A stretch of DNA of 64,000 nucleotides from Giardia intestinalis (Eukaryota), in the NCBI GenBank assembly GCA_000002435.2, contig CM018791.1; one strand, given 5' to 3'. The notes below the pieces were generated by a model. That model was not told the DNA's origin. It ran no database searches and saw only the letters and a list, made by a program, of their open reading frames with translations. Made by a program: the position numbers and the translations under genes. Of the stretch, positions 1 to 64,000 are shown piece after piece (position 1 is the first letter of the stretch; every line of letters begins with the position of its first letter).

Positions 1-198
<198 letters not shown>

Positions 199-466
199 TT
201 AAATTTAAAATGATTTTAATCAGGCCCCAGAACGATCTCTCAACTTTCCTTATGATGCGTTTCAGTGCACAATCTTCGCATTCTGCCGGCACTCTGTCAC
301 TCTCAACATTTCAGAACTGGCTCAAAAGACCAATCTCAATATAATTTTTTTAAGAGAAGAAAACTTAGTGCTCTTTGTGCCGCTGCGTCATTGCATTCTA
401 GAATGATCAGTGACTCCTTACCAGGTCTTTTGGATTACTCGGTTAATTCAAAAATATACATTACAA

Positions 467-2665
467 ATGTCTTTGCTTGAAGATCAATCCTCATCATGCG
501 TTCATGCGTCTGCGAAGCCCGCAGTCCCAGAGCGCGTTGGGCAGCGCTTCGCAGTTATCAACATGGTGTCCAAGTATGAGACGCAAGCAGGCCCCCAGCT
601 AACGGATACCGTCGAAACGTTTGCTGGCAGTGAAATAAGCTTCCATGTGAAGCCATATATTCATGCAGTAGCACAAGGCAATGCATCACAGTTACCACAA
701 TCACCCTCTCAACGGGAGTCGAGCCTAGGAGAGGCTCTTTTTAACCTCTCCTCGGCGCGGGCTCGCGACTCAGACTCAGAATGGGATGCAAACTTTATTC
801 AACTGGAGCCCATGGCAGATGCTCAGAGCAAGCTGTCTTCCTGCAGCAGCTGTCTGCTACCTATTCTACCTTACAAGTTAAAGAATGAGAAGGCCAGCGT
901 TCTCTATGACAGACTAAGACTAGCATCATACAGTGGTTCATCTGCAAGCCAGAAGAGCCGAAAGTATTACGTGTGGATGTCTCAGCTCATGGTTGCCCAT
1001 CATGGACCGATCTGGACATCCGAGTTCTCTCGAGATATGTCATTCTTTGCTACTGCAGGCCAGAACGGGTTTGTTAAAATATGGAAATACATAAATAAAG
1101 CACAGGTACACGTAGAACCATGTAAGCCATCGCTTGATGTCTCCACTCTCACCCATGTCAAGAAGCCTGAGCTTCTTTCACCCATTTGTGAGAGTCCCTC
1201 CAAGGAAAACCTATCTCAGTACATTGGTTCACCAGTTCTGAACCACTCTTCTAAGCTCTCTACACGCAGGTTATCCAAGGCTGCCGAAGCAGAAGCCAGC
1301 AGTGCAGCTAACGTGCCAAATAACCTGATACCTATACTGGAACCTTTGGATTGCAAGGACGAGAACTTTGATGACGAGAGTGCTAGCTCTCTTACAGACG
1401 AAAAGCCATATGAGATTGTTACTAGATCACAATCACAGTTGCAAGAGGGAGGTACATCTCCATTTAATTCTGTTATAAAGTTTAGACCCTCAAAGGCTCA
1501 ATTTTCTCAACTCTCTCAGACCGTTTCTCAGCACTCTACCCTGTGCTGTAAAGATGCTCCATCTAATAAGCCCTCAATAGACGCTCAGTCTCTGACTTCG
1601 GACAAACTGATAATGGATTTTTCCAACAGGCAATCCGCACTAGACAATAATCGTATCCCGTTTTTTCTGCCAGCCATAAGGGTATTTAAAGGACACATCG
1701 CAGACGTGATCTCGTGCTCCTGGTCGAAAAGTAACTTCTTAGCCACAGGCTCCCTGGACAAGACTGTTAAGATATGGAGCCCAATCAAGGGCTCCTGTTT
1801 AGAGATTTTGACCCATAACTCACCTGTCACGTGTGTCCTATTTCATCCTCTTCACGAACAGTTTTTGTACACAGGTACAAGTGCTGGCGATGTGTACCAG
1901 TGGGATGTCATTGGAAAGCGCAAGGTTTCCTGGACTGCCCCGCAAATGGTAACGAGCATAGCCTTTACAAAGAATAAGTTTTCTCCGCCCACAGGCGTCA
2001 TAATCGTAGGGACTGCCCATGGAAAAATATATATACTAGGTGCAGACACGTTGCGGCCCATCTATGAGTTCCAAACATATACCGTACAGCACAGGAAACA
2101 GACCAGCATCCCAGCCCCAAGGGTCCTGGCTTTGTCTGTCATTGATGAAACAAACGAATTGCTGGTGTCCACAGCAGACTCTCAAATTAAGCGGTATTGT
2201 TTACTCTCAATGCTGCAGACCAGAAAGTACAAGGCACACACAATATCTGGAATTTTTGGGGCAGCTATTCCCCGGATTCTGGCCTTAAGTGATTCAAAGG
2301 AGTCCACTCACGAGAAAACATATGAAGAAGACATCAGTCGCTTTCTTATCATCGGAGATGACAAGGGGTCTATTTGCATGTATCCTGACGAGTCCCCTGC
2401 TTCTGGACGATTAAGATCAGGTGCCTCTAAAAATTTCATCGGTATATCTAGTCACGAGAAGCTATCAAAACAGAGAGTCTATACAACACAAGGTACGGAC
2501 ACGGCAAGATCGTGCCTTAAGATCAACCTTCCGTCCAAGACTGTATGCACTACAATCAATGTCGTCCAGAGCAATCAGCATGTAACTGGTATACAGGGTG
2601 ATGCAAGAAAGAGCTCCATAGTGGTCACCACTGCGAACGGATCAGTGATATGCATCGACATTTGA
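467..2665 (+). CDS. WD40-repeat protein (hypothetical)
   Basis: Long ORF to TGA at 2663-2665. The track ORF start at 410 is a GTG. The first in-frame ATG is at 467 in the context ttcaaaaatatacattacaaATG. WD40-like segments are present (GHIADVISCSWSKSNFLATGSLDKTVKIWSP; LYTGTSAGDVYQWDV). Confidence 0.65.
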   Translation: MSLLEDQSSSCVHASAKPAVPERVGQRFAVINMVSKYETQAGPQLTDTVETFAGSEISFHVKPYIHAVAQGNASQLPQSPSQRESSLGEALFNLSSARARDSDSEWDANFIQLEPMADAQSKLSSCSSCLLPILPYKLKNEKASVLYDRLRLASYSGSSASQKSRKYYVWMSQLMVAHHGPIWTSEFSRDMSFFATAGQNGFVKIWKYINKAQVHVEPCKPSLDVSTLTHVKKPELLSPICESPSKENLSQYIGSPVLNHSSKLSTRRLSKAAEAEASSAANVPNNLIPILEPLDCKDENFDDESASSLTDEKPYEIVTRSQSQLQEGGTSPFNSVIKFRPSKAQFSQLSQTVSQHSTLCCKDAPSNKPSIDAQSLTSDKLIMDFSNRQSALDNNRIPFFLPAIRVFKGHIADVISCSWSKSNFLATGSLDKTVKIWSPIKGSCLEILTHNSPVTCVLFHPLHEQFLYTGTSAGDVYQWDVIGKRKVSWTAPQMVTSIAFTKNKFSPPTGVIIVGTAHGKIYILGADTLRPIYEFQTYTVQHRKQTSIPAPRVLALSVIDETNELLVSTADSQIKRYCLLSMLQTRKYKAHTISGIFGAAIPRILALSDSKESTHEKTYEEDISRFLIIGDDKGSICMYPDESPASGRLRSGASKNFIGISSHEKLSKQRVYTTQGTDTARSCLKINLPSKTVCTTINVVQSNQHVTGIQGDARKSSIVVTTANGSVICIDI

Positions 2666-2681
2666 GGGATTTGTCATGCAG

Positions 2682-3449
2682 TTAAACGTTATCATTCATG
2701 TTAAGATACCCCACTGCAGTTTGTTCTACAATAGACAGCATGGTCTGCTCAATCTCTTCGCGCTCCTGTGTCTCTTTGGCAATCTGGGTGTCTAGCCGAG
2801 ACTGAACCTCAACTATGAGATTTTTAATTTGTATTTCAGCCTTCTTGCGTTCATGCTCTAAAGACTTTAGTCGTTGGCGTAACTCCGCGATGCTATTGCG
2901 TGCAGTCGTCTCGAGTTCTGATAGAATGGTGGAAGACATGAGCTCCTCCTGCTCTAATTCCTCCTGCAGCTGTAGGAGATCTGTCTCCATTGTTTTCTTA
3001 TTTCGTGCGTATGTCTCATTCTGCTCTGCAATTAAGGCCGCAACGAGTGTATCCATTTCTTCATAGTATTTTTCCGAGACAGTGGTCATCCTCGATGTGG
3101 ACTCCTTTTGTGACACCTTGAAGTCTCCTATTGTCGCCTGCATAACGTCATCAACATCACGGAGCTCTATCGTCTTGCTATCCTGGACATACGCCATTGC
3201 CCTCTTCTCGCTGCCAATGAGTTCGAAAAGCTTGACCAGATACTCCTTTATTTTCTGCATTTCGTCCTCTCGGTATGCTTCTGCTTCATCTAAACGCTCC
3301 TCGCAGTCCTCGATCTCTGTTTGTATTGCGTCTATCTTAGTTAGTCTGTTTTGCTCTATCTTTGACTGTAGGCGCACAAGTCTATCGGTTAGGATAGATA
3401 CCCTGTTCTCACCGCCATTTGTAGAGACAGTAGAGCGGTATGAATCCAT
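2682..3449 (-). CDS. coiled-coil protein (hypothetical)
   Basis: 255-aa ORF with a genuine ATG at 3449 preceded by A-rich sequence. Translation is heptad-rich and charged (LVRLQSKIEQNRLTKIDAIQTEIEDCEERLDEAEAYRED...). It is convergent with the WD40 gene, with only 16 nt between the two stop codons. Confidence 0.55.
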   Translation of the reverse strand: MDSYRSTVSTNGGENRVSILTDRLVRLQSKIEQNRLTKIDAIQTEIEDCEERLDEAEAYREDEMQKIKEYLVKLFELIGSEKRAMAYVQDSKTIELRDVDDVMQATIGDFKVSQKESTSRMTTVSEKYYEEMDTLVAALIAEQNETYARNKKTMETDLLQLQEELEQEELMSSTILSELETTARNSIAELRQRLKSLEHERKKAEIQIKNLIVEVQSRLDTQIAKETQEREEIEQTMLSIVEQTAVGYLNMNDNV

Positions 3450-3681
3450 TTTGAGCCTTTGTTGAATCTTGGGATCTTTGATCTTTGTGATTTTAGTTAA
3501 ATTTTGAAATCTGTAAAATTATAACGAACTTTTCCAAAAGCTGATTCTTGTGAAAGGGTTTCAGGCTTTCCTGTAGCGGCGCCACCAGGTATCCAAGAGC
3601 ACTTCAGGGGCTTCAGCGTGGATCAGGGCTTTTTGCGGCTACACTTTGTGTTTCTTTAAATCTGTTGCGCAACGTTTTTAA

Positions 3682-6132
3682 ATGGCCATTGTGTGCGTTA
3701 ATCAGATGCTTTCTGATATAGATGTTGACGCTTCTGCACTTTATTCTCGAACTATTTCTGTAGATGGGCTGCCAGACACCATGAAAGACGGCGTCCTCTT
3801 TACCTGGGCCAAATATTTATTCAATAAAGAAGATCAAAGCGCAATCAACCACGCGCTACCATTCTTGCTTTCGCTAAAAACTGCAACCATGGATGAGAAC
3901 AGATACCTGATTAGGCTACGGTACCGTTTCTCCAGAGGGGTACCTTTGGAGGCAGTTGTAGCACATCATATCAAATTAGGAACCTATGTGAGTGAGGACA
4001 TCATCGTGTATCTGGCTCGCGTGGTCTTAGCTGATATGAGCATCGGGATGGAGTACAATCTTCTCTACGGATTAAGCCAAAAAGCTGTTCTAGTAGATCA
4101 GAACTTTGATAAATTCATATACACCGTCTACGCCCCTGTCAGCATCGTTAGTGAAGGTGCTTCAAGTACCAAAGATCATAATTCAATTGTCAATCCAATC
4201 ACCAAAAAGCAATTAATAGAATATAGTGTATCAAATTTAGGGGCCTTGTTATTCGAACTTTGCACTCTATCGTCGAAAGGCACAGCTGAGCATACCTTAG
4301 ACCCGACGATTCTTCTGGAGTGTACCGATAGATTGTGTGGCTGTGGATACTCCAGAGTCCTGGCGACATTTATTATTAGCTGTCTTACCTTTCCGCATTC
4401 TATTGATTTGGCCGGGACAACCTCGGGGTTTTCTTTCAGTTCTTTTGGAGATGCCATATCAGCAATAGATGCCGTCACGAAGACAGCTGCCCGTGGCACA
4501 GCTTGCAGTACAGATGAGTCTTTTCCTGATACAGCACACAGAACGATACCTACAACTTTATGTTCAGAACCTGGTGCTGCACAATCTGACAATAGTGAGC
4601 AGAGCCGTGAACAGGAGCGAAGTGTGATTCAGAGCCTGATAGCCTCCCAGAGCATTAAGTGCCTTGCAGAACACGTTACAACAGAATCTGGGGCCTCAAT
4701 ACTGTCATCTATCTTAGAAGATAAGTTAATTTTAGCCAAAAAACAATATACACCAGAGTTGGCGACTATCGTTCAAGCATGTGTCACAGATAGAGACCTC
4801 TGTATCCGCGTCAACGCGAGGAATCCTGATCTGTCACCAATCAGAACGTACTTAATTTCTGCAGCACAGAAAGGTGACGTTAAAGCACTCTTGAAAAACT
4901 ATAATGAAATAGGGTTTATCTATGGAAAATACACGGCCCTGATGGAGGCTGCTCGAAGAAACAATCTCCACGTGATCCCCTTCCTACTAGGTGAGCTGGG
5001 ATGCGTTAACACTACTGGCCAAACTGCGCTGATGCTGGCAGCACACTTTAACAACGTTGAAGCTGTAAAGCTCCTTCTCATGGAAGCAGGCATTGCTGAC
5101 AATTGGGGGACAACTGCTCTAATGATGGCATGCATGAGGGGCCACGACACGATAGTGGAACTCTTGCTACCAGAGAGTCGAAGGCAGGACGAATGGGGCA
5201 ACACAGCCATGATATACGCAGCCCAGAACGGGCACCTGGATTGCGTCAAGCTGCTACTTTCAAGAGAAATCAAGATGGTTACCAAAATTTCAAGCACTGC
5301 ACTTTCGCAAGCCATGATGTGTGGTCACAAGGATTGTGCATGTGTACTGCAGGCAGAAGAGCAGATGTCCAATATTACTCCCTTAATGCGCTCTGTCTTC
5401 TTCAACGAGTGTGAAGGGGCGTTAGCTCAAAGTATCAAAGAGTGTGCAGACACTGTTTCCTATGCAAACAAGGCGGGCTTTACAGCGATAATGTTTGCCG
5501 CTGCAGGCCACAACTGGGATGCTGTGAATCTCCTCTTGCCATATGAGGCACAGCACTCACCAGACTTGGCTGGTCTTTACACTAAGAACGTAGATGAAGC
5601 AGCCTGTAGTTTCTTTTCAGAGGCTGTGCAAGGGAGATACATCCATCTGGTCTTTGTCTTTGCAACTTATTTGCACTACCTTCTTGAGCACGGAAAGATA
5701 GATGCGTTCAAGCAGAAGTGCGACTCTGGCATCTTGCATGCATGGTCGGGCATACCAGTTCTGCACCGCACAGGCCTAATGGAATGTGCAAAGCGTGGGG
5801 ATGTAATAGGGGTACGGGCATCTCGAGAAGACTATTGTAAGGTTTTTGACGGCTACACGGCCCTGATGTTAGGAATCATCAATCGTATGGCAATTTGCTC
5901 TCGTCTGTTACTTGTGGAAATGGGGATCCAGGGAGCTGAGGGAATGACGGCACTTATGCATGCAGTAGACAGCGGGCAAGTAGATCTTGTTTCTCTCTTA
6001 CTCGCAGAAGCACCAATCAAGAATGCAGCTGGGGACACAGCCCTTGATATAGCCAGGCGGCGAGCAAAGAGTCACCCTCCAGACTCACCCTATAATCAAT
6101 GCGTCTCCATGCTGCTCAGTTTTCAGTGGTAG
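3682..6132 (+). CDS. ankyrin-repeat protein (Giardia Protein 21.1-like)
   Basis: 816-aa ORF with a genuine ATG at 3682 after aacgtttttaa. The C-terminal half contains tandem ankyrin repeats (TALMEAARRNNLHVIPFLL; TALMLAAHFNNVEAVKLLL; TALMMACMRGHDTIVELLL; NTAMIYAAQNGHLDCVKLLL). Confidence 0.7.
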   Translation: MAIVCVNQMLSDIDVDASALYSRTISVDGLPDTMKDGVLFTWAKYLFNKEDQSAINHALPFLLSLKTATMDENRYLIRLRYRFSRGVPLEAVVAHHIKLGTYVSEDIIVYLARVVLADMSIGMEYNLLYGLSQKAVLVDQNFDKFIYTVYAPVSIVSEGASSTKDHNSIVNPITKKQLIEYSVSNLGALLFELCTLSSKGTAEHTLDPTILLECTDRLCGCGYSRVLATFIISCLTFPHSIDLAGTTSGFSFSSFGDAISAIDAVTKTAARGTACSTDESFPDTAHRTIPTTLCSEPGAAQSDNSEQSREQERSVIQSLIASQSIKCLAEHVTTESGASILSSILEDKLILAKKQYTPELATIVQACVTDRDLCIRVNARNPDLSPIRTYLISAAQKGDVKALLKNYNEIGFIYGKYTALMEAARRNNLHVIPFLLGELGCVNTTGQTALMLAAHFNNVEAVKLLLMEAGIADNWGTTALMMACMRGHDTIVELLLPESRRQDEWGNTAMIYAAQNGHLDCVKLLLSREIKMVTKISSTALSQAMMCGHKDCACVLQAEEQMSNITPLMRSVFFNECEGALAQSIKECADTVSYANKAGFTAIMFAAAGHNWDAVNLLLPYEAQHSPDLAGLYTKNVDEAACSFFSEAVQGRYIHLVFVFATYLHYLLEHGKIDAFKQKCDSGILHAWSGIPVLHRTGLMECAKRGDVIGVRASREDYCKVFDGYTALMLGIINRMAICSRLLLVEMGIQGAEGMTALMHAVDSGQVDLVSLLLAEAPIKNAAGDTALDIARRRAKSHPPDSPYNQCVSMLLSFQW

Positions 6133-6186
6133 ATTAGTCAGTCTGCAAAGAACTTGTAAACTTTAGCTAAACTATTTAAAAAGGAA

Positions 6187-9100
6187 ATGACCCGACGCCA
6201 CCAGGCCGACACGGGAACCGCGGACTACACGCAGTACAGACAGGAATTCCCAGAGATTCCATTCGACAGGTACAAGATAACGCAGCACGTAGGGAAGGGC
6301 GCGTTCTCAAAAGTTTTCTTGGCCTATACACCAGAGTTCCAAAGGCGTGCCATCAAGCGCATCAGATTGACAGCCAAACCGCACCAGCTCCTCAAGGAAA
6401 TAGAGTTTCTCCGTCGATTGGAGGGGAAGTCGCATATCGTGCAAATCAAAGAAATTCGCTTCTCTGACGCCACGCTGCAAACAACCGTCATCACTTCCTA
6501 CTCAGACACGGATGATTTCAAGTCTGTTATACTGGACTTCACCCCAAGAGAAATCCAGGCCTATATGCGCTCCATTTTGACTGCCCTCTCTCATCTAGAG
6601 AAATTGAAAATAATACATCGTGATATAAAGCCTGGCAATTTCCTCTTTGAGCGAAAAACAGGAAAAGGGCTGCTTATTGATTTTGGCCTCGCCCAAACGC
6701 TACGCGAGGTCCGAGAGTTTCCGCTTCTCCGAGGCCAGTCGAAGTCGCGCAAGGGTGTCATACACATTAACTTAGACCGTCTTATGCGTCAAAGCAATCA
6801 GTATCTGACCGACCTGACAGCCCAGGGAGAGGAGACATACTACACTGCGCGCATGTCTCTCAAAGAAGGACAGACAGTACCGGCTGCACATGTCACAGGC
6901 TCGAATGCTGCCGCATCAACGAATGTTGTTCGACCCAATGACGACACGGCTGAGCGACTTCCCATAGCGGGCTACATAAACAAGGATCATTCAACCTTCC
7001 GCCCGCTTCCACCATCGGCACATAGTGGAACTCACGGGTACAGAGCGCCTGAGATCCTTGTTCCAGTTCGAAACCAGGATTGTAAGATTGATAGCTGGAG
7101 TGTCGGTGTTATTCTTATACAGATCCTGACGGGGAAAACGTCGCTTTTCCGTGGCAATCCGACTGTGGATATTTATGAGATCCTGGCTATTCGCTCGATA
7201 ATTGGAACAGACAGGTTCATTCAGGGCATGTCCAGGCTCAAGGCTGACTTTAGTCTCACAGCTGGTGCTCCGATGCCGCAAGCTATCGCCCTGGAAGAGC
7301 TTGCTGAATGGTATAATCCGGATCTCCTGGCAGTACTGCCTGCTTCCTGCTTTGATCTGTGCAGGAAGCTGCTTGAGTTTGATCCTGAAAGCCGACTAAG
7401 TGCAACAGAGGCTCTTTCACACCCCTTCCTCGCCATGGACGAAAACCTACTTCCTAATTACCGCTTCCAGGATGGCGCCCACAGCAAGAGCCTTTTAAGT
7501 TTTACAGGATATGCCAATGCAACGAACAGTCAGGACAGCATGAACCGTGAGGAGGAGACTCTGCAGGCTCTTCGTAAACGCGGAAGTGAGATCGCTGAGC
7601 GACTCGGTCTTTGCCGCGTGACTTCCGAGACCTTAGCCGATGAATATTCCACCATGTCGCCACAGTCTATGATCCCTCTACCCCGTGACTTGAGAAAGCA
7701 AGCTATGAAATCAGTCCAAAAGTTTGCCTTGGATAAGACAGTACAGGGGCCGTCTGGGATTATTGTAGAACGCTCAAAGACAAGCGACTACAGCTTCCCG
7801 AGCAATTCTTCGGTGCAAGACCTTTCCTCGTGCGGGGGCGTGACATTGAGCCGTCCGCGTCTTGCCGCAGCCCCTGGTAGCCATGCAAGACACTGTGCAA
7901 TTGATGCAGCGATGCGGCAGAAGATAGCATATTACAAGGAGAAGGGCATCAGGGTTACCCTGGATGATCTACATCGAGAGGTGCTTGACCAACAATGGGA
8001 GATAGCAAACAAGGACAAGGAGACCTTCGAACGCGCTGTGCGTGCTACAGCAGTGCGACGAAGACTGGATCCGTGGGTTCAGCCTCTTAAAGCCTTAGAT
8101 AAAGAGCTCAGGATCTGCCAGAAGGATGTGCGGAAGGCTGCTGAAGAATATCGACGAACCGTTCTCTCTCTTGGTATTATAGATCTGGAAACCAAGACCG
8201 CCGATGAAGGCCACCGCCACAAAGTTTCTGCCGGACTGGACGGCGACAAGGACAAGCTAGATGCAAAGAACGAGCAAGGACGCACTCAACTTTCTGGTGC
8301 AACTGGAATTACTGTTACTGGGCAGGGGGCAGGAGCTTTCACAAACTATCACAGTTATTTGTCGGCTCTTATTCCGTCCCCGAATGCTCTTAAGACAGCT
8401 GTGAATATAAAGCTCGCATCAGATGCCAAGATTCAAGTTGCGAAGACTATGGACGTAAAAACAGTGGAGTCTTTCTATTATCCGAAGTACTATGCCATCA
8501 ATAAGATTAGAACGCATCGCCTGCTTAATTTTATCGTCAAGTCTGAGCTGGCGCAGACTGCAGCCCTTGACACTGGGAATAGTGTTGGAGTTGCAGGCGT
8601 GACCACCTGCACAAACCATCTGACTAAGACCCTTGCAACTGTGATAGCTACGAAAGCATGGGAAGTTGTTCACTCCAATTCTTCCAAGAATATGATCACT
8701 AAGGAGAAGTCCCGGTCAGTATACGACTTGACAATGAAGGCTGCCAAGATCGCCAGTGTTTCTCATCGCCTTGCACTATCTGGCCCTGATGCATGGGAAG
8801 CAAAGGGAGAGTCCTTCTTCTTGTCACCTAATTCTCGATTAGGGATGATAGAGATCAAAGCTGATGAGTGCAAGTTTCGTGTCCACGACTTTAACACAAA
8901 GATCCTTCAACATCAGCATCACGCTTCCCAGTGCCAATTTATCATTCAGGAGCGCACAGGTTTCCTCAGTAAGATAGCACAGCTTGAAGAGTCCATAAGG
9001 AGCAAAATGAACGCAAATACAGAACAGATTAAGATTTTGCAAGGTACTCTGAAGTCGTCTGCCAATAAGAACGACACAATTCAGGAGGAGATAAACTATC

Positions 9101-11280
9101 TTACGGCTCAGAAAGAACAGCAGGAGGCGGCCATCTCCAAGTTTGTAGCGGTCGTTGCTGACAATAAAACGCTCATTGCTCAACATAAGGAAAGCTACGC
9201 AAATCTTACTTCCGAACTTTCAGTAATGATTGCAAACAAAAATGAATGGGTGAAGGAATACAAGCAAATATATGAGCGGGATATAAAGGATGCTGACTAC
9301 TCCTTTGGGGAGGAACATGAGCACCTTCTTGAGAACTTTTCAGATTGCTGGAGCGAGACCATTTCTGTGAGTGACGAGGGAGTTGAGGCACGACCTGCAT
9401 TCAAGCCATTTGGAGTGTATAATCCTTCGGAGCTCCAAGAACCATACTTCACCTCCATGGACGAGATGAAGACAGCTCTAAGGCAGCAGGATGCCGCAAT
9501 GGACCGACGAAAGAGCAGAAGAGAGCAGCGTCGTCGGCTAGAGTGTCTGATAGCAAAAAGAAGAGACCCTATTTTAGAGCAGCTTCGTCAAATGAACGAC
9601 GATATCCAGACTGCTCGCGCAGAACTTCTGGACTCAATGATCACTGGAGAAGGAATTTCTCCCGCGCCAACAGACAAAACGGACAAGACTAAGCACAATT
9701 CTTTGATGCCAAAGCAGGCGCTGTCTGTGTCGCCGTCCATGCTCGCACAAGCTGTTGCAATAAAGTCTCTTGCTGCCAAATACGCTACTGTCATGGGCTT
9801 CTTCACTAAACACACACTTAGTGGGGCATACTGTGTTACCTCCACTTTTGAGCCTGGGCGTACTCGACAACCTGCAGAGGTAGGATTGCTAAGTTTCCGA
9901 AACGGAAACATCACTGGAGAGATGCACCAGACTGATGGAGGCGCTAAGCGTGCATCGTCTACCGGTCCTAATTCACGCGGCAATACAACTGTCGCCGGAA
10001 TGTCTACAAATGCATCCATTAATCCCAATGCAAATAGAGGGTCTGCAGGAGGTTTATCCAATGATAATAAGCAGCTTCATGCTCTTAAACCTTATGCTCG
10101 GAATGCCCTTGCTTACATTTCACAACAACTGGAGGTTGAGCGAAAGGCGCATGCCTTACTTACGCTGATATCATCTCCCTATGGACGTTATCTAATGCCT
10201 TTCCATAAAATACTATCGGACGGGGCACCGTTCCCCAGTGGAGCTCGGTCGAACTCCTTTTATATTATGTGTTCAAAGAGTGATCTATTTATTCCAGCAG
10301 AGCTCCAGGAAGCCATCTTAACGCTGCAGAATCTTTCGGAACGCTATTTCCGCACATCTATTGGTCGTAAAGACCTTTATCTAATTGCAGCAGCTTGTCA
10401 GACTGAACTGGATCTGCGAGCCCAAAATGCGACCAACACTAATAATCCCAATAATGCCAATAATGAACTTCAGCACCTTGGATTGAGCAGGAGGCCTCCA
10501 AACTTGGATTACATGCTTCTTTTGCAAGGGAAGCTAAACAACTTGATCCCTTATTTTGAGGACACCCGCTCTACGTCTGCCATCTCCGGTCTTAATAAAA
10601 GCGCCACGCACCGATCTCTTGCTGACCCCGGCAGGACGTCGCAGCGCTACCCCCAGACCTGCAAGTACATCCAGACCATCCTGGAGCAGGTGATGCGCCG
10701 CTTTGTGGCGATGCCCGGGGTCCTTTCGGGCCTTTATGAGGAGTGCATTGAGGGCATCAGCAACATCAAGGGCCGCATCCTGGAGGCCGTCGTCATAGAG
10801 CTGATCAATATCCTGCAGACCGGGTCCACTGAAAATGTCGATAGGGTTCGCGGCGGCTGCTCCTTCTACGAAAATAACGTGATGCTCCTGCGCTGCCTCC
10901 GCCTGCTCCAGACCGCCATAAACACGCTGGGTGCCGGGACAGTCTTTGAGATACTGCGCGGCCTTGTCTACCCCGTGACTCTTTTGCGCGGCAGCGGCTT
11001 CATCAATGGGGTGGAGAAGACTCAGAAGCCGGTGGCTGAGTCTGACAGCCCAGACAAGAAGCCTCGGAGGTTCAACTACCTGACAGAAGAGGATGTCAAG
11101 AGCGTCGCCAAGATGGTGTCCAAGCCAGAGAACATTACCGGGAGCTTCGACGCATCGCTGCTGCAGAAGATAGACGATAGCAATGCGCGCAGGCGTCTGC
11201 TTCTACAGACACAGTACGGCGGCCGCCATCACCTCAATGCAATAAGACAGCGCAGGCGTCGTGCCGAGATATACTTCTAA
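6187..11280 (+). CDS. CDC7-like Ser/Thr protein kinase with ~1280-aa C-terminal extension
   Basis: ATG at 6187 after tatttaaaaaggaa. The N-terminal kinase domain has [44 protein letters not shown], a long kinase insert, then [11 protein letters not shown] and [13 protein letters not shown]. This closely parallels the CDC7 signature motifs and CDC7's insert architecture. The remaining ~1280 aa are low-complexity or coiled-coil. Confidence 0.7.
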   Translation: [1697 protein letters not shown]

Positions 11281-11400
11281 GTGAATGAAGCACTTCGTTC
11301 GCCCCCGGGTAGTCCTAGCGATCAAAAAGCTGGTGTGGTGTTGGCCTCGAGTGCAGGTGCTAAGGGGCTATGCAATATACACCAGTGAAAATATTACGTG

Positions 11401-14326
11401 GTGGTGCTGCTGGGGCCTGCCTGCGGGCGCTGTCCGCAAATCTCGCGAGTAAATTCCCGCTCAATTTTTGGCGATGTCCGGAGACGAGGGTTGGTCGTGT
11501 ATCAATATAAAGACCACAGTGGTGGTAGGGAGGAGCTGTCTGCATTCCTCGGCTGTTCTGCGGGTGTGTGCTCGGTCTAGGTGTGCACATAGGTCCTTTT
11601 GGAGATCAAGCCGTCCTGCAGGCTCGCTGGTCTACTAGGGTGCCTCTTCTTGTTCTCCCTTCACGGTGAGTGAAGCTCAGGTCTTTGTTGTCATTCTCAA
11701 TACTGTCCATACAGATCAGCAGCAGCTAACGGGGCGTTCTCTCCTGGTTGGGATTCCACTCGACTGCGTGTCCAGTCTTGGGCCCCTTCTCGATCGTTGT
11801 CGTCGGGTCCCGGGGATGGGCTCATTCGGTTGTCAGAAGTAGGATGACAGGAGGCGGTCGCTCTGGGTGACCAGGCTTTCGGCCCGGCCCGTCTGATCAG
11901 CTTCGTCGGGTGCTCGTTCGCCTCTGCAGCCATGTGGGCGATGGCGAAGGCAGCCCGGACAGAGAGCTTCTCGACGTCCACGTAGAGCTCCTCGAGGTGC
12001 CTCTTGGACTTGGGGTGGAGGGATCCGTCTGTCTCGTCCCTGTACTTCTTGACCTTCTCGTTGTAGTAGGCATCCATCTGGCGGGGCTGGATGACGCCCA
12101 CATCTATCGCCTTGCACTTGTCGACGAGCCAGATGTCGGGCTTCTGGTTCTGGTCGCTGAGGTGGCTGTGGGTCTTGACCTCCAGCTCTGCGTTGAACTT
12201 CCCTGAGACGCGGAGGTACAGGCACGCGACGATCATGTCGTGCCTCGTGGCAGCCCGGGCAGGTGCCTCTTGTCTGCGCCATGATCGAGCCATCTCTCTC
12301 CTTCAGGGCCCTTTCCTCCTCGGTCAGCACGCCGCCGCTCTGTCCGGAAGCTGGTGTATGCGTGAGGAGGCGGTTGAAGTAGGTCCCTTCCCCTGCAGTG
12401 CCTGGCCTTCCACCGACAGCTCCACCGGGTCTCTGGCTCCCTTGTTGACGTCCGGGGAGGCCCATACCCTCCGCAGCTCGTCGTGGCAGAGCCCCGGCAT
12501 GAGCAGGCCCGGGCCGCCCTTCTCCTTCGGGTACGCCAGGAAGTCGACCAGGCGATCGCAGCTTCTGTTAGTTATTTTGCTGAAGCCTTGTGCGATGTCT
12601 GTCGAGCTCCTCGTAGTCCGCCTTGTCCGATGTTACTTCGACCAGGGGGGCGTAGTTCACCATCGGGACCACACAGAGTGACACCAGGATGAGCTTCTGG
12701 TGGGTGGTTATGGGGGCAGTCTCAGCACCTGCGATGGCCTTCGGCGCGGGACTGGCAGGGGTGGGGGACACCGGGTGGTTGAGGAAGGTCACCTCCTCGC
12801 CCGCCATGGTGGACTTGCATTTGTCGCTCCTGATCGTCAGGCCCATGGTCTGCTGTGTTATCGCGCCTGCCGGGTAGGCCTCGTCGTGGAGCGTCACGAT
12901 GTCGTCCGCTAGGCAAGGAAGGTGATGCCCCTCTCCCTGAGGCGTCTCAGAGGCGCTCGGTAGCCATGCAGAAGAGGAACATGCTGAGCGGGTCGCCCTG
13001 GGGGACGCCGCAGACCTCGCACTTCACGTCCCGGCTGTGCCTCAGGTCGAGGAAGTTCCTGATGTAGTCGACCAGGACCTTCGGGACGCCCGCCTCGTTC
13101 AGGGCTCTGACGACCTCCGCCCTTGGGAGCGAGTTGAAGGCCTTCTTTGTGTCGAGGGAGACGGCGTGCATCCCCGGCCTGCTGATGAGCTCGTGGGCCC
13201 TCCTCACGCCTACCGCGTATGCGTTCTGCATGAAGGCGATCTGTTCGCACGAGAGGTAGTTGGCATGCTTGATCAGCCGCTTCAGCAGGACGCGGTGGAA
13301 GATGTTTGTCACCGTCTTGCCTATCGCGATCGGACGGTATCCGTCGGACTCCTTCGGGATGAGGATCGCCCGGAACTCGAACATGGCCGTCACCTCGGGC
13401 ATCGCCTCGGGGTGGGTGGTCAGCTCGTTGTACGCCTGCGTGAGGTACTTCACGAAGCTATCGTTCTGCTTCATCGCTTTGAGCTGGACCGGCCCGAGAC
13501 CAGACAGGCCTTGTTGAGGGTTCCAAACAGGACCTTCCTCATTTCTTCTTCGGTTGCCACTCCAGCCCCGTCGAGCTCATCGATGGAGGGCAGTCAAGGC
13601 CAACGTGGCCTTTGGGAGGACGCACGGGTGTCTCATCAAGGGCGCGGAGGGCCTTGGCAACTGCTCCGAAGCTCAGCGCGTTGTTCACCCTATTTGGAGC
13701 GGTGTCTCCTTCTGGGTCTGCTATGCTGTGCTGCTTGCTCCGGGCCTCCTACCAGGGTGTTCAGGCCCTTGTTAACGAGGAGCGCGACCCCAGTCCCGGC
13801 CTGCTCGATGCTCGCGATCATGCGCGCACCCTGGTGGATGAGCATGGCAAGCTCTGTCTGGTTCGGTATATGGGATGGAATGATCAGTTTGTCGTCGCCT
13901 AGCATTCTGTGTCTGTCATCGTTTGCTTCTCTCAGGTGCTCGGTCAGTTGCTTGGCGCTCTCGCACGGTAGGCCACAGAGCCAGCGTGTGTGTCCTGCTG
14001 AGAGAGTAAATGTCTTCGGAGTGGTCTCCCAAGTAGAGACTCACGGCTTGCTCTCTGGGTGTCCCTGAGGTACGATTTTGCATTCGTAGTGCAGATCTGG
14101 TCCTCGCGGGCTCTCCTTCGCCTCAGGTCCAGCTGTGCTCACGCCCGTAGAACAGCCGTGGAACGCACAGACCCCAGATCCACACGTGGAGGGAACCCCT
14201 CTTTGCCCCCGCTGTGGTTATCGTTGCAACCCGCGGCCAACCCTCATCTCCGGACTGGCTGGGAATTGAGCAAGAGTTTACCCGTGAGACCTCTGGACCA
14301 TACCTGCAGACAGGCCTCAGCGGCAC
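11401..14326 (-). mobile_element. degenerate non-LTR retrotransposon copy (Genie family, GilD-like: RT + C-terminal REL-endonuclease); arm A of a ~3-kb inverted repeat
   Basis: Minus-strand ORF fragments carry RT motifs (RPIAIGKTVTNIFHRVL; VSLDTKKAFNSL; GVPQGDPLSMFLF; LADDIV after a frameshift; GLTIRSDKCKS). REL-endonuclease motifs are also present (CPGC...RHNMIVA...KPDIWLVDKCKAIDVGV...YYNEKVKKY). The element is >99% identical in reverse complement to 22682-25660; homologous positions sum to ~37008. Confidence 0.65.
11697..13905 (-). pseudogene. frameshifted RT/REL-endonuclease ORF remnants of the retroelement
   Basis: The RT and endonuclease motifs are split over at least three reading frames (track ORFs 12947..13474, 12568..12897, 11833..12465 and 11697..12293, all on the minus strand). 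Confidence 0.6.
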
Positions 14327-15030
14327 ACCACTGGAAGCAACCGGTGGATGGAGTGAATGTGTCCATGAGCAGAAGGGCGGGCCGGGCGTCTCTTCCGCAC
14401 CAACCAGGGATCGACCTGGGGGTCCACGGGCACACGCTACAGTCCAGGAGGACACATGGTGAGCGCACCCCGACGGCAGGATCGATGGTCCACTCCACGA
14501 GGAGGCGAGAAGGAACCCGAGTAGACATTCCAAGGCCATGACACATGCGACCTTCATCATGTAGCACCGAGCGACTCTGGACTACATGCAGGGATCATTG
14601 CTGCCAGGGCCAGATCGTTGCAACTGACAATAGGGCCTTGGGGTAGCGGTGCTTACCAGGTGTCAGGCAGCAGCCGACCCCCACAGAAGTTGAACGAAGG
14701 AAAGGAGAAGCCCTTGGAAGGCACTGCGAAGAACATGCAGTGACCCCGAAGGGCGAGGAGGCATAGGGGTCTTCTCTCGCTAGAGTTAGATGGCACCTGA
14801 GTGAAAGACCCTCTTGGTGAAATGGCAACTCGCATGAAGGACTTACTCAAGCAGCAGCTAATAAACTAGCTTCGGTGACACAGGGTAAATTTCATAAATC
14901 AAGATTTGTTTTATAGTATTTTGGCACGGGCTGGGAATGTGAGGTACTCCTCTTGTAAAGTCTATCTTCCAGAGTTCTTTGCTCCTTTTGAAGAGACACG
15001 ATAGGTTTACTTGTGAGGTCACAAAGCAGT

Positions 15031-17232
15031 CTAAGGATCATTATGACCATCGACACCAAGTGTACTACTGCTGCTAAGGAGAGACAATATTTCGGAATAG
15101 CCCCTAGTCTCAAGCTCACTAAAAAAGAACTTGTTAGATTTGTCTACTAGGTGTCCCTCCTTTTCAAATAGCAGTTTTACTATTTCTAAGTGGCCAGTAA
15201 ATGCTGCATACATGATAGCAAGCATACCATAATTGTCCTCCATACCGTTTTCATACTTCATTAGCAGTTCTACTATTTCTAAGTGGCTATTAAGTGCTGC
15301 ATACATGAGAGCAGTCTTATTTTTACTATCTTTCATTCCAGCCTCACACCCCAGCAATAGTCTTACTACCTCCAGATAGCCATCAGAGGCCGCCCTCATA
15401 AGGGCTGTTACGCCATTGAGGTCCTTCATAGTGCTCTCACGGTTCATTAGCATTTTCACTATCTCTAAGTGCCCCCTAGATGCGGCCTCCATGAAAGCAG
15501 TTGTTCCAAAAACATCTTGTGCACAACTTTCATGGTCTATTAGTAGTCTTGCTACCTCTGTGTGGCCGCCTATTGCTGCTCGCATTAATGCCGTGACACC
15601 AAATTCATCGGTTGGCTCAAGAATATCCATAACAATTTTGTGCCCTGCATCCCTAGCAATCGTCAGGGCCGTATTACCTTCGTTGTCGACTAGGTCCCTC
15701 TCGTACGGGATCAAAATGGAGGCAGTTTCTGCGCTACCATTCTCTGCAGCGATCATTAGGGCAGTCCAGCTACTGTTATTCCTCTTTCCATGCTCATGAG
15801 GGACGAGAATTTCAACTACCTCAGGGTGGTTGCTGTGTGCGGCGTGCATGAGTGCAGTCCAGCCATTCTTGTCTCTGAAGCCATTCTCCTCCTCAACAAG
15901 CAGCTTGACAGGACCGATGTGCCCCTGCTGGGCTGCGTGCATGAGGGCCGTCATCTTCTGCTCATCGCGCTGACCAATATTGAATCCCTCGTTGACCAAG
16001 GTCCAAACGGCCTCCATGTCATTCGTGTGTGCAGCACGTATCAGCCTAGGGAGCAAGAGGAGATTGAACTGAGAGTTGGATGTAGCTAATCCAGTGCTAA
16101 GTTGTGCGATTCTATTTTCTAGTACTCTTATTATGGCTAGGTACTCTTTATCCCGATCTTCAAGCGCATCAATCCTGGTGAATTTAATTCGAGGCTCCTG
16201 TCCCAAACTGTCGATTTTACTTTGCCTACTCTCGAGGGCTGTCTCAAGAGCAGTGATCCTGTCCAATTTGGCCTCCGCATCCGCTTCCAGAAGTGCGATC
16301 CTGGTATTAATATTACTTAGCGCATCCTCCAAGGAGCCGCATTTGCCTTCTAGTACCACTTGCCGAGGTTCTAGCTCACTAACTGGGACGTCGAATGTGG
16401 TGAGCATTTCATACAGCTCCTTGGCTGTCAGTCTTTCCTCAGGATCTAGTACAAATATCCTCTTTAGAATGCCCTTTATGAAGTTACTAGTTACACCGCT
16501 CAGGTCTGGCCTCCACCCGTCGACGAAGACCTTTGCCGGCTCCTCACCCTCCAGGAAGTCCGGTCTCCTCAGAGTTACTAGTTCATAAATGATGACCCCG
16601 AGGCTCCACATGTCGGAAGCATGGCTGGTCTCATTACGGAGGAGAATCTCGGGGGCCATGTACGCCACTCCCATGATAGTGCTCTCACTCCACAGGGCGT
16701 CTATGCAGAGGCTAAGGCCAGCAAGGACGACGTGTTTGTTATCTGCGCTGATGAGGATATTGGTAGGCCTAAGATCGCAGTGAACAAGCTCCTCAACATC
16801 TACCTCACTAACGCTGTGGAGATAGGCGAGGGCGGCAGCGATCTGTTTCACAATGAAGAGGATCACGCTAACAGAGATAAAGTTTCTCTTTCGTTTGTAC
16901 TTGGTGAGAAGACGCTTGAGAGTCTTGTCGTGGCGATCCATGACAATGTAAATGAAGCCCTCGTTCTCAATAATTTGATGGTACCTGAGGATCCCTGGGT
17001 GGGAGAGCTCGGGGAAGGTAATCAGCTCTAGTCTGCTGGCATCCACGCTGCTCCTGTCCAGATGATCGAGGATGATCTCCTTCACGGCGAGACTCGGATA
17101 GCCCTTGAGGGAGTAGACTGCGCCCGTGATGCTTTCATTAAGCACGTCGTCTATCAGCTCGTGGAGCTCCCTGGGGGTGAACATAGGCACCCTGAGAGCC
17201 ACCGTTGCAGACTCAGATGAAGCAGCGTGCAT
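15031..17232 (-). CDS. NEK-like kinase-domain protein (probable pseudokinase) with coiled coil and C-terminal ankyrin repeats
   Basis: Genuine ATG at 17232 after A/T-rich ccaaaataataaaacggg. The kinase-like N-terminus has VKEI, HCDLRPTNIL (HRD changed to HCD), AGL in place of DFG, and YMAPE, so it has lost the DFG Asp and the Gly loop. This is followed by a coiled coil and more than 8 ankyrin repeats (TALMHAAQQGH..., TALMIAAENG...). Confidence 0.7.
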   Translation of the reverse strand: MHAASSESATVALRVPMFTPRELHELIDDVLNESITGAVYSLKGYPSLAVKEIILDHLDRSSVDASRLELITFPELSHPGILRYHQIIENEGFIYIVMDRHDKTLKRLLTKYKRKRNFISVSVILFIVKQIAAALAYLHSVSEVDVEELVHCDLRPTNILISADNKHVVLAGLSLCIDALWSESTIMGVAYMAPEILLRNETSHASDMWSLGVIIYELVTLRRPDFLEGEEPAKVFVDGWRPDLSGVTSNFIKGILKRIFVLDPEERLTAKELYEMLTTFDVPVSELEPRQVVLEGKCGSLEDALSNINTRIALLEADAEAKLDRITALETALESRQSKIDSLGQEPRIKFTRIDALEDRDKEYLAIIRVLENRIAQLSTGLATSNSQFNLLLLPRLIRAAHTNDMEAVWTLVNEGFNIGQRDEQKMTALMHAAQQGHIGPVKLLVEEENGFRDKNGWTALMHAAHSNHPEVVEILVPHEHGKRNNSSWTALMIAAENGSAETASILIPYERDLVDNEGNTALTIARDAGHKIVMDILEPTDEFGVTALMRAAIGGHTEVARLLIDHESCAQDVFGTTAFMEAASRGHLEIVKMLMNRESTMKDLNGVTALMRAASDGYLEVVRLLLGCEAGMKDSKNKTALMYAALNSHLEIVELLMKYENGMEDNYGMLAIMYAAFTGHLEIVKLLFEKEGHLVDKSNKFFFSELETRGYSEILSLLSSSSTLGVDGHNDP

Positions 17233-17544
17233 CCCGTTTTATTATTTTGGTACTTTACTGTTTTAGAAACGGGTCGTTTTACATAGGTTAATATCTACAG
17301 GTCTATAGCGATCCCATGTCTGTGGAGAGCTTCTGCATAAGAGGCGAGAAGGCTGCCTGTGCAATCGTTTCACCTACCCCTGGTGTTCCAGTGCTGGCCG
17401 GGGGTGAGAAGGCCAGCCCCCTCTGACCTCTGTGGAAACGGATGGTTGTGTGACCCACTGACAGCCATCACTTCACCCTAGTGGCTGGCCATCCCTTTGC
17501 ACAGCTGGAGGGGACTACGATCTATCATCAAATTCGATCAACAG

Positions 17545-18294
17545 TTAAGCGAGTTCACTCACAGGTTCTTTAGGCGGTATCCTCAAGTAGGGATCCACTA
17601 GCCTAATACCATTGCTTTCAAGAAGAGATACTACCCTAGAGTGATTCCACCTATTAGCCATACGGATGGCAGACTCGCCACCGACATTCTTCTCCCTCTC
17701 CAGCAGTAACCTGACACAGTCTAGATGATTATAGCCTGCTGCAACCGTGAGAGCAGTACAGCCCTTACCCTTCTTCATGCCACCTTCAGTCCTTAAAAGT
17801 AGTCTCACGACCTCAGCGTGGCCAATAAATGCTGCCCACATAAGGGCTGTCCATTCATTACTGCTCCTCATGCAACTCTCATGCTTTCTCAGCAGCCTCA
17901 CCACCTCAGCGTGTCCAAGCACCGCGGCGACCATCAGGGCTGTCCCCTCATATATATTTATGCCTCCCACATTGACAAGCTTCGCCACCATTCTTGCCTG
18001 ATAAGGGATGTAGCGCTTCACCGCATCCACATCGTTCCTCTTAGCTGCCTCCATAAGTGTGGTGACGCCGTTTCCGTCCACGCTGCCTTCATCATCTAGT
18101 TCTGAAGACTCAGTAAGACTGTTCTTGCCCGCGCCCTCTTCGCTCGTGTCCTTCTCTGGCGCGAGGGGCGGGGCGCAGTCGTGCTTCTGAAGGAACTGAC
18201 CTAAATCATCCGCAGACGACATTTTTATTTCGTAGTCACAAAGGAAACGCGTGTAACGGTAAACTTGCGATTCACGGTATTGTTTACAGATCAT
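17545..18294 (-). CDS. ankyrin-repeat protein (Protein 21.1-like); more likely start is the second ATG at 18222
   Basis: Ankyrin repeats are present (TTLMEAAKRNDVDAVKRY; TALMVAAVLGHAEVVRLL; TALMWAAFIGHAEVVRLLL; TALTVAAGYNHLDCVRLLL). The upstream ATG at 18294 lacks A/T-rich context. The in-frame ATG at 18222 (MSSADDLGQF...) is preceded by gaaataaaa. Confidence 0.6.
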   Translation of the reverse strand: MICKQYRESQVYRYTRFLCDYEIKMSSADDLGQFLQKHDCAPPLAPEKDTSEEGAGKNSLTESSELDDEGSVDGNGVTTLMEAAKRNDVDAVKRYIPYQARMVAKLVNVGGINIYEGTALMVAAVLGHAEVVRLLRKHESCMRSSNEWTALMWAAFIGHAEVVRLLLRTEGGMKKGKGCTALTVAAGYNHLDCVRLLLEREKNVGGESAIRMANRWNHSRVVSLLESNGIRLVDPYLRIPPKEPVSELA

Positions 18295-18622
18295 CCAAGA
18301 TAGTTCGCTTCACTGACTATTCACTGTGCCGTGCTCCTCTGTAGTAACAAGTTGACTGTTTAGGGGTAATGAACTTTATGGGGCCTCTCTTCGGCAACCA
18401 GGAGCTCCCGGCTCTCGTAAGTGGAAACAACGCCAGAGCTAGTGCTCGTGGCGATCCAAGCAAGCCTCGCCCATCCGAGCAGGCCTGCGTCGTCCTGTCC
18501 TACGAGGAGTACTTGATGGGTGAATTGCAATAGCTGATCATTACTAGAGGGTTCCGTGGACATGCATTGCTCGAGCGTGTCTCAGAGCACTGCCTACAAG
18601 TCTATATACGGCACCAGTATGC

Positions 18623-18637
18623 GTTTACTACCTAAGT
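18623..18637 (-). promoter_or_regulatory. VSP extended polyadenylation signal ACTTAGGTAGTAAAC
   Basis: Reverse complement of 18623-18637 is ACTTAGGTAGTAAAC, 11 nt downstream of the VSP stop. It matches the VSP consensus ACTYAGRTAGTRAAY, which contains the general Giardia AGTRAAY signal. Confidence 0.7.
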
Positions 18638-18648
18638 CACATCTAAAT

Positions 18649-20748
18649 CTACGCCTTCCCGCGGCAGAGGAACCACCAGCAGAGGAAGCCGACGAGACCC
18701 CCAACGACGACGATGACTGCGACGGAGATGCCGGCTATGGCGCCCATGCTGAGGCCACTCTTGTTCGTGCTTCCGCCAGTATTGTCGCCGGTATTATCAT
18801 CCGTTTCGAAACATATGAACTTGCCGTTAACAGGTGTCGCGCACTGCCTGCATCCAGCCAGCCCCTCGGAGCACCTCTTGCACAGCCCATTACTGCTACT
18901 CTCCTTGTAATATCCAGGAGCACATACCTTGCATGTAGTAGCACCGGCTTCGCAGGTGTAGCAACTTTCGTGGCATTTCGTGCAGGCACTGCCAACCTTC
19001 ACATATCCGTCCATACACCTAGAACAGTCCTTAGTGGTGGTGCACTCAGCGCACCCAGTGTAGCAAGCCACAAGGCTCTCGCCTGTCAGGCTAAATCCTT
19101 CTTTCGGAGTCTTGCAGGTGCCGCCTGTACTCTGCGCACTCAAGCACACTGTCGACCCCGGAAGCTGGCTGGTGGAGTAGCAGCCGCCGTTCATCTTGAA
19201 GAAGCCGTCTGCGCAGACATTGCACACGCCACCGGTAATGCTTCCATCTTTGCACTTATCTGTGCGACTGACTTTAACAGCACAGACACCGTTCTGGGGA
19301 TACTCGTTGTTTTGACTACAGACAGAGCAGTATTTTGTCCCCTCAACAGTCAGACCGCACTCCCTGCACTTACCTGTGCCTGTGCCCGCCGCGCACTCGG
19401 CCCCACATGTGCCAGTGTTTCCTGTGGATCCGTAGGTGAGCGCGCTTCCAGACTTACAGCTTGTGCAATCATTGGCAGTATTTCCGCTACATGTCTTACA
19501 GCTGGAATCGCAAGGGGAGCACGCTTCGCCGTAGAAGCCGTCCTTACAGAGACCGCACCCGCCATTTTCACTGCACGCGAGACAGTTGGCGACCTCGCAC
19601 TTCTTGCAGACCCTCTTGTTGCCCTCTGTGCTACTGTAGTAGCCTAGAATATATTCGCAGTGATCTATGCACTGGCTTGTTGGCGCCAGATACTTGTTGG
19701 ACAGACATTCGGTGCAGATCTCTTTGTTTGTTTGTGCACCACTGCATGCCTTACAATCCTGAGTATTGCATGGATTTGAAGGGGAATCATTTGGCACGCA
19801 TTGTGTTTCTTCTTCGTTAAGCTTAAATCCATCATTGCACGTGCAAGTATTCTCGGTCTTGGCTTCTGAGTTATCAGGGCAGCTACTAATGCACGACTTC
19901 TTTCCGAGTCCAAATACCATATTTGCCTTACACGCTGTGCAGGTAACGGAGGTGTCACTTTTGGTGCATGTTTTGCAGTTCTCAAACGTTCCTGCCGTGC
20001 ACGGCTTGCAACTCTTAGGCTCGGTATCATCTGGGTAGAGGGTAGAATCGGTGGAGCACTGATTTCCTTCTACACATATCCCCGTTAGACTACCGCTTTC
20101 CTTCTTTAAATACATCTTACCGGTAGCCTTGCACTTGCTGCACTTCTTTGTGGTTGTCGCCTCTGTACATGTAGCGCAGTTCTCGTCGCCGCAAGCTGTG
20201 CAGGTCGTAGTACCTGCGCCGAAATAGCCTTCATCACACGCGGTGCATGTAGCAGGGCCAGTATTGCTTGGAGGAGTACATGTTTTACATTGATCTACAC
20301 CTTGGTATTGATCTGCCCCCGTCGTGTCATTACAGGAGATGCACGATTGCTTATTAGCGGCTGCCACTGGACTCTTAAAGAATCCTTCCACACAATCCTT
20401 ACAAACCCCTATTACCTTATCGCTTGCCGCTCCCCCTACTGGATCGGCACAGATAAGCCCGCCCAATTCGCCAGCAAATTCATAACATCCGCCCTTGTAC
20501 ATGAAGTATCCATCGCCGCAAGAGCCACACTTTCCTTGAGCAGGGGAAGCGCATTTAGCAGCTGCTTGGTCAGTCCCTGCTGGTACACATTCTCCATCAA
20601 TAAGGTGGTCTGTTTCGGTTTTACACTGTGTGCAAACTTCCGTTTTGCCAATCATATCACACTCACCATCTTTACACTTACTTGCAGTTGGCCCACTGCA
20701 CGATGCTGCAAGAGCACTTATCAAAAGGCAGGGAGCTAGTAGCAACAT
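18649..20748 (-). CDS. vsp: variant-specific surface protein (VSP), complete
   Basis: Signal peptide MLLLAPCLLISALAAS, then ~11% Cys with many CXXC motifs and GGCY motifs. The C-terminal TM is GAIAGISVAVIVVVGGLVGFLCWWFLCRGKA* with stop at 18649-18651. Track ORF 18649..20835 begins at a TTG; an alternative in-frame ATG at 20793 would add 15 residues. Confidence 0.85.
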   Translation of the reverse strand: MLLLAPCLLISALAASCSGPTASKCKDGECDMIGKTEVCTQCKTETDHLIDGECVPAGTDQAAAKCASPAQGKCGSCGDGYFMYKGGCYEFAGELGGLICADPVGGAASDKVIGVCKDCVEGFFKSPVAAANKQSCISCNDTTGADQYQGVDQCKTCTPPSNTGPATCTACDEGYFGAGTTTCTACGDENCATCTEATTTKKCSKCKATGKMYLKKESGSLTGICVEGNQCSTDSTLYPDDTEPKSCKPCTAGTFENCKTCTKSDTSVTCTACKANMVFGLGKKSCISSCPDNSEAKTENTCTCNDGFKLNEEETQCVPNDSPSNPCNTQDCKACSGAQTNKEICTECLSNKYLAPTSQCIDHCEYILGYYSSTEGNKRVCKKCEVANCLACSENGGCGLCKDGFYGEACSPCDSSCKTCSGNTANDCTSCKSGSALTYGSTGNTGTCGAECAAGTGTGKCRECGLTVEGTKYCSVCSQNNEYPQNGVCAVKVSRTDKCKDGSITGGVCNVCADGFFKMNGGCYSTSQLPGSTVCLSAQSTGGTCKTPKEGFSLTGESLVACYTGCAECTTTKDCSRCMDGYVKVGSACTKCHESCYTCEAGATTCKVCAPGYYKESSSNGLCKRCSEGLAGCRQCATPVNGKFICFETDDNTGDNTGGSTNKSGLSMGAIAGISVAVIVVVGGLVGFLCWWFLCRGKA

Positions 20749-22681
20749 TGTGGCTCTGCTCAGATTGTTAGGTACATGCGAATGGGGAACCATTCGTAAC
20801 CTGACCTCTAGCCATCCAATGCTAGAGCTTACCAATCCAGTAGCATAGCAATTACTTTAGGAATGCTGATCTATTTATAGAGTACATCACACAAAATAAC
20901 TATATGACGTTTACTTAGGTAGCCGATGCATCAGTTATCGTATCATTATAGATTTATAGGTTGCACCATAAAAGTTATGCGCAAACCTCCACATAGATGC
21001 CTAAGGCCACAAGTCGAAGACGAAAAGCAGAAGCTAAAAAGCAATTCCCCGTGACTCTTGACCCCCACTTCTGCACCGTCCCCATTCGATGCAGGACGCC
21101 TCATCATCCGGTCCTTCCAAGTCTCTATGCATGATCCGTGGCCTTGTGTTCCGCACTGTGCCTTGCATCCTGGTAGTCACCTCCACCGGGTCCTTGCCAG
21201 CGGGGCCGACGGTCTCACAGCGATCGCGTATGACAGAGCAGTCACCATCTGATGTGCGAGCCCTGTGATAGGCCGTGATGTTGGAAGGCGACATCGGTTA
21301 AAGAGGAGGCATGGCCACACATTACGAGCCACGATGACATGGCACATTGCATAGCATCGTGATATATGCGTGCATAACCGGTACACCAATAGGCATAGAA
21401 ACAGCACACCAGTGCCACCAGGTCATGATGACCACTCTACCCACCAGTTATTTTTAAGACTGTGCTACTGGAGCCTACCTACAGGCGTGGTCCAGAGACT
21501 TCAGAAGTAAGTCTCACCCAAGTCATGGTCAGTGTGGAGACAAGGGTTGATCGTTGATGGTATATTAAGGGAATTTCCCTCCATTTGTATATTAGAGTCT
21601 CTTGTATTCCTCGGTCGCTTCATGCGATGTGCGTGTCCAGGGGTGCTCGTGTGTCTGTCCAGGGTTCAGACCTTTGCAAGGACACACGTTGTCCATTAGT
21701 ATGCCTCGCTTTTTAATCTGCCGTCTGGTGAACGAGCCTGGGTTGTCACTTCTTTTTCAATAGAAGTCTCCTCTGTCGCGACGGCTGCTATCGAGGTCTG
21801 GCTTTACTGGCTGGGGTCGTCTCTCGGTGACCGTCCAGCCGTGGTCCCGGAGGCCGGCGTTCCCTCCTGTTCGTAGTCCCCCAGGTCAGTGGGTCCAGTC
21901 GACAGTTAGAAGCAGGCCGGCAGGAGGAGTTGCCGGGTGGACGCCACAAGGTAGTGAAGGCCAGACAGAGCGCTCCCGGCGTCGCTGGGCCCCTTGAACT
22001 TAATTTACTCTCCACTTCACCGGGGTGGGGTTGTCCCCTGCTACCTGAGCGACCTCCCATGCGAGCTACTACCGCCCTGGACAGGTGGATCTCCCGCTTA
22101 CTCCCAAACAGAGTCCAGAACCCAAAATCCAAACCTAGAATCCGGTGCCGTAATTCCGGCGGAAAAAGACGCCCTAACGTCCAGCCTTCATCAAACAACA
22201 GACCCGCGGCTGCTCCCATGAAAGCGCCACCGAGGAAACCTCACAGAACCCTGAAGCGAAAAGCCAAGAAGGCACCCAGCAGCGTGAACGAAAGGGCGTG
22301 GAGACGAAAGCAGGGAAGCTCCGCACCTCCCTCCACCGAACCTCCCTGTCATGGAGAGCGGTGCATGGTGGCAGGCCCTCAATGGTCCCAACGGGGTCAA
22401 TCACTGACTACACGAACTGGCTCAAGGATGCTGGAGTTCACTCAAGGTGCTGCGCCTTCGGATCTCTCCTACGCGATCTGCAGCACGAGGAGCCGCCACA
22501 CCTTCTTCATATCACCGGAGGGCCTCGAGCGGCACGTCTGGGGAACTCTCTCCCGTCCGGGCACCTCCTGCAGCCTTGTGACAAGCAGACAGTGCCAGCC
22601 CACGCACCAGGCCCCGGCGCTCGAGCGCAGTGTCCTACGCGGGCCCTCGCCGTTGCCTGCCGTGATGCCCCGGACCAGTGG

Positions 22682-25660
22682 GTGCCGCTGAGGCCTGTCT
22701 GCAGGTATGGTCCAGAGGTCTCACGGGTAAACTCTTGCTCAATTCCCAGCCAGTCCGGAGATGAGGGTTGGCCGCGGGTTGCAACGATAACCACAGCGGG
22801 GGCAAAGAGGGGTTCCCTCCACGTGTGGATCTGGGGTCTGTGCGTTCCACGGCTGTTCTACGGGCGTGAGCACAGCTGGACCTGAGGCGAAGGAGAGCCC
22901 GCGAGGACCAGATCTGCACTACGAATGCAAAATCGTACCTCAGGGACACCCAGAGAGCAAGCCGTGAGTCTCTACTTGGGAGACCACTCCGAAGACATTT
23001 ACTCTCTCAGCAGGACACACACGCTGGCTCTGTGGCCTACCGTGCGAGAGCGCCAAGCAACTGACCGAGCACCTGAGAGAAGCAAACGATGACAGACACA
23101 GAATGCTAGGCGACGACAAACTGATCATTCCATCCCATATACCGAACCAGACAGAGCTTGCCATGCTCATCCACCAGGGTGCGCGCATGATCGCGAGCAT
23201 CGAGCAGGCCGGGACTGGGGTCGCGCTCCTCGTTAACAAGGGCCTGAACACCCTGGTAGGAGGCCCGGAGCAAGCAGCACAGCATAGCAGACCCAGAAGG
23301 AGACACCGCTCCAAATAGGGTGAACAACGCGCTGAGCTTCGGAGCAGTTGCCAAGGCCCTCCGCGCCCTTGATGAGACACCCGTGCGTCCTCCCAAAGGC
23401 CACGTTGGCCTTGACTGCCCTCCATCGATGAGCTCGACGGGGCTGGAGTGGCAACCGAAGAAGAAATGAGGAAGGTCCTGTTTGGAACCCTCAACAAGGC
23501 CTGTCTGGTCTCGGGCCGGTCCAGCTCAAAGCGATGAAGCAGAACGATAGCTTCGTGAAGTACCTCACGCAGGCGTACAACGAGCTGACCACCCACCCCG
23601 AGGCGATGCCCGAGGTGACGGCCATGTTCGAGTTCCGGGCGATCCTCATCCCGAAGGAGTCCGACGGATACCGTCCGATCGCGATAGGCAAGACGGTGAC
23701 AAACATCTTCCACCGCGTCCTGCTGAAGCGGCTGATCAAGCATGCCAACTACCTCTCGTGCGAACAGATCGCCTTCATGCAGAACGCATACGCGGTAGGC
23801 GTGAGGAGGGCCCACGAGCTCATCAGCAGGCCGGGGATGCACGCCGTCTCCCTCGACACAAAGAAGGCCTTCAACTCGCTCCCAAGGGCGGAGGTCGTCA
23901 GAGCCCTGAACGAGGCGGGCGTCCCGAAGGTCCTGGTCGACTACATCAGGAACTTCCTCGACCTGAGGCACAGCCGGGACGTGAAGTGCGAGGTCTGCGG
24001 CGTCCCCCAGGGCGACCCGCTCAGCATGTTCCTCTTCTGCATGGCTACCGAGCGCCTCTGAGACGCCTCAGGGAGAGGGGCATCACCTTCCTTGCCTAGC
24101 GGACGACATCGTGACGCTCCACGACGAGGCCTACCCGGCAGGCGCGATAACACAGCAGACCATGGGCCTGACGATCAGGAGCGACAAATGCAAGTCCACC
24201 ATGGCGGGCGAGGAGGTGACCTTCCTCAACCACCCGGTGTCCCCCACCCCTGCCAGTCCCGCGCCGAAGGCCATCGCAGGTGCTGAGACTGCCCCCATAA
24301 CCACCCACCAGAAGCTCATCCTGGTGTCACTCTGTGTGGTCCCGATGGTGAACTACGCCCCCCTGGTCGAAGTAACATCGGACAAGGCGGACTACGAGGA
24401 GCTCGACAGACATCGCACAAGGCTTCAGCAAAATAACTAACAGAAGCTGCGATCGCCTGGTCGACTTCCTGGCGTACCCGAAGGAGAAGGGCGGCCCGGG
24501 CCTGCTCATGCCGGGGCTCTGCCACGACGAGCTGCGGAGGGTATGGGCCTCCCCGGACGTCAACAAGGGAGCCAGAGACCCGGTGGAGCTGTCGGTGGAA
24601 GGCCAGGCACTGCAGGGGAAGGGACCTACTTCAACCGCCTCCTCACGCATACACCAGCTTCCGGACAGAGCGGCGGCGTGCTGACCGAGGAGGAAAGGGC
24701 CCTGAAGGAGAGAGATGGCTCGATCATGGCGCAGACAAGAGGCACCTGCCCGGGCTGCCACACGGCAGACCCTCGACCACGACATGAACTGCCCGAAAAC
24801 GGCGTGGACCAGGACCACGAGGCACAACATGATCGTCGCGTGCCTGTACCTCCGCGTCTCAGGGAAGTTCAACCGGAGCTGGAAGTCAAGACCCACAGCC
24901 ACCTCAGCGACCAGAACCAGAAGCCCGACATCTGGCTCGTCGACAAGTGCAAGGCGATAGATGTGGGCGTCATCCAGCCCCGCCAGATGGATGCCTACTA
25001 CAACGAGAAGGTCAAGAAGTACAGGGACGAGACAGACGGATCCCTCCACCCCAAGTCCAAGAGGCACCTCGAGGAGCTCTACGTGGACGTCGAGAAGCTC
25101 TCTGTCCGGGCTGCCTTCGCCATCGCCCACATGGCTGCAGAGGCGAACGAGCACCCGACGAAGCTGATCAGACGGGCCGGGCCGAAAGCCTGGTCACCCA
25201 GAGCGACCGCCTCCTGTCATCCTACTTCTGACAACCGAATGAGCCCATCCCCGGGACCCGACGACAACGATCGAGAAGGGGCCCAAGACTGGACACGCAG
25301 TCGAGTGGAATCCCAACCAGGAGAGAACGCCCCGTTAGCTGCTGCTGATCTGTATGGACAGTATTGAGAATGACAACAAAGACCTGAGCTTCACTCACCG
25401 TGAAGGGAGAACAAGAAGAGGCACCCTAGTAGACCAGCGAGCCTGCAGGACGGCTTGATCTCCAAAAGGACCTATGTGCACACCTAGACCGAGCACACAC
25501 CCGCAGAACAGCCGAGGAATGCAGACAGCTCCTCCCTACCACCACTGTGGTCTTTATATTGATACACGACCAACCCTCGTCTCCGGACATCGCCAAAAAT
25601 TGAGCGGGAATTTACTCGCGAGATTTGCGGACAGCGCCCGCAGGCGAGGGCCCCGGCAGC
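22682..25660 (+). mobile_element. degenerate non-LTR retrotransposon copy (Genie/GilD-like); arm B of inverted repeat
   Basis: Reverse-complement near-identity to 11401-14326 (for example track ORFs 22940..23971 = 13037..14068 and 23534..24061 = 12947..13474). It carries the same RT and REL motifs and the same frameshifts. It has one ~56-nt insertion relative to arm A near 24.6 kb and a few substitutions at the outer end. Confidence 0.65.
23103..25367 (+). pseudogene. frameshifted RT/REL-endonuclease ORF remnants
   Basis: RT motif-bearing fragment at 23534..24061. Motif C (LADDIV) is in a different frame at ~24100. REL motifs (CPGC / RHNMIVA / KPDIWLVD...AIDVGV...EK) are spread over two frames in 24543..25367. 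Confidence 0.6.
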
Positions 25661-27188
25661 TCGTTGCAGGCGGTGACAGAAGGGTCTCTCTGGCCAGTTG
25701 GGCAAGCATCATCCTATGCTTGCCACGGCCGCTGGGAATGCCGGTGTCACGTGTGTAGCTCGTAGGGTGAGCTCTTTTCGGAGCGCCCAATCTCCTTTTT
25801 ATCCGTGAAGGCGAGACCTGCTCACAACAGACCAATGACGACAGATAGATGGCTCCATATTGTTCACTCAGGCTGTCTACCCCAAGCAGTAGGGCCGTTC
25901 TCCTTCGTGAGGCAGAGGAGGCCATGTACCCACAAAGATACCCTTAAGTGAAGTGGCTTGGATGTGATATGTGTTTTCGGAGACTCTAGTGTACACAGTT
26001 GCTCATCCTCCGACACTGAGCCGGTCCGCAAGCCGCTGGCCACGCTGGAGTGCCCCGAAGCAGCCCAGGAGAGTGCGTGTGCTGATAGCTTGTCCGCCAG
26101 ACCCTCCTAGCAGCAGAGCGCCGTCGTGGCAGGAGAGCCTGCCCCTTGCATCGGCCGATCGGTTGCTGAGACCCCTGGTGCTCTGTCTGGAGCGGAGACT
26201 GTCCATGAGGGCCCTGTACGCTGCTCCCCTGCACCGACTGGCACAGCAGGGGGACCGGATGCCGAGGGACACCTCCAGCGTCTCGGGTCTCTACAGGACA
26301 GGACACACGGCAGGGACATCTGCATGCGGGCCAGAAGTCCTGCTCGGCCCCGTCCCTCGGCTGACGCCTTGGCCCCTCGGGAGCCCTGTCAGCACCACCG
26401 GAGGCAAGGACTCTCCAGGAGCGCTGCACCGGGCCCGCATGGAGTGGATGGCCCCACAGCCACTGCACGGGCCTCTCGGGCAGGGGGTCTCTTGCCGTGG
26501 CGGGGCTTCAGGCATGCCATCGGGACTGTCCGACGGTCACCGGTTGGGCCCTGTGTGACAGCAACAGACGAGAAGACTGTCCCACAACGAAATATCCCTC
26601 GCTGGAGGACTGTCAGCAGGGCAGGGGAAGCTGTGGCCCACTGGGGGAGTGAACGATCTCAGTGGGTCCAGGCGCACTGCACTGCGGGCCCCGTCGGGCC
26701 GGTCTCTGACGGGCGCCGCGATCACTCTGCCCGGTCTGGCAGATCACGAGGGGTCTGAGGCCGGCCTATTGGGAGGAGGACCAGGGCCCTCGCTGATGGT
26801 CGAGCAGAGTCACCACAGGGGGGCACGAGCTCGAGTGAATGAGGGCCCTCTTAGCAGCGCGCATGTCAACCGAGCGAGGAGAATGACATGGCAGTCACCA
26901 AGGAGCCATGACTTCTGAGCCTTCTGGGCTCTGCGCCGGGCCGGACATCAGCACAGCCCGCCTGCCGGTAGCACTGCCGCGGGGGTCTCCGTCGTGTGAG
27001 TGCCTGGGGTGAGCCGCTTGGGCACGGAGACGGGCTGTGCGGCGCCCAAGAGTGGAAGACCACCGCGCTCTGGTGCTGTGGGCCGAGTCGAGACAGGGGC
27101 CTCCAAGGCAGGGGTGGAACAGCGCTCCCCCCGTGTGCCGTGCTGGGTGGCCACAGACGGGGCAGGGGCCACCGCAGAGGACCCTCTA

Positions 27189-29351
27189 ATGTTCCAACTG
27201 ATACCCCTGTTCGTAGCGAGCGCGCTCATGGCGGCCTGCCAGCAAGACGGGAACCACCTGACCACCTGCGCACACGAAAAGTGCGAGACGGTCGGTAGCA
27301 CAGAGATCTGCACCCAGTGCAAGGCCGGAGGCGTCCCGGTCGACGGTTTCTGCCGGCCCTTCGGCTCCCCCCAGGCCGCGGCAGCCGGGTGCACCAAAGC
27401 AGACGGGGCTGCCCTCGACAAGACGGCAACCACCTGCGAGAAGTGCGGCGACGGGTACTTCCTCTTCATGGGCGGGTGCTACAAGACAACCGACGGGCCC
27501 GGCAGCGAGATATGCACAGCAGCCAGTAATGGAGTATGCACTACTTGTAAGGCAGATAACGGCCTGTTCAAGAACCCAGTTACACCTCAGAAGCCTGGTA
27601 GCGAGTGCATCTTGTGCTCCGATACTATAGATAGAAACGGGGTCATGGGAGTCGCTGGATGCTCAGAATGCTCCCACACGGGCACTAGCGGACCGGCCAC
27701 GTGTACAGAGTGTCAAGCAGGGTTCGTTACGAAGGACAGTGCATGTGTGAAGTGCGGAGACGGCTGCTCTGCTTGCTCAGCTGATACTCCGACTCAGTGT
27801 ACCGCCTGCGTTGAGGGGAAGTTCCTGAAGGATGGTAACACTTGTGTAGAGGCTACTGAATGTGGTGCTGATAAGTACGCAGACAAGAAGACCTGGACCT
27901 GCAAGGCATGTGATCCCGACATAGCTGGGTGCACCGCATGTGAATATAATGATGCCACGGGGAAGCCAAGGTGCACCAACTGCGGGACCAATAAGACCCC
28001 CAGGACGACCCTTGATGGGACCTCGACCTGTGTGACAAAAGACTACGCTGGATGTAAAGGCGCTGACGGGGCCCTATTTATGAAGGAGGACAAAACATGT
28101 GTTTTATGCAGTACCGTTTCAGCTGGAGCCGATCCAAATGACCAGGGCATTGCCGGGTGTAAGAAGTGTACCAAGGACTCGGCGACACCGCCAACCTGCT
28201 CGGAGTGCCTCGACGGATATTACAATAGCGCAACTGGTGGTAGTGGTACGGCTACATGTGAAGCTTGTGGTGATAATTGTGCCACCTGTGCTAAGGATAC
28301 AAAAGACCAATGCATGACCTGTAAGCCCGGGTTCTTCATGAAAGGTAGTGGTCCTGGCACATGCGTCCCCTGTGATGACCAAACAGATGGAGTGCCTGGC
28401 TGTGCAACGTGCACCTTCTCTAGCTCGTTGACCTGCAACTCCTGTAAGCCCAACTACAAGCAGAGTGGTACCGGTCCTTTTACATGCACCAAGACTTGTG
28501 AAGACCCCACTGCCTGCGGGGGCACTTCTGGTGCCTGCGATGCCATGATAATTGATGATCAGGGCACCACAAAGCACTACTGTTCCTACTGTGGAGAGAC
28601 CAATAAGATACCAATTGATGGGAAGTGTGTTGATAGTGGTAGTATAAATGGTAATACTTGTGCTAAAGGTGTATGTACACAGTGTGCTCAAGGATACTTC
28701 TTATACATGGGAGGCTGTTATAAGGTAGCAAGTCCACCCGGTAACCTCATGTGCACTGAAGCAACAACAGCTGGTGTCTGTGATACACCCAATGCCAATA
28801 ATAAGTACTTCGTAGTCCCAGAAGCAAAGCCTACTCAACAGTCTGTGTTGGCTTGTGGTAACCCCCTGGGCACACTAGTAGGCACTGATAGTACCGCTAA
28901 GGCATATGTGGGGGTGGATGGCTGCTCCCAGTGTACAGCCCCAACAGCTCCATCTGAGGGTGGCATGACTGCCGCCACGTGCACAGCGTGTACCAACAAC
29001 AACAAGCCCAACCTGGCTGGGAGCGGGTGCTTCCCATGTACCGTTAGTGGATGCTCGCACTGCAACAGGGATGACATGTGCGAGGCATGCAGTAGTGGTA
29101 AGAAGGTGAGCCCTGGAAGGAAGTCATGCGTGGATAGCTGCCCCAGCAACTCCACTGATGATAACTCTGTCTGTGTGTGCAACGATGGATATAGCCCTGA
29201 CAGCAGTGGGACCTCCTGTGTGTCCTCTGGCGCCAACAGGAGCGGCCTCAGCACAGGGGCCATCGCGGGGATCGCCGTCGCCGTGGTCGTCGTTGTGGGG
29301 GGCCTCGTGGGCTTCCTCTGCTGGTGGTTCATATGTAGAGGGAAGGCGTGA
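27189..29351 (+). CDS. vsp: variant-specific surface protein (VSP), full-length head gene of the tandem array
   Basis: Genuine ATG at 27189 (track ORF 27000 starts at a GTG). Signal peptide is MFQLIPLFVASALMAA. The protein is 720 aa, Cys-rich with CXXC and GGCY motifs, ending ...GAIAGIAVAVVVVVGGLVGFLCWWFICRGKA* with stop at 29349-29351. Confidence 0.85.
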   Translation: MFQLIPLFVASALMAACQQDGNHLTTCAHEKCETVGSTEICTQCKAGGVPVDGFCRPFGSPQAAAAGCTKADGAALDKTATTCEKCGDGYFLFMGGCYKTTDGPGSEICTAASNGVCTTCKADNGLFKNPVTPQKPGSECILCSDTIDRNGVMGVAGCSECSHTGTSGPATCTECQAGFVTKDSACVKCGDGCSACSADTPTQCTACVEGKFLKDGNTCVEATECGADKYADKKTWTCKACDPDIAGCTACEYNDATGKPRCTNCGTNKTPRTTLDGTSTCVTKDYAGCKGADGALFMKEDKTCVLCSTVSAGADPNDQGIAGCKKCTKDSATPPTCSECLDGYYNSATGGSGTATCEACGDNCATCAKDTKDQCMTCKPGFFMKGSGPGTCVPCDDQTDGVPGCATCTFSSSLTCNSCKPNYKQSGTGPFTCTKTCEDPTACGGTSGACDAMIIDDQGTTKHYCSYCGETNKIPIDGKCVDSGSINGNTCAKGVCTQCAQGYFLYMGGCYKVASPPGNLMCTEATTAGVCDTPNANNKYFVVPEAKPTQQSVLACGNPLGTLVGTDSTAKAYVGVDGCSQCTAPTAPSEGGMTAATCTACTNNNKPNLAGSGCFPCTVSGCSHCNRDDMCEACSSGKKVSPGRKSCVDSCPSNSTDDNSVCVCNDGYSPDSSGTSCVSSGANRSGLSTGAIAGIAVAVVVVVGGLVGFLCWWFICRGKA

Positions 29352-29365
29352 CTTAGGTAGTGAAT
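29351..29365 (+). promoter_or_regulatory. VSP extended poly(A) signal ACTTAGGTAGTGAAT (overlaps the TGA stop)
   Basis: Matches ACTYAGRTAGTRAAY. The identical signal follows every array unit at 31308-31322, 33214-33228, 35168-35182, 37069-37083, 40791-40805 and 42748-42762. Confidence 0.7.
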
Positions 29366-29373
29366 GCTGTACA

Positions 29374-29430
29374 GTGATAGTGATAGTGATAGTGCTATGT
29401 GGTGTGTGGGGTGATAGTGGTGGTGTGGGA
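29374..29430 (+). repeat. inter-unit junction microsatellite (GTGATA)3GTG...GGTGATAGTGGTGGTGTGGG (alpha-type junction)
   Basis: Directly visible tandem GTGATAG repeats. The same junction recurs at 33237-33293 and 40814-40870. Confidence 0.8.
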
Positions 29431-31308
29431 CTCCTCTTCATGGGCGGGTGCTACAACAAGGATGCACACCCTGGCAGTGAGATATGCACAGCAGCCAGTA
29501 ACGGAGTATGCACTGCTTGTAATACAAAGAACGGCCTGTTCAAGAACCCAGTTACACCTCAGAAGCCTGGTAGTGAGTGCATCCTCTGCTGGGACACGGT
29601 GGGAGATGGCGCGACGAAGGGAGTAGAGAACTGCGCACAGTGTCAGGCACCACAGAGTGCAGGAGCAGCTACATGCACTGCCTGTCAAGATGGATACTAT
29701 AAGAACGCTCAGACATGTGAGAAGTGTGATCAGTCCTGTCTGACCTGTGAGACTACAGAGACCCAGTGTACCTCTTGTAAGGGAAATACGTTCCTGAAGG
29801 ATAATGCATGCGTGAATAGTGATGGATGCACTGGAAACACTTATGCTGACCCTGTGACAATGACCTGCAAGGCGTCTGCAATAACTGATTGCACCACGTG
29901 TGAGTACAACCCGGCAACTGGGGGCCCAAAGTGCACGGCATGTAATGGAGCTAAGATAGTCAAGGAAGAGGCCGACGGGACGACTACGTGTATAGACGCC
30001 GGCACCTGCACTCAAAGCGGAGCAACTGGTGAGAACTTCTTGAGCGACGGAGATGCCGAATGCATACTATGTAGCAACGATAGCAGCAAGACAGATAATA
30101 ACAAGGGAAGCCCCGGTTGCGGGACCTGCAGCAAGAACGGCGCTAAGCCAGAATGCAAGACGTGCCTCGATGGCTACTACGACAGCGGGAACGGTAACCC
30201 CGCCGTATGCGTTGCGTGCGCTGGCGATTGCGGAAAGTGCGGGCCAGGAGGCGCTATAGATACCTGTGAAAAGTGCAAGCCAGGGTTTTTCTTAAAGAAT
30301 GACGGGGCCAAGAAGTGCGTCCCCTGCGACGATCCGACAGATGGAGTGCCCGGCTGTGCAACGTGCACCTTCTCTAACTCGTTTACTTGTGACTCTTGTA
30401 AGGTGAACTACCAAAAGAAGGTAGGGGCTGGAGGAGCGGTCACGTGTGAGAAGACTTGTGAAGACCCTACTGCTTGTGGTGGTACTTCTGGCGCCTGCGA
30501 TGCAATAGTGATCGACAACACAGGGAAGGAGCTTCACTACTGTTCATACTGTGGAAAGGACAGTGAGTTCCCCATTAATGGACTATGTGTTGGGAATGAA
30601 AAGAAAGAGGGGAATAACTGTAACAGTCATACATGTACATCATGTACTACAGGATACTTCTTGTACATGGGAGGCTGCTATAAGTATGATACAGAACCAG
30701 GAAGCCTCATGTGCAAGACCGCTGAAGGGGGCAAGTGCACAGTTGCCAATGATGGTAATAAGTACTTCGTAGTACCAGAGGCACAGACCACTGATCGGTC
30801 CGTGTTGGCCTGTGGCAACCCCCTTGGCACACTAGTAGGCACTGATAGTACCTCTAAGGCATACGTGGGGGTACTCAACTGTTCACAGTGTACAGCCCCA
30901 GCAGCTCCATCTGATGGTGGCATGACTGCCGCCACGTGCACAGCGTGTACCAACAACAACAAGCCCAACCTGGCTGGGAGCGGGTGCTTCCCATGTACCG
31001 TTAGTGGATGCTCGCACTGCAACAGGGATGACATGTGCGAGGCATGCAGTAGTGGTAAGAAGGTGAGCCCTGGAAGGAAGTCATGCGTGGATAGCTGCCC
31101 CAGCAACTCCACTGATGATAACTCTGTCTGTGTGTGCAACGATGGATATAGCCCTGACAGCAGTGGGACCTCCTGTGTGTCCTCTGGCGCCAACAGGAGC
31201 GGCCTCAGCACAGGGGCCATCGCGGGCATCTCCGTGGCTGTGGTCGTTGTCGTGGGGGGCCTCGTGGGCTTCCTCTGCTGGTGGTTCATATGTAGAGGGA
31301 AGGCGTGA
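29431..31308 (+). pseudogene. 5'-truncated VSP copy, unit B (alpha type); homology starts at LLFMGGCY, i.e. ~150 codons into a VSP
   Basis: No signal-peptide exon is present. The VSP frame runs open through the junction (GTGATAGTG repeat read as VIVIVIV) into the previous gene's tail; track ORF 29158..31308 is an overlapping +1-frame ORF with ATG at 29158. An internal ATG at 29440 (MGGCY) has no signal peptide. The unit ends in CRGKA* plus a poly(A) signal. Confidence 0.6.
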
Positions 31309-31332
31309 CTTAGGTAGTGAATGCTGTACAAT

Positions 31333-31392
31333 GTGTGATAGAAGGTGATAGTGGGTGATAATGGGTGATAGAGGGTGATAGTGGAGTGTGAT
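31333..31392 (+). repeat. inter-unit junction decamer minisatellite (NNGGGTGATA)4-5 (beta-type junction)
   Basis: The sequence gtgtgata gaaggtgata gtgggtgata atgggtgata gagggtgata gtggagtgtgat shows a period-10 repeat. Copy-number and sequence variants occur at 35193-35250, 37094-37152, 38895-38948 and 42783-42832. Confidence 0.8.
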
Positions 31393-33214
31393 ATGCACAA
31401 AGGCTGAGGGAGGAGTGTGCACTGCTTGTAAGGCAGATAACGGCCTGTTCAAGAACCCAGTTACACCTCAGAAGCCTGGTGGGGAGTGCATACTGTGCTC
31501 TGATATCAAGGGAGCAGATGGATATACGGGGGTGGCTAACTGCGCACAGTGTACCAAGTCAGACAGTAGTCCAGGAGCAGCCACGTGTAGTACCTGCAGA
31601 GATGGATACTACATGGACTCTCAGGCATGTGTCAAATGTAATGACGCTTGTCTGACCTGCGATGGAAGTGGTCCGAATCAGTGTACATCGTGCCCAGAGG
31701 GGAAGTACCTGAAGACTGACAAGTCATGCGTGAATAATAATGGATGCACTGGAAACACTTATGCTGACCCTGTGACAATGACCTGCAAGGATTCTGCAAT
31801 AACTGATTGCACCACGTGTGAGTACAATGCGACCGTCAGTAAGCCCCAGTGCACCGCCTGTAATAACAATAAGAAGGTGAAGACGGCCATCGACGGCACC
31901 ACGACATGTGTTACTGTTACATCCGATTGCGTAGACGAGAATCACTTCAAGGCAGATGATGACTCAGCTTGTTATCTATGTAGTGATACAACAGGAACAG
32001 ACCCAAATAAAGGAGTGGCTAATTGTGCAACCTGTACTGCAGCACAACAATGCACTAAGTGCCTTCCGGGCTTCTTTAAGACTAGTGCTACAGCTTGTGA
32101 TGCTTGTGGTGATAACTGTGCCACATGTTCTGTTGCTGGTGATCCAAATAAGTGTGAAACCTGCAAGACTGGATACTTCTTGGTAACTACTACAGATCCA
32201 CAGGGGAAGAAGTGTGTCCCCTGTGACAGTACAACAGATGGTGGCCGCGAAGGCTGCAGTGTCTGCTCTAGCAACGGTGGATTCAAGTGCACTGAATGTA
32301 AGCCCAACTATAAGAAGCAGTCCAATGGTGATGCGGGGGATGACTATACATGTGTGAAGACCTGCGAGGACCCCACGGCTTGTGGTGGTACTTCTGGCGC
32401 CTGTGATGCCATCGTAATCGACAACACAGGGAAGGAGCTTCACTACTGTTCATACTGTGGAAAGGACAGTGAGTTCCCCATTAATGGACTATGTGTTGGG
32501 AATGAAAAGAAAGAGGGGAATAACTGTAACAGTCATACATGTACATCATGTACTACAGGATACTTCTTGTACATGGGAGGCTGCTATAAGTATGATACAG
32601 AACCAGGAAGCCTCATGTGCAAGACCGCTGAAGGGGGCAAGTGCACAGTTGCCAATGATGGTAATAAGTACTTCGTAGTACCAGAGGCACAGACCACTGA
32701 TCGGTCCGTGTTGGCCTGTGGCAACCCCCTTGGCACACTAGTAGGCACTGATAGTACCTCTAAGGCATACGTGGGGGTACTCAACTGTTCACAGTGTAAA
32801 GCACCAGTAGCTCTGACAACAGTTGGTATGGCTGCCGCTGTCTGTACCTCCTGTGACAATAGTAAGAAGCCCAACAGGGATGGCAGTGGGTGCTTCCCAT
32901 GTACCGTTAGTGGATGCTCGCACTGCAACAGGGATGACATGTGCGAGGCATGCAGTAGTGGTAAGAAGGTGAGCCCTGGAAGGAAGTCATGCGTGGATAG
33001 CTGCCCCAGCAACTCCACTGACACCGACTCTGTCTGTGTGTGCAACGATGGATACAGCCCTGACAGCAGTGGGACCTCCTGTGCGTCCTCTGGCACCAAC
33101 AGGAGCGGCCTCAGCACAGGGGCCATCGCGGGGATCGCCGTCGCCGTGGTCGTCGTTGTGGGGGGCCTCGTGGGCTTCCTCTGCTGGTGGTTCATATGTA
33201 GAGGGAAGGCGTGA
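31388..33214 (+). pseudogene. 5'-truncated VSP copy, unit C (beta type); begins at ICTKAEGGVCTAC
   Basis: The track start at 31388 is a GTG, and a TAG lies 4 codons upstream in frame, so there is no in-frame ATG or signal peptide. The ~600-aa VSP body and CRGKA tail are intact. Confidence 0.6.
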
Positions 33215-33293
33215 CTTAGGTAGTGAATGCTGTACAGTGATAGTGATAGTGATAGTGCTATGTGGTGTGTGGGGTGATAGTGGTGGTGTGGGA

Positions 33294-35168
33294 CTCCTCT
33301 TCATGGGCGGGTGCTACAACAGGACAAGACCTGGCAGTGAGATATGCACAGCAGCCAGTAACGGAGTATGCACTGCTTGTAATACAAAGAACGGCCTGTT
33401 CAAGAACCCAGTTACACCTCAGAAGCCTGGTAGTGAGTGCATCCTCTGCTGGGACACGGTGGGAGATGGCGCGACGAAGGGAGTAGAGAACTGCGCACAG
33501 TGTCAGGCACCACAGAGTGCAGGAGCAGCTACATGCACTGCCTGTCAAGATGGATACTATAAGAACGCTCAGACATGTGAGAAGTGTGATCAGTCCTGTC
33601 TGACCTGTGAGACTACAGAGACCCAGTGTACCTCTTGTAAGGGAAATACGTTCCTGAAGGATAATGCATGCGTGAATAGTGATGGATGCACTGGAAACAC
33701 TTATGCTGACCCTGTGACAATGACCTGCAAGGCGTCTGCAATAACTGATTGCACCACGTGTGAGTACAACCCGGCAACTGGGGGCCCAAAGTGCACGGCA
33801 TGTAATGGAGCTAAGATAGTCAAGGAAGAGGCCGACGGGACGACTACGTGTATAGACGCCGGCACCTGCACTCAAAGCGGAGCAACTGGTGAGAACTTCT
33901 TGAGCGACGGAGATGCCGAATGCATACTATGTAGCAACGATAGCAGCAAGACAGATAATAACAAGGGAAGCCCCGGTTGCGGGACCTGCAGCAAGAACGG
34001 CGCTAAGCCAGAATGCAAGACGTGCCTCGATGGCTACTACGACAGCGGGAACGGTAACCCCGCCGTATGCGTTGCGTGCGCTGGCGATTGCGGAAAGTGC
34101 GGGCCAGGAGGCGCTATAGATACCTGTGAAAAGTGCAAGCCAGGGTTTTTCTTAAAGAATGACGGGGCCAAGAAGTGCGTCCCCTGCGACGATCCGACAG
34201 ATGGAGTGCCCGGCTGTGCAACGTGCACCTTCTCTAACTCGTTTACTTGTGACTCTTGTAAGGTGAACTACCAAAAGAAGGTAGGGGCTGGAGGAGCGGT
34301 CACGTGTGAGAAGACTTGTGAAGACCCTACTGCTTGTGGTGGTACTTCTGGCGCCTGCGATGCAATAGTGATCGACAACACAGGGAAGGAGCTTCACTAC
34401 TGTTCATACTGTGGAAAGGACAGTGAGTTCCCCATTAATGGACTATGTGTTGGGAATGAAAAGAAAGAGGGGAATAACTGTAACAGTCATACATGTACAT
34501 CATGTACTACAGGATACTTCTTGTACATGGGAGGCTGCTATAAGTATGATACAGAACCAGGAAGCCTCATGTGCAAGACCGCTGAAGGGGGCAAGTGCAC
34601 AGTTGCCAATGATGGTAATAAGTACTTCGTAGTACCAGAGGCACAGACCACTGATCGGTCCGTGTTGGCCTGTGGCAACCCCCTTGGCACACTAGTAGGC
34701 ACTGATAGTACCTCTAAGGCATACGTGGGGGTACTCAACTGTTCACAGTGTACAGCCCCAGCAGCTCCATCTGAGGGTGGCATGACTGCCGCCACGTGCA
34801 CAGCGTGTACCAACAACAACAAGCCCAACCTGGCTGGGAGCGGGTGCTTCCCATGTACCGTTAGTGGATGCTCGCACTGCAACAGGGATGACATGTGCGA
34901 GGCATGCAGTAGTGGTAAGAAGGTGAGCCCTGGAAGGAAGTCATGCGTGGATAGCTGCCCCAGCAACTCCACTGACACCGACTCTGTCTGTGTGTGCAAC
35001 GATGGATACAGCCCTGACAGCAGTGGGACCTCCTGTGCGTCCTCTGGCACCAACAGGAGCGGGCTCTCCACGGGGGCCATCGCGGGCATCTCCGTCGCTG
35101 TGGTCGTCGTCGTGGGGGGCCTCGTGGGCTTCTTGTGTTGGTGGTTCGTGTGTAGAGGGAAGGCGTGA
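33294..35168 (+). pseudogene. 5'-truncated VSP copy, unit D (alpha type, near-identical to units B and H)
   Basis: Same structure as unit B. The overlapping-frame ATG is at 33048 (track ORF 33036..35168 starts at a GTG). The unit differs from B and H at a 6-7-codon hypervariable site after GGCY (NRTRPG vs NKDAHPG vs KAGQDPG) and at small C-terminal patches. Confidence 0.6.
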
Positions 35169-35245
35169 CTTAGGTAGTGAATGCTATACAATGTGTGATA
35201 GAGGGTGATAATGGGTGATAATGGGTGATAGGGTGATAGTGGAGT

Positions 35246-37066
35246 GTGATATGCACAGCAGCCAGTAATGGAGTGTGCACTGAGTGTAATACAGATAGTC
35301 AGTACATATTCCAGAACAGGGCTACACCTCAGAAACCTGGTAGTGAGTGCATTCTGTGCTGGGACACGGTGGGAGATGGCGCGACAAAGGGAGTAGAGAA
35401 CTGCGCCACATGTACAGCGCCAGCTAGTAGTCCAGGAGCTGCCACGTGCGCTGAGTGCAAGGCAGGGTACTATAAAGAGAATAACGAATGCAAACCATGC
35501 CAGGAGAACTGTGCCACATGTACCGGGGCCGGTCAGAATCAGTGTTCATCTTGTAAAGCGGGCTTCTATCTGAAGACTGACAAGTCATGCTCAGAAACCT
35601 GCGATAATAACCAGTACTCCAACCCAAGCACCGGCAAGTGCACAGCCTGTAGTGATGCAGAAGCGGGGATAGCTGATTGCGACACATGCACATACGATAC
35701 GACGCTGCAGAAGCCGAAGTGCACAGCCTGTGGTAGCAGTGGGAAAAAGGTGAAGACGGCCATCGACGGCACCACGACATGTGTTACTGTTACATCCGAT
35801 TGCGTAGACGAGAATCACTTCAAGGCAGATGATGACTCAGCTTGTTATCTATGTAGTGATACAACAGGAACAGACCCAAATAAAGGAGTGGCTAATTGTG
35901 CAACCTGTACTGCAGCACAACAATGCACTAAGTGCCTTCCGGGCTTCTTTAAGACTAGTGCTACAGCTTGTGATGCTTGTGGTGATAACTGTGCCACATG
36001 TTCTGTTGCTGGTGATCCAAATAAGTGTGAAACCTGCAAGACTGGATACTTCTTGGTAACTACTACAGATCCACAGGGGAAGAAGTGTGTCCCCTGTGAC
36101 AGTACAACAGATGGTGGCCGCGAAGGCTGCAGTGTCTGCTCTAGCAACGGTGGATTCAAGTGCACTGAATGTAAGCCCAACTATAAGAAGCAGTCCAATG
36201 GTGATGCGGGGGATGACTATACATGTGTGAAGACCTGCGAGGACCCCACGGCTTGTGGTGGTACTTCTGGCGCCTGTGATGCCATCGTAATCGACAACAC
36301 AGGGAAGGAGCTTCACTACTGTTCTTACTGTGGAAAGGACAGTGAGTTCCCTATTGATGGTATATGTAATAGTGATAAAGGAACTAATCAATGTAATCAA
36401 GGTGTATGTACATCATGTACTACGGGGTACTTTATGTACATGAATGGTTGTTACAAGGTGACAGAGGTGCCGGGTAAGTCCATGTGCACAAAGGCAGGTG
36501 ATGGTGTCTGCACAGAGGCGGCAGCTGGGTACTTCATCCCTCCCTCGCCCACCAAGGACAAGCAGTCTGTCCTCTCCTGTGGGAACCCCCTTGGGGTCGA
36601 GCTGGCTGGTCAGAAGGCATACGTAGGAGTAGATGGCTGCTCCCAGTGTAAAGCACCAGTAGCTCTGACAACAGTTGGTATGGCTGCCGCTGTCTGTACC
36701 TCCTGTGACAATAGTAAGAAGCCCAACAGGGATGGCAGTGGGTGCTTCACATGTACCGTTAGTGGATGCTCGCACTGCAACAGGGATGACATGTGCGAGG
36801 CATGCAGTAGTGGTAAGAAGGTGAGCCCTGGAAGGAAGTCATGCGTGGATAGCTGCCCCAGCAACTCCACTGACACCGACTCTGTCTGTGTGTGCAACGA
36901 TGGATACAGCCCTGACAGCAGTGGGACCTCCTGTGCGTCCTCTGGCACCAACAGGAGCGGGCTCTCCACGGGGGCCATCGCGGGCATCTCCGTGGCTGTG
37001 GTCGTTGTCGTGGGGGGCCTCGTGGGCTTCCTCTGCTGGTGGTTCATATGTAGAGGGAAGGCGTAG
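35246..37066 (+). pseudogene. 5'-truncated VSP copy, unit E (unique N-terminal block, mosaic of C-like and I-like blocks)
   Basis: The track start is a GTG and there is no in-frame ATG or signal peptide. The unit ends CRGKA* (TAG at 37064-37066). Confidence 0.6.
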
Positions 37067-37148
37067 GTACTTAGGTAGTGAATGCTGTACAATGTGTGAT
37101 AGAAGGTGATAGTGGGTGATAATGGGTGATAGAGGGTGATAGTGGAGT

Positions 37149-38870
37149 GTGATATGCACAAAGGCTGAGGGAGGAGTGTGCACTGCTTGTAAGGCAGATA
37201 ACGGCCTGTTCAAGAACCCGGCTGCAGCACCGAAGCCTGGTAGTGAGTGCATACTGTGCTCTGATATCAAGGGAGCAGATGGATATACGGGGGTGGCTAA
37301 CTGCGCACAGTGTACCAAGTCAGACAGTAGTCCAGGAGCAGCCACGTGTAGTACCTGCAGAGATGGATACTACATGGACTCTCAGGCATGTGTCAAATGT
37401 AATGACGCTTGTCTGACCTGCGATGGAAGTGGTCCGAATCAGTGTACATCGTGCCCAGAGGGGAAGTACCTGAAGACTGACAAGTCATGCGTGAATAATA
37501 ATGGATGCACTGGAAACACTTATGCTGACCCTGTGACAATGACCTGCAAGGATTCTGCAATAACTGATTGCACCACGTGTGAGTACAATGCGACCGTCAG
37601 TAAGCCCCAGTGCACCGCCTGTAATAACAATAAGAAGGTGAAGACGGCCATCGACGGCACCACGACATGTGTTACTGTTACATCCGATTGCGTAGACGAG
37701 AATCACTTCAAGGCAGATGATGACTCAGCTTGTTATCTATGTAGTGATACAACAGGAACAGACCCAAATAAAGGAGTGGCTAATTGTGCAACCTGTACTG
37801 CAGCACAACAATGCACTAAGTGCCTTCCGGGCTTCTTTAAGACTAGTGCTACAGCTTGTGATGCTTGTGGTGATAACTGTGCCACATGTTCTGTTGCTGG
37901 TGATCCAAATAAGTGTGAAACCTGCAAGACTGGATACTTCTTAGTAACTACTACAGATCAACAGGGGAAGAAGTGCGTCCCATGCGATAGCGTAGACGAT
38001 AAGGGTCGCGAAGGCTGCAGTGTCTGCTCTAACAACGGTGCTTTCAAGTGCACTGACTGTAAGCCTAACTATCGCAAGGAGGGCAGTACTGGCTCTGTCA
38101 CATGCACCAAGATCTGTGAAGATGATACTGCCTGTGGAGGAACTTCTGGTGCCTGCGATGCAATAGTGATTGATGATAAGGGTGTAGAGCATCATTATTG
38201 CTCATACTGTGGAGAAGCTAATACGTATCCTATAGATGGGAAGTGTAATAGTGCTAAAGCAAATAATCAATGTGATCAAGGTGTATGTACACAATGCACT
38301 AACAACTACTTCTTGTATATGGGAGGTTGTTACAAGGTTGATACAGTACCTGGACAACATATGTGCAAGACAGCAGCCAACGGTGTCTGTACTGCTGTTA
38401 ATGCCAACAATAGGTACTTCATAGTCCCTGGGGCAACCAATCAGAATCAGTCTGTATTGGCATGTAGCAACTCCCTTGGCACACTAGTAGGCACTGGTGA
38501 TACCTCTAAGGCATATGTGGGGGTAGATGGCTGTTCGGCATGTACGGCCCCAGCAGCTCTGTCTGATGGTGGTATGACTGCCGCTGTGTGTACCTCCTGT
38601 GACAGTGGTAAGGTGCCCAACAAGGACGGCAGTGGGTGTGTGACATGCTCTGTGGGTGATTGTAAGAGCTGTGTGATGGATAATATATGTGAAGAGTGCA
38701 ACAGTGGTTTCAGCATAGACAGCAGTGGGGCCTCCTGTGTGTCTATGAGTACCAACAGGAGCGGGCTCTCCACGGGGGCCATCGCGGGGATCTCCGTCGC
38801 TGTGGTCGTTGTCGTGGGGGGCCTCGTGGGCTTCCTCTGCTGGTGGTTCATATGTAGAGGGAAGGCATGA
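37149..38870 (+). pseudogene. 5'-truncated VSP copy, unit F (beta-type 5' half, unique 3' half)
   Basis: GTG track start with no in-frame ATG or signal peptide. Ends ...WWFICRGKA* followed by the variant poly(A) signal ACTCAGGTAGTGAAT at 38870-38884. Confidence 0.6.
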
Positions 38871-38943
38871 CTCAGGTAGTGAATGCTATACAATGTGTGA
38901 TAATGGGTAATAGAGGGTGATAGTGTGATAGTGATAGTGGAGT

Positions 38944-40791
38944 GTGATATGCACAAAGGCCAGTAGTGGACTGTGCACTGCTTGTAAGACAGATAACAAG
39001 TACATATTCCAGAACAGGGCAGACAAGGTGACTCCTGGTGGGGAGTGCATCTTGTGCTCTGATATCAAGGGAGCGAATGAGAACAAAGGAGTGGCCAACT
39101 GCCTCAAGTGCACGGCGCCAGCTAGTAGTCCAGGACCTGCCACGTGTACTGAGTGCAAGGCTGGGTACGTTAAGGATAGCGTTTCTAATACGTGTAAGAA
39201 GTGCGGAGAGGGCTGCTCAGAGAGTAATCAAAATCAATGCTCGGCATGCGTTGAGGGGAAGTACCTGAAGGGTGATAACACTTGTGTAGAGGCTAGTGGA
39301 TGCGGTGCTGGTAACTATGCAGACCCGACAACAGGCCAATGTAAGGCATGTGATCCCGACATAGCTGGGTGCACCGCATGTGAATATAATGATGCCACGG
39401 GGAAGCCAAGGTGCACCAACTGCGGGACCAATAAGACCCCCAGGACGACCCTTGATGGGACCTCGACCTGTGTGACAAAAGACTACGCTGGATGTAAAGG
39501 CGCTGACGGGGCCCTATTTATGAAGGAGGACAAAACATGTGTTTTATGCAGTACCGTTTCAGCTGGAGCCGATCCAAATGACCAGGGCATTGCCGGGTGT
39601 AAGAAGTGTACCAAGGACTCGGCGACACCGCCAACCTGCTCGGAGTGCCTCGACGGATATTACAATAGCGCAACTGGTGGTAGTGGTACGGCTACATGTG
39701 AAGCTTGTGGTGATAATTGTGCCACCTGTGCTAAGGATACAAAAGACCAATGCATGACCTGTAAGCCCGGGTTCTTCATGAAAGGTAGTGGTCCTGGCAC
39801 ATGCGTCCCCTGTGATGACCAAACAGATGGAGTGCCTGGCTGTGCAACGTGCACCTTCTCTAGCTCGTTGACCTGCAACTCCTGTAAGCCCAACTACAAG
39901 CAGAGTGGTACCGGTCCTTTTACATGCACCAAGACTTGTGAAGACCCCACTGCCTGCGGGGGCACTTCTGGTGCCTGCGATGCCATGATAATTGATGATC
40001 AGGGCACCACAAAGCACTACTGTTCCTACTGTGGAGAGACCAATAAGATACCAATTGATGGGAAGTGTGTTGATAGTGGTAGTATAAATGGTAATACTTG
40101 TGCTAAAGGTGTATGTACACAGTGTGCTCAAGGATACTTCTTATACATGGGAGGCTGTTATAAGGTAGCAAGTCCACCCGGTAACCTCATGTGCACTGAA
40201 GCAACAACAGCTGGTGTCTGTGATACACCCAATGCCAATAATAAGTACTTCGTAGTCCCAGAAGCAAAGCCTACTCAACAGTCTGTGTTGGCTTGTGGTA
40301 ACCCCCTGGGCACACTAGTAGGCACTGATAGTACCGCTAAGGCATATGTGGGGGTGGATGGCTGCTCCCAGTGTACAGCCCCAACAGCTCCATCTGAGGG
40401 TGGCATGACTGCCGCCACGTGCACAGCGTGTACCAACAACAACAAGCCCAACCTGGCTGGGAGCGGGTGCTTCCCATGTACCGTTAGTGGATGCTCGCAC
40501 TGCAACAGGGATGACATGTGCGAGGCATGCAGTAGTGGTAAGAAGGTGAGCCCTGGAAGGAAGTCATGCGTGGATAGCTGCCCCAGCAACTCCACTGATG
40601 ATAACTCTGTCTGTGTGTGCAACGATGGATACAGCCCTGACAGCAGTGGGACCTCCTGTGTGTCCTCTGGCGCCAACAGGAGCGGCCTCAGCACAGGGGC
40701 CATCGCGGGGATCGCCGTCGCCGTGGTCGTCGTTGTGGGGGGCCTCGTGGGCTTCCTCTGCTGGTGGTTCATATGTAGAGGGAAGGCGTGA
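38944..40791 (+). pseudogene. 5'-truncated VSP copy, unit G (unique 5' block; 3' two-thirds identical to the head VSP)
   Basis: GTG track start with no signal peptide. From ~39345 onward it is nucleotide-identical to 27905-29351 of the head gene, an 11,440-bp offset. Confidence 0.6.
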
Positions 40792-40870
40792 CTTAGGTAG
40801 TGAATGCTGTACAGTGATAGTGATAGTGATAGTGCTATGTGGTGTGTGGGGTGATAGTGGTGGTGTGGGA

Positions 40871-42748
40871 CTCCTCTTCATGGGCGGGTGCTACAAGGCA
40901 GGACAAGATCCTGGCAGTGAGATATGCACAGCAGCCAGTAACGGAGTATGCACTGCTTGTAATACAAAGAACGGCCTGTTCAAGAACCCAGTTACACCTC
41001 AGAAGCCTGGTAGTGAGTGCATCCTCTGCTGGGACACGGTGGGAGATGGCGCGACGAAGGGAGTAGAGAACTGCGCACAGTGTCAGGCACCACAGAGTGC
41101 AGGAGCAGCTACATGCACTGCCTGTCAAGATGGATACTATAAGAACGCTCAGACATGTGAGAAGTGTGATCAGTCCTGTCTGACCTGTGAGACTACAGAG
41201 ACCCAGTGTACCTCTTGTAAGGGAAATACGTTCCTGAAGGATAATGCATGCGTGAATAGTGATGGATGCACTGGAAACACTTATGCTGACCCTGTGACAA
41301 TGACCTGCAAGGCGTCTGCAATAACTGATTGCACCACGTGTGAGTACAACCCGGCAACTGGGGGCCCAAAGTGCACGGCATGTAATGGAGCTAAGATAGT
41401 CAAGGAAGAGGCCGACGGGACGACTACGTGTATAGACGCCGGCACCTGCACTCAAAGCGGAGCAACTGGTGAGAACTTCTTGAGCGACGGAGATGCCGAA
41501 TGCATACTATGTAGCAACGATAGCAGCAAGACAGATAATAACAAGGGAAGCCCCGGTTGCGGGACCTGCAGCAAGAACGGCGCTAAGCCAGAATGCAAGA
41601 CGTGCCTCGATGGCTACTACGACAGCGGGAACGGTAACCCCGCCGTATGCGTTGCGTGCGCTGGCGATTGCGGAAAGTGCGGGCCAGGAGGCGCTATAGA
41701 TACCTGTGAAAAGTGCAAGCCAGGGTTTTTCTTAAAGAATGACGGGGCCAAGAAGTGCGTCCCCTGCGACGATCCGACAGATGGAGTGCCCGGCTGTGCA
41801 ACGTGCACCTTCTCTAACTCGTTTACTTGTGACTCTTGTAAGGTGAACTACCAAAAGAAGGTAGGGGCTGGAGGAGCGGTCACGTGTGAGAAGACTTGTG
41901 AAGACCCTACTGCTTGTGGTGGTACTTCTGGCGCCTGCGATGCAATAGTGATCGACAACACAGGGAAGGAGCTTCACTACTGTTCATACTGTGGAAAGGA
42001 CAGTGAGTTCCCCATTAATGGACTATGTGTTGGGAATGAAAAGAAAGAGGGGAATAACTGTAACAGTCATACATGTACATCATGTACTACAGGATACTTC
42101 TTGTACATGGGAGGCTGCTATAAGTATGATACAGAACCAGGAAGCCTCATGTGCAAGACCGCTGAAGGGGGCAAGTGCACAGTTGCCAATGATGGTAATA
42201 AGTACTTCGTAGTACCAGAGGCACAGACCACTGATCGGTCCGTGTTGGCCTGTGGCAACCCCCTTGGCACACTAGTAGGCACTGATAGTACCTCTAAGGC
42301 ATACGTGGGGGTACTCAACTGTTCACAGTGTACAGCCCCAGCAGCTCCATCTGAGGGTGGCATGACTGCCGCCACGTGCACAGCGTGTACCAACAACAAC
42401 AAGCCCAACCTGGCTGGGAGCGGGTGCTTCCCATGTACCGTTAGTGGATGCTCGCACTGCAACAGGGATGACATGTGCGAGGCATGCAGTAGTGGTAAGA
42501 AGGTGAGCCCTGGAAGGAAGTCATGCGTGGATAGCTGCCCCAGCAACTCCACTGACACCGACTCTGTCTGTGTGTGCAACGATGGATACAGCCCTGACAG
42601 CAGTGGGACCTCCTGTGCGTCCTCTGGCACCAACAGGAGCGGGCTCTCCACGGGGGCCATCGCGGGGATCTCCGTCGCCGTGGTCGTTGTCGTGGGGGGC
42701 CTCGTGGGCTTCCTCTGCTGGTGGTTCATATGTAGAGGGAAGGCGTGA
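40871..42748 (+). pseudogene. 5'-truncated VSP copy, unit H (alpha type)
   Basis: Same as units B and D; track ORF 40598..42748 is the overlapping-frame ORF. Confidence 0.6.
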
Positions 42749-42827
42749 CTTAGGTAGTGAATGCTGTACAATGTGTGATAGAAGGTGATAGTGGGTGATA
42801 ATGGGTGATAGAGGGTGATAGTGGAGT

Positions 42828-53100: not shown

Positions 53101-55179
53101 AAACAGTTTACCATGACTCTGTGGCGCAGTGGCTGGAGCTGCTGAAGCAGAGTCTGAGTGTGGATATGAATGTAGTGTGTCATGATCTGCTGCATCAAGT
53201 GAAGGTTTTTGCTGTCCAACAACTGGAACAACACGTCCTTCCAAAATATCAAGAATATCACTCCTTCCTACGGAAATACAGACCTTCTTGATGAGGTCCA
53301 TAAGCTCTGCTTGTTTCCTAGCGTCTTTAGCTCCAAATCTGGCCTTTAAATTGACGAGTAAGTTAAATGCCGTTTGAGAAATCCCATCAGTAACTCTGGT
53401 AAAGAAGGCAAGGATCTCGGATATGTGGGCAACTATCCCAAATGCGTAAGCCTTCAAAGCTGGCGCCCGGATAACGGCAGAAGAATCGCCCAGCAGCTTG
53501 TCGAGACTATCGAAGACTAGGTTTAGTCCAGAGAAGTCACCGGGATCCTGAGGATTCTGCTGAGAGGGTGTAACATCAATAAGCATGGAATTGAAGCTCA
53601 CACGCTCTCTATGGACTCTAGACTTAAGCTGAATTCCAGGAGAAAGCTCTCCTGATACTGGCGTGCCTTCAGGAAGGGCCTTTTGAGCCCCAGGAAAGCC
53701 ATCGTTTAACAGGTAATTAATGACCACGTCTTCAAGCTCCTTGTACCGGGCGTAGTCTACAGAATTGGACCCTAATGTCTGTCCTGAAGGAGTCTGGCCA
53801 ATGGCTGACTGCAGGATCTGATTGGGAAGCTGGACACTAAGCTTTGTCTTTCCAAGATAATAAACAGTATTATATACTATAGCGCTTGCCCAGATAGTTC
53901 GGAGGAGTCGGCAGCTATCTTCCTTGACCTCAGAGTTTTTGTGTGGGATAGCTACAGCCCACATGTCTGCAGATATATCCGATAGTCGATGGGAGTGAAC
54001 TAAAAGAGAGTGCATGAAGAGATTATACCCGGCTATTACTGGTGCCTTGCGCTCCTTGAGCCGATTGGTGCAGGCCACAACGAGTAGCTTGCTTGTCGAG
54101 GAATATGGACCCATGGGACCAATAAGTACAGCGAGTGATGCAGCAAAGCGCATGGTGGCACTAACCACAGCAACACTTAGGTCAGAGTCTACTATAGTCT
54201 TTAATTGCTTGAAAATCTGGGGCAGGGAGAGCTGGGCACGATCTATCCGTGTAAGAGAAGAAAGAGCCTTGATTTGATCATCTAAAATCTGTTTCCGCTC
54301 CTTCCAATTCTTATCAGTAATCATCTTATCCCAATTCTTAGGCAAATGAAAGGAGGCAGGGACGCAATCATCAAATGGATCGTATGTAAAGCGTTGCACA
54401 ACAATCGGTGGAGAAATTGCACGTTTTCCCTCTGATGCTACCATTACCTTGCCATCCTGCGCCGACGATGAGTCACCGGCACCTTCCTGTTGCTTTTGGA
54501 GATCCTGAATGACCTCTTCCATGACGCCTTCAAAGGCGGTGATGTACTGTTTCGGAGTGTTGGGCCCAAGCATTCCCTTGATGGGTTCGACACCGACCTT
54601 CATGGCCAGGAGAGCAGCAATCTTCATGGCAGAACGGCGAACTTTCAGGTCCTTGTTTTGAAACACCGGGGCCACGAGGCGAACAAAAGGAGGCACATCC
54701 ATGCCAAAGATACCATACTTCTCCACGATAGCCTGAAGACAAAGAGCACTTTCGCTGAGCACCTTGGGGCTCTTTGCTGACAGTCCCGCTAATAGAGACT
54801 GGATAACAACATTGGGTTGCCCAGGAGCACTGTGCAGGCTTGCTCGAGCAGATAAAGCCACGAGAATGCCCTTGGCTTGATCCTTGAGGGCGGGCTTAGT
54901 ATTGGAGAGGCCCTTTTCAATCAAGACAGTGGCTATAGACTGAAACTGGTTCGCATCGAGCATATCTTGCCGCAACAATTCTTCTAACGCAGTGTACAGC
55001 TTCTTGAGCGCAAGAGGGTTTATCTCTCCAAGAAGAGACGGAAGGACGCCGGCAACAAGGCGTAGATGGGATTGGCAAACGGGGGCATCGTCCGGTACAA
55101 GGATCGCAAGGGCATCAAGGCGCTGCTTGGCATCCGCACTTCTTAACTTGGCAAGAAAGTCAGATTCGGCGTCTGCCAT
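50167..55179 (-). CDS. large (1670 aa) HEAT/ARM-repeat protein; N-terminus resembles a TOG domain (XMAP215/CLASP-like)
   Basis: Genuine ATG at 55179. The N-terminal ~230 aa show the alternating helical HEAT pattern (AKQRLDALAILV; KDQAKGILVALSARAS; LKVRRSAMKIAALLAMKVG). The TOG assignment is a pattern-level guess only. Confidence 0.6.
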   Translation of the reverse strand: MADAESDFLAKLRSADAKQRLDALAILVPDDAPVCQSHLRLVAGVLPSLLGEINPLALKKLYTALEELLRQDMLDANQFQSIATVLIEKGLSNTKPALKDQAKGILVALSARASLHSAPGQPNVVIQSLLAGLSAKSPKVLSESALCLQAIVEKYGIFGMDVPPFVRLVAPVFQNKDLKVRRSAMKIAALLAMKVGVEPIKGMLGPNTPKQYITAFEGVMEEVIQDLQKQQEGAGDSSSAQDGKVMVASEGKRAISPPIVVQRFTYDPFDDCVPASFHLPKNWDKMITDKNWKERKQILDDQIKALSSLTRIDRAQLSLPQIFKQLKTIVDSDLSVAVVSATMRFAASLAVLIGPMGPYSSTSKLLVVACTNRLKERKAPVIAGYNLFMHSLLVHSHRLSDISADMWAVAIPHKNSEVKEDSCRLLRTIWASAIVYNTVYYLGKTKLSVQLPNQILQSAIGQTPSGQTLGSNSVDYARYKELEDVVINYLLNDGFPGAQKALPEGTPVSGELSPGIQLKSRVHRERVSFNSMLIDVTPSQQNPQDPGDFSGLNLVFDSLDKLLGDSSAVIRAPALKAYAFGIVAHISEILAFFTRVTDGISQTAFNLLVNLKARFGAKDARKQAELMDLIKKVCISVGRSDILDILEGRVVPVVGQQKPSLDAADHDTLHSYPHSDSASAAPATAPQSHGKLFMPPSHQQPSQGAHTINAGVGGPGHNFVHSQLTGLEQANSSKNKLSAQRGIKPGIAPKEPRDQKDQELTISTNPNLYDQRKMSTIKWIIDPFNADAPVSLPARDELYNQLCQIIPSSYVADMFLKKASSNAPALLSGQQGIPRGIDAKFTGTSKTIVDTVSLLRNAMLGNHQGVVAQRDVLMKYISLLFCDGFAAPATPNTTQVKAACQITEDLINILIDNEVVLTISDLDYLFPAILARLEQFNMTQLKVQITSLAERHVHLTSFENIINVALMHLLGRNARIQIRQMPTKFAIIRLVSVMAEASRDNDHCLELSLAPIQSLLSIYKTSVNTDTYAFSEGHISENYPKLRGGSARTIFITCLASIINACDALVRTKLMPLIEKTLHDKDLQDFRALILPCMANQVDDQQSYMTQVAPENPPAPVDPLDGFSPAEHYANTSMRGQLGAQVFQSQKSMQSMTQASLQGPSLLTGPSLCQNTSMQSNNTSFSQQLSPQIVPADQLGHPLPPHGPPQLQKNYVTSYLKTAAANPSVADMPSPVTLTGTSPTHVLTNKVASPTSRLTDSFPPLVDFGSITLISPETSYTDRHYSIDSTRTPTTTRQFQPRNLAEVHPFDDVLSEEALHQLENQGHLQLAELENHVLALKRAVYLANTNQINVATLLPRFINAASNICHFFFLCEESSERPERKLRLLIIYAQFLHALCGPRGTILCAPRSCILSAITDMLVFMILFADSHIQSASCCYSALIDLMRSANITDVMTCLIILFMKVNACAKDPEKSLLQELHLLQSVHLVRSEVSEMLSSNGPALAILSNVLVRLWAKMRTPFMQLISLAHGCRLDVATHIFKCSDLVNQESLYKTSEASTTPAIYWKKVAKEYPEFITAVGTNTCIMTTTVPDILDQKGMQSTVLVLEDILLALNVFCLADAGTSCSALSQNMTSFVEELCSILGSEIYLYMRRAIHGPLRALIDQYVASSRS

Positions 55180-55252
55180 TGCGAGCTCCCGACGATTCTC
55201 TGTAGATTTGATAATTTAAAAAGTAAAATTAAAAAGTTGCTTCGTCCTATTT
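55180..55252. promoter_or_regulatory. 73-bp A/T-rich divergent intergenic region shared by genes 50167..55179 (-) and 55253..56350 (+)
   Basis: Contains gataatttaaaaagtaaaattaaaaag between two divergently oriented ATGs. Giardia promoters are short A/T-rich initiators next to the start codon. Confidence 0.3.
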
Positions 55253-56350
55253 ATGCCCGGTCTTCCTTGGTTGGTTAATTGTGTGCTCCTATCGGTATTT
55301 ATACCATCTCACTCTGAGATTGTAAAACTAGAACCATTAAGCAATATGTCTTTGAAAACTACACTAACTCTTCCGCCCCCCACCTCCAAGGGCTCGTTGA
55401 ACATTTCTCAAATTAAGCTAACTTTCCCACGCCCCCACGGATCAGTTTTTACAACACTAAAGCCATTCGATGGAACCCTGGAGTCCAGTGGTACTTCTCT
55501 TCAATTGATTTTTTCTTGCCAATCACCCAATTCGGTTAACAATTGCACCGTTCTCGTTGGTGAGCTTTTCAGCCAAGACTCGCCCCTTACAGACATCTCT
55601 CTCGACCTTGTAACGCCAGAATACTCCATTTTGTTTTCCAAATGTACCCTCGACATGGGCTCTAGTGGTGTAGTTGCCTGGAAGTCATCCGTCACAACTT
55701 TTAGCCCGGACTCTTCATTGGTTATTAACATCTCGACGTCGTCTAGCACAAGTGTTTCAGCCTGCACTAGTTTCACTATATCCTATGACGCTAAGTCTTT
55801 CACGTGCACCTCCACATCTAACAGTTTGTCCGCTACTAAAATTGGAGATAAGGAAATATCTATTTCACTGACTACAGCTAACTGTCCAGAGCTATCAGAG
55901 CATGCCAAAGGTATGCAGAAAGCACGGGCGATTCTTTACTCGTGTACATGCACTGTTTCGGGATCTGGTAGTAGTAGCCAGTCATCGACGCCATTTACAG
56001 TTCTCGAGCTTAGGAAGCCTCTGAATGTGGGTATTATCGTGTTGGATGTGTTCTTTATTGCAGGCATTATTGCATGCATTGTGCTGATTGTCATTGGGCT
56101 CCTGAAGTTCAGGGAGCCAAACAGTTGCAAATGCTTATCTAAATCGTGTACGCGAAAACGCACACATTCTGGCGCATTAAAGGATAGACAAGAGCAGACA
56201 CTGGCATCTGTGCCCGGTACTAACGACACCTTTTCCGTTGTGGAACCTTCTGTGCTGGGAGAGATACGGTCAGATAATGACCTTACTCAGATGAGTCATC
56301 ACGCCAATATAAGTGGGCCCAGGTTACTTTCCACCAACAGAGTCTCATAA
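55253..56350 (+). CDS. Ser/Thr-rich type I membrane protein (hypothetical)
   Basis: ATG at 55253. The N-terminal signal-like segment is MPGLPWLVNCVLLSVFIPSHS. The ectodomain is S/T-rich, with a single TM (IIVLDVFFIAGIIACIVLIVIGLL) near the C-terminus. Confidence 0.55.
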   Translation: MPGLPWLVNCVLLSVFIPSHSEIVKLEPLSNMSLKTTLTLPPPTSKGSLNISQIKLTFPRPHGSVFTTLKPFDGTLESSGTSLQLIFSCQSPNSVNNCTVLVGELFSQDSPLTDISLDLVTPEYSILFSKCTLDMGSSGVVAWKSSVTTFSPDSSLVINISTSSSTSVSACTSFTISYDAKSFTCTSTSNSLSATKIGDKEISISLTTANCPELSEHAKGMQKARAILYSCTCTVSGSGSSSQSSTPFTVLELRKPLNVGIIVLDVFFIAGIIACIVLIVIGLLKFREPNSCKCLSKSCTRKRTHSGALKDRQEQTLASVPGTNDTFSVVEPSVLGEIRSDNDLTQMSHHANISGPRLLSTNRVS

Positions 56351-56759
56351 CAGTTTTCCCAGAGCATGCTTAATTGGTATAGAATACTATTAACAACTAT
56401 CATTAAACAAGTTGACCTAGATGTTGCAATGTTAGAATCTTTTAGAATGTAAATTGTTAGCTGAATGGTCAACTGTCATAAGAGCGTTGTTGTGTGGGTT
56501 TGGTGTCTGATTGTCGATGAAGGCTTCAGACCCACGTGTCACAACCAGAAGCGATGACTAGGTTGTGAGCCCTGAGCAATCAACATATATTGAAGACGCT
56601 TGTCGCTTGCTATATATTGCATTTCAATAGTGGATAGCCTAAACGGAATTAGTATCTAAAGGTTCATCTACTATACGTCAAGATAGGCCGTAAGTTAAAC
56701 ATTTTGATTGATAAAATAAAAGGTCTAGCAAACGTCATCAACCGAATTGCTTCATACTC

Positions 56760-59700
56760 ATGCTTATGCTTTTAATATGCTTGTGCTTATGTTTATCAAC
56801 GTTTCCTTTTCCCTCTCCGCCCGATCCTGTGACTCTCAACTTTAAATATCTCTCGCTTTTCACAGCTATTAAGCCCTTCTACGTACTTGGTGACAGAGCT
56901 CAGTATCCACAAGAACTGATAGAGAAATACCTAAAATCTTTGTCGCAATATGCAAAGGGTTACGCTTCTTTATTTAGTGCAAATAAACAGGGCTGGGATG
57001 ACATGCTCCCGCTGACAAGTGCCCCGACGATGCGAGGGCACATAAGCAGGATGCTGATGATGTCTATTGCATATCAGACAGAGGGGTCTGCTCTTTACAA
57101 AGACGAGTCATGCTTTCACAAGATTTTATCAGCATTTGTTACTCTATCGCAGCATTACACGGCAGGAATACCATGCACACCGGACGAATACTTGTGGAGC
57201 TTGGTTATCCCTGATGAAATCATCAATCTTTTGATTGTTCTAAACAATATTTATATACCCACCAACAATGTCGAATATGAAAAAGGTCTCCGCGCGATCC
57301 TACAAGGCTTGTTCACGATCCCTGCCAAGTCTCAGCTAGTGCAGGAGTGCACAGGAGATCCCACCGAATGGTATGATGATACCAGGTGTCCCGTGAGTGC
57401 CGTTCTCATGGAGCTCTGTGCAGCGAAGATTGTGATTTTCAGCTCCTTAATGGTCGGCGACCTCAGCTCCATGACCAAATACTACAACAGAGTGAGCGCA
57501 CTCCTTGAAGCACGTGACCCTGACTACGACGTCGTCCCTCAACCTGTCCTCTATGACGGGTTCCGCACTGATGGCACCTTTGTTGAATATTATTCCAGCG
57601 TGATTTTTGGGTCCACCGGGCAATCGCTGCTCTACCTGCTTTCCTGCATCCTTGCCCCGGCCAAGCAGATCGAGGAGGCTCTACTTTCAAACAAGAGCCC
57701 GGGCGACGTTGTCAAGATTACATCCCAGGTCTCAACCATTTTGCAGGAGGTTGCCACATACTTCACTGGCACAATCCTGCCCTTTGTGGCGAACTGTGGA
57801 TTTGTCGACTCCTTGTCTGGAGCAGAGGTGGCATCAGGGGTTGACAATCCATACAAGCGCCTAGGTAATATACTCATTGGACTGTTTCAGATTGTCTCCG
57901 TCGCCAACTCCAGTGGATACAGCCTCCATGCATCCTACGAACGCATCTACAAGCACTGCAACTACTTCATACTCAACTGCCCACAACTTAAGGTTCACCT
58001 GATTTCTCACCTAAACTTTCCTACTCTCGGACTGTGGAACAAGGTCACGGGGGTCTTTCTATCTTCTCCCGCGTACCCTGGCGAACTCATGGTTGGGCAC
58101 TATCCGCTCATTCACGGAGACCACTATGCCTACCAGGCAAGGCATTTCTCCCTGATAATCGCCATGAACTCGTATCGTACGCGGAACTTTCAGTGCATTA
58201 ATGATCTCAACAAGCTCGGGTTCTATCAGGCGGCAGGGGCAGTCTTTCCCTTTGTCAGAGACCACCCGAAGCAATATGAGGACTATGTTCTGCTGGCATC
58301 ATCGCATGATTATGCAGGCATTATATATGATTCGGGCTATCTGCCAGATTGCTCATCTCAATCCCATCTCTATGGAACACTTTCACCTGGACGCTTTGTC
58401 TCTAGCATAACAGATGGCACGCATGGGAGCGCAACGATGGATTACTATAATGCCTACTCCAACACCATCCGTTATAAGACCATCTACCTCATGGAGTCTC
58501 TCAGTGAAGGGCTCCATGTGGCTCAGCTGACTTCCACCAAGACGAGATCTATTACCCTAATAGCAAATCTGGCTACTATTCCACTTGGTGAGAAAGATAC
58601 GAAAGAAGTGTACGTTGATGGAATTAAACAAACTTCCGTCGGGAACTATTCGTTCTTGCTGGCAAGAAAGATTCTCTTTAAGATAACCCCACATTCTGGC
58701 AAAGCATATGCTGCAGCTCTTATTTTCCCTGTAAGCTTAAGCGGAATCATTAGTGACATGGCAGTAATACGATCGTACAACTATGTTGGGGGGAAAGCAC
58801 ATATCACAAAATCCTTCCATGTCCTTATTGTCACAACAACCTTACAGAGGGCTTCACCCTCTCCAGGCAGCGGCCAGTGGCAGCCTTTTCAGTCTCTTGT
58901 GTATTCCTACTATCCCTATCTTCCTATAGACACTACAGACGATCAACTTAATGGTTTGATGAATAGCTACACTCTATCCTTTGGTGGTGGCTCTCAAGCT
59001 GAGCACACAGTCGACGACAATACTGGAATGCTTTCCTACACACAGGGAGACAATAGGATCATCGCCCTTAACTTCTATAGTGCCGGCACAGCCACACTCT
59101 ATGGCTCAACTACTATCCAGTCTAGTGTCATCTCGCAAGTGCTCTTTGTGCAGGCTCCAGGAAAGTACACCATCACCGTCAGAAATCCTGTGTCTTCCAC
59201 AGCTACCGAAATCAGACTAGAACTTAACGGCCTTGCAGACATGGTGAGCGTTCAGCACTGGTGCACCACCGGGGGATCGACGGGAGCAAACAATCTGTAC
59301 GTTGTGGCACGCCTTAGCAGAATAGCCACGTGTCAAATAGTTGTCACGCGTGGCGCGTCTCCTGCGCCTCTGCCCTCCAACATTCCTCCTTCCACAGGTC
59401 GCCCGCCGTATGTGCCACCTTCTGAACCGCTAGATGACCTGTTGTATGACACATCTACCGATATAATCAAGATACTCACTCCCAATGGAAATAGAATGCG
59501 CGATGATTGGATAATAGCAACCTCTGTTATAGTTGTCATCGTATTCATGGCAATCTGCGTAGGAATTGGTACCTGGAAGTGTAGGGTGATGCGTAAAGCC
59601 TTGATGCATGTACACAATAAGTCGCACAGGTTTGAGCCCATTAACATTTCTGAGACCATTACTCATCTCAACAATCAGGCATCAGATGTTGATGTGGCAC

Positions 59701-59834
59701 AAAGTCAGGGATCTCCTAGATTCAATATCACTAATAGCCACATGACTCTTGAAGAGGCTATACAAATATCAAAAGCAATTGATGGTTCTAGAAGCTGGAC
59801 ATTTGAAAGCTCTAGGAGGCAAAAGCTCGAATGA
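56760..59834 (+). CDS. large (1024 aa) secreted/type I membrane protein (hypothetical)
   Basis: ATG at 56760. Hydrophobic N-terminus MLMLLICLCLCLSTF and a C-terminal TM (WIIATSVIVVIVFMAICVGIGTW) followed by a short cytoplasmic tail. Confidence 0.6.
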   Translation: MLMLLICLCLCLSTFPFPSPPDPVTLNFKYLSLFTAIKPFYVLGDRAQYPQELIEKYLKSLSQYAKGYASLFSANKQGWDDMLPLTSAPTMRGHISRMLMMSIAYQTEGSALYKDESCFHKILSAFVTLSQHYTAGIPCTPDEYLWSLVIPDEIINLLIVLNNIYIPTNNVEYEKGLRAILQGLFTIPAKSQLVQECTGDPTEWYDDTRCPVSAVLMELCAAKIVIFSSLMVGDLSSMTKYYNRVSALLEARDPDYDVVPQPVLYDGFRTDGTFVEYYSSVIFGSTGQSLLYLLSCILAPAKQIEEALLSNKSPGDVVKITSQVSTILQEVATYFTGTILPFVANCGFVDSLSGAEVASGVDNPYKRLGNILIGLFQIVSVANSSGYSLHASYERIYKHCNYFILNCPQLKVHLISHLNFPTLGLWNKVTGVFLSSPAYPGELMVGHYPLIHGDHYAYQARHFSLIIAMNSYRTRNFQCINDLNKLGFYQAAGAVFPFVRDHPKQYEDYVLLASSHDYAGIIYDSGYLPDCSSQSHLYGTLSPGRFVSSITDGTHGSATMDYYNAYSNTIRYKTIYLMESLSEGLHVAQLTSTKTRSITLIANLATIPLGEKDTKEVYVDGIKQTSVGNYSFLLARKILFKITPHSGKAYAAALIFPVSLSGIISDMAVIRSYNYVGGKAHITKSFHVLIVTTTLQRASPSPGSGQWQPFQSLVYSYYPYLPIDTTDDQLNGLMNSYTLSFGGGSQAEHTVDDNTGMLSYTQGDNRIIALNFYSAGTATLYGSTTIQSSVISQVLFVQAPGKYTITVRNPVSSTATEIRLELNGLADMVSVQHWCTTGGSTGANNLYVVARLSRIATCQIVVTRGASPAPLPSNIPPSTGRPPYVPPSEPLDDLLYDTSTDIIKILTPNGNRMRDDWIIATSVIVVIVFMAICVGIGTWKCRVMRKALMHVHNKSHRFEPINISETITHLNNQASDVDVAQSQGSPRFNITNSHMTLEEAIQISKAIDGSRSWTFESSRRQKLE

Positions 59835-60248
59835 CTTGCGAAGACGTGCAAAAAAGTAGACAAAGTGCCTACAGAATAAAACCCCTTTACCAAGATTGGT
59901 CGTGACTTTTATTGTAAATTTATGAAGGCTAAAAGTGCAATCAGCTATGTCTCAATAAGTGTAAAAGGCATAGCGACGAAGCGTGAGAATAGCAACTTTG
60001 AAAAGCCTCATTACCATACAGATAAAGATAGACTTCTTTGGCGATCAGAGAACGGAAGACACTGCGAGTGTGAACATAGCCGTTAACGCCCGGCGAAGTG
60101 AGTGTAGCATACATGCACACTATAGAACGAAAGCCATAGTTAGTTTGCAGCGCACATGACTCCGTACAACTCCCTTAGCACCTGTACTTGACGTTGGACG
60201 GTCTTTGATACTTTTATTAATGCAGTGAAAATAGTAAAAGTTCCTGGG

Positions 60249-63200
60249 ATGGTTATGGGCCGGCGCAGGCCTAAATATTATCTTTATATTGATGGATGTT
60301 ACTCCAAAAAGGGCCACGTGTGCTCCCTAAACAACAAAGCACTCAATCGACTGCTGGACTATGCAAGAACAACCTCCGAAAATATCTCCTTCATCTTTCA
60401 GTACCTCGGCAGTTGCACAAAGAAGTATGCTCACAAGAATAAAATACCCCATTTACAAGTCAGTTGCGAGGTGTACAAGCGCTTATTCTATGAATGCTTT
60501 TCATTTATATCCTCCAGCTGGTATACACTTCTCATAGATGTCTCTCTGTTTCTCTTAGCATCCTCTGGCTTCACTATCAGATGTATCGGGCTAGATCTCT
60601 TTGCCACGTTCTATGCAATCCCTATAAATATTTCCCAGATATCTCGTACAGTCAGTCAAGGTAGAAAGCTCACTACATCATCGCTTCAGTATATTGATTT
60701 ACCACTAGATAGGTCTGATGCAGTGGCTACCTTTCTTCGCAACAACCAGGAACGCTTGCTGCGTGGAATTAACAGCCTAGCGGCAAGCCTTACGCGATTC
60801 AATCCTGCATTTCCTTTTCTCGACATGCTCGCCATTCACTTTGCATCAACCCTTTGCTTCCTGTGGCTGTATTTTACATACTGTACATTGTTGTTGAACG
60901 TAGGTGAGGCCAACATCAACTACCGCAATCTAGCGGGCGCGCTTTTGGTTGCATATACAATTTCAAGGAATATCGGTGTACTTGATAATCTTGCAGGTGC
61001 AATCCAAGTTTCTATCAATAGTGGTCAGATACTACTCCAACGCAACGTAGAAATTCTATTAGACTATTACAATCTTTACCATAGAGTTCTGAGCAACGCT
61101 CTCAGCAACAAAGATGTCATGCTACGTGGCCCCATGGCTACTCCGCGTGGGTTACCCAGCAGCTTCGCGGAAACTGAAAAGGGCACCCCGTGGTCCAGTC
61201 TCCTCGCTGTGTTAGAGTGTTCCGCCGGTTTGTCTACTAATGCTATGGTGGTCAATGACATTAACTTCCTCTTCGACAAAGATCGGACTCGATCGTTTCC
61301 AGAACAAGGTGTCCTCTGCTACTGGCGTCTGATTATTAAATCTCTATCACTGGTATTCCAGGAGCAAGTGGAAGATGCAACTAAGCCTCTCCTTACAGAG
61401 GATAAAAGCTCTACCTCACTCATGTTGATTGAAAAGCCAGCGTCGGTACTGGACTCCAACGCAGCCCGTGTTCTAGCCCTTTTTTCGAAGACGCGTACTG
61501 AGATATTGTTTAGGTTGATTAATGGTGTCTCCGATGGTAGCCACGTTCTTGTACACGCACCGTCCATCTTCCACTGGGCTCAGCACCATATACTAACGTC
61601 TCGGGTTGTCTCGGCAACAATGCTTAGGCTTCTCGTTCTGGAACTAGTTAAGTTCCGCCAGATGTGCCTTTTGGCGGGGACCAACATACAGATCTCTAAT
61701 GTTTATTTGCACGGGATCGCAACAGTGCTCTTGATGGACTGTCCCTACGCGCTCTTTAATCTCATTTTGGCTATGATAATGTCGCAGCAATCCTCTAAAG
61801 ATATTGAGCCAGACGTGGTAAGACAGCTGTTTATTCACTGTGCCGAGCCTGATACTCTAGAGGCAAGCTTTTTGGCTGACTTTCTCCTCCCAGCTGACGC
61901 AGAGAAGGTGGTCAGCGATTCCTTGCTTCTTCAGATGCGTGATGATATCTCTATTATTGCAATCGAGCTTCTAGGAGCTCTCCCGTACCTAAATAACGAG
62001 CTATCACGAATTTTTCTCAAGCGCCTCTACAAGTTACTGTACCACCTGCGCACGTTTTTCTTTACTAAAATCATTGCGCTTGAGCCATCAGTTCAAGCTG
62101 CATACGACACTTTCTTATCTAAAATACATGATATGCTTCTTCAGCATGCAATGGTAATAGTTTCCTCTGGGTTTTCTAATGCGCAAATTCAACTAGACGT
62201 GATACTGAAAGCCCAAGTCAATAACCTATCACTCAGTACAGAAATGGAGAGGCGAGAATTTCCTCAGGGCAGTACTGATAGACTCCATGATGAGCCCTCC
62301 AACCAAAGCAAGTGCACTGCTGTTCGGCAAGCAGATAAGCACAAGAGACTTACTAGTACCTTAACAAATATGACTTTATACGACCACAGAGTATCTTGTA
62401 CCGACGATGCTGACCTATTAAGCTTTACATCTCTTCAGTCGTTGCAGTCAAAGTGTGGTCAATACGACTCACGACCATATATTTTTGAGTGCATAAAGGC
62501 TTCTCGTTTCTGGGAAGTATTAATAACAGTTACTTCCAGCTGTTTTCGTGACAGGCTTTCTAACGTTAAGTATGGGGTAGACCATTTAGTCACTGACTTC
62601 CTCTGCTGCTCGTGCTTCCGAGCGCTTGTCAACATTCTTCACGAATCACCTTCAAGTAACTATGCTTGCCCTCCCACTCTAACGATTAGAAGGCCGTCAT
62701 CTTCAGCACACGTCCATCCTTACAGTCCCTTTGAGTCCAATATTACTAACTCGGCTTTTTTTCACGATGCCTCAGTCAACTTGTTTGAACAAATGCCATT
62801 TCAAGACCATGAGGTGAGTGCTGGGGCGTATTATAACACTGGAGATCCTAACGATACTACTGATAATGCTGGGTCAAGCCTTTCTCTAGGGAAATCAACT
62901 ATAAGTGTAATAGGATCTCAGGCCGTGCGCCTTTCGGCTTACTTGACTGCTATTTCGATGACGCCACTTGAGCCTCAGGCGCCCTCCCAGTCAATAAAAG
63001 ACGAGCCTTATCATACTCTGGCATTTGCTGCAAAGAACCGTGAGCCAGGGATAGATATACCCCAAGCGTTTCTGGCACAGCAGGAAACAGGTTCCTCGGA
63101 GCCTGCACTGCTTCGCTCACCAATAAGCACGTATACCCTTATTGCAACGATTCTTTCGGAGACAACCCTTATGAAGACGCTACTCTCTTGTGTGCGGGGG

Positions 63201-64000: not shown

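Follow-up and report, generated by a model that had tools for sequence, protein, structure and literature searches.

A near-identical inverted pair of dead Genie 2/GilD retrotransposon copies around a NEK, ankyrin, and VSP segment in Giardia intestinalis

The inverted arms and the enclosed genes

The window, namely the whole 64,000-nt stretch of DNA analysed here, lies on a 1.97-Mb contig of the Giardia intestinalis WB-C6 reference genome, and its proteins exactly match WB-C6 KAE8303319-21, KAE8303323, KAE8303324, and KAE8303326-29. Self-BLAST identified two arms, A and B, which are mutual reverse complements of 2,929 and 2,986 nt, separated by a spacer of 8,340 nt (the 8.3-kb segment). The main features of the locus are as follows.

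6187..11280, plus strand: outer flank of arm A, CDC7 kinase KAE8303321.1 (protein match)
11406..14334, minus strand: arm A, dead but full-length non-LTR retrotransposon of the Genie 2/GilD family (identity to arm B, exact WB protein matches, tblastn)
15031..17232, minus strand: enclosed gene 1, NEK kinase with ankyrin repeats (Pkinase E = 8e-32, Ank_2 E = 1e-66)
17545..18222, minus strand: enclosed gene 2, ankyrin repeat protein 1, KAE8303323.1, 225 aa (Pfam, protein match)
18649..20748, minus strand: enclosed gene 3, VSP, KAE8303324.1, 699 aa (Pfam VSP E = 1e-133, exact match)
21434..21616, plus strand: degenerate solo relic resembling the 5' terminal repeat of the family (64-72% identity to the 5' ends of DH copies)
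22675..25660, plus strand: arm B, second copy, in opposite orientation to arm A (identity to arm A, WB protein match, tblastn)
27000..44640, plus strand: outer flank of arm B, VSP/pseudo-VSP array (repeated units 83-99% identical, self-BLAST)

The sequence-only reading, made from the letters of the window, had described the enclosed genes as VSP and NEK-ankyrin genes, and the Pfam and protein matches agree, giving a NEK-ankyrin protein, an ankyrin repeat protein, and a VSP. The NEK protein has a 99% identical counterpart in metagenome contigs of assemblage AII, and the second gene was modelled in 2007 as a 249-aa protein reaching 18294. No Pfam domains were found in the spacer ORFs of a further search or in a 582-aa ORF specific to isolate DH, which is described below.

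Global and MAFFT alignments of the two arms demonstrated an identity of 99.83% over 2,927 aligned columns. That reading had proposed both near-identical reverse-complement arms (>99%) and an alignment to check them; the alignment upheld the high identity, and the proposed coordinates were off by at most 8 nt. A repeat search delimited two perfect inverted blocks with 100% identity, one of 2,086 nt (12241-14326 and 22682-24767) and one of 770 nt (11419-12188 and 24876-25645), and the identity between the arms ends abruptly on both sides. The arms differ by five substitutions, three indels of 1-2 nt, and one 57-nt indel, present in arm B at 24761-24817 and missing in arm A between 12247 and 12248. 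As the search found no further inverted repeats of at least 100 nt in 9-28 kb, a chance origin of the arm pair is excluded; tandem repeats were absent from 9-28.5 kb. The inverted repeat of near-identical arms is real.

Long-read assembly is known to fail at near-perfect inverted repeats, and a single element might have been duplicated or mis-joined by the assembler. This explanation is scarcely credible, however, since the flanks differ between the arms and each arm carries its own variants. The 2007 Sanger annotation already contained the A-specific XP_001705712 and XP_001705713 and the B-specific XP_001703946, and the short-read contig L009, which matches the window at 100% identity, ends 30 nt into the arm identity at the outer edge.

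The retrotransposon copies and their ends

Within the arms, the following parts of the element were delimited.

14335..14362, minus strand: additional 5' family terminus in arm A only, 28 nt, CATTCACTCCATCCACCGGTTGCTT..., aligned with DH copies L023 and L024
22683..22871, no strand assigned: 5' terminal inverted repeat of arm B (arm A equivalent about 14137-14325)
23666..24113, plus strand: reverse transcriptase (RT) domain of arm B (Pfam RVT_1, motifs, R2 relatives)
24747..24971, plus strand: putative restriction-like endonuclease region of arm B (motifs and alignment with apparently intact relatives)
24761..24884, plus strand: patch of about 125 nt with most of the internal arm differences (the 57-nt indel and four nearby differences)
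25493..25658, no strand assigned: 3' terminal inverted repeat of arm B (arm A equivalent about 11406-11571)

The ORF fragments of arm A exactly match the WB proteins XP_001705711, XP_001705712, and XP_001705713, and the 274-aa ORF of arm B at 24543-25367 corresponds to XP_001703946.1; these matches are labelled 'Reverse transcriptase/endonuclease, putative' in WB. The arm ORFs fall in one 90% cluster with the 878-aa consensus AAM12686.1, which we take to be the Genie 2 consensus, its record name being silent on this point. In the comparison with a published consensus that the sequence-only reading had suggested, tblastn covered residues 9-878 of AAM12686.1 on both arms, so that the whole family ORF is spanned, and its start is still readable in arm B at 22925. 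Additional Genie 2 fragments were not found within the window by tblastn, and ten junction-spanning or alternative-start ORFs had no match in the protein collection. The arm family is presumably Genie 2, and thereby GilD, an equation reportedly drawn by Burke et al. in 2002 and by Arkhipova and Morrison in 2001.

The RT motifs GYRPIAIG (23666), SLDTKKAF (23849), and GVPQGDPLS (23999) of arm B lie in a single frame, whereas motif C, LADDIV (24096), lies in a different one. Pfam RVT_1 matched 23432-24058 with E = 7e-15, and the best solved-structure relatives were R2 retrotransposon proteins (E = 5e-13). Of the endonuclease motifs, CPGCH (24747) and KPDIWLVDKCKAIDVGV (24921) share a common frame, and HDMNC (24778) and TRHNMIV (24817) share another; the region 24747-24971 had no Pfam match, and its assignment is at the motif level. 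Arm A is without the H..C half of the CCHC motif, which falls within the missing 57 nt. These positions agree with the proposal that the RT is split between motifs B and C and that the endonuclease motifs are spread over two frames.

Relative to AAM12686.1, the reading frame changes about eight times along the arms and is interrupted by a TAA stop at 24438, and several stretches are deleted; the DH copies of the family are also frame-broken. The proposal of a dead Genie/GilD-like retrotransposon was borne out by the WB protein matches, the shared cluster, RVT_1, and these frameshifts. Most of the frameshifts are common to both arms, as had been proposed, although a 1-nt deletion at 24873 is private to arm B and the 57 nt are absent from arm A. 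These data indicate that both arms are complete but dead copies of the R2-like Genie 2/GilD retrotransposon. In the literature, the GENIE clade was placed with R2, R4, and NeSL (PMC2790886), and GilD copies are all degenerate, with microhomology-mediated deletions, and adjoin VSPs in gene-poor regions away from telomeres (PMC2861651). The VSP-adjacent placement is shared by the present arms, with a VSP inside the pair and a VSP array alongside, and by the DH copies.

Both arms carry the terminal inverted repeats of the family, of about 190 nt, a feature overlooked in the earlier reading. The 5' and 3' terminal repeats of arm B aligned with a score of 97, compared with 22.8 +/- 4.4 (maximum 42) for shuffled sequences. 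In each of the DH copies, likewise, the first 158-165 nt repeat the 3' end of that copy in inverted orientation, at 86-95% identity, and the outer 95 nt or so of the 3' terminal repeat form a conserved core common to all copies. The inverted repeats of Genie 2 are said by Burke et al. in 2002 to reach 172 bp. The solo relic listed above belongs to the spacer and precedes arm B by 1.1 kb.

Truncation of the 5' ends at different flanks had also been proposed, but neither arm is substantially truncated there: residues 9-878 are covered and the 5' terminal repeats are present in both arms, and at this end arm B falls short of arm A by just 28 nt. About 25-35 nt of the family 3' terminus are missing from both arms, and arm B is nested inside arm A at both ends. 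No target-site duplication was seen, and arm B also has no tail.

The origin of arm B can be considered from these ends. Arm B might be a recent retrotransposition product of the dead arm A transcript, for which an active Giardia element (GilM or GilT, for example) supplied the machinery in trans; a dead master copied via RNA would retain the same frameshifts, and the duplicated unit is approximately one element long. Target-primed reverse transcription requires an intact 3' end, however, and arm B is without at least 30 nt of the 3' terminus and 28 nt at the 5' end, has neither a target-site duplication nor a tail, and the relatives retrieved in a word-limited search included no named GilM or GilT protein. 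Transposition in trans is thus very improbable. The sequence-only reading had argued for duplication or conversion rather than transposition from the shared frameshifts, which are insufficient because a dead master could act in trans; the case against transposition instead rests on the missing 3' terminus, the nesting of arm B, the lack of a target-site duplication, and the age of the pair, and conversion is the better supported cause of the identity between the arms. A DNA-level inverted duplication of arm A, or of a copy resembling it, is the probable origin of arm B.

Age and homogenisation of the pair

In an alignment of six family copies, identity was 90-95% both between the arms and other members and among those members, whereas the arms share 99.83%; judged from this alignment, the pair is exceptional within its family, the arms being far more alike than other members. 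This likeness could be due to youth alone, with no ongoing conversion, if arm A was duplicated once, recently and in inverted orientation, at the DNA level in the WB/AI lineage, with template switching or fold-back repair as conceivable routes. The 2,086- and 770-nt blocks with 100% identity, and hence essentially no clock-like divergence, favour this explanation, as do the nesting of arm B in arm A at both ends and the duplication of 6.9% of the WB genome reported by Xu et al.

The comparison with assemblage AII, whose flanking DNA differs from that of AI by 1-1.8%, points to an older pair. Two AII metagenome contigs of arm-A type, L001 assembled by MEGAHIT (k = 141) and L002 by SPAdes (k presumably 55, the usual largest value), end exactly 141 and 55 nt past window position 14326, the first base of the perfect arm A/B identity. 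In the flank, the samples behind these contigs share 99.76% identity with DH and 98.9% with WB. As both contigs stop one k-mer into the arm-arm identity, the arm pair would predate the AI/AII split; an arm-B-like copy in AII is implied by the stop points of these two short-read contigs and by them alone. WB and the AII isolate DH have in common the junction, at about 11400, where the CDC7-kinase flank meets the element terminus, and both arm A junctions are present in AII. The arm B inner junction and the conserved terminus gave no matches in two JGI metagenome scans, one each. A further ENA contig (L025), considered as the collapsed AII arms, was rejected, since it is just 88% identical to the arms and represents a different family copy.

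The AII contig stops imply the same pair and the same boundary, including the indel at 14327, in a lineage that has diverged by 1-1.8%, which argues against a recent duplication; the patch of five clustered differences also misfits simple youth. A recent origin therefore remains a minority reading, possible but unlikely. The arms are near-identical despite the pair predating the AI/AII split, and gene conversion is therefore indicated, with the reservation that the signal of concerted evolution consists of this age argument and one shared SNP, a C-to-T change in L001 within the shared 141-mer, where both WB arms have C.

The distribution of the arm differences was informative. Edges aside, all differences fall in 24761-24884, where the 57-nt indel is accompanied by four nearby differences (arm A 12180-12239). 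A reading in which conversion had covered the inner 2.1 kb in a single tract while the outer 0.85 kb had diverged was rejected because the differences sit in the patch of about 125 nt and at the edges. In the patch, arm A has family-typical bases together with the deletion, and the identical deletion, CPGCH|EARHDRR, occurs in four other family copies; the patch looks like an ectopic conversion from a third family copy. The 57-nt deletion of arm A is flanked by CCAC microhomology, and a recurrent deletion at this microhomology could mimic such a conversion.

Based on this evidence, the reading that we prefer, with a probability of roughly 0.65, is that of an old inverted pair of dead Genie 2/GilD copies homogenised by conversion, with an ectopic tract in arm A. 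The pair would already have existed in the common ancestor of AI and AII, and its arms would since have been homogenised by intrachromosomal gene conversion, as presumed for identical inverted vsp pairs. Later, a short ectopic conversion tract may have entered arm A from a third, deletion-bearing family copy, which would explain both the missing 57 nt and the four differences clustered nearby.

The proposed recombinogenic character of this variable region stands with regard to structural variability, as DH diverges inside the element terminus and a VSP array follows. Past the shared terminus, the DH contig AHGT01000021 continues into an unrelated ORF of 582+ aa with no RT sequence; either AII is rearranged at this locus or the contig is chimeric.

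Relation to known systems and orientation of the segment

The arms resemble Genie 2/GilD in their match to AAM12686.1, in an R2-like RT with a CCHC motif and a PD..D..K endonuclease downstream of it, and in their frameshifts, deletions (one of them microhomology-flanked), terminal inverted repeats, and VSP neighbours. The element itself is no different from that family, and what sets this locus apart is the inverted 99.83% pair around three genes, other copies sharing 90-95%. With R2 elements, the arms share the best solved-structure matches (E = 5e-13) and the order of RT, CCHC, and endonuclease, although identity is low and site specificity is not among the arm features shown; to our knowledge, terminal inverted repeats are not a feature of R2.

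A parallel is found in the vsp genes. In WB, 14 vsp pairs consist of identical inverted copies that diverge abruptly; identical genes are absent outside these pairs, and the spacers measure 2-4 kb (Adam et al. 2010, PMC2996952). RT remnants lie between 4/7 head-to-head vsp pairs, and spacers reach 12.4 kb in Table 2 of the second report (Xu et al. 2020, PMC7000408). The present arms are likewise near-identical and inverted, share a chromosome and a VSP-rich setting, and diverge abruptly, and RT remnants and NEK genes are also associated with the vsp pairs; here, however, the repeated unit is the RT remnant, and the VSP lies in the 8.3-kb spacer. As the repeat is a dead retrotransposon and the spacer of 8,340 bp holds three genes, the arm pair is an analogue of the vsp-pair class and not a member as defined. 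Both the family and identical inverted pairs are already known in Giardia, and the arms are a further example, with no new element type.

Flip-flop inverted repeats are known from plastids, the yeast 2-micron plasmid, and herpesvirus segments. The arms are similar in being kilobase-long, near-identical inverted repeats flanking a unique segment, and by analogy homogenisation by conversion would be expected; no dedicated recombinase is present here, and the mechanism is alike by analogy only. It is plausible that the arms form a substrate for homologous-recombination inversion of the enclosed NEK/ankyrin/VSP cassette, as had been proposed, and flip-flop of this segment is likewise plausible. 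The segment has one orientation in both of the independent WB assemblies of 2007 and 2020, the 2007 annotation order XP_001705706, 711-713, and 714 agreeing with the 2020 orientation; short contigs cannot distinguish the two cassette orientations. An active flip-flop, with both orientations present among the four genome copies of Giardia or within a culture, is doubtful. If true, inversion would place the enclosed VSP co-directional with the downstream VSP array, or would alternatively change read-through and antisense transcription across the VSP, and would play a part in the dynamics of the VSP repertoire or in the switching of expression.

In annotation and assembly, breaks can be expected at this locus, which may also give rise to structural variation within an isolate. 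Giardia recombination biology is debated, and the locus provides markers with which non-allelic gene conversion and inversion could be measured in this organism: two dead 3-kb repeats with a few arm-specific differences, orthologous AI/AII junctions, and an invertible segment that contains a VSP. Concerted evolution, if confirmed, could explain why identical genes in WB occur solely as inverted pairs.

Extent and identity of the inverted element copies

Alignment of the two arms bore out the near-identical inverted repeat proposed by the sequence-only reading, whose arm coordinates fell within 8 nt of the self-BLAST limits. In gapped alignments, the arms were 99.83% identical over 2,927 aligned columns, differing by five substitutions, three 1–2-nt indels and one 57-nt indel; pairwise identity across six family copies was 90–95%. 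A repeat search recovered two perfect inverted blocks, 12241–14326/22682–24767 (2,086 nt) and 11419–12188/24876–25645 (770 nt), and the limits after extension were as follows, with similarity stopping abruptly at either end.

11406–14334, minus strand: arm A, 2,929 nt; ORF proteins exactly matching WB XP_001705711, XP_001705712 and XP_001705713
22675–25660, plus strand: arm B, 2,986 nt; ORF protein exactly matching WB XP_001703946
Between the arms: spacer, 8,340 nt

WB has been described to contain 14 inverted pairs of identical vsp genes, each pair diverging abruptly, and no identical genes outside them (PMC2996952). The arms appear as a further, somewhat atypical member of the same kind, differing in that RT remnants are the repeated units and the 8.3-kb spacer holds three genes. 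In head-to-head vsp pairs, RT remnants lie between the genes in four of seven, and a NEK gene in another (PMC7000408).

The element was also identified correctly: the WB proteins matched by the arm ORFs are annotated "Reverse transcriptase/endonuclease, putative", the ORFs fall into one 90% cluster with AAM12686.1 (878 aa, "putative reverse transcriptase/endonuclease"), and Pfam recognises an RT domain in one arm B frame (RVT_1, E = 7e-15). We take AAM12686.1 to be the consensus that Burke et al. 2002 gave for Genie 2, which presumably corresponds to the GilD of Arkhipova and Morrison 2001. The RT motifs GYRPIAIG, SLDTKKAF and GVPQGDPLS share a single frame and motif C (LADDIV) lies in a different one; CPGCH and KPDIWLVDKCKAIDVGV occupy one frame, HDMNC and TRHNMIV a second, and a TAA stop stands at 24438. 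In tblastn, each arm covered residues 9–878 of AAM12686.1, interrupted by about eight frame changes and by several deletions, so both arms are full-length but dead copies. The best solved relatives of the family profile were R2 retrotransposon proteins (E = 5e-13), in agreement with the placement of the GENIE clade with R2, R4 and NeSL (PMC2790886). GilD adjoins VSPs and is broken by microhomology-mediated deletions (Gladyshev and Arkhipova, PMC2861651), both of which hold for the arms.

Three ENA metagenome contigs of 1.5–3 kb encode apparently uninterrupted RT-CCHC-endonuclease ORFs (P0126, P0127, P0129), 35–37% identical to the repaired arm protein. These may represent relatives that are still live, either Genie 1/GilM-like or belonging to another Giardia lineage.

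Origin of the pair and probable gene conversion

The arms have a terminal inverted repeat of their own, a feature absent from the earlier reading (arm B 22683–22871 versus 25658–25493; alignment score 97, shuffles 22.8 ± 4.4). Three copies from the AII isolate DH and one metagenome copy (L022–L024 and L025) match the arms end to end, and each starts with a 158–165-nt inverted copy of its own 3' end, 86–95% identical. Burke et al. 2002 are said to have reported such repeats as a hallmark of Genie 2. Aligning the termini showed that arm A retains 28 nt of the family 5' end (14335–14362) beyond arm B, that both arms lack about 25–35 nt of the family 3' end, and that both ends of arm B are nested within arm A. 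No target-site duplications were visible. Retrotransposition requires an intact 3' end, and the truncation, nesting and missing target-site duplication together argue against arm B having originated in this way. The sequence-only reading had preferred duplication or conversion to independent transposition on account of the common frameshifts; its conclusion stands, although the termini and the age of the pair are better grounds, since a dead master copied via RNA would also carry its frameshifts.

Concerning age, two AII metagenome contigs, 98.2% identical to WB, contain the ankyrin and NEK genes and the inner junction of arm A; flanking core genes in these samples were 99.76% identical to DH and 98.9% to WB. 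Both contigs are of arm-A type at the 14327 indel and end exactly 141 nt (MEGAHIT, k = 141) and 55 nt (SPAdes, k presumably 55) past 14326, the first base of perfect identity between the arms. A de Bruijn contig stops one k-mer inside a repeat, and the divergence of the other family copies is too great for k-mers of this length to be shared with them; we therefore infer that both AII samples hold a second copy that differs at 14327 but is identical from 14326 inward, which is the arm B pattern. By the same k-mer logic, a C-to-T change in the AII 141-mer relative to both WB arms would be common to both AII copies. If the pair predates the AI/AII split (1–1.8%), dozens of base differences, rather than five, would be expected between two dead copies free of constraint, and gene conversion between the arms would be the best explanation.

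Apart from edge differences at 14327 and 11411–11418, all arm differences lie inside arm B 24761–24884, where their local density, about 6%, matches family divergence. The 57 nt absent from arm A (at 12247/12248) are flanked by CCAC, and at least four further copies of the family in AII genomes carry the same CPGCH|EARHDRR deletion (P0137, P0140, P0146, P0148; DHA2_154352, DHA2_153930, DHA2_154048 and one ENA protein). At four sites near the deletion, arm A has the states of other family copies; arm B has private states at three of them, the remaining site being ambiguous. Ectopic conversion of a single short tract in arm A, with a deletion-bearing family copy as donor, would account for all five differences together. 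Alternatively, the deletion arose recurrently at microhomology, without ectopic conversion; as a marker it may be either a conversion-spread subfamily character or a recurrent microhomology deletion.

Enclosed genes and their orientation

Exact protein matches assigned the window to the reference assembly of G. intestinalis WB clone C6, on its contig of 1,973,847 bp. The matched proteins were KAE8303319 to KAE8303321, KAE8303323, KAE8303324 and KAE8303326 to KAE8303329, including a CDC7 kinase, an XMAP215 protein, a VSP and ankyrin repeat protein 1; Pfam searches identified the VSP (E = 1e-133) as well as ankyrin-repeat NEK kinases. The intact 733-aa NEK ORF (15031–17232) had no match in the protein collection at any of three starts (733, 717 and 636 aa), and its WB neighbours on both sides are present there. 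Its only close relative (99%) is in the AII metagenome contigs, the next-best WB NEK being 57% identical; the ORF may have another annotated start, carry a pseudogene label or be unannotated.

The enclosed VSP (18649–20748) is at least 90% identical to two 699-aa VSPs, KAE8303272.1 and KAE8303273.1, which lie some 50 genes away along the contig. One of these updates the model XP_001705780, and the RT/endonuclease fragment XP_001705782 stands two accession numbers later in the 2007 annotation, so the VSP and RT-remnant arrangement may recur there. Between the VSP and arm B, a degenerate solo relic of the family 5' terminal repeat (21434–21616, 64–72% identical) is probably left over from an earlier element or rearrangement. 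Spacer DNA separating arm A from the NEK ORF (14335–15030) is about 70% similar to L022 6014–6402, which in DH lies next to a paralogous NEK that is itself accompanied by a Genie 2 copy; a block of NEK gene plus element may therefore have been duplicated long ago.

Flip-flop inversion of this segment had been proposed. Recombination within the arms keeps all four junctions unchanged, so short contigs cannot separate the orientations. The 2007 Sanger accession order, XP_001705706 (ankyrin), XP_001705711–XP_001705713 (arm A) and XP_001705714 (kinase), agrees with the 2020 PacBio assembly, and only this one orientation is documented, in two WB assemblies. For WB, nanopore reads led Pollo et al. 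to predict 162 inversions within the isolate (PMC7048089).

Flanking regions and significance of the locus

An 11.3-kb short-read contig (L009) was 100% identical to the window, and DH was 98.8% identical over 1–11494. The junction of kinase flank and element terminus is common to WB and DH. In DH AHGT01000021.1, positions 1–1800, joining at about 11494, hold a terminus of about 95 nt followed by an ORF of at least 582 aa, with no RT; the ORF starts within the terminus (MSGDEGWP...) and showed neither a Pfam domain nor a match to the window or to any fetched locus. Either AII is truly rearranged at the terminal repeat, or the 454 contig is mis-joined (chimeric).

Beyond arm B lies a 17-kb VSP array, with VSPs or pseudo-VSPs in nested repeats over 27000–44640: 27804–32494 and 39244–43934 are 98.9% identical over 4.7 kb, and many units of about 1–2.8 kb are 83–97% identical. 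From the enclosed VSP to the gene at 48543, a single protein accession (KAE8303325) intervenes. A 5S rRNA gene (45987–46106, plus strand; Rfam RF00001, 85 bits) was observed in the GC-rich stretch that separates the array from the core genes.

Identical inverted pairs were already known, as were the element family and its occurrence in VSP regions. The locus is chiefly valuable because it offers a tractable case in which to test conversion and inversion in Giardia.
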